A stretch of DNA of 64,000 bases from Patescibacteria group bacterium (GTDB taxonomy: Bacteria; Patescibacteriota; JAQUNI01). The stretch covers positions 64,311-128,310 of the forward strand of contig JAQUNI010000003.1 in assembly GCA_028717685.1 (NCBI GenBank). The letters run 5' to 3'. The position numbers were made by a program, and so were the translations under genes. Under the pieces are notes generated by a model. It made no database searches, was not told where the DNA came from, and worked only from the letters and a program-made list of their open reading frames with translations. Within the stretch, counting starts at the first letter, position 1, and the number at the start of each line of letters is the position of its first letter. This document shows, piece after piece, positions 1 through 64,000 of the stretch.

Positions 1-148
1 TATTTCCCATAATTTTAAGTATTCAAAACAAAAATAAAGAGGTCTTTTTTTAATGATTATACCTCACATCTATAAATCACATTATAATATATTTTTGATT
101 TTTGTTCAAGTATTCTTCTAGAATAGCTTTTTGTTTTGGGCGCTTTGT

Positions 149-895
149 TTATGATAAGGAATTTTTTATTTTTTTTAGCCTTATTTTGGTGGTAAATTCC
201 AAAAGGTCCCAAATGTATTGTCCCGCGTTAAGTTTAGATTTACCGTATCTGCGATCCGTAAAGGCAATGGGCACCTCTGCCACCTTGGCACCGGCGCGAT
301 ATAGGGCATAGGCAAATGAAGGCTGAAAGATATAGCTCTTTTTTTGCCAAGGGATGTCGGATAAATCCGTTTTTTGGTAAAGGCGAGTTGTAAAAGCCCT
401 GAAGGAGGGGGTAAAATCGGAGATTTCGCGGACACCCAGCATAGCGCGGCAAAGAAAATTAGCGCCCCTGCTAAAAACATCGCGATAGAACTCCAGCCTA
501 TTTTCGCCGCCAGAAATGAAACGTGAAGCTTGGACAAAATTAAAGCCTTGATCAATCTTTTGGATAAAGCGAGGGATATCATCAGGATTATGGGAAAGAT
601 CAGCATCAATCTGCATTAAGATATCAGCTTGCAATTTTTCAATCGCGAGATCATAACCGCGTTTCAAGGCGATACCAATTCCTCTTTGTTTTACATCTAG
701 AAGATGAACTTTGGGGTTATTTCGGTTTATTTTTTCCACAATTCTTCCTGTTCCATCAGGTGAATGACTGTCTGAAATAATAATAGAGAGGTTGCATGAG
801 GGGATTTTAGGCTCTTGTTTTAAAACCTCGGCAATGATTTTCCGGATATTTTCCCTTTCGTTATAAGTAGGAATAATGACTGCTAGATTAAGCAT
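149..895 (-). CDS. GT2 polyprenol-phosphate sugar transferase (Dpm1/GtrB-like)
   Basis: IIPTYNEREN...DADLSH motif, soluble GT2 of ~250 aa; overlaps the next gene by 13 nt (operon). Confidence 0.75.
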   Translation of the reverse strand: MLNLAVIIPTYNERENIRKIIAEVLKQEPKIPSCNLSIIISDSHSPDGTGRIVEKINRNNPKVHLLDVKQRGIGIALKRGYDLAIEKLQADILMQIDADLSHNPDDIPRFIQKIDQGFNFVQASRFISGGENRLEFYRDVFSRGANFLCRAMLGVREISDFTPSFRAFTTRLYQKTDLSDIPWQKKSYIFQPSFAYALYRAGAKVAEVPIAFTDRRYGKSKLNAGQYIWDLLEFTTKIRLKKIKNSLS

Positions 896-3516
896 ATTTT
901 TTTATCTCTCCTCCCCTTACGCTTTTTATACACTCTATAAACAATAAATGTCAAGAAAGAGATTGCCATACTGCCCGCGCTGATCCATAGCCCCGCTTCA
1001 AACCAATTCTGGGGCTCATATTCTATTATTAGTTCATTGGTTTTGAGCTTTTGGGGGTCAATATAAAAACCGTTGATTATGGAATATAGAGGAAAGTGGG
1101 GAAAAATATCATTATTTTTAGAAAATAAAGAGTTAAATCTTTTTTTAAAATAGCCTTCCTCTTTTTTTTCTTTAAGTTTCCACATTGGATCGTAGCTTTC
1201 GGCAAAGGCTAAGATGAAAGGTTCTTCTACTTTGGAAAATGAGATTTTATATTGGGTAGGATTAATCTTTTCGTAGCTTACAGTAGGTTTACTTTCTGTT
1301 TTTTCTGATTCTTCCTTATCTTCAGAAAACATTAAGGCATCTATACCGCTAAGAGATTCCTCCTCGAAGAGTTTGAAGTCAGAAATTTCAAACCAAGATT
1401 CTTCTTCTAAATTGGGCTCGGCTTTAAACTCTATTTTGATATAATAGGTATTTTCAGGGAGCCCAAAAAAATGTGAAATTTTTTTCTGTTCTACATTTCC
1501 CATTTGGTCATTCATTAAGTTTTCTACCTCGAAAGCAGTGCGCTGATAGATAGGGTCATAATCTTCGCCATAAAATAAGATTCTAGCATCTACGCCTTTT
1601 AGATTTTCTCCTTGAAATTTATATTCTAGATAGAAATTTTGGTCTTCCTTTACTTTTATAGCATCAGTAATTATTCTACCTTTTCTTTCTGAAACTTGTG
1701 AGCCTTTAAGAACTTCAATTTTAGGGATCAGGTTGGAAATTTTGAGATTTTTTTCTCTAATTTCCAAATTGCCTTGGTCCAGAATGAAAAAATTGTTCAT
1801 TGTTAGAATACTAGTTGGTTTAGTTCTTTGATAAATCGGGACTTTTTCTTTTTGCCCCAAAAACATTTTTCCTAAATTTTGCCAAAAAATTTTTTGTGAA
1901 AGGTTTGGGATTAAATTATATTTTTTATTTCCAAAATTAAATAGATTAATATCCTCTATACTTTCTTTCTCCAATTTTTCTATATCTATAATTCTTTCAT
2001 TTTCATTTAATTGATTATCTTCTTCTATTTTCTCTTTATTATTTTCCTCTTTTTTTTCCTGTGTTTCCTCTTTATTATTTTCATTTATTTGATTTTGATT
2101 ACCTCTTAGTCTTAGAGAAACTTCATAATTGTTTTTCCGGGGCAGATTAAATTCTAAAGGTTCAATAGTCATTTCCGGGCTGATTTTTTGAATATAGAGG
2201 ATGCGATTTTTTTCTAAAATGGTCTTGGCTTCCATTTCATATTGTTGGTATTCCCTCATGGGAATCAAAGCGATTAAATTGACAGCATTAAATCCTTCTA
2301 AATTTTCAATTTTTAAGAAGTAATTCCCTTTTTTAAAATACTGGGAAGATTTTTCAGTGGTGAATTTATTATTAAGATTTAGTGTCTCAACTATTTTTTC
2401 TTGATTATACAAAACCATTTTGAACCTGCCCCCTTTGTTATTTTGGAAATAACGAAGCACAAATAGATATTCCCCGTCTTGATCAATATGTAAGGGTATG
2501 TTTATTTTTTCGTTAGGTTTTTCTGAATAAATTAAACTTTTATTAAAATCAAAATCCCAATTAGAAATTTTTAAATCGTCAATAACCCTGTGCCATTCAC
2601 CGTGCAAAGGTTCTTCCGTAGAAGCTTTATGCCATTCACCTTCCCCTTCTTGTGTGAAAGGAGTTAGATCTATAAAATATTTATCTTTGATTAGAGAAAA
2701 AACAAGATCATCTAAGCTAGTATTATTAAAAATAATATTTTTAAATTTTAAATCTTTAATTTTTTTTAAAATATTTGGTTCTTGGTTGACAAAAATTAAT
2801 CCTTGGTTTATGGGGTTAAAATTTTCTTGGGAATTTAAAATATCCAAGGTTTCCATTCCGCCCACTACCAAGCTTACATTTTCTGGTGCCCAAAATTGAG
2901 GAGCATAATTTTTATTCTCAAAAATTTGTAAATAGCTCTCTCTATCTTCATCACAAACTGCAAAATATTTTTTTTCTTGGATATCTCCGGAATTTTTTTC
3001 TGTAAGAGTAGATTTTTGGCAAAATAGTCCTGGATCTATCTCTTTTAGATTTATTTCCTTTAAATCCGGATTATCTTTTAGATTATTAAGCAACGATTCA
3101 CTATAATCTTCAGGCAAATCCTTTCTAAAAATAAGGTATTTAGTATTTAGGACATCAAAGAATTTATCCAGGTGAGAGACGTTACCAATAGCCGTTTCAA
3201 AAAATAAATAATAGAGTTTAGAATAGGGCGATAAGGGATTAATTGTAGGCTTTCCAGAAGAGCGGGTGACAAAATCGTTGATTTGACGATCGGATGCCCA
3301 GTCTAAAATTCTCGCATCAAATTGCGGTGGCAGCCAAGTAACCTTAAAATCATTTTTTTGAGCGCTTAGCCAGTTATTGATATGATAAAATTCCTCTGGG
3401 ATTTTTACTGGGACCAACTCATGGAATAAAACTTTATCCACTGTTCCTTGAAGATAAATCCAAAGGGAGAAAAAGCAAAAACCAATGATAATGTATCGGG
3501 AATATTTTTTAAGCAT
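883..3516 (-). CDS. large membrane-anchored protein (N- and C-terminal TM helices, big extracytoplasmic domain, Glu/Lys/Asn-rich low-complexity insert)
   Basis: 877-aa ORF, hydrophobic N- and C-termini, codon-coupled to flanking genes. Confidence 0.5.
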   Translation of the reverse strand: MLKKYSRYIIIGFCFFSLWIYLQGTVDKVLFHELVPVKIPEEFYHINNWLSAQKNDFKVTWLPPQFDARILDWASDRQINDFVTRSSGKPTINPLSPYSKLYYLFFETAIGNVSHLDKFFDVLNTKYLIFRKDLPEDYSESLLNNLKDNPDLKEINLKEIDPGLFCQKSTLTEKNSGDIQEKKYFAVCDEDRESYLQIFENKNYAPQFWAPENVSLVVGGMETLDILNSQENFNPINQGLIFVNQEPNILKKIKDLKFKNIIFNNTSLDDLVFSLIKDKYFIDLTPFTQEGEGEWHKASTEEPLHGEWHRVIDDLKISNWDFDFNKSLIYSEKPNEKINIPLHIDQDGEYLFVLRYFQNNKGGRFKMVLYNQEKIVETLNLNNKFTTEKSSQYFKKGNYFLKIENLEGFNAVNLIALIPMREYQQYEMEAKTILEKNRILYIQKISPEMTIEPLEFNLPRKNNYEVSLRLRGNQNQINENNKEETQEKKEENNKEKIEEDNQLNENERIIDIEKLEKESIEDINLFNFGNKKYNLIPNLSQKIFWQNLGKMFLGQKEKVPIYQRTKPTSILTMNNFFILDQGNLEIREKNLKISNLIPKIEVLKGSQVSERKGRIITDAIKVKEDQNFYLEYKFQGENLKGVDARILFYGEDYDPIYQRTAFEVENLMNDQMGNVEQKKISHFFGLPENTYYIKIEFKAEPNLEEESWFEISDFKLFEEESLSGIDALMFSEDKEESEKTESKPTVSYEKINPTQYKISFSKVEEPFILAFAESYDPMWKLKEKKEEGYFKKRFNSLFSKNNDIFPHFPLYSIINGFYIDPQKLKTNELIIEYEPQNWFEAGLWISAGSMAISFLTFIVYRVYKKRKGRRDKKICLI

Positions 3517-5200
3517 ATGTACTATTTTTAACTTTTTGCAACTTCTTTTTCATTTTTTCAATCTTTGAGTTTAATTTTTTAATCTTAAGCTCTTTTTTGC
3601 GCATTTTTTTAGATAAAAGATCAATTTTTTCCTTGATTTTTTTTCTATAGGTTGTTCCGAAAAATCTTAAAAACAAAAAAGTTAATAAAAAACTATAAGA
3701 CAGGGCGAGTAAGCCGTTTATTCGGGAGGATTCCCGAAAGAGCCAGCCAAAATTTTTAAGACAAGGAATGTCAAAAAGGAACTTTTGATATAAATTATAA
3801 TGCCAGATTGGCATCGTGGACATAATGGCCGCAAAAATTCCTAAAATTGAAAAAAAGATTGTATATTTGTTTCTTAAGGAAGGAAATAAAGGGATTAGAA
3901 GAATAAAAGGCAGGATAAAAATCAAAATTTTAAAATAAAGATTTAAAACTTTACTTTCTGTAGGTTTTGCATTTAAATTTAAAGTTTGGATAATGGGATT
4001 AATTTTTTCTTTTGGTTTTTCAATATATTCTTTGGTCAGCATATAGCCAGGAGTTTGGGGAGTGTTTCTCGCAAAACTTGTTTTAACATAGGGAATGAGC
4101 CAATGGCTGGAGAAGAGAATAAAACAGAGAATACAAATAAAGATATTAGCGATATTTTTTAAAAAATTTGAATAATTGAGCCCCTTTAACCCATTCTTCA
4201 AAAGGGCATTTAGGATTTCAATAATTATGAATAATCCTAACATTATAGACGCATATACTAAATAATGAGGAGAAAAAGAGATAAAATTTAAAAGAAAAGC
4301 CAGAATGACAGCAAAACGCGCTTTTTGGACTTCAATGAGTTTGATAAATATAAGTAAAATCAGAGGAAGAAATAGGTAGGCAATCCAGTGATAAAAATGA
4401 GAAATACGGGATAGCGCATAGGGATTAAAGATATAAAATATTACCAAAAATGAGCTGTAAAGTTCTAGATAATTTTTTTGCTTAATAAAATTTTTTAAAA
4501 TTTTCTTTCCTAAAAAATATAAAGACAGTACACCTATAAACAGTACTTCTGAAATCACAAGCTTTATAGTCAATTCTGCTGACAAATGCAACAAACGATT
4601 AAATAAAGAATTGATTAAAACAAATGGAAATATATTTGTTGTTATGCCTTCGGTGAAGCTTCCGTCATTATTCCACAAAAACCATATATTCCCGAGAACC
4701 CTTTCTTGCTGGATGGGAAAACTAATATCCCCTATCTCAATCTGACCTTGACTTACTAAAACTTTTTGAAAAAGAACTAAGGTTAGAAAGACTAAGATAG
4801 CAACATTGATTTTTTCATAATCTATGTTTCTAAAGGTCTTTAAAGGGATGCGATTATCTTTTTCTATTTTTTGTTTTGTGAGAGATATTTTAGTATAGGT
4901 TAAAACACTGATAGCAAGAAATAAATAGGCAAACTTCGCGGCGAGATCAGCCAGGATGAGATCCTTAAAGATCATAAAGATCGGACATAGACTCAGAGAA
5001 ATCAAACCCAAAACAGCTGAAAGCCTGATTGAAATTTTAAGGATAATGGAACTGACAAGGGCACCAGTGAGCACAAGAATATAAATGGGCGCATTCAAAA
5101 GATAGAGCGAGATTAACACAATGCTAAGCCACAGGAAATAATAAGGGAGTGGATGGCGAACCCTAAAATTTTTAATACTTTTTATTACTTTTGAGAACAT
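3509..5200 (-). CDS. polytopic integral membrane protein (>=10 TM) with C-terminal Lys-rich coiled tail; possible GT-C/polymerase-like
   Basis: hydropathy pattern only; no recognisable catalytic motif. Confidence 0.45.
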   Translation of the reverse strand: MFSKVIKSIKNFRVRHPLPYYFLWLSIVLISLYLLNAPIYILVLTGALVSSIILKISIRLSAVLGLISLSLCPIFMIFKDLILADLAAKFAYLFLAISVLTYTKISLTKQKIEKDNRIPLKTFRNIDYEKINVAILVFLTLVLFQKVLVSQGQIEIGDISFPIQQERVLGNIWFLWNNDGSFTEGITTNIFPFVLINSLFNRLLHLSAELTIKLVISEVLFIGVLSLYFLGKKILKNFIKQKNYLELYSSFLVIFYIFNPYALSRISHFYHWIAYLFLPLILLIFIKLIEVQKARFAVILAFLLNFISFSPHYLVYASIMLGLFIIIEILNALLKNGLKGLNYSNFLKNIANIFICILCFILFSSHWLIPYVKTSFARNTPQTPGYMLTKEYIEKPKEKINPIIQTLNLNAKPTESKVLNLYFKILIFILPFILLIPLFPSLRNKYTIFFSILGIFAAIMSTMPIWHYNLYQKFLFDIPCLKNFGWLFRESSRINGLLALSYSFLLTFLFLRFFGTTYRKKIKEKIDLLSKKMRKKELKIKKLNSKIEKMKKKLQKVKNSTYA

Positions 5201-5209
5201 TTGGATATT

Positions 5210-7765
5210 TTAAGAAATTGTCTTTAAAAACCGCTGACGCCTTGAATTTAATTTGAAATAGATTGCAAAGATGATCAGTAAGAATAATGTAAGCAGACTA
5301 ATCCCTAAACAAATATAGATAATATTTTGTTTCTTGAATTCAATAATTAATTCTATATCCAGGGAACCATTCTCGTTTAATTGAACAAATTCCGGGAATG
5401 AATTTTGAAGATAATCAAGATCTAAATACCAAGCGTTCGCATAACCGTTGACTTGGAAGTGATATTTTTCATCCAGAGCTCGCAAGGATATTGATTCCAA
5501 AAGTTTGCCAGAAGGGATATTATTGTCCTGTGTTGCATTTTGAAAGGTTGGCGATATATACTCGTTGTTTTTATTATTTTCAGTAAATCTGGTTGGATAT
5601 ATTTTCCAGAATTTATGGAATTGGTTGGAAAATATAAGGGGGAAAGATTTAGTAATATTTGAAATTCTGATTTTATATTTATAGGGGAATATTTCTTTAT
5701 ATTCAATCAGAGCGTTATTTTCTGAAGTTTTTTCTAAATTTTGTTGAATAAAATCAGGGGCATTCTTAATATATGCAATTCTTTTATCTTTACTTTCTTC
5801 AATGTCTGCTTTTTGAGGAGGGGTATAGACTATACGGTTCGGAATATAAAAGATTGGTAAAAAATTTTCATCTTTAACTTGGTAAAGAGTGATTGCATAT
5901 TTCCCCTTAAGATCATTTATTTCTTTATATATTTCATACGGCGATCTCACATCATTGGGCAGGGAGTTGACATATTTTGGAGTGAAGAGAAAATAATCTT
6001 TTTCTTTGATAAAATTTTCGCTATTCAAAATTTTTTCAAAGAAATGATAGTCATAGTATTCGGTTGTGGAATCCTTTTTGCTATAATATTGATTATAGCG
6101 AGAGTCAACATCTCTTAATAGAATGATATTTTTCACATTAAGTATTTTTAGAATTTCCGGTTTCAAAATGGATTCCCCGGTCAAAAGCCCTTCTTTGTAA
6201 GTTGGAGGGTCAATATTTCGGATTGATAATATTGGTTTATTAATTAAAGAATAAGGAGCGGGCCAGCCTTGATTGGAACCCTTTTCCCAGTATTGTTTAG
6301 TCCCATACACATAATATGGCAAAATGAGCGTCCTATTAATTAATGTTTTGTCTTCTAAATCTTTTTTTAGTTCATAATGATAGCTTGGCACTTTTTCATA
6401 AGGGGAAGCCAATGAGCCGTTTAAATGCATTTTATTTAGGTTGTAGGCGGCCATGCTTGGCCAAATTGTATAAAGGAAAGAAAGAATAAAGAGGGAGACA
6501 AAAGTGATTTTAAGGGTTTTGTTTTTAGTTCTCTCAATGAGGAGTTTAAGAGCAAAAGCAAGCAATATTGCATAGATAAAAATAATATTTAAATTTACTT
6601 TATCGGGGCTTCTTAGGATTGTAAAAATGTTAAAATGAACATAAAAATACTTAAATACCGCCCCCAATGGAGAAGTTACGCCGGCCGCGATTGAGAGCAC
6701 AAAAAAGAGATAAACATAATAAAATACCAGCTTAGTGTTTTTTTTAATGAAGAAGATGGGCAGGAAGATGAATACAACCAAGGCGTAGGTTAAAAACAGG
6801 CCCAGAGGAGTATAGAAGTAATAGTGATAAGGATGATAATAGTCATAATATGCGGCTGCTCTGAAAGACCAGTTGCCAAGCAGACGGATTGCCTCATAAT
6901 ACTCCATTGCCGATGTATCAAAGGTTCGCAGTAATCCACCTTGGATGTTTGTTAAAGTTCCCAGGAATAATTCAATGTCATTATAAAGCCAATAAAGGTT
7001 TAATAAAATTGTTAAGAAGATTATTCCAACAATCGTTAAATGCAAGGGAATTAATTTATGATATGCCTTCTTTTTGATTATTTTAATTAAGGTATAAAGG
7101 TAATAAAATACAAAAGCGAATAGATAAATATTCGCATAGGAAATGTGGCTAACGCCATTGATTGCTAAAGATAATAAAATACTTATCATCCCTATGAAAA
7201 AAATTTGCTGTTTTATACTAACTTTTTTCAAGGTTTGCCTAAGAGCAAGGATGTAAAAGGCAAATGTAAAGGGGAAGAAAGACAAAATGGGAGAATAAAT
7301 CGGACTGAAAAAAATTATAAGGTGAAAGGGATTATAAACGTAAAATAAAGAGCCCAATATAGAATATACTATATTTAATTTGAATATCTTTCTCAAGAAA
7401 TAATACATCCCAGCAAGAGGAAGATAATACTGAAATATAAAAAGCATTGACAGATTAGCAACCACATCAGAGTTAAAGATTTTGTACAGAAGGAATTGCG
7501 AAAGGTACCAAATTAAGGAAGAAAGAAATGATGTTTCGCCTAAACAATCATGATTCCAGGTAAATTTATGTTTTTGGAAATAATAGTTCCCGAATACTAA
7601 GAGAGAGGTGTCGTCACCAAGGCCGACTGCATATTTTTTTACAAAAATTATAAAAATAGCAAACGGTATTAAAAATAATAAGAGAAAGATGGCAAGGCGT
7701 TTTAATAATTTATGCTTTCCGAAAAAAATATAAATTTTTTTCAGGTTGCTAATGAAATTTTTCAT
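5210..7765 (-). CDS. GT-C-fold-like membrane glycosyltransferase (putative)
   Basis: 851 aa; multi-TM N-terminal half with GLGDD acidic motif right after TM1 (GT-C hallmark position), large extracytoplasmic domain, C-terminal TM. Confidence 0.5.
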   Translation of the reverse strand: MKNFISNLKKIYIFFGKHKLLKRLAIFLLLFLIPFAIFIIFVKKYAVGLGDDTSLLVFGNYYFQKHKFTWNHDCLGETSFLSSLIWYLSQFLLYKIFNSDVVANLSMLFIFQYYLPLAGMYYFLRKIFKLNIVYSILGSLFYVYNPFHLIIFFSPIYSPILSFFPFTFAFYILALRQTLKKVSIKQQIFFIGMISILLSLAINGVSHISYANIYLFAFVFYYLYTLIKIIKKKAYHKLIPLHLTIVGIIFLTILLNLYWLYNDIELFLGTLTNIQGGLLRTFDTSAMEYYEAIRLLGNWSFRAAAYYDYYHPYHYYFYTPLGLFLTYALVVFIFLPIFFIKKNTKLVFYYVYLFFVLSIAAGVTSPLGAVFKYFYVHFNIFTILRSPDKVNLNIIFIYAILLAFALKLLIERTKNKTLKITFVSLFILSFLYTIWPSMAAYNLNKMHLNGSLASPYEKVPSYHYELKKDLEDKTLINRTLILPYYVYGTKQYWEKGSNQGWPAPYSLINKPILSIRNIDPPTYKEGLLTGESILKPEILKILNVKNIILLRDVDSRYNQYYSKKDSTTEYYDYHFFEKILNSENFIKEKDYFLFTPKYVNSLPNDVRSPYEIYKEINDLKGKYAITLYQVKDENFLPIFYIPNRIVYTPPQKADIEESKDKRIAYIKNAPDFIQQNLEKTSENNALIEYKEIFPYKYKIRISNITKSFPLIFSNQFHKFWKIYPTRFTENNKNNEYISPTFQNATQDNNIPSGKLLESISLRALDEKYHFQVNGYANAWYLDLDYLQNSFPEFVQLNENGSLDIELIIEFKKQNIIYICLGISLLTLFLLIIFAIYFKLNSRRQRFLKTIS

Positions 7766-7992
7766 ATTAATCTTTAATCACTGGTAGTTTATAGCGGCGC
7801 AAATAAAACCCTTCAGTAAGATAGCGTCAAACATTCTCGCAAAATGAAGCCTCATTGTTCGCTAAGAAGTATTTACTTTTACTATTTAGAACTGTATACT
7901 CTTTATTTGATTTTGTGAGTATGCTCAAAATTTTTTTATAGTTCAAGTATCAGTTTTTAATTCTTAAAAGCGTCTCATTTTATATTCATTCA

Positions 7993-9012
7993 TTATTTAA
8001 ATTTAGGCACCCCGATCATTAGAAAAGTTTTTAATTTGCCAGAATTCCAATTCATAATAGATAGAATTTTTAAATCACCCACTTTTCTTCTCCTTTGGAT
8101 TATTTTTCTTTGTTTAATAGTATCTTGAATATTAATAATATTCCAAAAAATTGCTCTCCAAACAATTATAAACATTTTAAAATTACCGGAAACAAAGTAA
8201 AATAGCGATTCTAAAATATCTTGGCTTATGGATAAGGGAATAATCCAAAACAGGTTTATTAGTCTATAGTTTTTTAACAAATTTCTTAAATTATTTTTAT
8301 TGACTTCATATCTTCGAAAGGTAGGAATAATATGACGTTTATTTTTTTTATATCTTGTCCTTTCTGACGAACCGCCGCCGAAATGAAATAAATGAGCATT
8401 ATGACAAATCGCTAATCTCATGCCAAATAAGTGGGCTCTCCAAGATAGGTCTGTATCCTCGCTATACATATAATATTTTTCATCGAAGCCACCTAGTTTG
8501 ATAAATTTTTTTTTGTCAATCATTAAGGCGCAGCCATCAATGTAAAACAGTTTTCGATAAGGCACACTAATTGGATAACCCAGAAAATCCATCCCCGGGT
8601 ATTGCTTCTTTGATAAATCAATTTTATTTTTACCTGAAGCTTGCGGTCCAATTAAATCAAAATCGTTTTTATTTTTAAAATCAATGAGCTTTTCGAGCAG
8701 ATCACTAGGGGATCGGGTATCGTTATTTAAAAGAAACAAGATGTCTCCCTTGCTATTTTTAACCCCGATATTATTAGCGGTTCCAAAACCTAAGTCTTTA
8801 TCATTCTGGATCACGGTCATATCTTTATAATTCTTTTTTATAAAATCTATGCTGTCATCATCGGAAGCATTATCCACCAGAATAATTTCAAAATTTTTAT
8901 ATGTCTGAGCGTATAAGGAATCCAAACAATTTTTAAGCCATTTTTTCCCGTTGTGGTTAGTTAAAATTATTGAGACTAATTGATTCATCTTATTGTTTTT
9001 TAAGGCAGCCAT
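7993..9012 (-). CDS. GT2 glycosyltransferase (rhamnosyltransferase/WbbL-like)
   Basis: SIILTNHNGKKWLKNCLDSL...ILVDNASDD...GFGTANN motifs. Confidence 0.75.
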   Translation of the reverse strand: MAALKNNKMNQLVSIILTNHNGKKWLKNCLDSLYAQTYKNFEIILVDNASDDDSIDFIKKNYKDMTVIQNDKDLGFGTANNIGVKNSKGDILFLLNNDTRSPSDLLEKLIDFKNKNDFDLIGPQASGKNKIDLSKKQYPGMDFLGYPISVPYRKLFYIDGCALMIDKKKFIKLGGFDEKYYMYSEDTDLSWRAHLFGMRLAICHNAHLFHFGGGSSERTRYKKNKRHIIPTFRRYEVNKNNLRNLLKNYRLINLFWIIPLSISQDILESLFYFVSGNFKMFIIVWRAIFWNIINIQDTIKQRKIIQRRRKVGDLKILSIMNWNSGKLKTFLMIGVPKFK

Positions 9013-9250
9013 AACTCTATTTTAAATAGTATTTATTGGAGTTTTTATTGATGAGGAGACACATAAGGTTCTAGTAAAAGATATCCATGTCGCGAGTTAA
9101 GGCAATCACTTTAGTGACAAGATCGGGATCTCCTCTAAAAAAAAATAAAGTCTGATGTGATGTGCATCTCTATTACCCCACGGGAAGCCTGTGGTTAGCA
9201 GGATTCGTTTCCTGTTCATTTTCTTTTGGTTGCGGGATACAATATTTGAT

Positions 9251-9733
9251 TTATATTAAGCCCCATTCGTAGGGTATTTTTTTTGAGAAAGGATCTAATC
9301 TTCGGATTTCTTGAGGGTCATGTGAAATTGTCGAGCAGTTGGCTATCAGGGCTTCTTTTTTTCCAAAACCCTGAAAGCCATTCCAAACCAAGGGGGGTAC
9401 TTTAATGAGGAGATAATTGTCTTCCCCCGTAAAAATTTCCGTTAGATGACCTTTGGTTTCAGAATTCTCTCGGTCATCATAGAGCACTAGCTTTATATTA
9501 CCCGCGATGACTGCATAATTTAATTCCATTTTTGTATGAATATGCCATCCCTTGATCACTCCCGGATATACGCTAGAAAAGTAAATTTCCCCAAAACCAT
9601 TAAATTCCTTGTCTTCCTTTTTGAGCATATGCAAAATGCGTCCCCTTTCATCAGGGATTATATTTAATTTTTTAATAATTACTCCTTGGATCATCTGCCC
9701 CTTAATCCCGGAGATTTGTTCATCCATTGCCAT
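9251..9733 (-). CDS. cupin sugar-nucleotide epimerase/isomerase (RmlC/FdtA superfamily), paralog of 42090..42545
   Basis: DERGRIL, GWHIHTK, KLVLYDDR motifs shared with the 42090 paralog. Confidence 0.55.
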   Translation of the reverse strand: MAMDEQISGIKGQMIQGVIIKKLNIIPDERGRILHMLKKEDKEFNGFGEIYFSSVYPGVIKGWHIHTKMELNYAVIAGNIKLVLYDDRENSETKGHLTEIFTGEDNYLLIKVPPLVWNGFQGFGKKEALIANCSTISHDPQEIRRLDPFSKKIPYEWGLI

Positions 9734-10649
9734 TTAGATAATAATAATAAGTTTTTTCTAGACCATAATCTAAGTTATAAAGCGGTTTCCATTTAAGTAT
9801 TTTTTTTAATTTAGAATTGTCGCAATTTACATAGTAAACCTCATTTTCAATATAAGGTTTCGCTCCCCAAATGATATTAAATTTTTTATTAGCAATCTTT
9901 TCGATTTTTTTTGTTATTTCCTTAATGCTGTATGCTTTGTCGTAACCTACGTTAAAACCCTCAAATTTAACAATTTTATTAAAATGTTTCAGCGCACAAA
10001 GATAAGCTTGGGCGATGTCTTTGACATAGGTGAAGTTCCATCTCTGTTCGCCGCCAGAAAACTCGATTTCCTCCCCTTTATTGAGAGATTTAATCAGAAA
10101 AGCCATCAGTTTTTCGTTATCCCGATCACCAAAAGGGGCAAATAGTTTGAAATCGATCACTTTAAAATTATAACTATTGGCATAGTACTTTAAAATTTCT
10201 GCAAAAGATAGTTTGGTGGCAGCGTAAAGATTATAAGCACATTTTTCATCCTCTTCTTTAAGGGGGAGATTTTTCATCTTATATTCGGAGAATGTGCCAG
10301 TATTGATAAAATATTTTACCTCCGCTTGAATAGCCAATTGACAAAGAAGGGAAGGAAATTTGACATTTGTGTCAATCATCTCTTCCACTTCGTTAAGATT
10401 ATTGTGCTTCTTAATATATTTCGTGGCGAGATGGATTATACAATCAATATGGCTTTCCTTAAAAATTAAACCTAATTCATTTTTGTCGGAGTAATAAATT
10501 TTAACTGCACGGCGGAAGGGCTCTATTCGTGTATTATTGGAGGCAGAGTGCAATAAGGCAATGACCCTGTAATTTTTTTTCAATAAATTTTCTAACAAGT
10601 GAGAGCCAATAAAACCGGCCGCTCCTGTAACTAAGACTGTTTTTATCAT
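9720..10649 (-). CDS. NAD-dependent epimerase/dehydratase (extended SDR)
   Basis: VLVTGAAGFIGSHL Rossmann start, YxxxK region, C-terminal KKILKWKP. Confidence 0.75.
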   Translation of the reverse strand: MIKTVLVTGAAGFIGSHLLENLLKKNYRVIALLHSASNNTRIEPFRRAVKIYYSDKNELGLIFKESHIDCIIHLATKYIKKHNNLNEVEEMIDTNVKFPSLLCQLAIQAEVKYFINTGTFSEYKMKNLPLKEEDEKCAYNLYAATKLSFAEILKYYANSYNFKVIDFKLFAPFGDRDNEKLMAFLIKSLNKGEEIEFSGGEQRWNFTYVKDIAQAYLCALKHFNKIVKFEGFNVGYDKAYSIKEITKKIEKIANKKFNIIWGAKPYIENEVYYVNCDNSKLKKILKWKPLYNLDYGLEKTYYYYLNGNG

Positions 10650-10683
10650 TTTTTTAAATTTTTAATGTTTTTATGGCCATTAT

Positions 10684-10751
10684 CCAGTATTAAAATATCC
10701 GTTGATTTGTCTTGTTATATAAGCTTGCATATCTATTTTGTTTGAGTAGAA
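10684..10751. repeat. 68-bp direct repeat, copy A (intergenic, 5' of epimerase 9720..10649)
   Basis: 65/68 identical to 14501-14568. Confidence 0.8.
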
Positions 10752-10991
10752 CAGAAAATTTATTCCCACAACTTGCTGCGGATGAGTAATTTATTATCCT
10801 TTCGTAAAAGTATCTAAAATTCTCGTATTAATTTTTTGTTTGCACAGGCAGGTCGCTAAATAATGAAGCCCTCAAGGAGGTCATGCTCCTATTTTTTATT
10901 GGCCATTTTGTAATTCGTCATTTCTTCTATGTTTTTTGGAGGATATTGGGGGTATAGACTAAGATAACATCTAATATTTTCTTATTATGAT

Positions 10992-12182
10992 TTAGACCAA
11001 ACACGATTGGTAAGCATTAATGATTGTTTTTATATTTTTTTCTTCACTGTAATTTTCTAAGGCAAATTTTCTGCAATTAATACGCATTTGGTCAAGATTT
11101 TTTGGATTTTGGCTTAATTTTTCAAGTTCATGGCTTATATTTTTTATGTGGGGACGCATTATGAACCAAATTTTTCCATGACCGCTTTTAATATTTAATC
11201 CCACTTTTCTCTCTTCACCAAAATATTTAGTCCGATCAGGTAAAATAGGGGGTACTCCGCAACTCAAAGCATGCATTGTTACACGACCGACGTAATCTTG
11301 ATCAACTGACCCCCAGAGCAGTAAATCAGCCGCTGAAAGCCAAAAAGGGATCTTCTTGTTTGGTACGCTGCCGAGATAGTGAACATTTTTGTGAGTAGCC
11401 GCTAATTTTTCCACCTCCATCCTTAAGGGTCCGTCACCAATAATAAAAAACTGAATCTTTTCTGATGTTTGTTTAATGATTTTTATTACTTCATGCACAC
11501 CTTTTTCTTCAGTTAGTCGGCCAATAAATAAAACCATAAAACAGCCTTGCTGAAGATTTAGTTTATTTCTTATCTTAATTTTGTTTCGGGGTTTGAATAT
11601 TTTAATTGTATCAATCCAACAATGACAAATTTTTATTTTCTTGGCTGAAATACCCAGAGAAATTAAACACTGGCCGCATTTTTTTGATAAAAGAGTAATA
11701 ATATTAGCTTTATCTAGGATTTTTTTAGCAAATTTTGCTGATAATGATTTTTTTTTAAATTTATATATTGTGTATAAACTAATAATGGACTTTTTTGAAA
11801 ACAATTTACCGATTATACCCGCTGCCAATCCTGCGGATAGACCATGGCCATGAATAACTTGAATTCTTCTAGAAAGAATAGTGGTATAAAAAACGCTAAA
11901 AATAAAAATTCCCAGAAACAGATAAAGAAACTGTAAGGCTGGATATTTTGTCAATCTATAGAATAAATTAAATTTTATCCATGGCAGGCGAAAGATTTGC
12001 AATCCCAACTTTTTTTCGTAGAGAGGAGCTTTAAAGGAAGAAGTTAAAGGGGAATAAGTAATAACGATAGTCCTCCATTGTCTTTTTGTCAATCCTTGCA
12101 CTAAATCATCTAAATAACTCTCTACACCGCCTATATTTGGGCTAAAAAATGGTGATAGAATTAAAACTGATTTGTTGTACAT
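10992..12182 (-). CDS. GT4 glycosyltransferase
   Basis: LILSPFFSPNIGGVESYLDDL N-terminus, paralog of 17204..18340; C-terminal EX7E-type region. Confidence 0.75.
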   Translation of the reverse strand: MYNKSVLILSPFFSPNIGGVESYLDDLVQGLTKRQWRTIVITYSPLTSSFKAPLYEKKLGLQIFRLPWIKFNLFYRLTKYPALQFLYLFLGIFIFSVFYTTILSRRIQVIHGHGLSAGLAAGIIGKLFSKKSIISLYTIYKFKKKSLSAKFAKKILDKANIITLLSKKCGQCLISLGISAKKIKICHCWIDTIKIFKPRNKIKIRNKLNLQQGCFMVLFIGRLTEEKGVHEVIKIIKQTSEKIQFFIIGDGPLRMEVEKLAATHKNVHYLGSVPNKKIPFWLSAADLLLWGSVDQDYVGRVTMHALSCGVPPILPDRTKYFGEERKVGLNIKSGHGKIWFIMRPHIKNISHELEKLSQNPKNLDQMRINCRKFALENYSEEKNIKTIINAYQSCLV

Positions 12183-12203
12183 TGAGCTTATCTCAAAATT
12201 TTT

Positions 12204-12686
12204 TTAATGATGCAGATTATCTTTTAAGGGTTTGGCGGGAATACCGACCACAGTAACGCCCGCGGGGATATCTTTTGTAACCACAGACCCAGCTCCTATA
12301 AAAGCACCCTTACCTATTGTGATGCCTCCTAAAATGATTGCCCCGCTGCCAATAACAGCTTTTTCTCTGACTAAAGTAGGTAAACATTTCCATGTTTTTT
12401 TTAAAGCATTTTCCACGGAAGGACATTTGTCATTAATAAAAGTGACATTATGTCCGATAAATACATCCTTCTCTATCGTTACCCCGCTACAGATAAAACT
12501 ATGGGATTGGATGCGGCATCTTCTGCCAATTTTTACATTGTTTTGAATTTCAACAAAGGGACCGATCATACAATTATCTCCAAGCTTACAGCCATATAAG
12601 TTGACAAAATCATTGATTTTAACATTTTGACCCACCAAAACATTTTTAATACTTTGCTTTGGGTTATTTTCAGTGAGCTTTCTCAT
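12204..12686 (-). CDS. hexapeptide-repeat (left-handed beta-helix) sugar N-acetyltransferase (FdtC/QdtC-like)
   Basis: repeated [LIV]GxxxxI hexapeptides across 160 aa. Confidence 0.75.
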
Positions 12687-13834
12687 ATTTTTAATAAATT
12701 TTTGGAAAAGAATTTTTTTAACTCCACTTTAAGATAATCGATCTCTTGTTTTTTTAATTCTGCATACATTGGCAAAGATAAAATTCGTTTGGATAATTTT
12801 TCTGCTATGGGAAAATCCCCTTTTTTATATCCCAGTTCTTTGTATGCTTTTTGCAAGTGAATAGGCAAAGGATAATGAATTCCGCAAAAAACGCCTCTCT
12901 CTTGTAAAAATTCCATCATCTCGTTACGTAGATCTGTTTCTATAACAAATAGATGAAAAACATGTTTATGGTTTTTTTCAATCATGGGTAATTTTATAGG
13001 CAAATCCTTGAGTTGTTCTATATAGTATGCAGCTGCCTCTCGTCTTTTTTTATTCCACTCATCCAAATATTTTAGTTTTACTGCCAAAATTGCCGCCTGA
13101 AGAGCGTCCAGTCTTGAATTAGTGCCTTTTTCCCAATGAACATATTTTTCTTTTTGTCCATATTCTCTTAATCTTTTAATTTTTTCAGCCATTTTTAGGT
13201 TGTTAGTCACCACTGCCCCACCATCACCATAAGCTCCTAAATTTTTTCCAGGATAAAAACTAAAAGCCGCAGCAATGCCAAAATTTCCTACCTTTTTGTT
13301 TTTGTAAATTGCTCCGTGTGCCTGGCAGGCATCTTCAATGACAGGCAGTTTATACTTTCTGGCAACTTTTAAAATTTCATCCATCTCTGCTGGCTGTCCG
13401 TAGAGATGCACAGCTATTATTGCCTTTGTTTTTGAAGTAATTTTTGGCTCAATTGAATTTGTATCAATGTTGTAACTATCTTCATCACAGTCCACAAAGA
13501 CAGGTTTGGCCCCGGTCATACTCACAGCTAGGGCTGTGGCAATAAAAGTATTAACTGGCACAAGCACCTCGTCCCCTTCTTGAATATTTAAAGCTTGGCA
13601 AATAAATTTCAAAGCATCAGTGCCAGAATTTACCGTCACGCAATACTTAGCCCCGCAATATTTTGCAAACTCTTTTTCAAAAGTTTGAATCTTTTCTCCT
13701 CCGATAAAAGAAGCAGTATTCAGCACTTCTCGGATAGCGTGATCAATTTCTGATCTTATGGCTTGATATTGTCTTTTTAAATTAACAAAATCAATTTGCG
13801 TAAATTTATAACAATTTATATTTAAAAGTATCAC
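12683..13834 (-). CDS. DegT/DnrJ/EryC1/StrS-family PLP sugar aminotransferase (FdtB/QdtB-like)
   Basis: family-typical N-terminus ...[33 protein letters not shown] and length. Confidence 0.85.
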
Positions 13835-14237
13835 CCTTTGTCCATTCTTTGTCTGTATAATTTAATAAAGCAGCAGTTTTAGAAATATTTTGAAAGACAT
13901 GGGCAATTTTAGGGCCAATTTCCAGACGGTTATATTTGTTAGAATTCCCATTTAAGATTAATTTTTTTTCTTCTCCCGTGTTTAGATCTTTGAGATGGAC
14001 CCTTAGTTGGCCTGAAATAATACCAAACCACTCTCTCCATCTTTTATGATAATGATTTCCCCTTATTATATTTGCCTTATCAAAGGTCACAAAATATATT
14101 TGGCCAAACTCTCTGATCTTTTTGTTTAATTCTCTGCGTTGTAAAAAAACGATTAATTGCCCTCGGTCATCATTATATTTTTCCAATTGTTGAAGTTGAA
14201 AATCCATAATCAAGTTAGGATATAAAAGATATTTCAA
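13806..14237 (-). CDS. WxcM/FdtA-like cupin (NDP-4-keto-6-deoxyhexose 3,4-ketoisomerase-like)
   Basis: DDRGQL, RGNHYHK, LRVHLKD motifs resembling FdtA; sits beside aminotransferase and acetyltransferase. Confidence 0.6.
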
Positions 14238-14273
14238 ACCAGTTTCCCTTTTTGCAGTTTATTATGCGCTTTA

Positions 14274-14486
14274 TCAATCTATTAATTTTTCTAACTCACC
14301 CCATCTTTTCACATCTAGGATTCCGATTTGGAATTTGATCTCCGGTTTCCATTTTAATATTCTTTTCACCTTTTTAATATCTGCATAGTAATGTCTCACA
14401 TTAAAAGCCACAACTTTAATTTTAAGCGGTCCACCTGAGCCAATATTGAGAGTTTGAAAATTAACTTCGTTTTTTTTCAGCATCAA
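14274..14486 (-). pseudogene. collapsed remnant of an NAD-dependent epimerase (short start plus C-terminal KRILKWKP motif)
   Basis: 70-aa ORF; its C-terminus is homologous to the C-terminus of 9720..10649; lies immediately 3' of repeat copy B. Confidence 0.45.
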
Positions 14487-15585
14487 GACACTCGCCCTTA
14501 CCAGTATTGAAATATCTGTTGATTTGTCTTGTTGTATAAGCTTGCATATCTATTTTGTTTGAGTAGAATGTTTTGTACCATAATAAGGTTTCCCGGATCG
14601 CCTTGGCAACATTCAATTTGGGCTTCCATTTAAGGTTATGAATCGCTTTGGAGTTGTCTAATTTCAGTATTTTAGTTTCGTGTTTTGAACTGTCTTCACT
14701 GACGGTGAAGCTCCCCTTCTTCAAAAAATCAATTGCCATATTGACTACACTAACGACATCCAGCATACTTTCATTTTGAGGACCAAAATTCCAAGAGCCC
14801 ATCTTGTCCGTATGACCTTCATATAAGCTTTGAGCCAATAATAGGTAGCCCCTTAATGGTTCCAGAACATGTTGCCAAGGGCGAATGGCGTCGGGACTGC
14901 GAATAACGAGATTCTGATTGTTGATAAAAAAGGCTCTAATTAAATCCGGAAGCAGCCTGTCTTTATTCCAATCTCCTCCACCAATAACATTGCCGGAACG
15001 CGCGGAAGCAACCAGAGGATAATTTCCGGCTTGATTATTTTTGAAATTAAAGAAGGAGCAAATATGAGAATTCACTGCCAAGTCCGCGCAAGCTTTGCTG
15101 TTACTATAGGGGTCGTAACCTCCAAGCCGGTCATCTTCTTTAAAGGCGACATTTTTTTCTAAATCCTGATAAACCTTATCAGTGGTAATAATAATTCCTG
15201 CTCTAATATTATTAAGGCGGATAATCTCCAACACGTTGATTGTTCCAATAACGTTGGTTGTGTAGGTAGAGCGGGGATTATCATAAGAGTTTCTGACCAA
15301 GGCTTGAGCGGCAAGGTGAAAAATGATATCGGGTTTGAATTTTTTCACTATCCGATTAAGCTGGTGGAAATTTCGGATATCAACTTGGTGATGTTCTATA
15401 TAATCTTTTAAATTAAGGATGTTAAATAGATTAGGATTTGTGTTTGGCGTTAGCGCACAGCCGCAGATTTTTGCGTCCCAATTGAGAAGAATTTGAGTCA
15501 ACCACGCGCCTTTAAAGCCAGTATGTCCCGTGATTAGGATTCTTTTGCCGCGAAAGAATTTTTTTAAGCTTTTTTTCCCCATCAC
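14461..15585 (-). CDS. rfbG: CDP-glucose 4,6-dehydratase
   Basis: ILITGHTGFKGAWL N-terminus typical of RfbG/DdhB; SDR fold. Confidence 0.8.
   Translation of the reverse strand: MMGKKSLKKFFRGKRILITGHTGFKGAWLTQILLNWDAKICGCALTPNTNPNLFNILNLKDYIEHHQVDIRNFHQLNRIVKKFKPDIIFHLAAQALVRNSYDNPRSTYTTNVIGTINVLEIIRLNNIRAGIIITTDKVYQDLEKNVAFKEDDRLGGYDPYSNSKACADLAVNSHICSFFNFKNNQAGNYPLVASARSGNVIGGGDWNKDRLLPDLIRAFFINNQNLVIRSPDAIRPWQHVLEPLRGYLLLAQSLYEGHTDKMGSWNFGPQNESMLDVVSVVNMAIDFLKKGSFTVSEDSSKHETKILKLDNSKAIHNLKWKPKLNVAKAIRETLLWYKTFYSNKIDMQAYTTRQINRYFNTGKGECLDAEKKRS
14501..14568. repeat. 68-bp direct repeat, copy B (forms the C-terminal tail of the 4,6-dehydratase CDS)
   Basis: 65/68 identical to 10684-10751. 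Confidence 0.8.
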
Positions 15586-15605
15586 TTAAATTGTAATTGA
15601 TATAA

Positions 15606-16388
15606 TTAATCCCATATTTTCCAGGGGGCATTGCCGCTTTCCCACATTTTATCCAATTCTTTCTTGTCATATAGTTTATCCATAGGTTTCCAAAAGCCAT
15701 GATGAGGAAAAGCATAGAGTTCATTGTCCTTTGCTAAATTTTCCAAAGGTTCTTTTTCGAAGACTGTATCGTCGCCTTGGATATAATCAAAAACCTTGGG
15801 TCCTAAGACAAAAAAGCCGCCATTAATATAAGTTTGATTATCTGTTTTTTCGCTAAACTTTGTTATTCTGGATTTTTGGTTTAAAGACAAAGCACCAAAA
15901 CGTCCTTCGGGGATGACGGCAGTCAGCGTAGCAATTTTAGCGTGTTTGCGATGAAATTTTAAAAGTTTCTTAAGGTCAACGTTCCCTACCCCGTCTCCGT
16001 ACGTGGCCATAAAAGTTCCTTTGCCTATGTACTCCTTGACTCTTTTAATACGGCCACCAGTCATCGTATTTTCGCCAGTGTCAACTAAAGTTACTTTCCA
16101 TTGCTCACCGCGATTTTTATAAAATTTGGTCTTCTTGTTTATAAAATCAAAAGTGACATCGCTATGGTGCAGGCAATAATTATTAAACCATTCTTTAATA
16201 TAATATCCTTTATATCCTAAGCAAACTATAAAGTCATTCAATCCAAAATGAGAATAGATTTTCATGATATGCCATAAAATCGGCTTATCTCCTATTTCCA
16301 CCATTGGTTTTGGTTTGTTGACCGTTTCTTCACTTAAGCGGGTTCCGGTCCCTCCGGCTAAAATGACTACTTTCATTTTGTTTTCCAA
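15606..16388 (-). CDS. rfbF: glucose-1-phosphate cytidylyltransferase
   Basis: KVVILAGGTGTRLSEET..KPKPMVEIGDKPILWHIMKIYS is near-consensus RfbF/DdhA. Confidence 0.85.
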   Translation of the reverse strand: MENKMKVVILAGGTGTRLSEETVNKPKPMVEIGDKPILWHIMKIYSHFGLNDFIVCLGYKGYYIKEWFNNYCLHHSDVTFDFINKKTKFYKNRGEQWKVTLVDTGENTMTGGRIKRVKEYIGKGTFMATYGDGVGNVDLKKLLKFHRKHAKIATLTAVIPEGRFGALSLNQKSRITKFSEKTDNQTYINGGFFVLGPKVFDYIQGDDTVFEKEPLENLAKDNELYAFPHHGFWKPMDKLYDKKELDKMWESGNAPWKIWD

Positions 16389-16546
16389 TAATGTGTTAAT
16401 TAAAGGTAAAAAATAAGAATCATTTTTTTAATGCAAGGCAAGCTGCTGCTTTTACTTTAGAGTTGTGGAAATAATCCCCTTACTGTTATAAATGGAAATC
16501 AAATTTTTTGTCATCCGTCATAGTATCCTTCTTTAAAACAATATGT

Positions 16547-17200
16547 TTAAGACAAAAGCATTTTTTTTCTAAACACAATCATTTGTCCTTTTGGCATAAT
16601 GCCAAAATAGCCCTTATTCCATTTATAATTTACTAATTCAAAATTATGCTTTTTACAAATATTGATAAGTGTTTTTTTAGTCAAGAATCTAATATGGGGA
16701 TTATTCGGATAAAAGAATTTATCCCAAAAAAATGTAGCAATGATAATTTTTTTCAATAAATTAAAATCTGTGGTTGTAATACAAAAGAAACCATTCTTTT
16801 TTAACACCCTATTAATTTCCGATAGACATCTATCAATATCTAATAAGTGCTCAATTACTTCTACAGCGAAAACAGTATCAAAAGAATTATCTTGAAAGCT
16901 TAAACTTTCAAGATCTTCTTGTTTAAAGATTAAATTTTTATATTTATTTTTTCCGATTTCTAATGCTTTTTTTGATAATTCAGAGGCAACAGCCTTTTTT
17001 ATAATTGTGGTTTTTGAATTTAAAAAGTTTAAAAATGTACCATCGCCAGCGCCTACATCTAAAACGGTTTTACCAATGTAGTTTTTAAAAAATTCTAAAT
17101 GCCATAGAAGATTTTCCTCCGTCCATTGAGGGGGTAAATATAACATACCCCCGTTTATATTTTTATTCCAATATTTATCATAATAATTTTTATCTTTCAT
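16547..17200 (-). CDS. class I SAM-dependent methyltransferase
   Basis: VLDVGAGDGTF motif I. Confidence 0.7.
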   Translation of the reverse strand: MKDKNYYDKYWNKNINGGMLYLPPQWTEENLLWHLEFFKNYIGKTVLDVGAGDGTFLNFLNSKTTIIKKAVASELSKKALEIGKNKYKNLIFKQEDLESLSFQDNSFDTVFAVEVIEHLLDIDRCLSEINRVLKKNGFFCITTTDFNLLKKIIIATFFWDKFFYPNNPHIRFLTKKTLINICKKHNFELVNYKWNKGYFGIMPKGQMIVFRKKMLLS

Positions 17201-17203
17201 AAT

Positions 17204-18340
17204 TTAATAATATTTGATAATGGAATTTATATTTTTTTCTGAAAAATTTGTCTCAGCATATCTTCTGCAATTTTGAGATAATCTCAAATATAATTCTTTA
17301 TTGATGTACAATTTTTCTATCGCGGCTTTAATATTTTCAACAGTTGGATCTAGTAATAGTGAAACACTCTTATCCAATGCCTCCGGGATTCCGCCTCTAT
17401 TTGATCCAACAACTGGTAGTCCGCAGGCCACGGCTTCAATTATTGATCTACCAAATCCCTCCTCATATTGTGAAGGAGCGCAAAAAAGATCTGCTATATT
17501 ATAATATTTGTACATTATTTTGTTTTCGACGGACCCAATAAATTTCAAATTACTTAATTCTCTTTCTTGCTCTTTTAAAAATTTTTCCTCCGGACCATTA
17601 CCAACAAAAACAAAATTAATTTGAGGCAATCTTTTTGCCACTTTAACCAAGACTTTTACCCCCTTTTTTTCTAGCAGTCTTCCTGCAAAAAGAACCGTAA
17701 ATTTATCCGCAATATTTAGTTTGTTCCTCAACAAAGTTTTATTTAGAGGTTTGAAAATATTGAGGGCAATCCAATGTTTAAATAAGTCCAATTTTGCTTT
17801 GTGTAGACCAAAAGAGATTAATTCATTATATGATCCTTTGGATAAACATAGAACTTTATCAGTTTTATTTAATATGTAGACAATTCTTTTCGCTGTTTTT
17901 GAATCTTTGTCCAATTCATAGATAGCATGGATGCTAACAATTAATTTTTTATGGAATAATTTTTTTAAAATTCCTCCTATTAAAGCGGCGTTGAGGCCGT
18001 GGGCATGGATTACATCTATTCTATTTTTATTAGTTAAGATCCAAATAAATACTCTGCAGAATAAATATGGTGTTAAATATAAAAAGTCAAGAAGGGGAAA
18101 CTTTTCTACTTTATGAAAAAAGTTTTTGCCAGACCATCTATATCTTTTTATATAGATATTTTTACCTTTCTTTTCGCGAGTTGATGCCTTTATTGAGCTG
18201 GTTAGGGGTGAGTAAGTTTGGACAAAGATATAATAGCCCAAATCATCTAATTTTTTCACCAAATCATCTAGATGTGTTTCTACGCCGCCTACGTTTGGGC
18301 TAAAGAAAGGAGTTAAAATTAATACTTTTTTATTTTTCAT
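17204..18340 (-). CDS. GT4 glycosyltransferase
   Basis: LILTPFFSPNVGGVETHLDDL; paralog of 10992..12182. Confidence 0.75.
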   Translation of the reverse strand: MKNKKVLILTPFFSPNVGGVETHLDDLVKKLDDLGYYIFVQTYSPLTSSIKASTREKKGKNIYIKRYRWSGKNFFHKVEKFPLLDFLYLTPYLFCRVFIWILTNKNRIDVIHAHGLNAALIGGILKKLFHKKLIVSIHAIYELDKDSKTAKRIVYILNKTDKVLCLSKGSYNELISFGLHKAKLDLFKHWIALNIFKPLNKTLLRNKLNIADKFTVLFAGRLLEKKGVKVLVKVAKRLPQINFVFVGNGPEEKFLKEQERELSNLKFIGSVENKIMYKYYNIADLFCAPSQYEEGFGRSIIEAVACGLPVVGSNRGGIPEALDKSVSLLLDPTVENIKAAIEKLYINKELYLRLSQNCRRYAETNFSEKNINSIIKYY

Positions 18341-18378
18341 AATTTAAAAAATTTTACTCAAAATTTTGCAAATGGCGA

Positions 18379-19818
18379 TTAAGACATTGCTGATTTCGTT
18401 CCCCCTTGAGTTATTGCTTGAAAGGCGGCCTTTAGGAGTCTTGCATCTTCACGAAGAAAATCGAAGTTGCTCAAATCCCACCAGATTCTTCTTAAAATCC
18501 ATTCGGGGTTGAGGTAAAATCTGCGGTAAGCTTGCTTTTTGGCTTTTACTAAATCTTCTAGTGTCAGGTCGCGGGGAATATACTTGGGCCAAATTGATTT
18601 GAACTCATCCCCCAATTCCCCTCTGATGTACCGATCAATTAAATTAATATTGATTTTTCCCTCTTCAACGCCAGTTTTGTACAAATCCGCTCCAGGCATA
18701 ATAACAGTTATATGTATACCCATGACATCCACCTTAGAAATTAGACCAAAATTGACTGTGTCTTTAATTTCTTTCTTAGTTTCTCCAGGAAAACCTAGCA
18801 TCAGAAAAATGTTGCTTTGAATGCCGTACTTTCTGCACCATCTAATCGCGTTAAAGATATCTCGATTGTTAACATTTTTGTGGATGACTTCATTACGGAT
18901 TCTTTCATTGCCAGACTCAACACCGAAGAGTAGGTTATTGCAGCCAGCTTTTGCCATTAATTTAATCAATTCTTCGTTAACACTATTTGCCCTAGTCATT
19001 GCGCCCCACGTAGCGTTTAATCCCTTTTTGATTAATAATTGGCAAAAATTTTTAATATTTTCTCGATTTAAACTAAAAGTGTCATCATGGAAATGGAATT
19101 TTCCATTATATTGATTATATATAGTTTCCATTTCCTTAATGATGTTCTCTGCCGATCGAAAACGATAGTTTGTTTTATGGACAGGCCGACTGCAAAAACA
19201 GCAATGAAAAGGACAGCCACGTGAGCCAATCATTGAGGCTCTTTTATAAATTGCCGCGGCATCGTTTGTCAATTTGGTTTCAACTCCTCTGTGATAATTA
19301 GAAACATCGGTCAAATGTCGGGCGGGAAATGGTAAATCGTCAAGATTTTGTATTGGTTCTGCATAAAATACTCCTTTCACACGCTTGCCAGCTAATACTT
19401 TCTGAACAATTTTCAACATAGTGAGCTCTCCTTCACCAATAACATAAAAATCAAAAATCGGGAATCGCCGGGCGAAATCCGGATCTGCACTGATGTGGGG
19501 ACCACCTAAACCAACCATGGGACCATGGTTCCCCCACTCCTTCTTCATCTCCGAGGCTAACCGATAAGCAGAACGAATACTGGGTGATAAAGCGGATAAG
19601 CCAACGACTTTAGGATTTTCCTTCTCGATTTCTTGCATTAGTTTTTTTAGAGTTAATCCTTGCACTGTGACGTCGTACAACTTAACCGAAATATTATGTT
19701 TCTCTAAATAAGCAGCAATATAAAGGAGTCCTAAAGGAGGATCGCTGACTTCATCGCCCATCGGCTCATTTTTTCTGCTAAAAGTTATAGGACAATTAAT
19801 TAATAAAACTTGCGTCAT
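18379..19818 (-). CDS. cobalamin-binding-domain radical SAM enzyme (class B type)
   Basis: N-terminal Rossmann-like B12-binding region followed by GCPFHCCFCS (CX3CX2C). Confidence 0.8.
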   Translation of the reverse strand: MTQVLLINCPITFSRKNEPMGDEVSDPPLGLLYIAAYLEKHNISVKLYDVTVQGLTLKKLMQEIEKENPKVVGLSALSPSIRSAYRLASEMKKEWGNHGPMVGLGGPHISADPDFARRFPIFDFYVIGEGELTMLKIVQKVLAGKRVKGVFYAEPIQNLDDLPFPARHLTDVSNYHRGVETKLTNDAAAIYKRASMIGSRGCPFHCCFCSRPVHKTNYRFRSAENIIKEMETIYNQYNGKFHFHDDTFSLNRENIKNFCQLLIKKGLNATWGAMTRANSVNEELIKLMAKAGCNNLLFGVESGNERIRNEVIHKNVNNRDIFNAIRWCRKYGIQSNIFLMLGFPGETKKEIKDTVNFGLISKVDVMGIHITVIMPGADLYKTGVEEGKININLIDRYIRGELGDEFKSIWPKYIPRDLTLEDLVKAKKQAYRRFYLNPEWILRRIWWDLSNFDFLREDARLLKAAFQAITQGGTKSAMS

Positions 19819-19840
19819 AAAATGAATTCAGAAAAATATT

Positions 19841-20407
19841 TTATGTTTTTTGTTTGCAGGCATAGATTGCGCGTTTTTTGATTGAATAGTATTTTAGGAA
19901 GAGAACAAGGGCAGCGCTTGTGGTCGGAATGAAAATGAGGTCGCTTACTAAATTATTGCGCAAGAAAGGCAGGCCCATAAAGTAGCATTGGATTAACCCT
20001 AGCAAAGTATGGGGATACATATCCCAGAGCAACCAAACCCCAAAGTTAGTATAAAGATAGAAGAATAAAGAAGCTGCTATTCCCATCCCCGTCAGGCTTA
20101 AAATAAACTTATAACTGTATCCCCTCTTTTTGCGCACGAGCCAGCCGAAAAAACCAATCATTGCCCAGGCTGACCAAGTGAAGATTAAGATTAGATCGTT
20201 GCCAATATACATATCAGTTAAAGCGATAATGGTGAGCGGAACGATGACGGTATATGCGCCTCCCAAGAGAGAACCAGCCAGAAGACTGGCTACCATTACG
20301 GTTTCCACATTCGGGATATCTTTGAGAATAATCCGACCTATAGCGCCAAAAGCAATAAGGAAAATAGCGATTATGAGCTTAATTTTTGAAATTCGTTTGG
20401 CAAGCAT
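19841..20407 (-). CDS. 6-TM small membrane protein, ECF-transporter S-component-like (candidate vitamin/B12 capture)
   Basis: 188 aa, six hydrophobic helices; context only. Confidence 0.35.
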   Translation of the reverse strand: MLAKRISKIKLIIAIFLIAFGAIGRIILKDIPNVETVMVASLLAGSLLGGAYTVIVPLTIIALTDMYIGNDLILIFTWSAWAMIGFFGWLVRKKRGYSYKFILSLTGMGIAASLFFYLYTNFGVWLLWDMYPHTLLGLIQCYFMGLPFLRNNLVSDLIFIPTTSAALVLFLKYYSIKKRAIYACKQKT

Positions 20408-20428
20408 AAGTTTAGTTTGGAGAAGAAT

Positions 20429-20884
20429 TTAGAAAGAACTCTCTTCAAATCTAAATTCTATTTTGTCATCAGGCGATACTTTTTGTTCCGTAACGCCTAC
20501 AGGCGCCATTTGCCCATTCACATAATAGAGCCAATATTTATTGTCCTGACCATTTTTGATTCCATCAATGGCTTCAATCAACGTCCCCAAATCGTATTGT
20601 TTAGTTTCTAAATTGATTTCATTTTGATTAGCTAATTTTTCCAAAAGATTATAGACCGTTTCCTCAGGCAGAAATTCTAAAGTAAAATTTTTTACTTGAT
20701 CATTACCGAAATTAATAGAAATGGTTGCTTCTTTTTTGGAAATATCAGAGGGGGAGGTTCGGAGATTTTGGGCAGCATCTTGTTCAGCTGGTTTTTGGTT
20801 AAGATTAGTTTGGCTTCCACAGCCGCCGAGCAGCAAAAGGGAGATTATGAACAAAGCAGAAAGAGTAATATTTTTTCTTTGCAT
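20429..20884 (-). CDS. lipoprotein with DUF4430 / transcobalamin-beta-domain-like C-terminus
   Basis: lipobox LLLGGC; C-terminal KYWLYYVNG...DDKIEFRF motif. Confidence 0.5.
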   Translation of the reverse strand: MQRKNITLSALFIISLLLLGGCGSQTNLNQKPAEQDAAQNLRTSPSDISKKEATISINFGNDQVKNFTLEFLPEETVYNLLEKLANQNEINLETKQYDLGTLIEAIDGIKNGQDNKYWLYYVNGQMAPVGVTEQKVSPDDKIEFRFEESSF

Positions 20885-20930
20885 AAATTTAACATTAATT
20901 ATGGCATTATAACTTAGATTTGGTTAGAGA

Positions 20931-21734
20931 TCAAATAAAGGCATTATCTAAAGCCTGGGGACAAGGACAGGCGCGACGTTTTGGTATTTTTTCAATCATC
21001 TTTAAAATTAATTTTTTTACTTTCTGATTATTCTTTTGAAAAACTCTTAATACCTCCGCCGTAGTTACCGGTTTTATATCTTGATAGCCCTCCAATCCTG
21101 TATCATAATCCGTAATTAAGGCTATATTAACATAGCACATAGCCAGTTCTCGAGCTAAAACTATCTCTGGATAGACAGTCATATTGACCACTTGCCAGCC
21201 TTGGGTTTGAAACCATTTACTTTCTGCCCGCGTAGAGAAACGAGGACCTTGGATGACCACAATTGTCGCTTCCTCGTGATGAGAAATTTTTAATTCGGCG
21301 CAGGTTGTTATGGCTAATTTTCTTAAAACTGGACAATAGGGATCGGCCATTCCGATGTGGGCGACGCGGGGACCATTAAAAAAAGTATCCGCTCGATCTC
21401 GCGTGCGATCCACAAACTGGTCGCAAATAACAAAATCACCGGGTTGAATCTTGGGGGTAAGACTGCCTGAAGCGCAAGGCGCAATAATTTGTTTGACCCC
21501 TATTTTTTTAAATGCCCAAAGATTCGCCTGATAAGGAATTTTATGCGGCGGGAGTTCGTGCTTTTCGCCGTGGCGGGGTAAAAACGCAATACTCTTTCCT
21601 TTATATTTTCCAATCGTAAGAGGACCAGAAGGTTTACCAAAAGGAGTATCTATTTTTATTTTTTTCGCTTGGGAGATTAAAGAATAGAAACCAGAACCGC
21701 CAAAGACGCCAATTTCTGCTTTAAAAAGGGGCAT
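20931..21734 (-). CDS. mtnP: S-methyl-5'-thioadenosine (and 5'-deoxyadenosine) phosphorylase, MTAP family
   Basis: IGVFGGSGFY...TPFGKPSGPL...IIAPCASGSL MTAP signature. Confidence 0.85.
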   Translation of the reverse strand: MPLFKAEIGVFGGSGFYSLISQAKKIKIDTPFGKPSGPLTIGKYKGKSIAFLPRHGEKHELPPHKIPYQANLWAFKKIGVKQIIAPCASGSLTPKIQPGDFVICDQFVDRTRDRADTFFNGPRVAHIGMADPYCPVLRKLAITTCAELKISHHEEATIVVIQGPRFSTRAESKWFQTQGWQVVNMTVYPEIVLARELAMCYVNIALITDYDTGLEGYQDIKPVTTAEVLRVFQKNNQKVKKLILKMIEKIPKRRACPCPQALDNAFI

Positions 21735-21739
21735 AGTAG

Positions 21740-22258
21740 TTAGGTATTTAATTTTAGAAGCACATGTTTTTTATATCCTCTAATTTTTCGCTTGCCATCA
21801 AGATAGATGAGTTCAGCTAAAAGGGCAATGCCTATAATTTTACCTTGCATCTTTTTGACCAGTTTTATTGTCGCCGCGAGCGTGCCGCCAGTGGCAAGGA
21901 CATCATCCACGATCAAAACCCTTTCCCCTTCCTTAATTGTATCGGTATGCATCTCTAGAATATTTTTTCCATATTCTAAATCATAAGTCTGTTGAATGAC
22001 TTGGCGGGGCAGTTTACCCTTTTTGCGCACAATGGAAATACCCGCGTTTAGTTTATAGGCGACTCCGGCGGCGAGCAAAAAGCCACGCGCATCAATCCCC
22101 ACCACTTTTTGAATTTTTTTCTTTCGGAAAGGTTGGACAAGTTTATCGATAGTATAATGATAAGCCCGCGCGTTTTCTAAAAGAGGAGTAATGTCTTTAA
22201 AACTAATCCCCTTTTTAGGAAAGTCAGGAATGGCGCGAATAAATTTTTTTAAATCCAT
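21740..22258 (-). CDS. apt: adenine phosphoribosyltransferase
   Basis: VLIVDDVLATGGTLAATIKL PRPP-binding motif, 172 aa. Confidence 0.85.
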   Translation of the reverse strand: MDLKKFIRAIPDFPKKGISFKDITPLLENARAYHYTIDKLVQPFRKKKIQKVVGIDARGFLLAAGVAYKLNAGISIVRKKGKLPRQVIQQTYDLEYGKNILEMHTDTIKEGERVLIVDDVLATGGTLAATIKLVKKMQGKIIGIALLAELIYLDGKRKIRGYKKHVLLKLNT

Positions 22259-22300
22259 ATTTATATTGGACTAAACAGAATTAAAATTTTTGCAAAATGG

Positions 22301-23233
22301 TTATTTTTTGGCAATTACCTTTATCATTGGCCAAAATAATCTGCTGTTGTTTGCTATTTTAATGAAAGCATTTTTTAGTAATCTGGAGGAAATAAAATCA
22401 AAAGTTAATTTGACATTAAATTTACCTATAAGAACATCTTTAAACCCTGCTTGCTTGTGCATTTTTTTTAGGGTTGACCCTAAGAAAGAAAGTTCATAAC
22501 CAAAGATCATATATTTTCCTTGTAATACCTTGATATGAATAAATTCCGCTATTTGTTTTAAAATTGGAAAATAAGGAATGTTGCCCCAAATTTGACGATA
22601 TGTTAAGGAACCAAGATTTAAACAGGGAACCGCATTGAAAGAAATACCATCTTTTTTTAAGACACGATATAATTCATTAATACATTGCTGAGTATTTTTG
22701 AAATGTTCAATAACCCCTCCACCGTAGATCAAATCAACGCGATTTGTTTTAATCGGCAGGTGAGCAACATCTCCTTGAATAAATAAGTAATTTTTAATGC
22801 CGTGAGCTTGTAGAATTTTTTTAGCAACTTTAAGCGCGCTAAGGCTAAAATCTAGACCAATAACCAAATTTACCTTTTTGGCTAATACTTCCCCTGTATA
22901 GAAATAACCACTGCCGATTTCTAGAAATGTTAGATCCTTATTAATCTTTTTAACCTCAGTTATTTGGGGATATGTATTAGGCAAATTTTGTTTTTTAAAT
23001 GTTCTATAAAGTTTCAGATAAGTTTTATTTTTAAAATTATTTTGATATGATTTTTCCCACTTAGATCGGGATAATTCCGCATCGGGAGGGAGGGGGGGCA
23101 TAATACAGAAGATGTCATTATCAATTATTTTATACTTTCTGCCACAACTCTTACAAATCAGAAATTCTTTTTTTCTCTCTAAATCAGATTTACATTTATA
23201 ACAACAAATATAATCTAATGGTTGGGTAGGCAT
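22301..23233 (-). CDS. class I SAM methyltransferase with N-terminal Trm112-like zinc ribbon
   Basis: CCYKCKSDL...CKSCGRKY then LEIGSGYFYTGE motif I. Confidence 0.7.
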   Translation of the reverse strand: MPTQPLDYICCYKCKSDLERKKEFLICKSCGRKYKIIDNDIFCIMPPLPPDAELSRSKWEKSYQNNFKNKTYLKLYRTFKKQNLPNTYPQITEVKKINKDLTFLEIGSGYFYTGEVLAKKVNLVIGLDFSLSALKVAKKILQAHGIKNYLFIQGDVAHLPIKTNRVDLIYGGGVIEHFKNTQQCINELYRVLKKDGISFNAVPCLNLGSLTYRQIWGNIPYFPILKQIAEFIHIKVLQGKYMIFGYELSFLGSTLKKMHKQAGFKDVLIGKFNVKLTFDFISSRLLKNAFIKIANNSRLFWPMIKVIAKK

Positions 23234-23256
23234 AAGGTTTAGATGAGAACTTTAGT

Positions 23257-23370
23257 AAACCCCGTTAGAGAATTTCGTTCTCTAACCCCGTCTAGAAATT
23301 TATTTCTAACGGGGTCAGCATCCATATTTTTCCTACCACCGATTTCGTCAGCGGCTTTCTCTAACGGGGT
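23257..23370. repeat. cluster of palindromic elements (half-site CCCCGTTAGAAA / TTTCTAACGGGG)
   Basis: gttagagaa/ttctctaac and ccccgtctagaaat/atttctaacgggg hairpins plus a third ttctctaacgggg; related copies at 24454-24482, 41393-41481, 48324-48349, 58490-58533. Confidence 0.7.
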
Positions 23371-23423
23371 AAATTATTTCTTTAGTATTTTTTGATTACT
23401 TCTACTTTATCCAGCTTTTCCAT

Positions 23424-24437
23424 TTATATCTGCCAACTCTTCCTTGATTGAATTTTGGTTTTAAAAATTATAGATTTGATCTTAATCCCGCCATAAATAA
23501 AGCAGGATAAAAAACAGGCTAGAGGATGAAAAAACCAAGCAGAGTCTTGTTTTTTCCAATACCCTTTTAAGCTTTGAAAAAGGGTGGGAAAGAAAGTCAG
23601 AGAATAAAGGACAAATTTAACTAATTTCCCTCGTGGAAAATTTTTCCACTGATAAGTTCTTAAGCCCTTTGTTTGATAGTAAAGATAATCCTTGATTCTT
23701 CTTTTTTGTTTTTGGATAAAACTTCCTATGTTACCGGCAAATATATGGATAATGCCTATTTTAACTTTAGCATAAGTGGAATATCCTTTTTGAGTGAGGC
23801 ACCAAATTATATCAATATCAAAAAAGTAGTCTTTAAATGGAACTTTTTCTAAATACTTTTTCCTAATTAAGAACCCATTAGCTCCTATAGTAGGAATTTG
23901 GGGTGGTATTAGTTTAAATTTTAGGTAATTTCCCCTGTCTTCACTTACAACAGGAAAACCGGTCCATTTTTCAGAAAGGAGGTTTTCGCGGTCATAATTG
24001 CCTAAAAAATAACAAAGGGGGTCATTCATTCCCATTAAAGCGGAATATCGGGTTATCATACCATCTTTTTTGCGATATGTGTAGCGGATAGGCTCCGTCC
24101 CTATTATTTCCGGATCAGAAAAAGGGGCAACCATTCTTTTTAGCCAATCACAAGAAGGTAAAATATTGTCGGAGTCAATTAAAGCAATAATATTATTTTG
24201 CGCTTGTTTTACTCCTATGGCTTTTCCGGCCTCCCCGGTTTTTAGAGGATTTTTGAGAATTTTATTAGTGTATTGATAGGCAATTTTTAAGGTATTATCT
24301 TGGGAACCAGCATCAATAATAATAATTTCTATCCGATCTCGGGGATAATCTTGCCTAATTATTGAGTGCAAGCATTGAGAGAGAGTTTTTGTGGAATTAT
24401 AAGTAGGAATAATAACAGAGATAGAAGGAAGATTCAT
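23424..24437 (-). CDS. GT2 glycosyltransferase
   Basis: SVIIPTYNSTKTL...IIIDAGSQDNT. Confidence 0.75.
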   Translation of the reverse strand: MNLPSISVIIPTYNSTKTLSQCLHSIIRQDYPRDRIEIIIIDAGSQDNTLKIAYQYTNKILKNPLKTGEAGKAIGVKQAQNNIIALIDSDNILPSCDWLKRMVAPFSDPEIIGTEPIRYTYRKKDGMITRYSALMGMNDPLCYFLGNYDRENLLSEKWTGFPVVSEDRGNYLKFKLIPPQIPTIGANGFLIRKKYLEKVPFKDYFFDIDIIWCLTQKGYSTYAKVKIGIIHIFAGNIGSFIQKQKRRIKDYLYYQTKGLRTYQWKNFPRGKLVKFVLYSLTFFPTLFQSLKGYWKKQDSAWFFHPLACFLSCFIYGGIKIKSIIFKTKIQSRKSWQI

Positions 24438-24453
24438 AACTTTTTTATTTTTG

Positions 24454-24482
24454 CCCCGTTTAGAAATAAATTTTTAACGGGG
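24454..24482. repeat. palindromic element copy (ccccgtttagaaat aaa tttttaacgggg) between DUF457 stop and GT2 start
   Basis: 13-bp arms; begins with TAAACCCCG overlapping the upstream stop codon. Confidence 0.7.
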
Positions 24483-24483
24483 T

Positions 24484-24906
24484 TTATTCTCCTTCACTAA
24501 ATACTCTAAATTTTTTATATATGCGGTAAATTAAGAAGTAAGAAAAAGTTTTGAGTTCATTGCCAATATCATCAAGAATAAGATGCAGGGTGAACGCGCA
24601 GGCAAGAGCGACTAAAATGGCTCGCTCATGGAATTGCCAGGTGATGAGCCAAAGCAGAATGACAATTTCGTACGAATGTAATGGCACCAGGACTTTTGAA
24701 TTTCGGCGCATATAGTTTTCCGGATGCAAAAATTCTTTGATGTTGCAAGGATTGCGGGGTCTGCTTTTCCAGAAGTCCAAAAGATGATCAAGGTCAAGAA
24801 TAACGCCAGTGAAAAGAAGTGCAATCGCGCCAGTTAAAGAGCGGGTAAAATAGTAGAAGGTGAAGGCTAGGAGGGTTGAGGAAAGAACATGTATTTTTAT
24901 TCGCAT
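24484..24906 (-). CDS. membrane-bound metal-dependent hydrolase, YdjM/DUF457-like
   Basis: ILDLDH, PLHSYE, LHLILDD motifs spaced as in the YdjM family; 3 TM. Confidence 0.45.
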   Translation of the reverse strand: MRIKIHVLSSTLLAFTFYYFTRSLTGAIALLFTGVILDLDHLLDFWKSRPRNPCNIKEFLHPENYMRRNSKVLVPLHSYEIVILLWLITWQFHERAILVALACAFTLHLILDDIGNELKTFSYFLIYRIYKKFRVFSEGE

Positions 24907-24911
24907 ATTTT

Positions 24912-26390
24912 TTAATAATTTTGTTCAAAGTCGGCAAGATGGGAGAACACAGCTTTAGCCCCGCGGGCAAGATATTTCAAATCATTGAGGTCGCGCAGCG
25001 AGACAATCTGGCGCAGGATAAATTCAGGATGGAAAGCGACTTTATAGGTGTCCTGGACAAATTTTTGCAATTGCGCGGAGGAAAAAGAGGTTTGCATTAT
25101 TGCCTCGCGCATATCATAACGGTTCCAGTCTTCAGAAGTGAGCCATTTTTTTTGCTGGCATTCACGAAACAAAGGGGTACCCGGGTAAGGGATGACAATA
25201 GTGGCTTGGAGTGTTTTAGCATAGCCTTTGCGCAGGAGATATTTTCCCAAGCGCACAGTTTGCCGCGCTTCTTCTTCGGTCTCCCACGGATAACCAAACA
25301 TAATTGTTACATGGGGAGACAATCCTGTTTTACGCGCCAGCTTGCAGGATGAGATGATCTTCTCTACCGTCATATTTTTACTTATCTTGTTTAACGTTTT
25401 CTCGCTGGCTGATTCTAAACCAAAAAGCAAAAAGCGGAAATTTGCCTTACGCATTAACCCATATTCTTTTTTGTTAAGGGCCCCGAAGCGCATATTGCAA
25501 TCCAAAATCACTTTTTTATTATAGCCGCGTTCAATCATCCCGCGGCAGAATTCTTGCAGCCATTCCCCTATCGGGAAAGTGCCTGTATCATCCATTATTT
25601 CCTTAATTTGATATTTTTTAATTAATTCTCCAATTTCATCCAAGACATTCTCTGGGGTGCGGGTGTGGTATTTTGGATAAAGCGTGGTCCAAGAACAAAA
25701 AGTGCACTCGTGATGCCAACAATCGCGGCCAGCCATAATATAAGTTCCTGGTGTGCGGGAGAAATTGCCTACATCGTAGGCATAATTTTGCCATTCTGTT
25801 AGTTCGCGGTCAATGAAGGGCAGGGTATTGAGATTATGGTTGAGCGCAAATTTTCCCGTATTTTTAATCTCTTCATTATCGCGGTAATAAATTCCTGGCT
25901 CTAGATTTTGGGGGACAGGTTCTAGATTGGGTTTTAGATTTTGAAGGAAGTTTAAAAGCAGAAAATCGTAATCGCCGCCAGTTAAAACAAAGTCCACTTT
26001 GGAGTTCTGGAATGATTCTTCAGGCAACGCCGTGACATGGTCGCCGACAAGAATCGTTTTTAATGCAGGGATTTCTTTTTTTAACGCATTGGTGATTTTC
26101 CAGTGCCTTTTTACGGTTGGAGTTTTCGTTTCCATTACCACAATGTTTGGTTGAATTTTTTTCACAAATTCCAACCATTCCGCGTATCTCATTTCTTCGG
26201 CAATGCCGTCTTTCCAAATCACCTTAAAACCATTTTTTTGAAGTAAAGTGGCAGCTTGCGCCGGCACCACTGGATAAATGGGGCAATGGCGGCGAAACCA
26301 TTGGAATTGGCGGTTCTGGGATAATAGAGGATAACCTTTTTTAGATGGCAGAGGTGGATAAGTAATTAAAGTTTTCAAGTGTTCTGACAT
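24912..26390 (-). CDS. cobalamin-binding-domain-like radical SAM enzyme, second copy, with CX4CX2C spacing
   Basis: N-terminal Rossmann-like region; GRDCWHHECTFCSW; 492 aa. Confidence 0.7.
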   Translation of the reverse strand: MSEHLKTLITYPPLPSKKGYPLLSQNRQFQWFRRHCPIYPVVPAQAATLLQKNGFKVIWKDGIAEEMRYAEWLEFVKKIQPNIVVMETKTPTVKRHWKITNALKKEIPALKTILVGDHVTALPEESFQNSKVDFVLTGGDYDFLLLNFLQNLKPNLEPVPQNLEPGIYYRDNEEIKNTGKFALNHNLNTLPFIDRELTEWQNYAYDVGNFSRTPGTYIMAGRDCWHHECTFCSWTTLYPKYHTRTPENVLDEIGELIKKYQIKEIMDDTGTFPIGEWLQEFCRGMIERGYNKKVILDCNMRFGALNKKEYGLMRKANFRFLLFGLESASEKTLNKISKNMTVEKIISSCKLARKTGLSPHVTIMFGYPWETEEEARQTVRLGKYLLRKGYAKTLQATIVIPYPGTPLFRECQQKKWLTSEDWNRYDMREAIMQTSFSSAQLQKFVQDTYKVAFHPEFILRQIVSLRDLNDLKYLARGAKAVFSHLADFEQNY

Positions 26391-26393
26391 TTT

Positions 26394-27434
26394 TTACATT
26401 CTTAATTTGCTTTTTAGGGTTTTTGTAAATAACAGACCTTGGAGGAATTTTACGCCGTAGACTAAATGGGTTAAGAATATATAAGGAATGACCAATAAGC
26501 CGACTAAAGGATTTTTTTCTCGGAAAGCAGACTCAATCGCCGCCCAGAGCATTATGCCAAGATATAGCAGTAAGATGATAATATCACCATATAGGAAATG
26601 AATATAACCATCCTTTTTTGCTAAGTAGCCTATTAGCGGGTTCGCGACTAATAATAGCACAAAAAGACTGGGAATAAAGTAAGCAAATTTCAAGGAGGTT
26701 GCGGGGAATTTTTTGGCAAAGAAACCGCGATGCAAGCCATAACCCGCAATTTGTCGCAGGTGGCTTAAGAGAGTTTTGCGGCGATGATGGTAAACAATGA
26801 GCTTAGGGTCATAAATTATATTACCGCCTGTCTGAGTTAGATCCAGACAGAATTTTGTGTCTTCTCCGGGCCAATATTGGGAGTTAAAACCCCCTATTTT
26901 TTGGAATATGTGTTTGCGCACTAAAAAATTTACCGAAGGCCAGTCGGTCACGGTTTTCCTTTTTTTACCTGGAATATAACGGTCCGCAATTCCTCCCCAG
27001 AAAGAGGAGGCAAGACATGCGCCGGAGGTTTTTTGGTGCAAGGAATCGTCTTGGGGGGTAATGGCAGGACCGCCTAGGGCGGCAATCCTGGGGTCTTGAA
27101 AATTTTTTTCCGCTTGCGACAGCCAGTCATTTTGTGGATAAGCGTCATCATCCAGAAAAGCGAGAATCTCTCCTTCCGCGTATTGAAGCGCTAGCGTTCT
27201 TTTCTCTGCGGGACCGATTTTCCCTGTGGGGATAATTTTCGTTTTGGGGAATGCTTCTTCTGACTTTGTGTCAGGAAAAATTAGAATTTCAAAATTTTGA
27301 TGGGTAAGGTTTAAAAGGTGGCGAACTGTTTCGTGGATATAATCATTGATTCTGACTACTGGGATGATGATAGAAAATTGAGGCATCCTTGAAAGTATAA
27401 AATTAAAAATGAAAAATGTAAAATGACAGATCAA
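26394..27434 (-). CDS. GT2 glycosyltransferase fused to C-terminal TM helices (true start probably MPQFS at ~27386)
   Basis: FSIIIPVV...ILIFPD, DDDAYP motif, three C-terminal TM segments. Confidence 0.7.
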   Translation of the reverse strand: MICHFTFFIFNFILSRMPQFSIIIPVVRINDYIHETVRHLLNLTHQNFEILIFPDTKSEEAFPKTKIIPTGKIGPAEKRTLALQYAEGEILAFLDDDAYPQNDWLSQAEKNFQDPRIAALGGPAITPQDDSLHQKTSGACLASSFWGGIADRYIPGKKRKTVTDWPSVNFLVRKHIFQKIGGFNSQYWPGEDTKFCLDLTQTGGNIIYDPKLIVYHHRRKTLLSHLRQIAGYGLHRGFFAKKFPATSLKFAYFIPSLFVLLLVANPLIGYLAKKDGYIHFLYGDIIILLLYLGIMLWAAIESAFREKNPLVGLLVIPYIFLTHLVYGVKFLQGLLFTKTLKSKLRM

Positions 27435-27478
27435 AATTTAAAATTTTACATACTAATTTTGCATTTCCATTTTACTTT

Positions 27479-28432
27479 TTAATCGCGTTTAGTTTTTAGC
27501 TTTTCAAAATATATAATCGTTTTTTTTAAGCCATCTTCTAAATTTACCTTTGGCGTCCATCCTAATTTTGTGCGCGCTAGAGTGATATCTGGCTTTCTTT
27601 TTACGGGGTCGTCTTCGGGGAGAGGATAGAATTTGATTTTAGAGTGAGAGCCGGTGAGTTCTATCACTTTTCTGGCTAAATCATCAATTTTGGTTTCCAG
27701 GGGATTTCCCAGATTAAAAGGTCCAATTTCTTTACTCTTCATCATCTTGATTAAACCAATGACTATATCATCAACATAGCTGAAAGAGCGGGTTTGCTTC
27801 CCTTTGCCATAAACGGTAATAGGTTTATTATCTAGAGCCTGGTTGATAAAGTTAGGAATCACGCGGCCATCATTATCGCGCATACCCGGACCGTAAGTGT
27901 TAAAAATTCGGACAATTTTCGCGTTGAGTCTGTATTTTCGGACATAACTCATAATCAGACTTTCGGCAAAACGTTTACCCTCATCATAACAAGAGCGGGG
28001 ACCTAAGGTATTAACATAGCCGCGGTAGCTTTCTTTCTGGGGATGTACTTGAGGATCACCATAAACTTCAGAGGTGGAGGCTTGTAAAAAGATGGCTTGA
28101 TGTTCCATTGCTAAATCTAAAAGACGGTTCACTCCCTCGGAGCAGGCTTTTAAAATCTTAGTAGGATAACGCGGAAAATCCACGGGAGAAGCGGGACAGG
28201 CTAGGTTATAAATTTCGTCAATTTTATCCGGCAAAGGAGGGATGTTCTCCGTAATATCGTGATCCATAAAGACAAAGTTAGGGTCAGAAAACCACTCCTT
28301 GATATTGTCGTAAGATCCGGTAATAAGGTTATCAATGCACAGGATTTTATTCTTTTCCTGAAGCAGATAGCGAATCAGATTAGAGCCGATAAATCCCGCC
28401 CCGCCGGTGACTAAGATAGTTTTTTTGTCCAT
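27479..28432 (-). CDS. uxs: UDP-glucuronate decarboxylase (UDP-xylose synthase)-like SDR
   Basis: TILVTGGAGFIGSNL...YDEGKR...FNTYGPGM near-consensus UXS. Confidence 0.8.
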   Translation of the reverse strand: MDKKTILVTGGAGFIGSNLIRYLLQEKNKILCIDNLITGSYDNIKEWFSDPNFVFMDHDITENIPPLPDKIDEIYNLACPASPVDFPRYPTKILKACSEGVNRLLDLAMEHQAIFLQASTSEVYGDPQVHPQKESYRGYVNTLGPRSCYDEGKRFAESLIMSYVRKYRLNAKIVRIFNTYGPGMRDNDGRVIPNFINQALDNKPITVYGKGKQTRSFSYVDDIVIGLIKMMKSKEIGPFNLGNPLETKIDDLARKVIELTGSHSKIKFYPLPEDDPVKRKPDITLARTKLGWTPKVNLEDGLKKTIIYFEKLKTKRD

Positions 28433-28451
28433 ATAATTTACCTTTTTAATG

Positions 28452-28525
28452 CTTCGGCCTTGCTCAGTACCTCTTCGAGCTTGAAGGCTCTTCAGAGCCT
28501 GAACGGCCTGAATTTTGCCGAAGGA
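28452..28525. other. GC-rich structured intergenic element (outer stem cttcggc/gccgaag enclosing ggctcttcagagcc hairpin)
   Basis: local GC far above surroundings; nested inverted repeats. Confidence 0.3.
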
Positions 28526-28562
28526 TTAATCTTAAAATTTTAGCTTAATATAGTGATTAATG

Positions 28563-29324
28563 TCAATTTTTTTGATATTTTTTTGATATATTTTTCCGTT
28601 TTTCCGATAGTTGATCATAATACCGCAATATTTTTAAACGATAGAAAACAGCCATAGTGTCCCAAAATGATTTATTGATTGCTGATAGACAAATAGAGCT
28701 GTGGTTGAAATCCATTTCAAGATTGACTGGAATTTCCATAATTTTGTAACCATAATGGTGAGCCAAGACGAGCAGTTCAATGTCAAAAGCATATTGCTTC
28801 ACGAGGACCTTGGGGAAGATTTCGGCAAGCACTTCGCGTTTAAATAATTTTAAGCCCACTTGGCTGTCTTTGATATCCATTTGAAAGAGGGTTTTAACCA
28901 TAAGCTGCGCCGCGCGGCTCAAGACTTGACGCTTTAGGGGGTAAATCACTCGCGACTGCGGATGTCTCTTTGAGCCGATAATCACGGGTACTTTGAATTT
29001 CTGATAGCAATTGATAATCTGAATGATGTGCGCGGGGTCAAATTCCAGACCAGCATCAAAGAAGATAATTAAATCGCCGCTTGTATGATTGAAGCCATAT
29101 TTTAGGGCATAACCCTTTCCCCTATTTTGAGGATAGCCTAGAATGATGATAGAGTGAGAGTTGTAAGCAGAGGCAATCTCGTAGGTCTTATCTTGTTTGC
29201 CATCGCAAATTACAATAATTTCCGTGAGGTACGGGAGCGATTGAATGGTATTCTGGACCGCCTCAATTGTTTGGCTAATTTTGTCTTGCTCGTGATAAGC
29301 AGGAATCAGAATGGAAATTTTCAT
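28563..29324 (-). CDS. GT2 glycosyltransferase (DPM/GtrB-like, soluble)
   Basis: ISILIPAYHEQDKI...FFDAGLEFDP. Confidence 0.7.
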   Translation of the reverse strand: MKISILIPAYHEQDKISQTIEAVQNTIQSLPYLTEIIVICDGKQDKTYEIASAYNSHSIIILGYPQNRGKGYALKYGFNHTSGDLIIFFDAGLEFDPAHIIQIINCYQKFKVPVIIGSKRHPQSRVIYPLKRQVLSRAAQLMVKTLFQMDIKDSQVGLKLFKREVLAEIFPKVLVKQYAFDIELLVLAHHYGYKIMEIPVNLEMDFNHSSICLSAINKSFWDTMAVFYRLKILRYYDQLSEKRKNISKKYQKN

Positions 29325-29329
29325 TATGA

Positions 29330-30631
29330 TTACAGAAGATTTGAAGTATTTTTTGATTTATTTAAGGCAAGATTTCCCCTTCTTTCCCAGAAATAGAAAA
29401 TCATCAGTCCTCCGAATAATCCAGCGAGGGAGATCAGGAGATTAAAAACAATTTGTCTGATTGAGCCGTGACGCATTAAAATAAGCAGGATTTCCAAGAT
29501 GCTGGTTGCGATTAAGATATAAATGAATTTAAATTTGTGAACGGAAAGATAATAATTAATTAAGATATTATCCAGCGAGAGGAAAAACATAGTGATAGCG
29601 CTAAAGCCCACTAAAGGGGAAATAACAAGGTAAGAAGAGCCAAAAAGCATCTTAATAATTAGTTGGGGAAAAAGGAAATATGCTATTACCCCTAAGCCTG
29701 AAACAAAGCCGACTATTTTCAGGGACTGTTTTAAAAGATGTTGGTGATCCTTGCCCTTTTTATGCCTTTCCGCCACCATTGGAAACATCACCGCCGCAAT
29801 GGCGCCCGTGGCAAAGAAGATAATTTGGCTTAATTTAGAAAGAGCTGAATAAAGCCCTGCTTCGTGAGCGGAAAAGAAGTGCTTCACCATAATAACGTCA
29901 ATGTTGTAAAGCGCCGTGAGACAGAAGAGGGTAATCAATGCGGGTAAGGCAAAGGATATAATTTTATAATCCTTAATTTTATTTCGCGGAGTGTAAAGAA
30001 AAATGAATCTAAGGGGCAGGAAACTCACTATAAAAGCAATTAAACTCGCGACAACCATTGCGCCCAGCGCGCCATATACTTTTAGGCTCGTCAGAACCAA
30101 AGCCGCGCCCAGAGAGGTTTTAATTAACGCCTCTGTCAACAAATTCCAGGCGAGGGATTTGAAAAGTTGCAAACCCTGAAGGATGCCGCGAGTCGCTGGC
30201 ACTACAAAAGCCAGAAGCAAGATAAAATTCAGAGTCAGAATTAATTTTAAAGAAGGTATTTGCAAGAAATGAGCAAGCCATGGTGCCATAATGCAGAGAG
30301 CCAAGAACACGCCTAAACCCACCAGGATTAAATTTTTTACAAGATATCGCAGTAAAAAATGGAGTTCTCCATAGTTTTTGTTGACTTTCAGATTGCTCGC
30401 GAGTTTAACAATGACCATACTAACGGTGGACATCGGGATGGATAAAATTATACTCACGGAGATTAAGGAGGCTAAAACGCCATAGTCCGCCGGTCCCAAG
30501 GCTCTTCCTGCCACTAGATGAAAAATATAATTCCCCACGCTGGCTGACATTGAGCCAAGGAACAGAATATAACTATTCTTAATTAGCTTATTTTTTTTCA
30601 GTTTCAGGTTAATGGTTTGGAAAATATTCAT
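29330..30631 (-). CDS. wzx: Wzx-like polysaccharide flippase (MOP superfamily)
   Basis: 433 aa, ~12 TM, polysacc_synt-like N-terminus. Confidence 0.7.
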   Translation of the reverse strand: MNIFQTINLKLKKNKLIKNSYILFLGSMSASVGNYIFHLVAGRALGPADYGVLASLISVSIILSIPMSTVSMVIVKLASNLKVNKNYGELHFLLRYLVKNLILVGLGVFLALCIMAPWLAHFLQIPSLKLILTLNFILLLAFVVPATRGILQGLQLFKSLAWNLLTEALIKTSLGAALVLTSLKVYGALGAMVVASLIAFIVSFLPLRFIFLYTPRNKIKDYKIISFALPALITLFCLTALYNIDVIMVKHFFSAHEAGLYSALSKLSQIIFFATGAIAAVMFPMVAERHKKGKDHQHLLKQSLKIVGFVSGLGVIAYFLFPQLIIKMLFGSSYLVISPLVGFSAITMFFLSLDNILINYYLSVHKFKFIYILIATSILEILLILMRHGSIRQIVFNLLISLAGLFGGLMIFYFWERRGNLALNKSKNTSNLL

Positions 30632-31587
30632 TTTATCTCTCTACTACTTTGCGAAGGGTGTTGATTAGATTTAAACCATTCTATGGTTTTTTTGATTCCT
30701 TCTTCCAGGGAATAGCGCGGTTTCCATTTTAATTCTTTTTGGGCGAGACTCGCATCTAAACTTATTCTATCTACTTCACCTGGGCGGCAAGGAAGATATT
30801 GGGGTTTTATCTCACTTTGCAATTCCTTTTTAATTATTTGAAATATTTGTTCTGTGGTAGTCGCTTTTCCCGTGCCAATATTGTAGGTTTTGTTTCGATG
30901 AGAGATCATTGCTTGGATATTAGCTTCCACTATGTCTTCCACGAAAATATAATCCCTTTTATTTTTGCCATAAGCAAAAAGAGAAGGCGCTTCTCCTCGG
31001 ATTAATTTATTAATAAAAATGGCGATCACCCCCGCTTCTCCCAAAGGGTTCTGGCGGGGACCATAGACATTGGCATAACGCAGGGTAATGTAGGGCAATC
31101 CATAGAGCCTATGATAAATCTCTAAATATTTTTCCGCCGTATATTTGGAAATGCCATAGCAAGATAGAGGATTTACAGAGTGTGATTCCGGAACAGGGAT
31201 CTTTATGGGTTCGCCATAGACAGCTCCTCCGCTAGAGGCATAGATAAATTTTTTTATTTTAATTTTCGCCGCTTCTCTAATGATATTCAAGGACCCTAGG
31301 ATATTCACTTTGGCATCATAGATTGGTTTTTGGAGGGATTTATGCACGTCCATTTGGGCCGCCAGGTGAAAAATATAATCTATTTTATACTTGCGAAAGA
31401 TTGGTCTTAAATTTTCGTTAATGTTTTTTTCGTAAAAGACCAGATTTTTATTTGTGAGAGGAAGATTATGGCGGAAGCCCGTGGAAAGGTCGTCTATCAC
31501 TAACACTTTGTGTTTTAATTTTAATAATCTCTTGACTAAATTCGCGCCAATAAAACCTGCCCCTCCAGTAACAAGTACCGTCGGCAT
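30628..31587 (-). CDS. NAD-dependent UDP-sugar 4-epimerase (GalE/WbpP-like)
   Basis: VLVTGGAGFIGANL, YxxxK, C-terminal LKWKP. Confidence 0.75.
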   Translation of the reverse strand: MPTVLVTGGAGFIGANLVKRLLKLKHKVLVIDDLSTGFRHNLPLTNKNLVFYEKNINENLRPIFRKYKIDYIFHLAAQMDVHKSLQKPIYDAKVNILGSLNIIREAAKIKIKKFIYASSGGAVYGEPIKIPVPESHSVNPLSCYGISKYTAEKYLEIYHRLYGLPYITLRYANVYGPRQNPLGEAGVIAIFINKLIRGEAPSLFAYGKNKRDYIFVEDIVEANIQAMISHRNKTYNIGTGKATTTEQIFQIIKKELQSEIKPQYLPCRPGEVDRISLDASLAQKELKWKPRYSLEEGIKKTIEWFKSNQHPSQSSREIK

Positions 31588-31791
31588 AAAGTTTGGTTTA
31601 TATATTAAAAAATTGAGCCCTATAGATAAGGTCTTATCTTATTGTAACTGAAAAGAGATAGATTGGTCAAGAATAATAATTTAGTAATTTCTTGCCAAAA
31701 TATAAAAAAATAAGGGAGAAGAATCTTAAAGATATCCTCTCCCTTTTCACTTTTGTGCGGGCCAGCGCCGCCGAAAGAACGGTGGAAAGAT

Positions 31792-32496
31792 TCAAACCTC
31801 ACGACCTAATCCCTCCTCCTTTAACCAAGTAAAAAATTCTATAAATTCTTGCGCATTACACGCATATCGCTTAGCATAATCTTCCAGTACCTCTGATTTT
31901 TCTAAAAAAGCAGATAAGGAATTGATCGGTACCTTGCCATTATCCCCGCGCACCAGACAAGCGATAAAAATTTTTTCATAACAACGAAGCAGGATATCAC
32001 TTGGATTTTGCATAATCCAAGCAGCTAGCGAGGCTTTAGTGAGTTTGCCTTTTTCATAAACTCTGCGCGCAGTGATGCCGCTTGAGACGACATCGTCAAC
32101 AACCGCAATATTTGAATCTTTTGGCGCTTGAAAATCAGCAATCCAGGCTTCGGGATTTTTATAACCAAGACGCTCCGCAGCAATATTGACGCCTTGGGCG
32201 ATTTTTAGAGTGCATCGCATAAACTTGGCTCCTTTGCCTGGCCAAATAATTGTTTGGAATAGCTCTGGTTGCCAAATTTTTAAGAGCAGATCATTTAACA
32301 TGTCTGGAGTCAGTATTTGAGATGGCGCTTTAAGTTCGGGAATGTCGTTGCTAAATCCCAATTGATCCAAGCCGATATCGTCAATAAAGATATTACCTTT
32401 TACCCACCAAAATTCGTTCACCACAAGATTCGGTAGTCTATTTCTCACCTTTTCTTGCCAAGACATCTTGATGCCTCCTCTAATTTTTTCTGGCAA
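31792..32496 (-). CDS. phosphoribosyltransferase-domain protein (type I PRTase fold), unknown substrate
   Basis: IAVVDDVVSSGITA PRPP-binding-like motif; 17-nt overlap with the upstream LOG-like gene. Confidence 0.5.
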   Translation of the reverse strand: MPEKIRGGIKMSWQEKVRNRLPNLVVNEFWWVKGNIFIDDIGLDQLGFSNDIPELKAPSQILTPDMLNDLLLKIWQPELFQTIIWPGKGAKFMRCTLKIAQGVNIAAERLGYKNPEAWIADFQAPKDSNIAVVDDVVSSGITARRVYEKGKLTKASLAAWIMQNPSDILLRCYEKIFIACLVRGDNGKVPINSLSAFLEKSEVLEDYAKRYACNAQEFIEFFTWLKEEGLGREV

Positions 32497-33007
32497 TCTT
32501 CATTGCCAGCTTCACTGTTTCTTGCGCGGATCGCGCAACATAATACGGATATTTTCGCCAATTCTCTAATTGCAAGATTGACAAAAAATCCTCGCCAAAA
32601 CCTTTAATGAATATCAAAGGTTTTTGGTAACGGTAGGCAATCGCGAACTCGGCGAGCGTGCCCGCGTCCCCTGGGATCACGATAATCGCGTCAGAACTTA
32701 AAATTCCGGCGAAAATGTAATCGCCAATGTCAACGGGTGTGCAGATTTCTACCGTAACCCAAGGAACGCTTAAACCCCGTTTGCGACCCGGCGTTCCGAC
32801 CACAATGCCGCTGGCTTGATAAGCGCCGCGACAAGCCGCTTCTACCACGCCCGAGCAGCCGCCGGTAATTAAAATCGCTTTGGCGGCCGCTACTGCGCGA
32901 CCAATTTCTTCCGCGAGAGCCAAGGTTGCCTCTTTTCTTCGGCGCCCGCCTCGCAGGTTTTTTTCTTCCGGTCCAATGATGCCGATTTGAATGTTTCTTT
33001 GCTTCAT
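32480..33007 (-). CDS. LOG/SLOG-family Rossmann protein (TIGR00725-like nucleotide N-glycosidase/binding)
   Basis: ILITGGCSGVVEAACRGA and PGDAGTLAEF motifs. Confidence 0.55.
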   Translation of the reverse strand: MKQRNIQIGIIGPEEKNLRGGRRRKEATLALAEEIGRAVAAAKAILITGGCSGVVEAACRGAYQASGIVVGTPGRKRGLSVPWVTVEICTPVDIGDYIFAGILSSDAIIVIPGDAGTLAEFAIAYRYQKPLIFIKGFGEDFLSILQLENWRKYPYYVARSAQETVKLAMKIARKN

Positions 33008-33079
33008 ATTTTTCAGTTAAATAAAAAATCTCTTCCCTTGCGGGAAGAGGATGAAATGATTTTTAAAATCCAAATAAAA

Positions 33080-33430
33080 TCAACCCAACCTTTTCCCGTA
33101 AGGAGAAAGATTGTGATGATGGTTTTTTAATCTTTTTAAAATTAATTGATAGCCACCCTTACCTCTATTGAGCCATTTTGAGACTCGGGCTATTGTGGTA
33201 GAACTTAATCCAGTTTCTCTCTCAATTTTCAGGTAAGGTTTTTTTTCATCCAACATCTGCGCAGCCCGCCATCTTTTTCCGAATTCAATAATTTCTTGCT
33301 CAGTTAAAAGATCGCGCAAAAAATACTTGGCTTCTTGAAGGTTTTTTAAAGCCAAAATCGCTTGGCATAGGTCTTTGGTTGTTTGATTATCCCATTGTGA
33401 CATAATGTTTACTTTATTATAGTAAAGCAC
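33080..33430 (-). CDS. TrpR-related YerC/YecD-family DNA-binding protein
   Basis: LTEQEIIEFGKRW...IERETGLSSTTIARVSKWLNRG matches the YerC pattern. Confidence 0.8.
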   Translation of the reverse strand: MLYYNKVNIMSQWDNQTTKDLCQAILALKNLQEAKYFLRDLLTEQEIIEFGKRWRAAQMLDEKKPYLKIERETGLSSTTIARVSKWLNRGKGGYQLILKRLKNHHHNLSPYGKRLG

Positions 33431-33479
33431 TTTATCTAAGTAAAGTATAGCAAGGCAAATTTTTTTGTCAAGAGATCAA

Positions 33480-33515
33480 ATATCAGATTGAAAATTCTTG
33501 TTTGTATGATATAAT
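33480..33515 (+). promoter_or_regulatory. sigma70-like promoter (TTGAAA, 16 nt, TGaTATAAT) giving a near-leaderless transcript for 33522
   Basis: extended -10 ends ~8 nt before ATG; divergent to the yerC-like gene. Confidence 0.4.
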
Positions 33516-33521
33516 AAATTT

Positions 33522-33974
33522 ATGTTAGAAAAATATCAGGAAAAAAGAAATTTTCAAAAAACTCCGGAGCCGCGGGGAAAAGCAGCAAAATCTAAGGACA
33601 ATCGTTTTGTAATCCAGCAACATAGAGCGCGGACTTTACATTATGATGTTCGCCTTGAGGTTGAAGGGGTTTTGAAGTCTTGGGCTGTACCCAAGAATTT
33701 ACCTTTATCATTAGGGGAGAAACATTTAGCGATTAAGACCGAGGATCATCCTGTGCAATACCTTACTTTTGAGGGTATAATCCCCGAAGGGAATTATGGC
33801 GCTGGCGTGGTTCAGATTTGGGACCAGGGTAAGTTTAAACTAGAAAGTCGCGAGCCCCGCAAGCTTGTTTTTTATTTGCGAGGCAAAAAATTGACGGGAA
33901 AGTATGTTTTGGTTAAAATAGGGAAACAGCCAAAAAAGGGTAAAAACTGGCTGGTTTTCAAGATAAAAGCATAA
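33522..33974 (+). CDS. stand-alone DNA ligase D 3'-phosphoesterase (LigD-PE) domain protein
   Basis: RFVIQQHRARTLHYDVRLE...GVLKSWAVPKNLP signature. Confidence 0.8.
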   Translation: MLEKYQEKRNFQKTPEPRGKAAKSKDNRFVIQQHRARTLHYDVRLEVEGVLKSWAVPKNLPLSLGEKHLAIKTEDHPVQYLTFEGIIPEGNYGAGVVQIWDQGKFKLESREPRKLVFYLRGKKLTGKYVLVKIGKQPKKGKNWLVFKIKA

Positions 33975-33981
33975 CTTTTTT

Positions 33982-34839
33982 TTGTTAACTTTTATGTTGC
34001 CATCTAAAATTCGTTTTATCTTCAGAGTTGTTTTTATCGCCTTTTTTGCGGCGATCCTACTTTTTGTTTTATATCAGAATTTTAACCCTTTTGGCGTCCC
34101 GCGATCTTATGACTACGAATTTTCACCTAAGATTAACCATTTTATCAGCCCTTTATTGCCCAAGGAGCGGGTTTCGGAGTATTACCGCGATGCGAAAGGA
34201 GATTGGTATCAAATTTTAAAGGGTCCTTTGGTTTATTTTTCCCTATATCCTGTTGCTAAAGATCGTAAACTTGACCTGATTATAAAATATAAAAGTGAAG
34301 TGCCGGAAATTAGATTTGGCGAAACAGTCTCTGTAGGCGACAATTTAGAATATAAGCCTTATCCTTTTTATAACGCATTTATCCAAAATCTTGACTGGCC
34401 TTGCGTGGAGAACAACGGGGTATTTTTGTATCAGAAAGAGAAGCACTTTAGCTCGGTTCAAGAATATTTGGGCAATGTTCCTTTGGATAAAAATAATGCG
34501 GTTTATTTTTTCGGTGATGAGCGAATTAAAAATGCGAAGAGTCTCACCCATTTTCAGAGCCCTGTAAAGGAGATTGATTATTTAATTACTACTTACAAGA
34601 AGGCCGAGACGACACCCGATGGCTGGCTTGTAACCACCATGCATTTGGATTTATCCAACTCATTTATTCTGCGGCAGTATATAAAATATCTTTTTAGTAT
34701 TCCATTTTTTGAAAATTATGTCGCCTCATCTGGAGAGCTAGCACCCGAGGTAGTGATTACTAATATCAAGGCCGTTGTTTACGAACCCCCTTCTCGTTAC
34801 TTCCTTAAATTGCAAAATTTATTTAGAAATAGGCCTTAA
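33982..34839 (+). CDS. hypothetical membrane-anchored protein (N-terminal TM)
   Basis: ORF with codon-usage continuity; no recognisable domain. Confidence 0.4.
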   Translation: MLTFMLPSKIRFIFRVVFIAFFAAILLFVLYQNFNPFGVPRSYDYEFSPKINHFISPLLPKERVSEYYRDAKGDWYQILKGPLVYFSLYPVAKDRKLDLIIKYKSEVPEIRFGETVSVGDNLEYKPYPFYNAFIQNLDWPCVENNGVFLYQKEKHFSSVQEYLGNVPLDKNNAVYFFGDERIKNAKSLTHFQSPVKEIDYLITTYKKAETTPDGWLVTTMHLDLSNSFILRQYIKYLFSIPFFENYVASSGELAPEVVITNIKAVVYEPPSRYFLKLQNLFRNRP

Positions 34840-35056
34840 TTTTATGAAACTGGAAGTTGGAAAAGCGAAATTATTTTATGCCATAGTGAGCGACTTTTTT
34901 GTGATTAGTTTAGTGGGTTATCTTTTTTTTCTTTGGTTAGATCGCGCGTATAATCAATGCATTAGCAATTATTTTAGTTTAAATATCATTTTAGGTCTTG
35001 TTTTACTATCGGGGATTATGACTGCTGTTTTGAGGGGAATATTGGCGAAAAAATAA
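34775..35056 (+). CDS. small hypothetical membrane protein (start likely MKLEVGK at ~34844)
   Basis: two hydrophobic helices. Confidence 0.3.
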   Translation: MFTNPLLVTSLNCKIYLEIGLNFMKLEVGKAKLFYAIVSDFFVISLVGYLFFLWLDRAYNQCISNYFSLNIILGLVLLSGIMTAVLRGILAKK

Positions 35057-35223
35057 AATAAACGTCCAGCTATGGTGTAGGTGGGCGTTTAAAAATTCCT
35101 TATGACAATTTTTGTTTCTTAAGGGATTTTTTTATTTTTTGATATTTTTTATTTGTCCAAAATGAAAATCATCCAACGCACCAGTCCCTCATTTTTCAAA
35201 AATTCGGGACGGTACAGGGTTTT

Positions 35224-35304
35224 GCTCCATTAGCCCGCTCGCAACGCCTCGCAAGGCTCGGCTTGCATGGCCGGGCGGGCAACGGGCTTAGAAACCCGTG
35301 GAGC
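35224..35304. ncRNA. GC-rich structured element (closing stem GCUCCA/UGGAGC, internal GCCCGC/GCGGGC, GCAAG/CUUGC and CGGG/CCCG hairpins); candidate small RNA or terminator, not a tRNA
   Basis: ~70% GC island in a ~35% GC genome, immediately 3' of the HD-zinc-ribbon gene. Confidence 0.3.
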
Positions 35305-35305
35305 T

Positions 35306-36001
35306 TTATTTTAGATAAATATGCTGGTATTTTTTTATTTTTGCCTGAAGGGTTTTTCTTTCATTTTCCACATCGTCAATATTTTTTAAACCCGTACAGT
35401 TGGGGTAACGGGTGCAGCCATAAAACATATTTCCTCCGTTTTTCCCTTGGCGTTTGCGCATCGGAGCGCCGCAAGCAGGACAAGTAACCTCCTCGGAAAA
35501 ATACAAAACTTTAGCGCTCCACATATCCGCCATATGGAGAATAACCGCCAAAGGTTTCATATTTTTAATGAATTCTTTAAAATCGCTCCAGCCGCCTTCA
35601 GCATAAAGCAGGGCATTAAGCTCATTATCACTAAGGCCAATACCAGCTTTGGCTAACTCATTGAGGGTCCAAACCTCGGCTGGCAATTCAATGTCTGTCC
35701 ATCGCCAAGCATCCTTAATATCTTCCACATAGGTTACGATTTTGGCAAAATCATGGAGGTAGGCGGCGACAATCATCTCTTCTTCCGTAAAATCGGGGTG
35801 AGAATAGGATAGATTATTATAGGGCAGATATTTATTGAGCCTTAGCATTATTTCTAGAATTTCAGTAGTGTGCAGAAGAAGTCCGCCCGTAAAATTATGA
35901 TGATGGGTTTCCGCTGCCGGCGCGCGGTCAAAAGCAGAACGATATTCTTCCGCAAAAGCAGCGAGTTTAGTTTTTTTGAGGTAAGCGTACAAATCAAGCA
36001 T
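35306..36001 (-). CDS. HD-domain phosphohydrolase fused to a C-terminal topoisomerase-I-type C4 zinc ribbon
   Basis: HHHNF..LHD..HMAD HD residues; CPACGAPMRKRQGKNGGNMFYGCTRYPNC. Confidence 0.7.
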   Translation of the reverse strand: MLDLYAYLKKTKLAAFAEEYRSAFDRAPAAETHHHNFTGGLLLHTTEILEIMLRLNKYLPYNNLSYSHPDFTEEEMIVAAYLHDFAKIVTYVEDIKDAWRWTDIELPAEVWTLNELAKAGIGLSDNELNALLYAEGGWSDFKEFIKNMKPLAVILHMADMWSAKVLYFSEEVTCPACGAPMRKRQGKNGGNMFYGCTRYPNCTGLKNIDDVENERKTLQAKIKKYQHIYLK

Positions 36002-36117
36002 ATTTTGAGTTATTTTTATAGTGCGGTTTGTGTTGTTTATTTTCCAAAATAGCCGCCTTGGGAATTCACCTTTGGGGTTTTAAGGATAAAGATTAAACTG
36101 AGAAAGATTTATAGAGC

Positions 36118-36597
36118 TTATCTTTTAAAAAGGAAACCTCCCAAGGGGTGATAGCTAAAGATGATAAAACTTATTAGAAAGAAGAGAAAGAGAAGGGTTG
36201 TGACTAAAATTACCGAGCAGTTTGGTTCTTTAGTGCTTAAAAATTGCTCCAAAAATTGAGCGATAATTACAGCAATGGCTATGCTTAAAAATACCGTCGT
36301 AAAACCGCTAGGGGTAATCATAATAAAAACAGCAGTCAAAATAGTGGCGCTGACGATGCCGGCGAGCTTGCCAAAAAAGATATTGTCTCTTTCCGCAAAA
36401 CCTGGAATTAAGAATTCTAAAAGACCATAGATAATCATTGCCCAAAAGACTATTTTAGCGATTTCAAAGATACTGCCATCTTGGGCGCAAAACAGCTTTA
36501 TGCCACCCGCATAGCGCAGAAAGCCAACCAAAAAAAGAATGGCAATCACGGCGATAATTTTATAAAAGAGCAATTGTTTTTTAGAAAGCTTATTCAT
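36118..36597 (-). CDS. hypothetical small membrane protein (4-5 TM)
   Basis: hydropathy. Confidence 0.4.
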   Translation of the reverse strand: MNKLSKKQLLFYKIIAVIAILFLVGFLRYAGGIKLFCAQDGSIFEIAKIVFWAMIIYGLLEFLIPGFAERDNIFFGKLAGIVSATILTAVFIMITPSGFTTVFLSIAIAVIIAQFLEQFLSTKEPNCSVILVTTLLFLFFLISFIIFSYHPLGGFLFKR

Positions 36598-36688
36598 TTG
36601 GATTGACCCTGCCCTCCTCTCTTGGGAATTTAGCGGCTATTCAAGTCTATTAATATTTTAGCAAAGAATTCATTTGTAGGCAATTCCT

Positions 36689-37984
36689 TTATCTCCCAAT
36701 CCCTACATATTTAAAGCCCATTTCTCTAATTTTAGCAGGCTCAAGGATGTTGCGCGCGTCCACAATATTGGGAGTTCTCATTAATCTTTTGATTTTTGTC
36801 CAACTCAAATTTTGAAATTCCGGCCAATCGGTGGCGATGAGCAGGACATCGCTTCCTTTAGCGCAAAGGTAAGGATTACCCGCGTAGCTAATTTTTTTAC
36901 CAAGCGCCTTGCGGGCGTTGTTCGCGGCGATAGGATCATAAGCTTTGATTTTAGCCCCGCGTTTGAAAAGCAAGTTAATAATGTCAATAGCAGGCGATTC
37001 GCGCACATCGTCAGTATGGGATTTGAAGGCGAGACCTAGCACCGCGATTTTTTTGCCTTGGAGTTTACCACCTAAGATATTTTTGATCTTAGCCACAACA
37101 ATTTCCCTTTGGTGTTGATTGATTTGCATTACTGCCTCCAGAAGATTAAACCAGTAACCGCCGGCGCGGGCAAAATAATAGAGAGCAGAGACATCCTTCG
37201 GGAAACAGGAGCCGCCATAGCCAGGGCCCGGGTCTAAAAATTTGTCGCCGATGCGGGAATCTAGACCGATACCCTTGGCCACCATTTTCACATCTGCTTC
37301 GTAATTATCGCAAATATTGGCAATCTCGTTAATAAAAGAGATTTTGAGAGCGAGAAAAGAATTGGCGGCATACTTAATCATTTCTGCCGATTCTAAGTTG
37401 GCAATAACAAGCGGTGCTTTAAATGGGGCATATAGTTTTTTCATTATTTCTATGGCAGGGGCGTTCGGTTTTTCAAATCCTAAAACAATACGATCGGGAT
37501 GGAGGAAATCGGAAATGGCAGTCCCTTCTCTCTGAAATTCAGGATTGGAAACAACATCAAATTTTCCTTTGTAATTTTTCGCGACCATTTCCCTCACCAT
37601 CTTTCCTGTGCCGATCGGCACGGTGCTCTTGTCTACAATTACTTTGTAGTCTTTTAGATTCTTTCCTAAATCGCGCGCGACTTGCAGGACATACCGAAGA
37701 TCCGCTTTGCCGTTTTTATCTTGAGGGGTGCCGACAGCAATGAAAACTATGCTCGCGTCTTTAATGCCTTCGGATAAAGAAGTGGTAAAATTGATTCTGC
37801 CGCTATTTAAGTTTTTTTTGAGCATTTCTGGCAGATGTTCTTCATAGATTGTGGGGATCCCTTTTTTAAGTTTGGTGATCTTGGCTTTGTCAACATCTAC
37901 GCAGGTTACTTTGTGACCTAAGTCAGCAAAGCAAACCCCTACGCCTAAGCCGACGTAACCAGTGCCAATAACAGCGAGTTTCAT
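36689..37984 (-). CDS. ugd: UDP-glucose 6-dehydrogenase
   Basis: KLAVIGTGYVGLGVGVCFA...GGSCFPKD catalytic Cys motif. Confidence 0.85.
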   Translation of the reverse strand: MKLAVIGTGYVGLGVGVCFADLGHKVTCVDVDKAKITKLKKGIPTIYEEHLPEMLKKNLNSGRINFTTSLSEGIKDASIVFIAVGTPQDKNGKADLRYVLQVARDLGKNLKDYKVIVDKSTVPIGTGKMVREMVAKNYKGKFDVVSNPEFQREGTAISDFLHPDRIVLGFEKPNAPAIEIMKKLYAPFKAPLVIANLESAEMIKYAANSFLALKISFINEIANICDNYEADVKMVAKGIGLDSRIGDKFLDPGPGYGGSCFPKDVSALYYFARAGGYWFNLLEAVMQINQHQREIVVAKIKNILGGKLQGKKIAVLGLAFKSHTDDVRESPAIDIINLLFKRGAKIKAYDPIAANNARKALGKKISYAGNPYLCAKGSDVLLIATDWPEFQNLSWTKIKRLMRTPNIVDARNILEPAKIREMGFKYVGIGR

Positions 37985-38014
37985 AGTGATGAGATAATTA
38001 AAAATTGAAAATTG

Positions 38015-38908
38015 TTATTTTGATTCATTTAATGCCTTATCCCTGACTAAAGTCGTTGCTCGATATAAGGTTTCCGGGATGCCAGCATCGGTCCACCAGC
38101 CATGCAGTGTTTCGTATTCCATTGTTCCTTCTTTAATGTATTGATTATTCACATCCGTGATTTCAAGCTCTCCCCTGTCGGAAGGTTTTAAGGTTTTAAT
38201 TATTTCATAGACGTAGCTGTCGTACATATAAATACCAGTTACCGCCAGGTTTGATTTTGGTATTTTAGGTTTTTCCTCAATACTAATAATTTTGCCATTT
38301 TTAACTTCAGCCACACCGAAACGTTTAGCATCAGGCACTTCTTTCAAAAAAATCCTTGCTCCTTTTTTTTGATTGCGGAAATTTTCTACCGCCGGACCAA
38401 TATTGTCTTCAAAGATATTGTCACCTAAAATCACAACAACCTTTTGGTCATCGGCGAAATCTTGAGTCAAACCTAAAGCTTCAGCAATACCTCCCGCCCC
38501 TTCTTGATAAGCATATCTTAATTCGCGCAGGCCGAATTCTTTGCCATTGCCTAAAAGACGCAAAAAGTCACCTGGACTATTGCCGCCCGTGACAATCATC
38601 ACTTCCTTGATTCCCGCATTAACTAAAGTCTGCAAAGGATAATAGATCATCGGTTTATTGTAGACAGGGAGGAGATGTTTATTGGTCACCTTGGTGGCAG
38701 GCAGAAGCCTTGTGCCTGTGCCGCCAGCTAAAATAATTCCCTTGACATCTGTTTCTGCTGCGCGTTCCTTTTTTTGCGACCTTAATCTTTCATATTCCTC
38801 AATATCCATCACTACCGTTCGGGGATTTTCTCCCTCAATAATGATGTGAGTTTTACTGGTTGCGCGAGTGAGAGTCGCTATTTTTTGTGAATTTTCTTTG
38901 TTAAGCAT
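38015..38908 (-). CDS. rmlA: glucose-1-phosphate thymidylyltransferase (true start probably at internal Met ~38809)
   Basis: KGIILAGGTGTRLLPATKVTNKHLLPVYNKPMIYYPL. Confidence 0.85.
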   Translation of the reverse strand: MLNKENSQKIATLTRATSKTHIIIEGENPRTVVMDIEEYERLRSQKKERAAETDVKGIILAGGTGTRLLPATKVTNKHLLPVYNKPMIYYPLQTLVNAGIKEVMIVTGGNSPGDFLRLLGNGKEFGLRELRYAYQEGAGGIAEALGLTQDFADDQKVVVILGDNIFEDNIGPAVENFRNQKKGARIFLKEVPDAKRFGVAEVKNGKIISIEEKPKIPKSNLAVTGIYMYDSYVYEIIKTLKPSDRGELEITDVNNQYIKEGTMEYETLHGWWTDAGIPETLYRATTLVRDKALNESK

Positions 38909-38916
38909 AAATTTTA

Positions 38917-38985
38917 GTAATCAGTAATCAGTAATTAGTAATCAGGGAATTTATCCTTTTACCGATTACCGATTACCGATTACGA
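38917..38985. repeat. hyphenated inverted repeat built from GTAATCAG heptamer tandems, (gtaatcag)n ... (ccgattac)n
   Basis: ~29-bp arms; related element at 58891-58981. Confidence 0.65.
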
Positions 38986-40386
38986 ATTTAGGTATTCTTC
39001 CAATGTTTCTTCCCAATGCCTTAAGCGAGGCAGTTTCGTGTTTAATAAAATTGAATACATCGGTCTTTTGGCGCGGGAACGATATTCTTGACTGGAAATC
39101 GGCTTCATTTTTGCCTTAATTCCATTAAGGAGAAGAATTTTACGCGCGAATTGATACCAGTTGGTTTTACCTTCATTAGTAATATGATAAATACCAAAAG
39201 GTCTTTCCTGTTCTAGAATTTGACGGGTCGCGCGGGCCAAGTCACGGGTATAGGTCGGTTTTCCCCATTGATCATTAACGACCGTAAGTGTAGCATTGCT
39301 CTGTGCTTTCTGCAATATTTTATCTACAAAATTAATTCCTTCCTTTCCAAATAACCAAGAACTACGGATGAGATAATATTGTTCACAATGGCGGCGCAAA
39401 AGGGCTTCTCCTAAAAACTTAGATTTTCCATAGACGTTGATTGGATTGGGTTGGATAGTTTCTTTATATCCTTTACGATTTTTTCCTTCAAAAACATAAT
39501 CCGTGGAATAATGAACTAAAACAGCATTAAGTTTTTTTGCAATCTGCGCAAGATATCCGACAGCCTTGCCATTCACTTTTAGGGCTTGCTCTTGGTTTCC
39601 CTCTGCTTCTTCAACATTAGTGTAAGCGGCGGCGTTAATGATAATGTCTGGTTTCAGACGGGAAATTTTATTTCGCAGAGTCTTTCTTCTGGTAATATCC
39701 ACATTATTTTTATCCCAAGAAGTGAGCTCGCAATCTTGAAACTCTTGAACTAGGGATCTGCCTAGCATACCCTTGCTTCCTAAAACTAAGATTTTTTTCC
39801 CGAAATTTTCTAATAGTTTATTGCGGCTGCGGATAAGATCAGGATGGATTTTTATTCCCTTGCGCACAAATTCTTTGATATCTTCATTATAAGTATAGAG
39901 AAGAGCGCGATCTAAGGACTTTCGGGCAAGAGACAGGACTTCTTTTAATTCAACTGATCCAACTCCGCCTTTTGGCGCTGGCGCGGTTACATCCGCGAGA
40001 TAAATAATTTTGTCCAAAATATCCATATTTATTTTGGGAACACAGTGTCTTTCTATCGCCTGGAGGATTGTTTTGTCACGGACATTGAATTCTTGTTGAG
40101 CCAATTTCGCGCCCACCGCGGCATGCAAAAGCAGAATGTGTTTTTTGGTAAAAATGTCTATCTTAATGCGGTACTTTTTGGCGAGCAGAATCCAAGTTTC
40201 TTCGGACAAATCGCGCGCCATATCGTGAATTAAGCCGGTAAAATAGGCTTTCGCAGGATTCACACCGCCGATGATTTTTGCTATTTTTTCCGCCGTTTTT
40301 GCCACGGATAGACTATGAAAAAATCTATCCTCCGATAGACTCTTCTTCAGGTAGGCGGTAATTTTTTTTAAATCAGGGTTATTCAT
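38980..40386 (-). CDS. rmlD: fusion of a YqeK-like HD hydrolase domain (N-terminal) with dTDP-4-dehydrorhamnose reductase
   Basis: HSLSVAKTAEKIA..GLIHDMAR, then ILVLGSKGMLG...YGKSKFLGE...IYHITNEG. Confidence 0.75.
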   Translation of the reverse strand: MNNPDLKKITAYLKKSLSEDRFFHSLSVAKTAEKIAKIIGGVNPAKAYFTGLIHDMARDLSEETWILLAKKYRIKIDIFTKKHILLLHAAVGAKLAQQEFNVRDKTILQAIERHCVPKINMDILDKIIYLADVTAPAPKGGVGSVELKEVLSLARKSLDRALLYTYNEDIKEFVRKGIKIHPDLIRSRNKLLENFGKKILVLGSKGMLGRSLVQEFQDCELTSWDKNNVDITRRKTLRNKISRLKPDIIINAAAYTNVEEAEGNQEQALKVNGKAVGYLAQIAKKLNAVLVHYSTDYVFEGKNRKGYKETIQPNPINVYGKSKFLGEALLRRHCEQYYLIRSSWLFGKEGINFVDKILQKAQSNATLTVVNDQWGKPTYTRDLARATRQILEQERPFGIYHITNEGKTNWYQFARKILLLNGIKAKMKPISSQEYRSRAKRPMYSILLNTKLPRLRHWEETLEEYLNS

Positions 40387-40399
40387 AATGAAATTTCAT

Positions 40400-41428
40400 T
40401 CACCTTTTACCATATTGTCTTTTGTAATATTTAAGGTATTCTTTGGACTTAATTCTTTTCCACCATTCTTCATTATTTTTATACCATTCTATAGTGCATT
40501 TCATTGCTTTTTGAAACTGATACTGCGGTTTCCAGCCTAAACGGCGAACTTTGCTTGAATTTAGGGCATAGCGTCTGTCGTGGCCGAGACGGTCCTTAAC
40601 ATATTCAATCATTTTTTTGTCTCTGTCTAGGGTTTTCAAAATTAACTTAGTAATTTCAAGATTCGTTCTCGGATTATCGCCGCCGATATTATAAATTTCA
40701 CCTATCTTGCCTTTATGGAACACCAGATCAAGAGCCGTACAATTATCTTCAACGTAAATCCAGTCGCGCACATTTTTACCATCGCCGTAGAGGGGAACCT
40801 TTTTTTCTTCTAAAATGTTTGTTACAAAGAGAGGGATCAGCTTTTCCGGATATTGGTAAGGTCCAAAATTATTAGAGCTTCGCGTAATTAATACGGGGAG
40901 GTTAAATGTGCGGTGATAGGCGCGAACCATTAGGTCTCCGCCGGCTTTAGAGGCTGAATAAGGATTATTTGGCGCTAAAGATGATTCTTCGTTCGCTTTG
41001 CCATTAGTGAGGCTGCCGTAAACTTCATCAGTAGAAATTTGGAGATATCTTTTAATCTTGAATTCCTTTACTGCTTCCAGAAGATTTTTAGTACCCAGAA
41101 TATCGGTACGGATAAAATCATCAGCGCCCATAATGGAGCGGTCTACGTGCGTCTCGGCAGCGAAATTTAAAATCCCATCTACATCTTTCGCTATTTTGTT
41201 TACCAGCTTAGCATCAGTAATGTCGCCCTTCACGAATTTATAGCGAGAGGTTTTGATGTCTTTTAAATTATCTAAGTTGCCGCAATAGGTTAATTTATCT
41301 AGGTTAGTGATTCGGTAACGGGGATATTTTTTGAGGAGGTAGTGAATAAAGTTGCTGCCGATAAACCCCGCACCACCGGTGATTAATAATTTCACCCTGT
41401 TAGAAATAAAATTATTTTTTCTTGGCAT
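40400..41428 (-). CDS. rmlB: dTDP-glucose 4,6-dehydratase
   Basis: LLITGGAGFIGSNFIHYLL...YSASKAGGD. Confidence 0.85.
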   Translation of the reverse strand: MPRKNNFISNRVKLLITGGAGFIGSNFIHYLLKKYPRYRITNLDKLTYCGNLDNLKDIKTSRYKFVKGDITDAKLVNKIAKDVDGILNFAAETHVDRSIMGADDFIRTDILGTKNLLEAVKEFKIKRYLQISTDEVYGSLTNGKANEESSLAPNNPYSASKAGGDLMVRAYHRTFNLPVLITRSSNNFGPYQYPEKLIPLFVTNILEEKKVPLYGDGKNVRDWIYVEDNCTALDLVFHKGKIGEIYNIGGDNPRTNLEITKLILKTLDRDKKMIEYVKDRLGHDRRYALNSSKVRRLGWKPQYQFQKAMKCTIEWYKNNEEWWKRIKSKEYLKYYKRQYGKR

Positions 41429-41481
41429 ATATTTTTTGTATGTTAATCATTTTCCCCGCGGAAATCGTATTTCTAACGAGG
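41393..41481. repeat. split palindromic element (ccctgttagaaata ... tatttctaacgagg) bracketing the rmlB start codon
   Basis: half-sites ~55 nt apart; same family as 23257-23370. Confidence 0.5.
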
Positions 41482-42051
41482 CAATGATTTTTGATAGAGA
41501 TCATATTTATAGAGACTGGCTAAGATGGAAGCGCCCAGAATTTGATTTTTCATGATCATTTTTTCAATTTCCGCGGGGGTGAACTTTTGCACCCTATCTA
41601 TTTCCGCAGGATCGGGCTTTTTGTGGATGGGAGACATATCTTCTGCAAGGTAGATCCAAAAATGCTGGGGATAGGCGGTAGAAGTGACAAATTCCGTGCC
41701 GATTTTAGTCCATTTTTTGGCGTTAAGACAGGCTTCTTCCGCCAATTCCCTTTTTGCCGCGGCAAGGTAGCTTTCTTTGTCCTCTTTGCGCCCCATCGGG
41801 ATTTCCCAGGTGTATCTTTTCAGGGTGTAGCGATATTGGCGCACGAAATAGATATTGCCTTTTACATCCCTAGGAATGATCGCTATAAAAGGTTTTTTCC
41901 GAATATAATAATAGTTTACTTTTTTCCCCAACTGATTGATTACTTTATCTTTAAAAAGGTCAAGGTATTGGCAACTGTAAATTTTATGGGAAGATATCTT
42001 CCGCCAGCGGGTTGTTTTTATATTTTTTAATGTGTGCTGTGTTCTTCTCAT
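41473..42051 (-). CDS. NUDIX hydrolase
   Basis: GRKEDKESYLAAAKRELAEEACL Nudix box. Confidence 0.75.
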   Translation of the reverse strand: MRRTQHTLKNIKTTRWRKISSHKIYSCQYLDLFKDKVINQLGKKVNYYYIRKKPFIAIIPRDVKGNIYFVRQYRYTLKRYTWEIPMGRKEDKESYLAAAKRELAEEACLNAKKWTKIGTEFVTSTAYPQHFWIYLAEDMSPIHKKPDPAEIDRVQKFTPAEIEKMIMKNQILGASILASLYKYDLYQKSLPR

Positions 42052-42089
42052 CTATTTAAGTTTACCAGAAAAAGTCCTAGAAGGGCAAG

Positions 42090-42545
42090 TCATCCCATTT
42101 TAATCTTCCAATCGTAAGGAATTAATTCGGTATTATATGGTAAGCGGTATTCATCTGGTTTTTGCGGATTATAAGGGTGGGTTGGAACATTAATGATGAG
42201 TGCTTCTTTGTCGGAAATGCATTTCCAACCATGATAAATCTCCTTGGGAACTTGGACTAAAACTGGGTTATGCTCACCGATAAAAAATTCGTTCACTTCG
42301 CCCAAGGTCGGAGAATTTAAACGGCCATCATAGAGAACAAGTTTAATCATTCCTTGAATGCAACAAATGTAATCGGTTTGAATTTTATGTAAATGCCAAG
42401 CCTTCACAACCTGCGGGTAGGTAGTGGTGAGATAGACCTGTCCGAAGTTTTGATAAAAGTCGTCATCTTGGCGTAAAATCTCTATTACTCTGCCGCGCTC
42501 GTCGGGATGGACATTTAATTTTTTGATTTGGACATCAGTAATCAT
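42090..42545 (-). CDS. rmlC: dTDP-4-dehydrorhamnose 3,5-epimerase-like cupin (short form)
   Basis: DERGRVIEIL, AWHLHK, KLVLYDGR; sits in the rmlA/B/D operon. Confidence 0.6.
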   Translation of the reverse strand: MITDVQIKKLNVHPDERGRVIEILRQDDDFYQNFGQVYLTTTYPQVVKAWHLHKIQTDYICCIQGMIKLVLYDGRLNSPTLGEVNEFFIGEHNPVLVQVPKEIYHGWKCISDKEALIINVPTHPYNPQKPDEYRLPYNTELIPYDWKIKMG

Positions 42546-42554
42546 AAATTGAAT

Positions 42555-43775
42555 TTATTTTGGATTAAGATATATAGGATGAGTTTTCGCAATCCTCGGC
42601 AGGGAATTTTTAATTCTTATTGGATTTTTCGCTTTAAGCATTGCATAAAGGGATAAAGTTTGGCGCGTGATTTTTTGCCAATTATAGTTTCTTTTCACCC
42701 TTTCTCGCGCCAGGTGGCCATTTTTTAAAACTAATTCTGGATGATCATTTAAAAATAAGATTTTTTGAGTAAGGTCAACAAAACTTTTTGATTTAAAGGT
42801 GTAACCCGCTTCTCCAATCGCCTCTTGGTTTTCCGGGATGTCGGAGACTAAAACGCAACGGCCAGATCCCATTGCCTCCAGAAGACTAATAGATAATCCT
42901 TCCACTTCCGAAGGTAAAACATAAAGATAGGCATTAGAAAGGAGTTCGTTCAAAATTTTTCCCTGTTGGTGGCCTAGAAAGACTACATTAGGATTATTTT
43001 GAGCTAATTCTTTAAGATAGTCAAGATAGTTTTGATTTTCTTTAGGGTTATCTCCCACAATCACCAGCTTTTTATTCAAATTCAAATTTTGGAAAGCACG
43101 AATAAGATAATGAATACCTTTTAAAGGAATAAGGCGAGAAACCGAAAGAATATAGCTATTTTCCGTTAGTCCCCATTTTTTAATTCGTTGCGCTTTTTGC
43201 GGAGGGAAAAGAGGTGCGCCATTGGGGATATAAAATATGTGAGCGGTCGGATACTTGCGGCGGCAGTAAGAATACAGATTTTTTGAGACCGTAATCGTGG
43301 CGTGAGGAAATTTTACCGTGGCCCATTCCCCCAGAGCAAGAAAAAGGCGGGCAATATATCCCCATTTTTTATTGAAGCGGTCGCGCGAATGAAAGGTGGC
43401 GATGATTTGAGTCTTTCTTTTTAAAAGCCGAGGCAGAAAAGCGAGGAGCGAGGGTCCAACTGAATGAATATGAATAATATCCACCTTTTGAAATAAGACA
43501 TGAATTAAGGAGGTTAGAGTGTGCGTGATCGCGGCTAAATTTTTTGTGGGGATATAAGGGGTATAAATGATTCGCACCCCTTTATATCGCCTAACGCGGC
43601 TTTGTGTATAATGGCGGCGGGAGTAAACCAAAACTTCGTGCCCTGCTTTTACCAAGCGGACAGCTAGTTCTTCGGTATGTCTCTCCACTCCGCCATCGCG
43701 GCAGGGAATGCCCTTAGAGCCGATAATTGCTATTTTCATTATTTTGGGATTTATAGTAGAAGAGTTATTATACAT
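42555..43775 (-). CDS. GT4 glycosyltransferase
   Basis: IIGSKGIPCRDGGVERHTEELAVRL; C-terminal EX7E region. Confidence 0.75.
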   Translation of the reverse strand: MYNNSSTINPKIMKIAIIGSKGIPCRDGGVERHTEELAVRLVKAGHEVLVYSRRHYTQSRVRRYKGVRIIYTPYIPTKNLAAITHTLTSLIHVLFQKVDIIHIHSVGPSLLAFLPRLLKRKTQIIATFHSRDRFNKKWGYIARLFLALGEWATVKFPHATITVSKNLYSYCRRKYPTAHIFYIPNGAPLFPPQKAQRIKKWGLTENSYILSVSRLIPLKGIHYLIRAFQNLNLNKKLVIVGDNPKENQNYLDYLKELAQNNPNVVFLGHQQGKILNELLSNAYLYVLPSEVEGLSISLLEAMGSGRCVLVSDIPENQEAIGEAGYTFKSKSFVDLTQKILFLNDHPELVLKNGHLARERVKRNYNWQKITRQTLSLYAMLKAKNPIRIKNSLPRIAKTHPIYLNPK

Positions 43776-43807
43776 CTTAAATCGTTATAAGTCAAGAGCT
43801 TTTGGTT

Positions 43808-45022
43808 CTAATGCCCTTGGCGTGCAAATTGATAAATCTTCATCAGATTTTGATAATAGATTTCCGGATTGTAGCGCCTAATTTCCCGTTTTGCCCTTTG
43901 ACCGATCTTTCGCGTGACTTCGCGGTTTTGATAAAGGGATTGGATTTTTTTCTCGAGTTCCGCGGCATTCTGGAAAAAGAAACCAGTACTTCCTTCGCGG
44001 ATGATTTCTTGAAGACCGCCCTTTTTGCTCGCGAGCACCACTTTACCTAAATTAAAAGATTCTAGGACGACTAATCCGAAAACCTCCTGCCAACTGCTCG
44101 GAACGACCACAAAGCGGGATTGCCGGATAATCTTTTTGAGTTCGTCTCCTTGCTTGTAACCCAGAAACTGAATATTGGTAATATAATTTTTTTGAATATA
44201 AGCTTCCAGTTTTTCTTTCTCGGGACCCTCCCCGGCTATTTTCAATTTAATTTCTGGCAGTTTTTGCATCACGGAGATTAAAAGATCCAAGCCTTTTTCG
44301 GGCGAAAGGCGGCCGAAAAATAAAATATAATTTTTTTCCTTCGCAGATAGCAGATTCTCTTCTTTAATAAAATAAGGCAGGGTTACTAATTTTGCTTGCG
44401 GCAATCCCCATGCTGTAAGTTTTTGGCGCATAAACTTGCTCGGACAGATGAAAATGTTAACATAACGTTCATAAAAATGAAAGGCTTTATGAAAATACAT
44501 TTCCAGAGTGTTAACAAGAGAAGCAAGATAAGAATCCTTCACGCATTTATTTAAAAAACATTGATAATATTTTTTCTTTCTGCATTTTTCGCACACTTTA
44601 TTATGCTGAAAAAGCTGGTAGTTTGGACAAATAAGTTTGTAGTCATTCACTGTCATTACGATAGGGATTTTATGCTTTTTTAAAATTCCTAAAATAGAAG
44701 GTGAAATTTGATGATAGATGTTATGAATATGAGCGATCTCTGGTTTTTCTTTTTGAATCAAAGCTCGGATTTTTCTTTTCGCCTCCAGTGAATAAAAGAT
44801 ACGGCCGAGGGTCGCGAGAGTCTTGAAGGAAAATTTGGGGCGCGAGAGATCCACTTCATTTACAAAATATTGCGCGTGAGGAGAAGGCTCGTTTTTATCG
44901 CTACGCATAGAGAAAGGAATTACTTTGTGGCCGTGCCTTTCTAGCAATTTAGTTAAATCAAAATAATGACGGTCTGCTCCGCCCTGAATGTGGTAAAATT
45001 TGTTGATGTTGAGAATGCGCAT
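43808..45022 (-). CDS. GT4 glycosyltransferase
   Basis: GT4 C-terminal FVVPSSWQEVFGLVVLESF motif. Confidence 0.75.
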   Translation of the reverse strand: MRILNINKFYHIQGGADRHYFDLTKLLERHGHKVIPFSMRSDKNEPSPHAQYFVNEVDLSRPKFSFKTLATLGRIFYSLEAKRKIRALIQKEKPEIAHIHNIYHQISPSILGILKKHKIPIVMTVNDYKLICPNYQLFQHNKVCEKCRKKKYYQCFLNKCVKDSYLASLVNTLEMYFHKAFHFYERYVNIFICPSKFMRQKLTAWGLPQAKLVTLPYFIKEENLLSAKEKNYILFFGRLSPEKGLDLLISVMQKLPEIKLKIAGEGPEKEKLEAYIQKNYITNIQFLGYKQGDELKKIIRQSRFVVVPSSWQEVFGLVVLESFNLGKVVLASKKGGLQEIIREGSTGFFFQNAAELEKKIQSLYQNREVTRKIGQRAKREIRRYNPEIYYQNLMKIYQFARQGH

Positions 45023-45029
45023 CAGGGAA

Positions 45030-45145
45030 AGTTAAAAGTTAAATCGCAAAAGGCAAATCTGAAAGGTAAAAGTAAAAACTTTTTACTTTTAACTTGTAGA
45101 TTTCACTTTTGACTTTTGAAATTTGACTTTTAATATTTTTATTCT
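45030..45145. repeat. AT-rich hyphenated inverted repeat (AAAAGTAAAAA-type arms) spanning the GT2 3' end and intergenic region
   Basis: arms ~50 nt centred near 45078. Confidence 0.5.
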
Positions 45146-45967
45146 CAACTTCACCCAGCTTAAGAGAACTATAATATTAAAACCTATTCTTCGTTGAGGG
45201 TAATGTTTTTTCCAAAAATATAGAAGGCTGTTTCGCAAATATAGCCAAGGCGCGAGAGAACCTTGGGATGATCCGTGATGATGATGAATTACTTCATCTT
45301 CTCCCCAGAAGATAATTTGAAAGCCAGCCTCCCGTGCTCTTTTGCAGAAATCAATGTCTTCTAAATACATAAAATAATTTTCATCAAAAAGCCCAATTTT
45401 TTCCAAAACGGATCGGCGGATGAAAAGGCAGGTGCCAGAAAGCCACTTTACCCTCCGAGTCTGGTAGAATTTTTTACGTGTCCAAAGATTAGGCATCACT
45501 ACCCTGCCCCAGGGAAGGATTTTGTAGAGTAAGGTTAGGTCTAAAAATTCTGTCGCGAGGGAGGGGTAATTTCCAAAATTAGCATTGATGCTTCCATCTA
45601 GCAGAGTCAGGCGGGGCGAAGTGATGCCCACGTCTGGATGGCGGTCTAAAAAGGTAATAATCTTGTTTAAATTTTGATGCGCAAAAGCGTCGGTGTTTAA
45701 AAGCAAAAGATATTCGCCTCGCGCGATCTTGATTCCTTGATTCACAGCGGCGGCGAACCCGCGATTTTTTTCATTGATAATCAGCCTTACTTGAGGAAAA
45801 TCTTTTTTAATTCTCCCGACAGAGTTATCTTCAGAATTGTTATCTATGACAATTGCCTCAATAGGTATTTTAAGAAAAGCCGCGAATACTTTAGATAGGC
45901 ATTCTAAAGTCAGGGTGCAGGTATTATATGAAGGAATAATTATAGAAAGTTTAATCTTATTTCGCAT
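45089..45967 (-). CDS. GT2 glycosyltransferase
   Basis: LSIIIPSYNTCTL...VIDNNSEDNS. Confidence 0.75.
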   Translation of the reverse strand: MRNKIKLSIIIPSYNTCTLTLECLSKVFAAFLKIPIEAIVIDNNSEDNSVGRIKKDFPQVRLIINEKNRGFAAAVNQGIKIARGEYLLLLNTDAFAHQNLNKIITFLDRHPDVGITSPRLTLLDGSINANFGNYPSLATEFLDLTLLYKILPWGRVVMPNLWTRKKFYQTRRVKWLSGTCLFIRRSVLEKIGLFDENYFMYLEDIDFCKRAREAGFQIIFWGEDEVIHHHHGSSQGSLAPWLYLRNSLLYFWKKHYPQRRIGFNIIVLLSWVKLRIKILKVKFQKSKVKSTS

Positions 45968-47324
45968 TTTTTTGGTTAATTAGCTGATTGTAAATTGCGA
46001 GTAATCCTATAATATACCAAAATACCATTCCATAGTACAGCCCAATTAAGGTAGCTTCCACCATTGAATTTAGCAGCACGATAATGAGCGTGGAAACAAA
46101 TCCCAGATAAAGCATTTTTTCCTCCGGATTCAAAGAGATTTTTTGAGCCTTTTTAATTTCTAAATAAATGGCGCGAATAACCAGCATAAAAGCGGCAAAA
46201 CCGATTATTCCGAGTTCAAGAAGCACTTGCAGAAAAAAATTATTACTTTCCGTTTCCACGGACCAAGGCAAAAGATTTTTGTATTCCAATTTTAAATTGC
46301 CCGTGCCTACACCCAAGATGGGATTATGAACAAAGATTTGATAAGCAGAACGGAATTCCACTATCCGAAAACGGGTATTGGGATCCGTCAAAACTCGCGT
46401 CAGACGATCTAAAAATTTATCAGAATAAGAGGCAAGGGGGATAGCGATTACGGCAAGAAGGACGCAGATAAAAAGGATAGCAAAGAGTTTTTTAACTTTT
46501 TGTTTTCTGAAAATATAAATAAAACCAGCCATCAGGGAAAAAATCTCGCCTTTACCAAGGGTTAAGAAGGTAGCCATTCCACCCACAATCGTTTCGGCAA
46601 AGAGAAGCATTTTCAACCATTTATTACGGGTAGTTAATAATAGAATATAAGTGAATGGCAGAGTCATAATAATAATGGCCGCAATGTAAACCCATTTCCC
46701 TACCGGTGTGATTATCGCTTCACGGGCTAGGGCATAGTCTCCTTGAAAACCACCCAGAGAGATGACTTTGAAAATTAACTGGGTAGCAACCAACAATCCG
46801 GTTATGGGGATAGAAAAAAGAGCGATTTTAAAATCCCTTTTGTTTTTGATGAGATTTACGGCTAAAAGCAAGATTAAAAAATGAAAACCAAGATTGCGCA
46901 GGGCAATGACGGCACGGGAAAGATTATCCGCCCAGCCCAAAGATAAGACAGATAGAAAGATATACAAAAGAAAGCATCCTAAGAGTAAAGGAAATCTTAT
47001 TTGCTTAAATTGTTTTTGGGCAATGAGCTTCAAAATAAAGAATAAAGTTAAAATAATGACCAAAATTTCAGCGAGGCTTACTTGGTAATACCAATCCTGG
47101 ATGCGGATGGTAGCTATTTGACCGAAGACAATAGCAGGCGGAATCAGAATAAGGACAAAAACAGGGTTTTTGAGGTAAAGGAAGATAAGAATGGCGAGAC
47201 CAAAAATTATGCCAAAAGTTAAGAGTAAATGCCCCCATCCCTCGTCTCCCCAATTAGAAAACAAGGGTATAAGGATACCGAATAATAGAATAAGTATGGA
47301 AATAAGAAGGATTTTTTTGACCAT
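45957..47324 (-). CDS. O-antigen ligase/polymerase-family membrane protein (Wzy_C-like)
   Basis: ~11 TM; conserved HNPILGVGTGN...LELGIIGF loop region. Confidence 0.6.
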   Translation of the reverse strand: MVKKILLISILILLFGILIPLFSNWGDEGWGHLLLTFGIIFGLAILIFLYLKNPVFVLILIPPAIVFGQIATIRIQDWYYQVSLAEILVIILTLFFILKLIAQKQFKQIRFPLLLGCFLLYIFLSVLSLGWADNLSRAVIALRNLGFHFLILLLAVNLIKNKRDFKIALFSIPITGLLVATQLIFKVISLGGFQGDYALAREAIITPVGKWVYIAAIIIMTLPFTYILLLTTRNKWLKMLLFAETIVGGMATFLTLGKGEIFSLMAGFIYIFRKQKVKKLFAILFICVLLAVIAIPLASYSDKFLDRLTRVLTDPNTRFRIVEFRSAYQIFVHNPILGVGTGNLKLEYKNLLPWSVETESNNFFLQVLLELGIIGFAAFMLVIRAIYLEIKKAQKISLNPEEKMLYLGFVSTLIIVLLNSMVEATLIGLYYGMVFWYIIGLLAIYNQLINQKNAK

Positions 47325-47388
47325 AGTTTTAAGCTTTACTATACATCAAAAGTCAGTTTTTGTCAAATAAAATGGTAAAAAAATAGGG

Positions 47389-47439
47389 TAAGGAGAGAAT
47401 TAAATTGAATTGAAAATCTTTTTAATCTCCTTACCCTGC
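47389..47439 (-). terminator. Rho-independent terminator after 47448..48287 (11-bp stem gggtaaggaga/tctccttaccc, T-run on minus strand)
   Basis: perfect stem followed by TATTTTTTTAC on the minus strand. Confidence 0.55.
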
Positions 47440-47447
47440 TCCGTGCC

Positions 47448-48287
47448 TTAATTGACAATCGCTGTGCGATTGTCAGCGCCGGAGTTGATAAAGGTGCCGC
47501 GGTTATCCAATTTACCTTTGAACTGGTAAACCGGATATTTATTAGATGTTCCATCTGCCACCTTGATGAGATAAACAGCCGTTGTGCCATTGACTTTCAC
47601 CTCGGATGTGTATCTTGCTCTTTTATCTGACCAAAGCACGAAGGCAAATTCTTTATCTGGCACGTATGATCCGCTCCATTCCCAACTGCCGTTCTTATAT
47701 GATATTGGCACGCTTGCCCAACCTGTCACATCTGAAGAGAGGTAGATGGTTGTTCCTATACTTTCTGCGGTTGTTAAAGTGAATTTGACATTGAGGATAC
47801 CTACACCACCGGACAGTTGTAGAACCTTACTATCAGTGTCAAACATTAATTGGAAAGAACCGCTGCCGTCTATGTTTTGTAATTTGACATTATTAACCCA
47901 CAAATCATAGATGACACTACCGCCAATGAATGATGCCTTAATATAACCCGGTAGAGTGGTCCATACCTTAACACGGCAGGAGTTAAATTCATTGATGCTG
48001 TTGAAAGTAATTTTTTTCACATTAGGATATTCATTCCCGTCTGCGAAAAGATTACTTTCCACTTCAATGGCTCCGGTTGCGGATGGCGCCATTTTACTTT
48101 CCGTGGTTATGCTGGGCAATATCGTCCCTTCCGGGTATGACAGAGATAACCTAGCAATAATGGTGGAAACCTGCTCTCCCATTTCATCGCCTAGAATACT
48201 ACTAAATGGGTTGCGTGCCTGATCGCAGCCCAAGAACAGAAATGTCAGTAAAACCACCATCAGGCAGGTGGTTATTATCCTTATCAT
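47448..48287 (-). CDS. hypothetical lipoprotein, beta-rich
   Basis: signal peptide plus lipobox FLFLGC; strong GGAGG SD. Confidence 0.5.
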   Translation of the reverse strand: MIRIITTCLMVVLLTFLFLGCDQARNPFSSILGDEMGEQVSTIIARLSLSYPEGTILPSITTESKMAPSATGAIEVESNLFADGNEYPNVKKITFNSINEFNSCRVKVWTTLPGYIKASFIGGSVIYDLWVNNVKLQNIDGSGSFQLMFDTDSKVLQLSGGVGILNVKFTLTTAESIGTTIYLSSDVTGWASVPISYKNGSWEWSGSYVPDKEFAFVLWSDKRARYTSEVKVNGTTAVYLIKVADGTSNKYPVYQFKGKLDNRGTFINSGADNRTAIVN

Positions 48288-48323
48288 TACTTAATACCTC
48301 CAGTTCAGAAATTTACGGTTTCA

Positions 48324-48369
48324 CCCTAACGGGTGATCTCCCGTTAGGGATGACAGGTCAGGAGACCTG
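48324..48369 (-). promoter_or_regulatory. tandem hairpins in the 5' leader of 47448..48287 (ccctaacggg/cccgttaggg, then caggtc/gacctg)
   Basis: perfect 10-bp and 6-bp stems, no T-run; first hairpin is an everted copy of the CGTTAG element. Confidence 0.35.
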
Positions 48370-48383
48370 AACCAACGTAATGG

Positions 48384-49124
48384 TTATATTCCTGGTCCGG
48401 GTTCAATATTGTCCCCTTCGATTCGGAAATTAATACTCCCTTTCTGGGTTGACGGGTTGATTTTAACCCACTTACTACTAGATTTATGCACCGCTGCCCA
48501 GAAGGAGTCAGCCGTCTGAAGTTCTATGCCTAATACTTGAATTGTGGCATTTCCTTGATAATCTCCCGCAGGTGGCATGGGGAATGAAGCCTCCAAACAT
48601 TTTGTATTGGGGTTGTAGGTCATTTCCCTGCCTTGGGCTGGGCGCCAAGCTGTGGAGCTGTCAACAAAATAGATTCTTTCACCAGGTCCGGGTTGTCGGA
48701 TAAGTCTTGCGTCAACAGCTACAAGGAGATTATTACCATCGCTAGAAATGTCAATAATATAGTCTCCCGTACCTTGAGTAATAGATGCTGTTGGTGCAAT
48801 ATAAGACGTTGACGTTGCTGAAGCTGCGGCGGCTGCGGAAGCAGATGCAGATGCTGTCGTTGCCGCTGTTGCCGCGGATGATTGTCCGAAAAGTCGCAGT
48901 TTTGGCTCTGGGTGCACTACAGGACCTTGATACCCTGGCGTACAGTGCCAATTCACGGGCTCGCGTTGCTCCATTTGCATCATTAACGCGCGAGCAGCCA
49001 TTGCCTTGGTGACTATTATCTCATTATCGTTGCTGCATTTTGAGGGGTATACAGCGCAACCCATCAGAACAATTGTGAGACTAAGAAATAAACCTATTAA
49101 CAGAACAGACAAAACCTTTTTCAT
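48384..49124 (-). CDS. hypothetical lipoprotein with Ala/Ser/Thr-rich linker
   Basis: lipobox LMGC; SSAATAATTASASASAAAAASATSTS; 4-nt overlap with the upstream gene. Confidence 0.5.
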   Translation of the reverse strand: MKKVLSVLLIGLFLSLTIVLMGCAVYPSKCSNDNEIIVTKAMAARALMMQMEQREPVNWHCTPGYQGPVVHPEPKLRLFGQSSAATAATTASASASAAAAASATSTSYIAPTASITQGTGDYIIDISSDGNNLLVAVDARLIRQPGPGERIYFVDSSTAWRPAQGREMTYNPNTKCLEASFPMPPAGDYQGNATIQVLGIELQTADSFWAAVHKSSSKWVKINPSTQKGSINFRIEGDNIEPGPGI

Positions 49125-49945
49125 TTGAGAAACCTCCTTGCATTTGGATCTTGCGAAAAACCGACTCCGATCAAGACTCTGTCTTGATCAAATTCGGGAT
49201 TTATTTTACCCATCCGTCGGTCTTTCTCTTTTACTAACATTCTCTCCCAAGAAATTTCCAGCCAGAATGGGAGAAGATTAATTCTGGCATACACTCCGCC
49301 ATTGGGTCTAAGCTCACTTTCCCAAATCTCACTCTGGTAATAGGCCCAAGTTGTTTGAAGACCTATTTCCAGACTTTGTTGAAAATTCACGCCTAGACGT
49401 AGACGCAGTTCACTATCTGTTCCGGGATAACGGATACCGCCGAGTTTACCGAGGTCAAATGTGGTATAGGCGGCATCAAAACTAAATAAACGGTGCCATG
49501 CTCGCATCTGGGCGAGAAATAAATTCGTGTCAAATTCACCGTTCCATTTCAGTTTTAATTCATCGCGCGTCCTGACATTGCACCAAACACTACCTAATCC
49601 CCAATTCAGATTAATCTCTGGCACGATGAAAGCGCCCAAGATTATTTTTTCATCCTTTTCTAGTCTCGCAAATTGGGGATTCCATTTTTGATAACCTTGG
49701 ATGTGGACCATTGGTCCGCCGTCCAAAGAAAGACACCATGGCAGGTCAAACGGCTTTTGCATTACGATATACATCACCGTATTTTCTTCATCACGGAAAT
49801 TACGGCTGTGGATGATATCAAAGAACACCGGCTCATCTATTTTCATATGGGCTTCGGTGTATAGATATTTTGCCGTATCCGCGTCTGCAAAAACTTTGAC
49901 CACTAACATCAACATCATTACCAAAACCACCAGCAATTTTTTCAT
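49121..49945 (-). CDS. secreted protein with amphipathic beta-strand pattern (beta-barrel-like)
   Basis: signal peptide; alternating hydrophobic C-terminal strands (RLRLGVNFQ, LEIGLQTTWAYYQ, GVYARINLL). Confidence 0.4.
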   Translation of the reverse strand: MKKLLVVLVMMLMLVVKVFADADTAKYLYTEAHMKIDEPVFFDIIHSRNFRDEENTVMYIVMQKPFDLPWCLSLDGGPMVHIQGYQKWNPQFARLEKDEKIILGAFIVPEINLNWGLGSVWCNVRTRDELKLKWNGEFDTNLFLAQMRAWHRLFSFDAAYTTFDLGKLGGIRYPGTDSELRLRLGVNFQQSLEIGLQTTWAYYQSEIWESELRPNGGVYARINLLPFWLEISWERMLVKEKDRRMGKINPEFDQDRVLIGVGFSQDPNARRFLK

Positions 49946-49994
49946 TTTATCACCTCTCGATCTTGTAGAATCTTTAGTTCTAATTAAGACACTC

Positions 49995-50096
49995 CGTCAC
50001 TGCGAGGAAGACACAAAGTGCCGACCAAAGCAATCTCGTTTTTATATTATGATGAGATTGCTTCGTCGGGCTTGAAAGCCCTTCTCGCAATGACGG
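49995..50096. ncRNA. candidate structured RNA: 13-bp closing stem, long 16-17-bp hairpin and GGGCUUGAAAGCCC tetraloop-like hairpin
   Basis: ccgtcactgcgag/ctcgcaatgacgg; ccgaccaaagcaatctc/gagattgcttcgtcgg; GC-rich island in the 5' leader of 49121..49945. Confidence 0.35.
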
Positions 50097-50186
50097 AAAT
50101 GCCCACCTTATTACAGATGATGTAGTTCTATAGAATATGAGTTCAATTATTTTTCAAAGAACATTCTTAAAATTATAACTAAAAAA

Positions 50187-50945
50187 TTATTTTTCAACAA
50201 TCTTTAAGCCGCCAATGTAGTGGTCTGACTTTTTCTCTTCTATTGTCGTATCGCCATTTTGCACGACCTCCATAACCTCTGTTTTTTCATTTTCTTGCGG
50301 TTCGGGGGGCATAATAGGCGTTGGTTTTTGCGACAGACTTTGGGTTTTCCAAAGAATTACTATCGCGCTAATCGCAAGGCCTACGAATAAGCTTAAGATA
50401 ATGTTTAGCAAAATATTCGGTTTCACGGGCCGCTCCGAGACGAGCGGCGTGTCTAAAACCACGATTCCGACTTCATCTCCTAAATTATAATAAGCTTTGC
50501 CTTTTTTGGAAAAATTGTAAATAATGGCGTTCATAATATTTTTTGCTTGCGAGGCTTCGGGATGATAGACATTGATTTCAATAATACTTGTGTCCGTGGA
50601 AACGCGGGAACTAACCATTTTAGCCCATTTTTCCCGGAGATCTTTTTCTTTCTTTGGAAAATAAATTGAATCAATCGGAAACCCAGAATTCAAGACATCA
50701 TTCATAAAAGAACTGCTTTTTATAATTTTCGCAAACAGCATAGCCAACCTCTCGGCAGACTGGCTTGCTTTATACATATCTAGGTCGGCATTTGTTTTTT
50801 GGGTAATCAAAATCCGGCCGCTTGCTCTGTAAAGCGGTTTTTGAAGGGAACTTGCGATTAAACTTACCACAATCGTGGCAAGAGTAATAATCGTAATAGT
50901 GCGCCAGCTTTGGCGGATCCGTTGTAAATATTGTTGATAATTCAT
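50187..50945 (-). CDS. Wzz/PCP-like chain-length determinant protein
   Basis: N-terminal TM, ~150-aa extracytoplasmic domain, second TM near the C-terminus. Confidence 0.5.
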   Translation of the reverse strand: MNYQQYLQRIRQSWRTITIITLATIVVSLIASSLQKPLYRASGRILITQKTNADLDMYKASQSAERLAMLFAKIIKSSSFMNDVLNSGFPIDSIYFPKKEKDLREKWAKMVSSRVSTDTSIIEINVYHPEASQAKNIMNAIIYNFSKKGKAYYNLGDEVGIVVLDTPLVSERPVKPNILLNIILSLFVGLAISAIVILWKTQSLSQKPTPIMPPEPQENEKTEVMEVVQNGDTTIEEKKSDHYIGGLKIVEK

Positions 50946-51042
50946 AAGATCATAAGATTTGTGAAATTACATTGTACACTAAATCTAAAAATCTGTCAAG
51001 CTTTTTTGTGCTTGACAGATTTTTGAGTAAGATAAGCTTTAA

Positions 51043-52317
51043 TTATTCTTTTTCGTCCATTTTACCCAAAACAACTTTTATTTCTAAGCTTTTCTCCTCT
51101 CTTACGACAGTGAGGGTGATTTCTTCATTTGGTTTATATTTTTGAAGTAAAGTAGTCAGAGAATGATTTTCGTCTATTTCTTGCCCATTAACGCGCGTAA
51201 TAATGTCCATTTCTTTCAAACCAGCTTTTTGCGCCGGGCTACCCGGGAGAATAGGCAGAAGATTGGGATCACCACTATAAATAAGAGCTCCTTTTTCGAC
51301 TGGTAGTTTGTTGAGGTTAGCTAATTCAGGGGTGATAGGGATAAGGCGCACTCCAATATAAGGACGGATAATTTTACCTTCGCGGATCACACTATCAATA
51401 GCAGTTTTAATATTATCAACGGGAATGGCGAAGCCGACCAACTGTCCTTGGCGGTCAATCGCGGTGTTAATACCTATAACCTGACCTTGAATATTGACTA
51501 ATGGCCCTCCAGAATTACCGGGATTGATTGCCGCATCGGTTTGAATCACATCTTCCAAGCTTTCCGATTGCAACATCCCGTCGCCTGCTTGAACAGAACG
51601 TCCGATCGCTGAAACAACTCCTGTTGTGACTGTATTTTGATATTCGCCAAGCGTATTGCCGATAGCAATAACTTTTTGCCCCACTTCAAGATCACCAGAA
51701 TTCCCTAATTCCGCCACAGGCAAATTTTCCGCTTGAATTTTAACGACGGCAAAATCATTAGAGGGATCGCGAGCTAAAACCTGCGCCTCGTAGTTTTTAC
51801 CATCGCTGGTGACGACGGTATATTTTGCGCCAGTATCGGCGACCACGTGCTTATTGGTGGCGATTAAACCATCGTTGGTCAGAATAAAACCTGTGCCCCC
51901 TCCCTTTTGTTGGAAAACATCTCCGAAGAAGCCTCGGGCGTCGCGCGTGCTGATGATACTCACGACGGCCGGGGAAATCTTTTTAACCGCGGCAATGACT
52001 CCCGATTCTTCATTAATCACCACCTTTTCATTTTTTTGGATGGTTACTGGCTGGTCGCTCTTTAAAAATTCATAGCGTTCAAAGAAAGGAATTGTGGAAA
52101 GATAAGGCAAAATAATCCTGTTTGTTATTATGCTCCCTATTCCGCCTGATAAGAATCCCAAAATAATAATCATTAATATAATAAGAAACCATTTAAAAGC
52201 AGAATCTTTCTTGATGATTTTTGCTTTTTGACTGCTTGGCGCTTTTGATTTGGGCTTAAAGTGCGCTCTGGTGTTCGTTCGAATAGATTTAATTTGGATG
52301 TTTTTGAAGTCGTTCAT
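51043..52317 (-). CDS. htrA: HtrA/DegP-family serine protease with PDZ domain, membrane-anchored
   Basis: GTGFILTNDGLIATNKHVV, GNSGGPLVN. Confidence 0.85.
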   Translation of the reverse strand: MNDFKNIQIKSIRTNTRAHFKPKSKAPSSQKAKIIKKDSAFKWFLIILMIIILGFLSGGIGSIITNRIILPYLSTIPFFERYEFLKSDQPVTIQKNEKVVINEESGVIAAVKKISPAVVSIISTRDARGFFGDVFQQKGGGTGFILTNDGLIATNKHVVADTGAKYTVVTSDGKNYEAQVLARDPSNDFAVVKIQAENLPVAELGNSGDLEVGQKVIAIGNTLGEYQNTVTTGVVSAIGRSVQAGDGMLQSESLEDVIQTDAAINPGNSGGPLVNIQGQVIGINTAIDRQGQLVGFAIPVDNIKTAIDSVIREGKIIRPYIGVRLIPITPELANLNKLPVEKGALIYSGDPNLLPILPGSPAQKAGLKEMDIITRVNGQEIDENHSLTTLLQKYKPNEEITLTVVREEKSLEIKVVLGKMDEKE

Positions 52318-52398
52318 AAATTGTAAGTAACTGGTAATTAAGGGAATATCTTTAGGGGATTAAAGTTATCAGTTTACTCGTTATGAGTTAATATATTT

Positions 52399-53229
52399 TT
52401 ACCTCGGTATCCATTGATTAGAAAATAAAACGCTTGAGATTGTAATAATTCCCAGAAGAAAATAAATTTTGATTAAACGTCGGGTTAACATTTGGCGGGA
52501 ATAGTATTCTAAAATGCCGAGGATGATATAGACACTTACTATCACAATGATAGCATTGGCGATGTAATTTGTGGGCCAGAAGGTAAGAGACCAGAATATC
52601 TGGCTAGCGGTTAAACTCGTGATCAAGGTATAGAGAACGGCTAAGGAAGGTGTGAAAATTTCACTCAAAAATTGATAAGTCAGAGAGAAAACAACGAGAA
52701 CAACGATTAAAAGAGCCTGCCAAAGAGGAAAAGACAAAAGATAAATTAAAGCAAAGAGGTTTGCCGTTAGAAAAAATGTAGTGAGTATGACCAGAGCTTC
52801 ATTTGTCGTGTAAACAACCATTTTCCGTTTGTCTTCTTCGGATTTTAAAATTACTTCTTGGTGGGAGTAAAAACGATATTTACTTAAGGTTGCGATGTTA
52901 TTTAGGACAATTCCTAAAATAATACTCGCGCCGATGATGAAAAAATGCTGCACATAGCTTTTTTGGGCGAGGATAAAAAGAGCGAGAATGCTTAAGGTAT
53001 AGAAAAGTGGCAAGATTAAATAGATGAACTGTTTTAATTTTTTTTGACTCAAAAATCCACCCAGATAAAGAGAAGCAAGGAGCACGCATCCTATAATAAC
53101 GCCAAAAATTTTCCAAAAAATTTCAGGATATTGAATGACGAATTCGAGACCAATCAGCATAGTTAGAGGAGGCAGGATGGTGGCGATTTTAGAAAGCCAG
53201 GAAGACATAGGGAAATTTTTAATTTTCAA
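52399..53229 (-). CDS. hypothetical polytopic membrane protein
   Basis: ~8 TM. Confidence 0.4.
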   Translation of the reverse strand: MKIKNFPMSSWLSKIATILPPLTMLIGLEFVIQYPEIFWKIFGVIIGCVLLASLYLGGFLSQKKLKQFIYLILPLFYTLSILALFILAQKSYVQHFFIIGASIILGIVLNNIATLSKYRFYSHQEVILKSEEDKRKMVVYTTNEALVILTTFFLTANLFALIYLLSFPLWQALLIVVLVVFSLTYQFLSEIFTPSLAVLYTLITSLTASQIFWSLTFWPTNYIANAIIVIVSVYIILGILEYYSRQMLTRRLIKIYFLLGIITISSVLFSNQWIPR

Positions 53230-53337
53230 TTTCTAATTTCTATTAAATTTTCAATATTTTAATTTTTAAACAGTTTGAAAATTATTTGTTTAGAAATTGA
53301 TTCATTAAAAATTTAATGAAAATTGAAAATTAGAAAT
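53227..53337. repeat. AT-rich inverted repeat (aattttcaatttctaattt ... aaattagaaattgaaaatt) with central aaacagtttgaaaatt
   Basis: perfect 19-bp arms ~75 nt apart, between the valS stop and the next gene's start. Confidence 0.6.
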
Positions 53338-53343
53338 TGAAAA

Positions 53344-55692
53344 TTATTTTATGTTTCTTGTTAAATATCTGACAATCTCTTCTCCTTCTTTTGATAACTT
53401 TATCTTTGATTTTTTTCGAATTCTGATTTGGGTAACCTTTTCCTGTATCAATTTAAATTCGTTTCGCGTTTTGCGGTCCAGATGTTCTGCGGGAAAGCTT
53501 GGCCATGGGGTTATGATTAAATCGCCTTTTTCTTTTAATTCGTGATATAGTTCTTCCGTGATAAATGGCATAAAGGGATGCAATAGTTTTAAGGTTTCGC
53601 GGAGAATCTGGCGCAGGATAAAGCCAACTTCTTTCTGTTCTTCCTTATTTTCGCTGTAGATCCTTGCTTTGGCGATTTCAAGGTACCAATCGCATAATTC
53701 ATTCCAGAAAAATTTATACAGACGTTTTGCGGCATAAGCAATCTTGTAGTTCTGCAAATATTGAGTTACTTTTCTAATCGTATAATGCAGTCGGTAGAAA
53801 ATCCAGTGGTCAGCCAGGTTGTCAGCGCTACGCGCGATTTTGAGAGCGGCAGACTCCTTGTAATTTTTAATCGGCTGCGTGTTTTCAATGACGAGCTTTG
53901 TGGCATTATAAATTTTCGTGACAAAATTGCGGGAAGCGCGGATTTTGTCTTCCATTGCCTGCCGGCTCATTTTGATATCGCGGCCAGGATAAGCGCTTCC
54001 CGCTAAGGCAAAGCGCAGAGCGTCCGCGGAATATTTTTCAATCATTTCTAATGGATCAACGCCATTACCCAAGGACTTGCTCATTTTTTGTCCTTTTTCA
54101 TCGCGGAGCGTGCCATGGATAAAAATAGTTCTAAAGGGAACATCGTCCATAAACTTTAGCCCCAAAATAATCATTCGGCAAATCCATAGGTATACAATTC
54201 CTGGCGCGGTAACCATTACATCTGAAGGGTAATATTTTTTAAGATCGGCTGTTGCTTCGGGCCAGCCCAGGGTGGAAAATGGCCAAAGACCAGAAGAAAA
54301 CCACGTATCTAAAACGTCTTTTTCTTGGGTAATTTTTTTGCTTTTGCAAAGGGGGCATGATTTCGGTTTTGTGGCTGAAATAATAGGCTGATCTGAACAG
54401 TCGCAGTAATAAACCGGCATCGGGTGACCCCAGACGATTTGTCGTGAAATACACCAATCATGAATTTGGGAGAGCCAATCAAGAGCTTGTTTTTTGTAGC
54501 GCTCTGGAAGGAATCGCACTTCCCCTTTTTCAATTGCTTCTATGGCTGGCGCGGCTAATGGTTTCATTTTAATAAACCATTGCACAGAAATTTGCGGCTC
54601 CACTACGCTTTTACAACGTTCACAAACCGCGACGTTATGTTTAATATTTTCTATTTTTTTTAAATACCCCTCCTCTCTCAAATCTTGAATGATAATTTCG
54701 CGAGCTTTATTTATTGGTAGTCCTTGATATTTCGCGGGAACATTTGTCATTTTACCATTGCGATCGATTACGATCGGCATCTGGAGTTTATGCCGTTCGC
54801 CTATTTGATAATCATTAATATCATGCGCCGGAGTAACTTTCACCGCGCCTGTAGCGAAATTTGGATCTACTGTTTCGTCAGTAATAATGGGAATTTCCCG
54901 TTTAGTTAAAGGTAAAATAACCTTTTTCCCTATTAATTTTTGATATCTTTTATCTTTTGGATGCACAGCGACAGCAGTATCCCCTAACATCGTTTCGGGT
55001 CTGGTTGTAGCCACAACTATTCTTGATTCTTGACTCTTAACCCTTGATTCTAAAAGAGGATATTCAATATAATATAACTTGCCTTCGCGCTTTTTATATT
55101 CCAATTCTAAATCTGTAATCGCAGTCTCACACCGCGGGCACCAATGAACAATGTATGGGCCTTTGTAAATCAGCCCTTCATTATATAAACGAATAAATTC
55201 TTCGGTTACTGCTTGGGCTGGTCCAGGATCTAAGGTAAAGGTTTTGCGCGACCAATCTGCAGATTCGCCTAGAGCCTGTGACTGTTCTGAAATTTTTTTT
55301 TCGTAGATTCGCGCCCATTTCCAAATATATTCCAAAAATTTTTTCCGACCTAAATCATCGCGGGTTTTTCTCTCTTCTTTCAGAAGTTTTTTTTCCATTG
55401 TCCCTTGCATTTGGATTCCGGCGTGATCAATACCAGGAAGCCAGAGGGTATCAAAACCTTGCATTCTTTTGGCGCGGACTAAAACATCAGTAATGGTATG
55501 TTGCAGGACATGGCCTAAATGCATCTCGCCGGTTAGATTGAGCGGCGGCATAATCATCACAAAAGATTTCTTTTTGGACTGATTGTCAGCCTTAAAATAG
55601 GCTTTTTTTAGCCAATATTGGTACCATTTTTTTTCAATTGTTTTAGCGTTGTATTTTTTGTCCATAAGCAAAAAATTGCTTTTTGAGCACAT
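53344..55692 (-). CDS. valS: valyl-tRNA synthetase (compact form)
   Basis: PPLNLTGEMHLGHVLQHTI (HIGH), KMSKSLGN. Confidence 0.85.
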   Translation of the reverse strand: MCSKSNFLLMDKKYNAKTIEKKWYQYWLKKAYFKADNQSKKKSFVMIMPPLNLTGEMHLGHVLQHTITDVLVRAKRMQGFDTLWLPGIDHAGIQMQGTMEKKLLKEERKTRDDLGRKKFLEYIWKWARIYEKKISEQSQALGESADWSRKTFTLDPGPAQAVTEEFIRLYNEGLIYKGPYIVHWCPRCETAITDLELEYKKREGKLYYIEYPLLESRVKSQESRIVVATTRPETMLGDTAVAVHPKDKRYQKLIGKKVILPLTKREIPIITDETVDPNFATGAVKVTPAHDINDYQIGERHKLQMPIVIDRNGKMTNVPAKYQGLPINKAREIIIQDLREEGYLKKIENIKHNVAVCERCKSVVEPQISVQWFIKMKPLAAPAIEAIEKGEVRFLPERYKKQALDWLSQIHDWCISRQIVWGHPMPVYYCDCSDQPIISATKPKSCPLCKSKKITQEKDVLDTWFSSGLWPFSTLGWPEATADLKKYYPSDVMVTAPGIVYLWICRMIILGLKFMDDVPFRTIFIHGTLRDEKGQKMSKSLGNGVDPLEMIEKYSADALRFALAGSAYPGRDIKMSRQAMEDKIRASRNFVTKIYNATKLVIENTQPIKNYKESAALKIARSADNLADHWIFYRLHYTIRKVTQYLQNYKIAYAAKRLYKFFWNELCDWYLEIAKARIYSENKEEQKEVGFILRQILRETLKLLHPFMPFITEELYHELKEKGDLIITPWPSFPAEHLDRKTRNEFKLIQEKVTQIRIRKKSKIKLSKEGEEIVRYLTRNIK

Positions 55693-55726
55693 TTATTGTA
55701 TCTTAAAAGCGCTGGATTGACAAGGA

Positions 55727-55978
55727 GTGTTTAATTGGAAAGGAGAATTTTGCAAGATGGAGATTTTGGATCAGGTTGTTACCGGCGTGGTTACTGTAAA
55801 AATATCAAACAAGGGGGATCAAAGAAGGGATTGGGTTATTTTGAAAGAAGAGCCCTTAATAGTAGTTGCAGAGAAAGTGTATAAAAAGTTCTGGCCGAAT
55901 CAAAAGAAATACAGCGGCTTTAATGTTAAATCATTTGATCCTTTAACAAATATGTTAGAGGTTGAGGTAAAGTATTAG
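55727..55978 (+). CDS. small hypothetical protein
   Basis: ORF only. Confidence 0.3.
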   Translation: MFNWKGEFCKMEILDQVVTGVVTVKISNKGDQRRDWVILKEEPLIVVAEKVYKKFWPNQKKYSGFNVKSFDPLTNMLEVEVKY

Positions 55979-56144
55979 TTTGTCATTTTGTTTTTGCCTC
56001 AATCTCTTTTTTATTTAGCTTATTTGCTTTTTATGGTAAAATCAAAAAACCTATTCTTTTGAGAAATATATTTTTGGTGTCATCGCCGATTTTTGGGGGA
56101 ACCCAGGTTTATATCGTTAGACCTGGATTCCCGCCTTCGCGGGA

Positions 56145-57296
56145 ATGACAAATAAGTTGAAACTAAAATTGATAAAAAATCAATATCGCACTTGGTTAGA
56201 AATTGACACCAAGGCAATAAAAAATAACTATCAAATTTTTCGCAATTTAATTCCCAAGGGTTGCAAACTTTGTGGTGTGGTTAAATCTAATGCTTATGGT
56301 CATGGTTTAGTGGACTTTTCAAAAGAATTAGAATGTTTGGATATTGATTTTTTGGCAGTGGATTCTGTTGTGGAGGGTTTGCGTCTAAGAAAAGAGGGCA
56401 TCAAGACTCCGATTCTGGTTTTAGGATATACTTTGCCCTCGTTAGTTAAAAAAGCGGCTATCAATAGTTTAAGTCTAACTATATCTTCTTTTGACGCAGT
56501 ATACAGCTTACCGAAATTACTGGGGCGTAAGAAAATTAAAATTCACCTCAAATTAGACACGGGAATGCACAGACAAGGGTTTTACGAAGATGACGCGCAG
56601 AAAGTATTAAATTTTTTAAGTAAAAATAAGAATATAATTTTAGAAGGTACCTATACTCATTTTGCAGGGGCGAAGAATCCGGCGTTCCCGCAAAACACAA
56701 AAAAACAGCTTGCTATTTTTCAGAAATGGATTAAAGAATTAAGCAAAAAAGGCTGTAAGCCGATTTGCCACGCCGCGGCAACAGCCGGGACTATTCTCTT
56801 TCCAGAAGCGCGTCTGGATATGGCGCGCGTTGGCATCGGACTTTATGGTTTATGGCCATCCAAAGAAATAAAAGCCTTTGCGGCAGAGAGATTAAAATTG
56901 AAGCCGGCAATGCGATGGAAAACAATAATAGGTGAGATTAAAAATCTTTCCAAAGGCGAACGGATAGGGTATGATTTCACCGAGAGGGTAGATCAAAATT
57001 CCAAGATCGCCATCCTGCCTGTAGGCTATTGGCATGGTTATCCGCGCAGTTTATCCAGTATCGGCTATGTTCTGGTCCAAGGGAAAAGATGCAAGATTCT
57101 AGGTCGAATTTCTATGGATATGATTATTATTAACATTAGCGATGTTCCTAGGGCAAAAGTCGGGGATGAAGTGTATCTATTGGGCAAAAGCGGTCAGGAA
57201 AAAGTAAGCGCGGATGATCTGGCGTATCTTTCTGACACTGTAAATTACGAAATTGTGACCAGGATAAATCCATTGATTAAGAAAATATATTTGTAG
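56145..57296 (+). CDS. alr: alanine racemase
   Basis: VVKSNAYGHG PLP-lysine motif. Confidence 0.85.
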   Translation: MTNKLKLKLIKNQYRTWLEIDTKAIKNNYQIFRNLIPKGCKLCGVVKSNAYGHGLVDFSKELECLDIDFLAVDSVVEGLRLRKEGIKTPILVLGYTLPSLVKKAAINSLSLTISSFDAVYSLPKLLGRKKIKIHLKLDTGMHRQGFYEDDAQKVLNFLSKNKNIILEGTYTHFAGAKNPAFPQNTKKQLAIFQKWIKELSKKGCKPICHAAATAGTILFPEARLDMARVGIGLYGLWPSKEIKAFAAERLKLKPAMRWKTIIGEIKNLSKGERIGYDFTERVDQNSKIAILPVGYWHGYPRSLSSIGYVLVQGKRCKILGRISMDMIIINISDVPRAKVGDEVYLLGKSGQEKVSADDLAYLSDTVNYEIVTRINPLIKKIYL

Positions 57297-57388
57297 AATT
57301 TAATATTTTTTCCCTTAAGTTTTGGGAGTTTGGCGGGTACAAGACCCCCTCTAACTCCCCCTTGCCAAGGGGGAGAAAATTTTAAACT

Positions 57389-58492
57389 GTGTCTAAAATC
57401 AAAGTTGGTATTTTATTTGGCGGAAAGTCAGCCGAGCACGAGGTTTCTTTGGTTTCCGCGGAATCAGTGATGGGACATCTTAATCAAAATAAATACGAAG
57501 TGATCCCTGTGGGGATTAACCGCGAGGGTAAATGGATTACAGCAGGCGAGCCTCTAAAACATCTAAAGAAGGGCAGACAAGGAGAGGCGCGGAAAAGGTT
57601 ACTGCCGGCAGTGCACCATAAGGACGCAAAATCTCATGTTGCCACAAAAGCAGTGGACGTGATTTTTCCAGTTTTGCATGGCACTTATGGCGAAGATGGC
57701 ACTGTGCAGGGTTTTTTGGAATTAGCGAATATCCCATATGTGGGCGCGGGAGTTGCGGCATCGGCAATAGGAATGGACAAGGTTTTACAGAAAGAGATAT
57801 TCCGGGCCAAGGACCTGCCAGTGATTAATTATTTGGTTTTTTGGCGCAAGCGAATTTTAGAAAGATTAGATCCCCAGGTCGTGAAAGAGATTGAGGAAAA
57901 AATCGGCTACCCTTGTTTTACCAAGCCCGCTAATTCAGGTTCTTCGGTAGGTATTTTTAAGGCGCATACAAGGGCAGAGCTTCGATATATGATTAAAAAA
58001 ACCGCTCATTTTGACCGCAAGATTATTGTGGAAAAAGCGGTCGCCAACGCCCGTGAGATTGAGGTGGCGGTTTTGGGCAATGATGATCCAGAGGTTTCGG
58101 TTTGTGGTGAAATTATTTCTTCCAATGAATTTTATGATTATGAGGCGAAGTATGTTGACGGGAAAAGTAAAGCGATTATTCCCGCAAAGATTTCCCAAAA
58201 AATAAGTGATGAAATTAGAAAAATCGCGCGAGAAGCCTATCTGGCGATTGACTGCTCCGGAATGGGGCGCGTTGATTTTTTAGTGGATGGAAAAATAAAT
58301 AAAGTGTATTTAAGTGAAATTAATACAATCCCAGGATTTACTTCTATTTCTATGTATCCTAAACTCTGGCAGGCATCGGGTCTTTCCTATCCGCGGCTTC
58401 TGGACAGATTGATTCACCTTGCTTTGGAACGCCACCAAGATAAACAAAAAAATGAGACTATGTTGGAATTAAAAAGTAAGTGGTATCAGTAA
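57389..58492 (+). CDS. ddl: D-alanine--D-alanine ligase
   Basis: VGILFGGKSAEHEVSLVSA..., ATP-grasp C-terminus. Confidence 0.85.
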   Translation: MSKIKVGILFGGKSAEHEVSLVSAESVMGHLNQNKYEVIPVGINREGKWITAGEPLKHLKKGRQGEARKRLLPAVHHKDAKSHVATKAVDVIFPVLHGTYGEDGTVQGFLELANIPYVGAGVAASAIGMDKVLQKEIFRAKDLPVINYLVFWRKRILERLDPQVVKEIEEKIGYPCFTKPANSGSSVGIFKAHTRAELRYMIKKTAHFDRKIIVEKAVANAREIEVAVLGNDDPEVSVCGEIISSNEFYDYEAKYVDGKSKAIIPAKISQKISDEIRKIAREAYLAIDCSGMGRVDFLVDGKINKVYLSEINTIPGFTSISMYPKLWQASGLSYPRLLDRLIHLALERHQDKQKNETMLELKSKWYQ

Positions 58493-58533
58493 ACCCTGTT
58501 GGAGAATTTTGTTTTCTAACCCTGTTAGAAAGG
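58490..58533. repeat. degenerate copy of the CGTTAG palindromic element starting on the ddl stop codon
   Basis: ~85% identical to 23257-23300 (taaaccctgttggagaattttgttttctaaccctgttagaaa). Confidence 0.6.
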
Positions 58534-58577
58534 ATATGGAATATCTTCGCAGGAAGGCAGTAGATTGACTGTGTGTT

Positions 58578-58616
58578 ATAACTAAAAATGGCTTAAATAA
58601 GCCATTTTAGTTATTA
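58578..58616. terminator. bidirectional intrinsic terminator between convergent ddl (+) and hypA-like (-)
   Basis: ~17-bp stem ataactaaaaatggctta/taagccattttagttat with T-tracts on both strands. Confidence 0.55.
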
Positions 58617-58626
58617 TCTTAAGGAG

Positions 58627-58884
58627 TTATTTCATCCCTTGAATTTCTTTTAATTTGAAATAATCCCCCTTTATTTTTTTAATTTGGATTTCCGCGCCTT
58701 CTGCTATAGTTTTTTGATTGAGGAGGTTGATATTGAATTTTAAATTCAGAGGAGCAATAATGGCTCCGTGCTCTTCAATTTCGCCCAATTCAATCACTAT
58801 TTTGGTGATTTTTTTTAAATGATTTTTTTGGGCGTATTCTAAGGCTTGGCGCAAAATTTTGTTGGCAGCGTGAAAGTCATGCAT
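58627..58884 (-). CDS. hypA: HypA-like hydrogenase nickel-insertion protein lacking the C-terminal zinc finger
   Basis: MHD N-terminus and ...TIAEGAEIQIKK align to HypA residues 1-65; no CxxC pairs. Confidence 0.5.
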   Translation of the reverse strand: MHDFHAANKILRQALEYAQKNHLKKITKIVIELGEIEEHGAIIAPLNLKFNINLLNQKTIAEGAEIQIKKIKGDYFKLKEIQGMK

Positions 58885-58890
58885 AAAATG

Positions 58891-58981
58891 GTAATTAGTA
58901 ATCCGTAATCAGTAATTGGTAATTGTGAACAATCAGATGATAGTCGGTAAAAATTAATAGTTACTAATTACTGATTACTAC
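58891..58981. repeat. GTAATCAG-heptamer hyphenated inverted repeat, second copy
   Basis: gtaattagtaatccgtaatcagtaattggtaatt ... aattaatagttactaattactgattactac. Confidence 0.65.
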
Positions 58982-58982
58982 A

Positions 58983-60236
58983 TTAATGTACCGCGCAGGT
59001 GATGCAGGGATCATAGGCGCGGATGAGCATTTTGATATCGTCTTCTTTTTTGTTATTCTCTAAAAATTTTTCCAGATCGTTTTCCAGATTCGCTAAGAAT
59101 TGAGCAGTGGGGGTAATAATATTGCAGTTTTTAATAAAACCCCTCGCATCGGTTTCATAATAATGAAAAAGAAGTCCGCGGGGTGCTTCAGTAACCCCCA
59201 ATCCCCTGCCCGCCTTCGTTTTGTATTTTTGTATTTTTTCCGTTTTGATTTTTAATTTTGAAATGATTTTGATTGTTTCTTCTGTCGCGTGAATTACTTC
59301 AATCATCTGGGCAAGAAGATTATAAAAGATATTATAGCAAGGGAGGGAAAATTCAGTGCGAGCGAGAGCTTTATGCGCGAATGGATTCAACTTTTTGTAA
59401 TTTAAATTGACGCGGCTTAATGCTCCTACAAGATAACTTTCGCCAACAATTTTGACTTTTTTGATTAAGTCCTCTGCCATTTCTTGCTTTTCGTTCGCCT
59501 TTCTCAAAAATATTCGGGGGGAGTAAGTTTTATTTTTAGGCAGTTTAATCTGACCATTATAAAGGGCATATTCTTGTTTATTAGACAAGGCGGCAAAAAC
59601 AGTTAAGCGTTGAAATTCTGGGAAGGTGAGATTATTTAAAAAGTCAAAAAGGTCATTGGCGGTTTCCAGATTTTTTTTCGCAGCATTTAAGATTTTATTA
59701 AGCATTTTTCCCGAGGGCAACTTGCGAAAGCCGCCGATGGCAGTAGTTGTCGGGTGGATGTTGCGGCCGCCGATTGCATTTAGAATGAGGTTGCCAAAGT
59801 CGCGGATTTGGATTGCTTCCTTCGCAGTTTTGGGATTGATTTTCACTAAAGCTAAATCGTTTTTTAAATTAAAAAAATCAGAGAGGGCTAAAAAATAGAT
59901 ATGCGTCATATGGCTTTGAATGAATTGACCGAACAGCATTAGTTTGCGCAGGGTTGTTGTTTGAGGGCTTGCTTTAACGCGTAAAGCATTCTCTATCGCT
60001 TTGATAGCAGTCAAATTATGGACAGTGGGACAAATGCCGCAGATTCGCGCCGTAATCCAAGGCGCTTCAGTGTATTTTCGTCCGATTAATATTCCTTCAA
60101 TAAGCCTCGCTCCTTCTTTGACCTCCAAACGCGCTTCGTGGATGAGACCATTTTCCAGCTTACCCACAAATCCCGCGTGACCTTCAATTTTGTTGATTGC
60201 GTTGATAGAAATGGTAATTTTTTTATTAGTTGGCAT
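58983..60236 (-). CDS. [NiFe]-hydrogenase large subunit (group 3-like), ends at the terminal His with no C-terminal extension
   Basis: N-terminal RICGICP and C-terminal DPCITCAVH nickel-binding motifs. Confidence 0.85.
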   Translation of the reverse strand: MPTNKKITISINAINKIEGHAGFVGKLENGLIHEARLEVKEGARLIEGILIGRKYTEAPWITARICGICPTVHNLTAIKAIENALRVKASPQTTTLRKLMLFGQFIQSHMTHIYFLALSDFFNLKNDLALVKINPKTAKEAIQIRDFGNLILNAIGGRNIHPTTTAIGGFRKLPSGKMLNKILNAAKKNLETANDLFDFLNNLTFPEFQRLTVFAALSNKQEYALYNGQIKLPKNKTYSPRIFLRKANEKQEMAEDLIKKVKIVGESYLVGALSRVNLNYKKLNPFAHKALARTEFSLPCYNIFYNLLAQMIEVIHATEETIKIISKLKIKTEKIQKYKTKAGRGLGVTEAPRGLLFHYYETDARGFIKNCNIITPTAQFLANLENDLEKFLENNKKEDDIKMLIRAYDPCITCAVH

Positions 60237-60364
60237 TTTATCTATTTTACTAATAGAAAATTTTTGATTTTTAACTAATTTGTATTGACTTAATTTCTAT
60301 TGAAATAATCCAATAATCAATTAAAAATTAAATAAAAATTAAGAAGTAAAAATTAAAAATTAAC

Positions 60365-61090
60365 TTATTTGTTCCCAAAAATTTCCAGAACCCTTTCATA
60401 CTCTTTATTGCCTAAAAGTTCTTGCATCTTTTTTTCATTCGGTTCGTTTACCCTGCCGCGGCAGCCAGTGCAGGGCAGGTTACTTTTTAAGCAGATTGCT
60501 TCGCATCCGCCACGGATCATCGGTCCGAGACAGGGTTTGCCCTCTAGAAGCAGGCAGGGATAATTTTTAATTTGGCATTCATAGCAGACTGGACGGTCAG
60601 GCAGATGCGGTTTACTGCCAATCGCTACTTGCCTTAAGACTTCTAAAATTTCTTGATTGTTTGGCGGACAGCCGGGAATAATAAAATCCACGGGTACATA
60701 AGCAGAGAGGGGTTCTATTTTTCTATTATCAATTTTTTTTCCGGAAGACGGATAAACATATTTTAAGATTTTATCTTTATTGCCGTAATTTTTGATTTTT
60801 TGGATATTACCTAGATGAGCGCAGGCGCCTAGAGCGATCAAGGTTTTAGCTTGTTTACGCAGATTTTCCAGTTTTATTTTTTCTTCTTCCCTTGTGACCG
60901 TTCCTTCAATAAATGCAATATCAATGTCTATTTCACTATTAGCTTTTTTGTCCTCAATGAGATGGAAATCCACTAATTCAAAATCCTCCAAGACTTTAAA
61001 AAAAGTTTGGCCTAAATCTAAAATAGAGAAAAGGCAGCCATTACAAGAGGTGAGCGAAGTAATAATTAAAGTTTTTTTCTTTTTTTTCAT
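60365..61090 (-). CDS. [NiFe]-hydrogenase small (delta-type) subunit
   Basis: TSCNGC proximal-cluster motif, multiple Cys clusters, 241 aa. Confidence 0.75.
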   Translation of the reverse strand: MKKKKKTLIITSLTSCNGCLFSILDLGQTFFKVLEDFELVDFHLIEDKKANSEIDIDIAFIEGTVTREEEKIKLENLRKQAKTLIALGACAHLGNIQKIKNYGNKDKILKYVYPSSGKKIDNRKIEPLSAYVPVDFIIPGCPPNNQEILEVLRQVAIGSKPHLPDRPVCYECQIKNYPCLLLEGKPCLGPMIRGGCEAICLKSNLPCTGCRGRVNEPNEKKMQELLGNKEYERVLEIFGNK

Positions 61091-61863
61091 CGGGAAAAAG
61101 GAATACGTTTTTTAGAGTTGAGGTTAATTTTTATCTTTTGGCTTTGGTCCTGATGCTGATTTTTTTTAATAATGCAATGCGTTAAATCAAATGGGTACAT
61201 ACCGGGTTTGCCAAAATCAATGCGTGCAGGGATAGCTTTGCCAATTTTAGCCAAATATTCCAATCTCTCTTGTTTGGCTTTAAGTTTTTTTGAGAGAGAG
61301 ACCAGATTTGCATTGTTGGCGCAATCTATTGCCACCCCAAAGTGGTGGAAGATATTTTGACCTTTGATTACTTTTAAATCCGGCGGCACAAAAACGTTTT
61401 TAAAAATCGTTTTCTTGATGCCATATCGATATTCTAAATCTGCGACACGGTTTTTTTGCTGTTTTTTGATATTAACGAGTTTACAAAGGGTGAGAATATG
61501 GGCTAAGGCATAAGACGGAGAATAGATGTCCTCAATTTTGTTTTCAGCGATACCATCGGCGTGGTCTAGGGCAAAACATTCTAAAATATCTTCTTGGTCA
61601 ATCAAGATTTTATTACGTTTTTTTGCGTAGTAACTAATTGTATTAGGAAAGGCGGTAATAATGTAGCGAGAAAGTGTGGCAAGCTTAATTGGCTTATTTT
61701 TGATAAATTTTTTTAAATCAACGGTGCTGATGCAAAAGGGGTGCAAAAAAAGCCTGCTTACTTCATCAATTGCTTTTGGTGTACATTTTATTTTCTTAAA
61801 ATAAGGCAGGGTTTTTGCCCTTGCCATATTCAATTTTTGGATAAGATCGCCTTTTTTGGCCAT
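61087..61863 (-). CDS. hypothetical protein (few Cys; not an FeS beta subunit)
   Basis: ORF codon-coupled within the hydrogenase operon. Confidence 0.4.
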   Translation of the reverse strand: MAKKGDLIQKLNMARAKTLPYFKKIKCTPKAIDEVSRLFLHPFCISTVDLKKFIKNKPIKLATLSRYIITAFPNTISYYAKKRNKILIDQEDILECFALDHADGIAENKIEDIYSPSYALAHILTLCKLVNIKKQQKNRVADLEYRYGIKKTIFKNVFVPPDLKVIKGQNIFHHFGVAIDCANNANLVSLSKKLKAKQERLEYLAKIGKAIPARIDFGKPGMYPFDLTHCIIKKNQHQDQSQKIKINLNSKKRIPFSR

Positions 61864-62735
61864 AGTTTGTTTTGAAAGACCACAAGATAAAGCCCAAAAA
61901 TTAAAAGCAGAATTCCTGTTATTTTTAAAGGGATCACTTTTTCATTGATAAATATCAGAGAGAGAAGGGAAGTAAGGGGCGCGCCGAGGGTCATAATTGC
62001 GGCGGCAGTGAAAGCGGGAATGTATTTCAAGCCATTATAAAAAGTAGTCACATAACCAAAAAGAATGATGGCGCTAACCACTATCCAAAGATATTGCCAT
62101 AGGGAATAGCCGAGGGTGAAATGAAACCCGTTGTTTTTGACCAGGAGAAATAAAAAGATCAGAATTGCGCCGAAGAACATTCTACCCCAAGCAACCACGA
62201 AGCCTGAAAGATGGGTAAGAACTTTTTTGGCAAGCGCGATTTCAAAAGCCCACATTATCGCAGCTATTAAAATCAGAAGATCGCCGCGATTGAGGCTTTC
62301 CGGTTTATATTGAAAGTAGAAGATACTACCCAAAAGCATTATAAAGGCAGCGACTAGTTCATATTTGTTAATCTTTTTTTTCAGAAATAACCAAGAAATC
62401 GGCACAAGCCAAATAAATATTGTTTTGTGAAAGAAGCTTGCTTGCGCGGCTGAAGTGAGGGTTAAGCCCTTGAAGAAAAGGAGGAAGGGCACAGAGCCGC
62501 CTATAAAACCGATTAAGACCAAATTCCACCAATCCCTGCGGGTCAAATCCTTAAATTCCTTGAGCCGATAGATCAGAAAAAGCATAGCCGTTAATAATAT
62601 GGCAACCAGGAGATTTTTCGCGAAGGTAAAAAAGTAGGGCTCAATACCCGACGCCTCCCATTTATTCAGGAAGACGGAGAAACCAGAGATGATGCTTGTG
62701 GTTAAAATAAGAAGAATGCCTTTAGTGTATTTCAT
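61830..62735 (-). CDS. EamA/DMT-family transporter (10 TM)
   Basis: two EamA-like repeats. Confidence 0.7.
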   Translation of the reverse strand: MKYTKGILLILTTSIISGFSVFLNKWEASGIEPYFFTFAKNLLVAILLTAMLFLIYRLKEFKDLTRRDWWNLVLIGFIGGSVPFLLFFKGLTLTSAAQASFFHKTIFIWLVPISWLFLKKKINKYELVAAFIMLLGSIFYFQYKPESLNRGDLLILIAAIMWAFEIALAKKVLTHLSGFVVAWGRMFFGAILIFLFLLVKNNGFHFTLGYSLWQYLWIVVSAIILFGYVTTFYNGLKYIPAFTAAAIMTLGAPLTSLLSLIFINEKVIPLKITGILLLIFGLYLVVFQNKLWPKKAILSKN

Positions 62736-62739
62736 AAGT

Positions 62740-62880
62740 TTATTGAAATCCTAAATCCTAAGCACCAAATCCTAAACAATATCTAAATCCAAAATTCAAA
62801 ACTGTTTGAATTTAGAGATTTGAATTTTGAATTTGTTTAGAATTTAGGATTTAGGATTTGGGATTTAGAATTTTGAAGAT
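62740..62880. repeat. AT-rich hyphenated inverted repeat (cctaaatcctaa... / ...ttaggatttagg) with central aaactgtttgaattt and tttgtttagaattt
   Basis: related to 53227-53337 through the shared gtttgaaWtt / tttgtttagaaWtt cores. Confidence 0.55.
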
Positions 62881-63058
62881 ATCTATTTATATAATTCGCT
62901 TGTTTTGAGGAAATTTTAGCAATTACAAAGCCATTCTGTTCTAGAACCCAGTCCCCCATTTTCACGGAAACCAAGGAAGAATCAAGGATCTTGTCTTGGT
63001 TGCTGGTGGCTTTGTTTTTATTTAATTTTATGATTTGATGGGGAATGGCAAGGCACAT
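62837..63058 (-). CDS. hypC: hydrogenase maturation factor HypC/HupF
   Basis: MCLAIP N-terminus; VKMGDWVLEQNGFVI. Confidence 0.8.
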   Translation of the reverse strand: MCLAIPHQIIKLNKNKATSNQDKILDSSLVSVKMGDWVLEQNGFVIAKISSKQANYINRYLQNSKSQILNPKF

Positions 63059-63059
63059 A

Positions 63060-63230
63060 GAAACAATTTTAAATTCTAAATTTTTAATTTTAAATCAAAT
63101 CTAAATTTTAAATTATTTAATTTTAACCCCCTTTTTCCCTTTGTTTTAAAATTTAAAATTAGGATTTTAAAATTGATTTAAAATTCAGAATTAAAAATTT
63201 GAAATTTTTAAATAATGTTGGGTAAATCTT
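63060..63230. repeat. AT-rich inverted repeat region (taattttaaatcaaatctaaattttaaatt ... aatttaaaattaggattttaaaattgatttaaaatt)
   Basis: imperfect ~30-bp arms. Confidence 0.45.
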
Positions 63231-63876
63231 TAATCTCTGCCCAGGAGAATACCGGTCCTTCTTTACAGACGTATTTTCCGTTCGGGAGCGCGCAGTGTTG
63301 GCAGATGCCGACGCCGCAGTGCATGCGCCGTTCCAAAGAAAGATAAATCTCATCATCTTTAAACTTTAATCTTTTCAGCCTCTCCATAACGAATTTATAC
63401 ATTATCGGCGGTCCTACCACGAGAGCCAGAGCATGTTCAAGGGTTTTGTATTTATCAAATAAAGTGGTAATCACGCCAATATTTCCTTTCCATTGCAGCT
63501 GGCATTGATCCAGGGTTACTTTAACATCAATATCCTGCTTTTGCCAAGAAGGGAATTCCTTTTCAAAAATGCGGTATTCTTCGCATTTAGTACCATAGAA
63601 GAGCTGGACCTTTTTGTAAGTAGCGCGGCGATGTAGAATGCTTAAAATTACGGAACGTAAAGGGGCGAGACCAATGCCGCCGGCAATAATGAGCAAATTT
63701 TTATGTGCCAGTTTTTTCAAGGGAAAACCGCGTCCATAAGGTCCTCTCACGCCCACATAGTCGCCTTGATGCTTATGAAAGAGGGCAGAGGTGACAATAC
63801 CTTTTTCCTGAACCGTGATTTGAAATTGTTTGCTGTTGTATTGGCTGGAGCAAAAGGCGAAAGGCGCTTCACCCAC
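63208..63876 (-). CDS. hydrogenase gamma-type FAD/NAD and 2Fe-2S subunit (HydG/PyrK-like), N-terminally truncated
   Basis: GGIGLAPLRS, C-terminal CGVGICQHC..C; ~40 N-terminal residues of the FAD barrel are missing; reading frame closes at 63892. Confidence 0.65.
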   Translation of the reverse strand: MGEAPFAFCSSQYNSKQFQITVQEKGIVTSALFHKHQGDYVGVRGPYGRGFPLKKLAHKNLLIIAGGIGLAPLRSVILSILHRRATYKKVQLFYGTKCEEYRIFEKEFPSWQKQDIDVKVTLDQCQLQWKGNIGVITTLFDKYKTLEHALALVVGPPIMYKFVMERLKRLKFKDDEIYLSLERRMHCGVGICQHCALPNGKYVCKEGPVFSWAEIKDLPNII

Positions 63877-63895
63877 TTTGGGAATGGAAAGTTAG

Positions 63896-64000
63896 GATCA
63901 ATACGATAAAGCATTGGAAAATGTGGATAAAGCCATAGATTTGAATGGCAACGTGGCAAAATACTGGGCAAACAAAGGGCTGGTGCAAATCGCCCTGCAA
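63896..64000 (+). CDS. partial ORF fragment, TPR-like (DKALENVDKAIDLNGNVAKYWANKGLVQIALQ), runs off the window
   Basis: open frame with TPR-like W-LG-Y pattern and no start codon. Confidence 0.3.

Follow-up and report, generated by a model that had tools for sequence, protein, structure and literature searches.

Dispersed palindromes in a Patescibacteria contig are probably decayed copies of a miniature, MITE-like element with 4-bp target duplications

The window analysed here, a 64-kb stretch of a Patescibacteria contig, carries four copies of a palindromic repeat: one between a GT2 glycosyltransferase gene and a methyltransferase gene, one between a 140-aa ORF and a GT2 gene, one between a NUDIX gene and an epimerase/dehydratase gene, and one directly 3' of the ddl stop codon (Table 1). 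The ORF map and Pfam assignments place every clear copy in a spacer or at the end of a gene. The half-site 12-mer, CCCCGTTAGAAA, matches the window 7 times with at most one mismatch against 0.50 expected, a count reached by 0 of 100 dinucleotide-preserving shuffles; allowing two mismatches leaves a modest excess (15 against 6.7 expected). The half-site is strongly over-represented. The initial annotation of this DNA was correct to describe a dispersed palindromic element family, and it gave the right sequences for 23257-23370, 24454-24482, 41393-41481 and 58490-58533.

Table 1. Coordinates of copies of the putative element, their parts, and one excluded hairpin in the 64-kb window
Feature	Coordinates	Strand	Basis or remark
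Composite long-form copy of the putative MITE, including both duplications	23256..23373	-	nhmmer, 62-copy long-form profile
Terminal inverted repeat arm CCCCGTTAGAGAAT, right end in element orientation	23260..23273	+
Internal direct copy of element end	23278-23286		inside the 23256-23373 composite
Nested short hairpin CCCCGTCTAGAAAT-TT-ATTTCTAACGGGG, 29 nt	23287..23315	.	inside long form
Internal hairpin 1 of long form, GCCGCTGA-CGAAA-TCGGTGGT on minus strand	23335..23355	-
Terminal inverted repeat arm TTTCTCTAACGGGG, left end in element orientation, then AAAGCC	23356..23369	+
Short hairpin copy, variant and decayed, CCCCGTTTAGAAATAAATTTTTAACGGGG at 24454-24482; flanks TTTG/TTTA	24450..24486	.
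Degenerate 87-nt copy, arms CCCTGTTAGAAA and TTTCTAACGAGG, without recognisable duplication	41395..41481	.
Small hairpin CCCTAACGGG-TGATCT-CCCGTTAGGG, strong	48324..48349	.	opposite arm order; excluded from family
Truncated, mutated copy: long-form right-end hairpin and one nested-hairpin arm	58490..58533	-

The copy beside the methyltransferase gene is a single composite element. With the 62-copy long-form profile, nhmmer aligns positions 23254-23373 over the full long-form model (E=1.5e-21), and the sequence aligns with copies from Omnitrophota and Doudnabacteria, with a small internal deletion. Its duplications, TAAA on the plus strand and TTTA on the minus strand, occupy 23256-23259 and 23370-23373, and on the minus strand the right flank reads TTTACT, the consensus target of the family. 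Folded as a single strand it reaches -25.5 kcal/mol (z=-6.2), and the nested hairpin folds as RNA at -17.9 kcal/mol (z=-5.9). A Doudnabacteria contig (L072) holds the same composite, in which the inner hairpin has flanks of its own, TCAG/TCAG. This stretch had been read as three copies; the repeated sequence is there, but it belongs to one composite element, not to three separate ones.

Of the four window copies, three carry mutations and have poor folds. The short hairpin beside the 140-aa ORF has a weak fold (-10.1 kcal/mol, z=-1.9), and its right flank contains the stop codon of that ORF (24484-24486, minus strand). In the 87-nt copy the arms are unpaired in the minimum-energy fold; the NUDIX ORF terminates at a TAG within one arm (41473-41475), and the second arm is positioned at the epimerase gene's 5' end. 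At ddl, AGTAAA on the plus strand corresponds to the TTTACT target on the minus strand, and positions 58488-58524 match model positions 87-123 of the long-form profile (nhmmer, E=1e-4). The ~85% identity between 58490-58533 and 23257-23300 arises because the former is a mutated fragment of the same composite subtype, and the similarity noted earlier is borne out as homology in that both match the right-end hairpin of the long-form model. It had also been proposed that the TAA of three copies beginning TAAACCCYGTT is, or overlaps, a stop codon; this holds for two of them (ddl, 58490-58492, and the 140-aa ORF) and fails at 23257, whose TAA does not act as a stop codon. The hairpin described as 'everted' (48324-48349) does not belong with the others as had been suggested: it has one 8-mer in common with the family, lacks the family architecture, and is missing from the orthologous spacer of relatives. 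It is possibly a remnant of two abutting element ends; outside the window, everted arrangements are junctions of two tandem elements. Within the window the copies have the appearance of passive insertions, most of them in decay.

The family was characterised from two scans, one for the exact hairpin CCCCGTTAGARA-N(1-14)-TYTCTAACGGGG in one genome per GTDB species (at least 120 loci) and one for the long-form left end, CCCCGTTAGAGAAAGYYRYYGA-N3-8-TCGGYGG, in metagenome contigs (at least 120 loci), which together yielded at least 240 loci. The sole universally common part is a 12-14-bp terminal inverted repeat, CCCCGTTAGA(G/A)A...T(C/T)TCTAACGGGG. Among the matches listed, perfect arms of 12-14 bp occur in 122 hairpins, stem position 11 covaries with its partner in 115 of these, and loop length varies between 1 and more than 14 nt, over 108 different loop sequences. 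The same arms bound forms of 50-150 nt. Three size classes can be distinguished: bare hairpins of ~28-38 bp; a long form of 110-113 bp, bounded by the same inverted ends (13 bp), whose structure comprises two internal hairpins and a right-end hairpin; and assorted 50-150-bp forms whose interiors are unrelated.

The ends are flanked by short direct repeats. Identical 4-nt sequences lie on both sides of 62 of the 122 exact hairpins among the matches listed, compared with a mean of 8.6 and a maximum of 17 of 122 when left and right flanks are randomly re-paired, and the per-position match between flanks is high (85-96 of 122, among the matches listed) only at a repeat length of 4. The duplications include TAAA, TTTA, TCAA, CAAG, CTAA, TTTG, CGAG, TCAG and others, with the pattern YNNR. 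In JBDRHJ01 a single hairpin is flanked by TCAG (L039), CTAA (L044), CTGA (L056) and TGAA (L090); because the repeats differ among copies of the same hairpin in one genome, they must be created at insertion and are not element sequence. Longer elements with the same ends (50-146 nt) again have matching 4-nt flanks, including 102 of the 117 long forms among the matches listed, and at L042 two tandem elements have one common duplication.

Long-form lengths peak sharply at 110 and 113 nt (among the matches listed). The right-end hairpin derives from an internal direct copy of the end, and short hairpins with GAGAAC stems match it. Intact hairpins are predicted by folding to be very stable, and the internal hairpins of the long form are maintained by compensatory changes: across 62 copies of internal hairpin 1, pair 22/38 is AU in 32 and GC in 20 and pair 27/33 is CG in 27 and UA in 18, while the central helix extends to at least 7 bp in 39 of 57 long-form copies, with 33 different stem sequences. 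The palindromes also explain spurious 'conserved ORFs' (...VNPVRE...FSNGV...), and one seemingly novel ORF family, found at 16 loci by ORF clustering, proved to be the element itself in translation. Among the 110-nt copies listed as matches are 13 pairs with at least 95% identity, none of which has common flanking sequence, indicating recent spread to new sites. Short-read contigs end inside the element, as expected of a multi-copy repeat.

Insertion is oriented with respect to the target. Among the matches listed, the left flank of oriented long forms is TTTA in 97 of 117 and TAAA in 3 of 117, and the right TTTA is followed by C at position +5 in 101 of 117 and then by T in 82 of 117. Non-consensus flanks of long forms may match on left and right (TTCA/TTCA, CTTA/CTTA, TTGA/TTGA, TCTA/TCTA, TTTG/TTTG) and still precede C, so the target is ~TTTAC(T), or (A)GTAAA when the complementary strand is read. 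Where the flanks deviate from the consensus, equal pairs are about as frequent as unequal ones. No arm-like conservation was found beyond TTTAC(T) at the targets of the long forms among the matches listed.

Presence or absence of an insertion could be followed at ddl by comparing Ddl homologues and their contigs. In the window strain (the window and L255) the site 3' of ddl is filled directly after CAGTAAA. It is also filled in L254 (Ddl 88% identical), where the element end is intact and the contig breaks inside the element, and it is empty in L253 (Ddl 95%) and L123 (81%), whose spacers have diverged. Owing to this divergence the comparison documents presence and absence at ddl, not a nucleotide-exact empty site. 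A search of overlapping loci for clean empty sites or polymorphism found none for this MITE family, and ~100 kb of syntenic DNA from relatives contained 0 copies.

The genomes in which the element occurs carry very different labels, taken from the record titles of metagenome bins. Among the matches listed for the hairpin scan, 35 loci are labelled Patescibacteria/CPR, 32 Omnitrophota (including the closed genome of Ca. Velamenicoccus archaeovorus LiM, NZ_CP019384.1), 19 Nitrospirota, 19 Planctomycetota, 5 Deltaproteobacteria, 3 other Proteobacteria, 1 Cloacimonadota and 1 Aenigmatarchaeota, and 5 are unclassified; the loci range from 30 to 60% G+C, and several lie on contigs longer than 200 kb. 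An archaeal occurrence was rejected: among the matches listed it depends on the single Aenigmatarchaeota-labelled contig (L021), which is probably mis-binned because it carries bacterial-type cheB-cheX-cheD-cheR-MCP genes. Beyond the ascertained copy, contigs hold ~5 extra copies per 100 kb. The element is present in 3 of 2.9 million IMG/VR contigs, and a BLAST search of 72,556 plasmids with the long form returned chance matches only. Rfam 15 gave 0 matches on the window at the gathering score, and chance-level matches only for the intact long form at an E-value threshold. The 12-mers of the element are absent from the searchable literature, in which we found nothing on MITEs in these phyla or on a 4-bp TTTA target. 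A cyanobacterial origin and known cyanobacterial repeats, suspected from A/T-rich heptamer repeats, were unsupported by the genome scan and by synteny. The best labelled matches of the window (LeuRS and others) share only ~40-46% identity with CPR loci, a weak pointer to a Patescibacteria-like bacterium. Its occurrence in uncultured bacteria whose labels span at least six phyla means that the element is neither a regulator binding site nor a lineage-specific feature, and the earlier suggestion that it is specific to this lineage is refuted.

Copies lie preferentially outside genes. Only 28% of hairpins fall within long ORFs compared with 71% of random positions, and 89 of 106 long forms are intergenic. 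Abutment on stop codons, as the initial annotation had noticed, is real: a stop codon lies within the duplication in 7.4% of hairpins compared with 0.5% of random positions. Copies abut stop codons because TAA is part of the target, TTTAC/GTAAA, which insertion duplicates. When an element lands on a stop codon, the codon would thereby be duplicated and the gene spared; such insertions being harmless, surviving copies would pile up at gene ends and in spacers.

Enrichment in spacers and at stop codons, together with the stability of intact hairpins, might instead mark RNA or DNA hairpins that serve the host as REP-like mRNA 3' stabilisers, terminators or insulators and are retained for their action at gene ends, however they spread, and such roles have been proposed for REPs (PMC3733652). 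We regard this as quite unlikely. The orientation of long forms relative to flanking genes is random (38:41 on the left, 41:42 on the right), relatives lack copies at the same sites, and three of the four window copies are mutated, with poor folds; purifying selection against insertions in genes explains the intergenic bias equally well. No intrinsic terminator (a G+C-rich stem and U tract, oriented with the gene) was called at the window copies. The 'REP-like' label holds as a loose analogy; given this result and the lack of orientation bias of long forms with respect to transcription, the RNA-stability or terminator role attached to it is weak.

The reading favoured at the outset was an operator bound by a dimeric transcription factor of envelope-glycan genes. 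It has in its favour 12-bp inverted-repeat arms at short spacing and the position of three of the four window copies within ~23-44 kb, a stretch whose sampled genes are glycan-related. Elsewhere the neighbours are diverse: over at least 240 loci they are unrelated housekeeping genes (e.g. those for S2, EF-Ts, RF-1, FtsW and ABC transporters), in genomes labelled as at least six phyla. Half-site spacing is not fixed, given the range of loop lengths and the 108 loop sequences; copies follow stop codons or lie between convergent genes and not at promoters; syntenic relatives have the same genes without the palindrome; and an operator does not account for 4-bp target-site duplications or for the decay of the window copies. 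An operator function is therefore unsupported and, in our judgement, extremely improbable.

With inverted ends, 4-bp duplications, near-identical copies in unrelated flanks, a preference for intergenic positions and differing occupancy of one orthologous site all observed, the palindromes very probably belong to a family of miniature non-coding transposable elements (MITE-like) that makes a 4-bp duplication on insertion, most of the copies being decayed. The elements are small, non-coding and multi-copy at unrelated loci, with terminal inverted repeats and a target-site duplication fixed at 4 nt, as in MITEs; MITEs are a known kind of element, and this family appears to be undescribed.

Mobilisation would depend on a trans-acting enzyme whose gene lies elsewhere, and a DDE transposase that cuts with a 4-bp stagger is the most economical guess at its identity. 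Elements of the IS1380 family have ends starting CC(C) and 4(-5)-bp T/A-rich duplications. The element end CCCCGTTAGAAAG may resemble the piggyBac end, CCCTAGAAAG. Because the ends here start with CC(C), indeed CCCC, and are accompanied by 4-bp T/A-rich duplications, the IS1380/piggyBac superfamily is the best lead for the mobiliser. The ends of piggyBac begin CCC and its 4-bp duplications are TTAA with variants TAAA, TCAA and CTAA, all three of which also occur here, and IS1380 is its prokaryotic relative (PMC10813416). Unlike in piggyBac, TTAA is rare as a duplication in this family, whose favoured TTTA is not a palindrome. In the retrieved loci the element ends were not linked to any IS1380-like transposase.

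A search of 1.6 Mb around 240 ascertained copies revealed no autonomous element or recurrent transposase; all-against-all clustering of the 3,076 ORFs from these loci produced only generic families and housekeeping genes. Distant pairs of ends with matching flanks were rejected as autonomous elements, since they enclosed pilin-like, ArsD/PII and ribosomal L25 genes, as was a left end lacking a right end (L167), which is a truncated copy. The ORFs adjoining orphan ends, judged by eye, encode ordinary-looking proteins. Metagenome bins under-represent IS elements, so a missing cognate element is weak evidence. The DDE model must also be tempered by two misfits: an asymmetric target used nearly always in one orientation, which is unusual for DDE transposons, and covarying internal hairpins, which a plain double-strand-binding transposase does not require.

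These misfits recall HUH systems, and we therefore keep as the main mechanistic rival, though an unlikely one, a mobile element moved by a single-strand-specific HUH tyrosine transposase that acts on folded hairpins and inserts by a T-rich tetra- or pentanucleotide in one orientation (REPIN/RAYT-like, TIRYT-like or IS200/IS605-derived). The asymmetric TTTAC target in one orientation agrees with such an enzyme, as do subterminal and internal hairpins that compensatory changes preserve, with neither strand favoured with respect to transcription, and failure to find a cognate IS is expected if a single-copy gene acts in trans. HUH systems of these kinds are not known to yield flanks that vary freely and yet agree on left and right. 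In an IS608-type mechanism the left tetranucleotide is the target and the right one is element-borne and guide-encoded, so that the flanks should not covary freely. Here both flanks carry the same 4 nt even when non-consensus (~8 independent long-form cases), and one hairpin has many differing flanks within a genome. An IS608-like guide-encoded tetranucleotide was rejected on non-TTTA flanks that occur without an accompanying internal change. Precedent for an HUH system exists in RAYT-like genes flanked by inverted-repeat families, the TIRYTs (PMC3733652), but the GTAG or CGTC tag is not present here and no recurrent Y1 transposase lies near the copies at 240 loci.

Conservative site-specific recombination by a tyrosine or serine recombinase is a minor and very unlikely alternative. 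It would take the abutted ends, ...TCTCTAACGGGG-TTTA-CCCCGTTAGAGA..., as a lox/dif-like core on a circular intermediate, the repeated 4-5 nt being the crossover region and not a duplication. Orientation-specific insertion at a short asymmetric core accords with this scheme, the junction of two ends would form a 13-bp inverted repeat around a 4-nt asymmetric spacer (compare the tandem copies at L161 and L042), and the roughly equal frequency of equal and unequal non-consensus flank pairs is what heteroduplex resolution predicts. Against it, nothing resembling conserved arms surrounds TTTAC(T) at the targets, the spacer, at 4 nt, falls short of the 6-8 bp usual for tyrosine recombinases, the flanks of short forms are very diverse, and no recurrent recombinase gene was found near copies at 240 loci.

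Read as a probable MITE, the family can be compared with several known systems. Bacterial MITEs include Correia/NEMIS of Neisseria, RUP of Streptococcus pneumoniae and Nezha of cyanobacteria. Like these, the elements described here are short and non-coding, have terminal inverted repeats, a target duplication of fixed length and many copies in spacers, can fold into long hairpins, and may generate insertion polymorphism. Unlike these, their shortest forms, at 28-38 bp, are essentially two ends and a loop, the same ends occur in genomes labelled as several phyla instead of being confined to one genus, insertion into the asymmetric target goes in one orientation, and a search for a parent IS (1.6 Mb, 240 copies) found none. 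Nostoc small dispersed repeats (SDRs), which Elhai et al. reportedly described in 2008 as 'very small mobile repeated elements in cyanobacterial genomes', are likewise mobile repeats of a few tens of nucleotides, often nested in other repeats, but differ in sequence and in hosts.

The REP/REPIN repeats with their RAYTs, and the TIR repeats with their TIRYTs, offer a second parallel, being extragenic palindromes of 20-40 nt that also form ~100-nt hairpin-forming doublets, lie mostly downstream of genes, and depend on a mobilising gene outside the element (PMC3733652; PMC3116915). REPs have a fixed unpaired GTAG or CGTC tag, and target duplication is never mentioned in the REP survey (PMC3733652), whereas the present elements lack a tag and are flanked on either side by 4-nt direct repeats that vary. 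Neither a RAYT-like gene nor a recurrent small transposase-like ORF was found near the copies (240 loci). With IS200/IS605 and its palindrome-associated derivatives the family has in common a T-rich 4-5-nt target in one orientation and functional subterminal hairpins, and an activity of that type on folded DNA would explain the covariation. IS200/IS605 elements are without terminal inverted repeats and without duplication, whereas both are present here and the flanks match left to right.

Integron attC sites, common in environmental phyla as is the present family, are also imperfect palindromes with boxes (...TCTAAC and GTTAGA..., compare the R'' and R' cores). We rejected them as an explanation: the box order is inverted here (GTTAGA 5', TCTAAC 3') relative to R''(RYYYAAC)...R'(GTTRRRY), the stems are perfect and without extrahelical bases, and the copies are single and dispersed beside housekeeping genes instead of forming cassette arrays next to an integrase.

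A true 4-bp duplication, an oriented asymmetric target and covarying hairpins together fit neatly neither the DDE nor the HUH textbook pattern. The family is unusually small and unusually widespread, with a mobilising enzyme that is possibly unusual too. We offer tentatively, as a less likely possibility, a bolder reading: that these are ultra-small hairpin transposons (from ~28 bp up) of broad host range that still move today in uncultured bacteria of groundwater and sediment (Omnitrophota, Patescibacteria, Nitrospirota, Planctomycetota and Desulfobacterota by label). The enzyme moving them in trans would be encoded outside their ends and would combine a true 4-bp duplication with a one-orientation asymmetric TTTAC target and structure-constrained hairpins, traits that do not normally occur together. 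If this is true, a new transposition mechanism or a new domesticated transposase would be involved, and common copies could mark DNA exchange between ultra-small episymbionts and their neighbours.

For the window itself, the palindromes should not be read as the operator of a glycan regulon, which removes a tempting false lead, and they explain assembly breaks. More broadly, hundreds of metagenome-assembled genomes, whose labels differ widely, contain the element; if those labels hold, it is an unusually promiscuous MITE. Its sequence is also a simple tag by which to trace DNA moving horizontally among Patescibacteria, Omnitrophota and the bacteria that live alongside them.

Tandem insertion of the CCCCGTTAGA-family element was found at two loci, L042 and L161, each carrying a pair of elements with one 4-bp duplication in common (CTCA and TAAA, respectively); in these tandems the duplication together with the first C of the element makes a TTTAC-type target anew. 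Other repeats encountered in the window and among the retrieved loci are collected with these pairs in the table below.

Repeats and other features in the window and in retrieved loci
Feature	Locus	Positions	Remarks
Tandem pair of elements	L042	2490-2710	
Tandem pair of elements	L161	30-70	
GGCTCCATAG...CTATGGAGCC repeat	L072	1901-1933	
GGCTCCATAG...CTATGGAGCC repeat	L214	9344-9376	
GGCTCCATAG...CTATGGAGCC repeat	L123, L124	about 1255-1380	orthologue of the window spacer at 48288-48383
Long A/T-rich imperfect palindrome	window	45028-45130	heptamer-like units
Long A/T-rich imperfect palindrome	window	62746-62873	heptamer-like units
Long A/T-rich imperfect palindrome	window	63062-63209	heptamer-like units
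Direct repeat, 68 nt, 96% identity	window	10684-10751, 14501-14568	
Repeat pair, 92 nt, 75% identity	window	12091-12182, 18249-18340	5' ends of two minus-strand ORFs
hypA and [NiFe]-hydrogenase cluster, adjoining alr-ddl	window	56145-64000	large and small, FAD/NAD-binding and Fe-S subunits

Relatives of the window and a Doudnabacteria contig carry copies of a second family of palindromic repeats, whose ends are GGCTCCATAG...CTATGGAGCC; this family is separate from and unrelated to the CCCCGTTAGA family, and no copy of it lies within the 64-kb window. A further small element is represented by a 68-nt palindromic insertion (TCAAATAACAAATAAATTCC...GGAATTTATTTGCAACTTGTTATTTGA) among near-identical metagenome loci, for which L159, L184 and L252 (filled) and L204 (empty) form a clean filled/empty pair. 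The A/T-rich palindromes of the window likewise bear no relation to the CCCCGTTAGA family; they consist of heptamer-like units (AAATCCT, AAATTTT, AAAAGTT) and occupy several spacers. The two ORFs at the 92-nt repeat pair are probably paralogous sugar-modifying genes.

The arrangement of alr-ddl beside hypA and the [NiFe]-hydrogenase cluster is kept in relatives at 74-81% Ddl identity (L123-L128), and upstream of this region lie Wzy/Wzz-type glycan genes together with genes for an HtrA-like protease, DUF5656 and LeuRS. Three hairpin copies are interspersed among chemotaxis genes (CheB, a CheY-CheX fusion, CheD, CheR and MCP) on a 6.4 kb, high-coverage contig, JAUXAV010000067.1, binned as Aenigmatarchaeota; this archaeal (DPANN) label is probably wrong.

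The element also leaves its mark on annotation and assembly. One reading frame of the long (110-113-nt) form is open (...VNPVRE...RRLKSAAFSNGV...), and its translation therefore seeds spurious ORFs of 100-190 aa that cluster as a 'conserved hypothetical' family (L189, L198, L096, L173 and 12 other loci). Logan short-read contigs from the window's organism and a relative (L121, L122, L254) terminate within the element, L121 ending 139 nt past the GT2 stop, and the repeat thus restricts assembly contiguity.

Follow-up and report, generated by a model that had tools for sequence, protein, structure and literature searches.

What might three exported proteins of no known family do in the middle of a surface-glycan locus? 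The cassette that raises this question, genes A, B and C, lies on the minus strand of a 64,000-nucleotide stretch of contig JAQUNI010000003.1, referred to here as the window, from the metagenome-assembled genome of a tiny Patescibacteria (CPR) bacterium. A first-pass annotation had described it as a three-gene secreted or surface module of two lipoproteins and a barrel-like protein, and the present analysis supports this description.

Operon organization

Gene A (49121-49945, minus strand) encodes a Sec-exported protein of 274 residues from an orphan family, predicted to form a barrel of ~14 beta-strands. Genes B (48384-49124, minus strand) and C (47448-48287, minus strand) encode lipoproteins of 246 and 279 residues, with the lipoboxes LMGC (Cys23) and FLGC (Cys21), respectively. 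Inspection of open reading frames and signal sequences confirmed the three genes, the secretion signals on all of them and the 4-nt overlap of the first-pass annotation, which is a start/stop overlap, ATGA, at the A/B junction. The two LxGC lipoboxes that it had pointed out are kept in all homologues (8/8 B and 11/11 C sequences, and in addition the L014 and L015 versions), and their Cys is invariant, as is an acidic residue at position +2 after the lipobox Cys of C. Neither Lgt nor LspA was seen among the window ORFs scanned.

Upstream of A, a candidate promoter (50172-50200, minus strand), read from the sequence, combines TTGTTG (50200-50195), a 17-nt spacer and TATAAT (50177-50172) and straddles the stop codon of the preceding Wzz gene. 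The TATAAT after the Wzz stop is conserved among relatives, and the segment TTTTTTAGTTATAATTTTAAGA...TTTGAAAAA directly past this stop is kept in relatives L001-L007, whereas the remaining leader is not. The leader, ~215 nt long, has a stable predicted fold (-76.5 kcal/mol, z -7.0) and contains an imperfect palindrome of 105 nt (49993-50097, minus strand), whose arms were located by self-BLAST and pattern search. The structured upstream RNA of the first-pass annotation stands as a strong hairpin, but one formed by a palindromic insert that relatives do not share; other palindromic inserts occupy the leader site there, with an additional nested insert in L004. A conserved regulatory RNA was rejected because these inserts differ from genome to genome, and a known riboswitch or sRNA because no Rfam family was found in the whole window at gathering thresholds.

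The B-C spacer (48288-48383, minus strand; fold -34.2 kcal/mol, z -3.0) contains two stem-loops as well as GGAGG, the Shine-Dalgarno sequence of C; its hairpin GTTGGTTCAGGTCTCCTGACCTG follows B again in L004, yet lies in the leader in L006. The clean terminator reported after C corresponds to an intrinsic terminator (47377-47436, minus strand) with the stem GGGTAAGGAGA...TCTCCTTACCC followed by U7 (dG -22.2 kcal/mol, z -4.9). L002 and L006 conserve this terminator, and in L004 the stem differs in sequence with its pairing retained. The Wzy_C gene that follows has a promoter of its own (47338-47366, minus strand; TTGACA-17-TATAGT), found by promoter scan and conserved in relatives. The ATGA overlap, the Shine-Dalgarno sites present in the cassette, the conserved TATAAT, the conserved terminator and the separate wzy promoter show that A-B-C is one self-contained operon, with its own candidate promoter, leader and terminator.

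Genomic neighborhood

Directly upstream of A, in every case, lies a Wzz/CpsC-type chain-length determinant (50187-50945, minus strand; Pfam Wzz, 6e-08; TIGR01006, 1e-15), and directly downstream of C, again always, a Wzy_C-family polymerase/ligase (45957-47324, minus strand; Pfam Wzy_C, 6e-16). From 8 to 51 kb, the window is a glycan locus that encodes a Wzx flippase, rmlABCD, two UDP-glucose dehydrogenases and many glycosyltransferases. The genes surrounding the cassette thus form a Wzx/Wzy-type surface-glycan locus of the rhamnose/uronic-acid kind, with the cassette in its middle. Extending the contig on one side added just further glycan genes and MurJ, and no outer-membrane biogenesis genes.

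The order Wzz-A-B-C-Wzy_C-GT2-GT4 recurs in at least 7 independent assemblies, and the Wzz-A-B-C-Wzy placement is identical in every relative found, also in those whose A proteins are just 29-33% identical. Synteny kept despite such divergence suggests a functional tie to the glycan pathway. Wzz adjoins the cassette upstream in every locus, a place beside the polysaccharide co-polymerase of a Wzy-dependent locus that polysaccharide export proteins (Wza/OPX, Wzi, AlgE, GfcD) also have. The first-pass annotation made no mention of the glycan-locus context.

Family distribution

A, B and C are orphans, with 5-10 relatives in 5.8 billion proteins. Searches against Pfam, NCBIfam and the PDB, with single sequences and with profiles at E-values up to 10, returned noise (DUF2509, ChAPs, DUF5060); the earlier statement that the proteins carry no recognizable domains agrees with these results, as nothing was found in Pfam or NCBIfam. 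In these two databases, the Poly_export/SLBB, Caps_assemb_Wzi, alginate-export and YjbH-family domains have no match in A, B or C, and toxin, pore-former and adhesin families likewise match none of the three. Homologues outside the clade were found neither among 1.84 billion representatives (exhaustive HMMER) nor in 185,579 species genomes. As far as these collections reach, the cassette is confined to a narrow Patescibacteria clade. Literature searches on patescibacterial beta-barrels and hypervariable lipoproteins returned no description of this module.

Gene A, a predicted beta-barrel

The signal peptide of A is of the Sec type, beginning with MKK, with a 13-residue hydrophobic core and cleavage between VFA and DAD, and is without a lipobox. 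The AlphaFold2 model, built from 6 sequences, has a pLDDT of 74.6 and a pTM of 0.66 and consists of 13-14 long strands. In a Foldseek search of the PDB, every match to this model is a membrane beta-barrel (TM 0.2-0.55), the best being OmpG (TM 0.52/0.55 over 260 columns). The strands alternate between a hydrophobic face, which is less conserved, and a polar face, which is more conserved and carries many conserved Arg/Glu residues; about half of the strands alternate clearly. Outer-membrane barrels have a C-terminal beta-signal with a final aromatic residue; the window protein ends in ...GVGFSQDPNARRFLK, three homologues in F or Y (LRRF, RRNF, RRCY), and the remaining ones in RR or K.

Sequence searches with A found just 4 true relatives among the 1.84 billion representatives (exhaustive HMMER), no outer-membrane-protein family in Pfam or NCBIfam up to E 10 and no match in the PDB. 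The sole outside match of the A profile, P0027, is a tandem-repeat adhesin-like protein of 3295 aa, matched over 7 short stretches, and was rejected as a repeat or compositional artefact. With moderate confidence, A is predicted to be a porin-like, membrane-type beta-barrel, in keeping with the barrel-like character first read from its sequence. A membrane-type barrel is odd here, as it is not obvious where it would reside in bacteria that are regarded as monoderm.

Genes B and C, lipoproteins with variable heads

In both lipoproteins, the anchor-proximal parts are conserved and the distal parts variable. B has a conserved, Cys-flanked helical N-domain (aa 23-61; column entropy 0.3-0.6), continues through a length-variable Ala/Ser/Thr spacer (aa ~82-107, nt 48804-48881, minus strand) and ends in a variable C-terminal domain (aa ~120-246, nt 48387-48767, minus strand; column entropy 0.9-1.4). 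P0008, P0009 and L014 have a short spacer or none, and in L015 B is a protein of 69 aa that consists of the N-domain alone. Judged from these homologues, the spacer is dispensable and variable in length.

Structurally, the AlphaFold2 model of C (pLDDT 62.9) is all-beta and comprises a pair of sandwich-like domains; of these, the distal domain (aa ~163-270, nt 47478-47801, minus strand) appears CBM20/48-like in weak Foldseek matches (E 0.02-0.06 at best). Its match to the AMPK beta1 glycogen-binding domain has a probability of 0.97, a TMt of 0.62 and an rmsd of 5.6 over 96 columns, at E 0.056; the other weak matches are CGTase domain E, the STBD1 CBM20 and a Sus-type GH13. Neither the A nor the C model shows a periplasmic substrate-binding fold, the ordinary outcome that the first-pass annotation had weighed against its own proposal. 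A Foldseek comparison of the C model with viral structures, for a link to phage receptor-binding proteins, gave no match.

A related signature appears in B. In an hhalign comparison, residues 133-180 of B pair with residues 163-205 of C (E 0.005), on the motif V-x-F/Y-x-x-D-x-x-x-W...M...W/Y. Pfam CBM families have no match in C, PDB profile searches of B and C were negative, and no carbohydrate-binding family reaches a significant level, the best sequence match being a weak Pfam CBM_48 match of one B homologue (E 0.16). The B C-terminus is probably a weakly CBM20/48-like beta-sandwich, and in the explanation preferred below, the heads of B and C most likely bind carbohydrate.

Allelic divergence and composition

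Sliding-window identity in a MAFFT alignment with the close relative L004 delimits a divergence island at 47420-50235. Nucleotide identity falls from ~0.9 to 0.4-0.5 in the island and is ~0.9 again at the terminator, with sharp boundaries. The flanking genes share 90-97% protein identity with L004 (dS 0.24-0.30), Wzz and Wzy being 92-96% identical, against 87% for A (dS 0.59), 50% for B (dS 1.05) and 34% for C (dS 2.3, saturated); dN/dS is below 0.45. Gene A itself contains mosaic blocks. The B alleles group the window and L006 against L004 and L002, and the C alleles group the window, L002 and L006 against L004 and against L013; neither grouping agrees with the flanks.

The first-pass annotation had also called the region GC-richer than its surroundings and compositionally distinct. 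The GC content of A, B and C is 0.43, 0.47 and 0.43, against a mean of 0.383 (sd 0.044), and the bin 48001-49000 is the top 1-kb bin of the window (0.473). The excess is thus real, but it lies chiefly at codon position 2, owing to the Ala/Ser/Thr/Gly/Pro content of the proteins, and GC3 (0.45, 0.39 and 0.43) is inside the range of the neighbors; GC3 was rejected on this ground as a mark of foreign origin. Compositional distinctness is upheld by synonymous codon use: with amino-acid correction, A, B and C are the top three deviants among 34 genes (z -3.4, -3.6 and -2.4), and the deviation from the flanks is repeated in three other genomes (z -2.4 to -7.6 across all four). The dS pattern, the allele groupings at odds with the flanks and the codon deviation together indicate that old alleles have been exchanged by recombination. 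On this sequence evidence, a resident cassette trades alleles, and no island has been inserted.

The GC content above the flanks and the deviating codon use would also be expected of a genomic island acquired from another phylum, the origin raised in the first-pass annotation. The cassette, however, is found at the same position in every relative, where only the alleles differ; its borders carry no mobility genes, tRNA or direct repeats, codon position 2 accounts for most of its GC excess, and the searches of 1.84 billion representatives and 185,579 species genomes returned zero homologues outside the clade. A foreign island is already largely refuted and is extremely improbable. A diversity-generating retroelement was likewise rejected, as the window holds no template repeat of cassette sequence and no reverse transcriptase among the scanned ORFs; unlike a target of such an element, the cassette is divergent over entire genes with saturated dS. 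It is present as a single copy per genome, and the window contains no repeats or silent cassettes.

Comparison with known systems

In the group 4 capsule loci of E. coli, GfcABCD/YjbEFGH is an accessory module whose role is undefined (PMC8592465). Like the cassette, it is a small operon with overlapping genes in a Wzy-dependent capsule locus, and it comprises a Ser/Thr-rich element, a lipoprotein, an exported partner and a non-acylated beta-barrel protein of 12-13-strand barrels (PMC8592465). The cassette has no sequence or profile similarity to it, and whereas the Gfc proteins are conserved and reside in a real outer membrane, the cassette is hypervariable and its producer is regarded as monoderm. 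Wzi is the product of a capsule locus and, as is predicted for A, a beta-barrel; this outer-membrane lectin retains group 1 capsule (PMC3791409) and works at the surface on polymer that is already complete, not in synthesis (PMC3791409). Unlike A, Wzi is built of 18 strands and belongs to a separate Pfam family, to which A gives no match, and in the cassette any lectin function would reside in the lipoproteins. In Klebsiella, the variability of wzi alleles suffices for their use in capsule typing.

OmpG, a small monomeric porin of 14 strands, is the top global structural match of A and shares with it a Sec signal and amphipathic strands. A differs from OmpG in its sequence (~10% identity, no profile match), and the window protein ends in RRFLK, without a final aromatic residue. 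We know of no outer membrane or BAM in this lineage. B and C resemble the starch- and glycogen-binding CBM20/CBM48 modules in their predicted beta-sandwich domains, and Sus-type glycan-binding lipoproteins as lipid-anchored surface proteins; they differ in that their scores are below significance and their context is glycan synthesis, not uptake. The Vlp/Vsp proteins of Mycoplasma and the Osp/Vls proteins of Borrelia, variable surface lipoproteins of host-associated bacteria that are wall-less or reduced, combine a conserved lipoprotein signal and anchor, low-complexity spacers of variable length and divergent exposed parts under selection, and B and C follow the same plan. Those proteins vary within one genome, through phase switching, repeat slippage or gene conversion from silent copies, whereas the cassette has one copy per genome and varies between strains by allele replacement.

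Discussion

The explanation that we prefer, while giving it somewhat less than an even chance, is an exposed, glycan-associated complex of a barrel and lipoproteins under diversifying selection. The cassette would be the exposed protein part of the locus's glycan layer, with A as a porin-like beta-barrel exported via Sec. B, which would be translationally coupled to A, probably docks on it through the conserved Cys-flanked N-terminal helix beside its lipid anchor, and would further carry a variable head of beta-sandwich type and, optionally, a stalk of Ala/Ser/Thr; C would be a second lipoprotein, with two beta-sandwich domains. The only pointers to a physical interaction of A, B and C are gene overlap and co-conservation. 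The heads may hold or organize the cell's own polymer at the surface, like Wzi or GfcBCD in diderm capsule loci, or may alternatively recognize partner-cell glycans. Because the proteins would be exposed, diversifying (frequency-dependent) selection could act on them, and old allelic lineages would be retained and swapped through homologous recombination over the conserved wzz and wzy flanks. Such strong differences between the versions of close relatives are to be expected of exposed surface proteins that encounter hosts or viruses. Strains with entirely different B and C have conserved glycosyltransferases next to the cassette; if the heads bind the cell's own glycan, changes in those enzymes do not account for the variation of B and C.

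Variable distal domains, conserved anchors and swapped alleles also have the look of host-range determinants, and the heads are CBM-like. B and C could thus be lectin-like adhesins for variable partner glycans in a host-attachment or host-access module of an episymbiont, and the link to wzz and wzy would be positional only. A has no membrane anchor and has OMP-like amphipathic strands, in a producer thought to be without an outer membrane; it would be released and insert as a pore into the partner membrane, or act at the contact site. We consider such a module unlikely, since the Wzz-A-B-C adjacency that holds at 29-33% A identity suggests that the cassette is functionally linked to the glycan pathway, the three proteins match no family of toxins, pore-formers or adhesins, and single-chain porin-type barrels usually require an insertion machine. 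The place of the cassette between a chain-length determinant and a polymerase would suit a conduit for polymer export, a counterpart of Wza/Wzp, AlgE/AlgK or GfcBCD in which A is the channel and B and C are accessory lipoproteins. The pairing of a barrel with lipoproteins, the gfc-like gene overlap and the conserved Arg/Glu on the polar faces of A fit this role, and the UDP-glucose dehydrogenases of the locus suggest an acidic polymer. Export machines, however, are normally conserved, and here B and C are 34-50% identical where Wzz and Wzy are 92-96% identical; B can be reduced to a 69-aa stub, no Poly_export/SLBB, Wzi, AlgE or GfcD signature is present, and a second membrane to cross is not known, which renders a conduit distinctly unlikely.

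The low-complexity Ala/Ser/Thr stretch of B recalls yet another class of proteins, as PglL-type enzymes modify Ser in Ala/Ser/Pro-rich segments of lipoproteins. B, and perhaps C, might be acceptor glycoproteins, O-glycosylated by the neighboring Wzy_C-family protein acting as an oligosaccharyltransferase, in the manner of PglL substrates or S-layer glycoprotein loci. The adjacent Wzy_C gene scores highest, although below the cut-off, on a 'putative O-glycosylation ligase' model, and rml genes and glycosyltransferases lie nearby. We nevertheless hold this to be very unlikely: P0008, P0009, L014 and L015 have a short stretch or none, so that it is not the conserved purpose of the family, the presence of a Wzz partner speaks for a polymerase role of the Wzy_C protein, and A would be left unexplained.

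CPR bacteria, or Patescibacteria, are considered to account for a large part of bacterial diversity, and the members that have been studied live on other cells, to which they are attached; to our knowledge, very little is known of their surface proteins and of the determinants of their partner specificity. The cassette is a short, well-delimited surface candidate, exported and tied to a glycan pathway. As the one part that strains keep exchanging within an otherwise conserved region, it is a natural strain-typing marker in metagenomes. CPR bacteria are treated as monoderm in the literature, and the predicted barrel A gives a concrete test of the assumption that they have no second membrane. 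That A is a genuine lipid-embedded porin-type barrel is, in our estimate, distinctly improbable; it would mean either cells with an outer lipid layer or a barrel exported into a partner membrane, the two swappable lectin-like lipoproteins guiding its insertion. If the former were true, a diderm-like envelope would exist inside a radiation considered monoderm; if the latter, the cassette would be a compact host-access device, with its alleles setting host range.

Organization and context of the cassette

The cassette comprises three open reading frames, gene A (49121-49945, minus strand, 274 aa), gene B (48384-49124, minus strand, 246 aa) and gene C (47448-48287, minus strand, 279 aa), exactly as delimited in the first-pass annotation, and encodes an exported three-protein unit. 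The predicted secretion signals and two lipoboxes are present: at its N-terminus A has a typical Sec signal (MKK, a hydrophobic core and VFA/DAD) and no lipobox, and the lipoboxes of B and C, LMGC and FLGC, respectively, are shared by all homologues, the Cys being invariant. The residue following the lipidated Cys of C (residue 22) is acidic in all homologues, being Asp in most and Glu in two relatives' loci, L014 and L015; that of B is Ala in every homologue. Asp at position +2 retains lipoproteins in the inner membrane of enterobacteria.

A and B share the 4-nt overlap noted previously (ATGA), and a Shine-Dalgarno-like site accompanies each gene. Upstream of A, a TATAAT (50177-50172) lies inside a block just past the stop of Wzz (50187-50945), the chain-length determinant gene; this block is conserved across relatives, but the rest of the leader (∼200 nt) is not. 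The terminator, rightly described as clean, is a strong stem-loop followed by U7 (dG -22 kcal/mol, z -4.9), kept in relatives; the L004 stem differs in sequence and retains pairing. Directly 3' of it, a conserved promoter (TTGACA-17-TATAGT) serves the next gene. Together, these signals mark A, B and C as a single transcription unit. In the NCBI assembly of L001, no gene is called at the expected C position between B and Wzy_C (9556-10503), and the near-identical JGI contigs L002 and L003 carry a 280-aa C gene; C may have been missed in annotation or be disrupted in L001.

Within a surface-glycan locus, the cassette has a fixed place between wzz and wzy. Wherever an assembly extends far enough, the genes run LeuRS, DUF5656, HtrA, Wzz, A, B, C, Wzy_C, GT2, GT4, GT4, RmlC, NUDIX, epimerase, and the two most distant loci (A identity 33% and 29%; Wzz 58-59% identical to that of the window) retain Wzz, A, lipoprotein, lipoprotein. 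The surrounding super-locus (window ∼8 to 51 kb), bordered by housekeeping genes, encodes a Wzx flippase, RmlA-D, UDP-glucose dehydrogenase, an aminotransferase, an acetyltransferase, methyltransferases, two B12/radical-SAM enzymes and about ten glycosyltransferases. Neither mobility genes nor border repeats were found around the cassette. The foreign island initially proposed, which we now regard as very improbable, therefore gives way to a resident hypervariable cassette occupying the same Wzz-A-B-C-Wzy_C site in relatives.

The claimed compositional distinctness stood in part. The highest-GC 1-kb bin of the window is 48001-49000 (0.473), and synonymous codon choice, conditioned on amino-acid content, makes A, B and C the three most deviant of 34 neighbours (z -3.4, -3.6 and -2.4), with NNA codons raised for Ala, Pro, Thr and Ile and AGT for Ser. 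However, GC3 is ordinary, the excess lying at codon position 2 (C 0.42, B 0.50, versus a mean of 0.33). The L004, L002 and L006 cassettes show the same codon deviation (z -3.5 to -7.6), and in the lower-GC genome L002 cassette GC is 0.42-0.47 versus 0.33-0.38 in the flanks. The window's most GC-rich gene, exceeding the cassette in GC, belongs to the SLOG cluster4 (LDcluster4) family (32480-33007; GC 0.504, GC3 0.51).

Elsewhere in the window, the two B12-binding radical-SAM enzymes of the glycan locus (18379-19818 and 24912-26390) could perform sugar methylation or another sugar modification, and a 468-aa fusion protein (38980-40386) joins an N-terminal HD phosphohydrolase domain to an RmlD-type dTDP-4-dehydrorhamnose reductase. 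Three very large minus-strand ORFs of unusually low GC (883-7765; 877, 563 and 851 aa; 0.30-0.31) gave no Pfam match; two of them encode polytopic membrane proteins that have large external domains, and the product of the third has a single hydrophobic segment at each terminus. GC is lower in the first 24 kb (0.29-0.35) than in 24-64 kb (0.36-0.47), and the low-GC part may be where the glycan locus varies among strains. Genes for the large and small subunits of a [NiFe]-hydrogenase-like enzyme (58983-61090; NiFeSe_Hases, Oxidored_q6) adjoin an FAD/NAD-binding iron-sulfur protein (63208-63876) and an EamA transporter.

Distribution

The A, B and C families are new, and the cassette is confined to a small Patescibacteria clade. 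None of the three proteins had a match in sequence searches of Pfam, NCBIfam and PDB, in agreement with the reported absence of recognizable domains. Exact database matches are PHW01_04750 and PHW01_04745 (a Patescibacteria group MAG). Word-indexed searches of 5.8 billion proteins matched 6, 7 and 10 clusters for A, B and C, respectively, and running the A profile exhaustively with HMMER against 1.84 billion representatives added three distant members and one outside match (P0027), rejected as an artefact. A is carried by 2 of 185,579 species genomes and by four JGI metagenome contigs. Submitters' clade names are inconsistent: L001/L009 (CAYWOB010000004.1) is labelled ‘uncultured Candidatus Saccharibacteria’, and other loci that share its synteny go under Doudnabacteria, Parcubacteria or Patescibacteria group.

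Divergent, exchangeable alleles

The cassette is maintained as divergent, exchangeable alleles. Between the window and L004, ten flanking genes share 90-97% protein identity (dS 0.24-0.30), whereas identity falls to 87% in A (dS 0.59), 50% in B (dS 1.05) and 34% in C (dS 2.3, saturated). At the nucleotide level, identity falls from ∼0.9 to 0.4-0.5 over the stretch from roughly 49,100 to 47,420 and recovers to 0.9 at the terminator; the leader already shows lowered identity from ∼50,235. Within gene A the pattern is mosaic, with one block at 0.97 to L006 and 0.82-0.85 to L004, and an adjoining block at 0.94 to L004 and 0.73 to L006. The allele groups of B ({window, L006} versus {L004, L002}) and C ({window, L002, L006} versus L004 versus L013) conflict with the flanks. 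Throughout the cassette dN/dS is <0.45; in B and C, segments near the lipid anchor are conserved and distal domains variable. The high synonymous divergence, sharp borders and discordant groupings point to old functional alleles exchanged through homologous recombination. Rapid evolution alone would not yield this pattern, and a diversity-generating retroelement is excluded because the window has no template repeat.

The leader hairpin, previously called a structured RNA, is a 105-nt palindrome (49993-50097; CCGTCATTGCGAG...CTCGCAGTGACGG) common to the window and L004 only, the L004 copy (6980-7130) holding a nested GC-rich insert. Unrelated palindromes occupy the same place in L001-L003 and L006/L007, and these elements look like small mobile hairpins rather than regulatory RNA. 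Another hairpin, GTTGGTTCAGGTCTCCTGACCTG, lies 3' of B in the window (48354-48376) and L004 (8709-8731) and, in L006 (3367-3389), within the leader ahead of A; L002 and L006 carry related CGTTGGTTCC...GGAACCAA hairpins 3' of B. These spacer and leader hairpins might mark recombination junctions or stabilize transcripts.

Predicted structures

The beta-barrel character suggested for A is supported by its moderate-confidence AlphaFold2 model (six sequences; pLDDT 74.6, pTM 0.66), with 13-14 long antiparallel strands. The leading Foldseek matches are all integral membrane barrels (Tom40/VDAC, maltoporin, OccD, intimin beta-domain and OmpG, the last with the best TM, 0.52/0.55). In most strands the hydrophobic face is less conserved and the polar face more so, rich in invariant Arg/Glu/Asp, the pattern of a predicted lipid-facing exterior and polar lumen.

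The C model (pLDDT 62.9) is all-beta with two sandwich-like domains. Its Foldseek matches, none of them significant individually, follow one theme: AMPK beta glycogen-binding domain (prob 0.97, TMt 0.62), CGTase domain E, STBD1 CBM20 and CBM26/41/58-bearing enzymes. When profiles are compared, B 133-180 and C 163-205 align on a common motif (E 0.005), and one B homologue matches Pfam CBM_48 weakly (E 0.16). The L014 version of B reads GVFMTGDFEDEW...M...Y. The Ala/Ser/Thr stretch of B spans 0 to about 45 residues, being absent in L014, and in L015 B is a 69-aa lipoprotein with nothing beyond the conserved Cys-flanked N-domain; the linker is thus a spacer, not the family core.

Possible functions

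The divergent, exchangeable alleles argue for exposure to an external selective agent, for example phage, a partner cell or a predator. Our preferred model, held tentatively, is an exposed barrel-plus-lipoprotein complex whose predicted sandwich heads would bind carbohydrate. Such a complex would retain or organize the cell's own polymer, resembling in this role Wzi (PMC3791409) and GfcBCD (PMC8592465), which do so in diderms; alternatively, it would engage a partner's glycans. A host-attachment and host-pore device is doubtful. A true export conduit is somewhat less likely still: the cassette sits among polymer-assembly genes, but strains that differ in B and C share conserved Wzz, Wzy and adjacent glycosyltransferases, which argues against a purely internal export machine. 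We give even less weight to B, and perhaps C, serving as acceptor glycoproteins for an oligosaccharyltransferase of the type of Wzy_C (45957-47324), the downstream polymerase/ligase-family gene.

The first-pass observation is largely confirmed. A is the odd component: published work regards this radiation as monoderm, and a porin-like barrel would have no obvious membrane there. Comparable systems, whether variable surface proteins or accessory modules of capsule-type loci, are known from other bacteria; none is known from the Patescibacteria radiation or with this composition.
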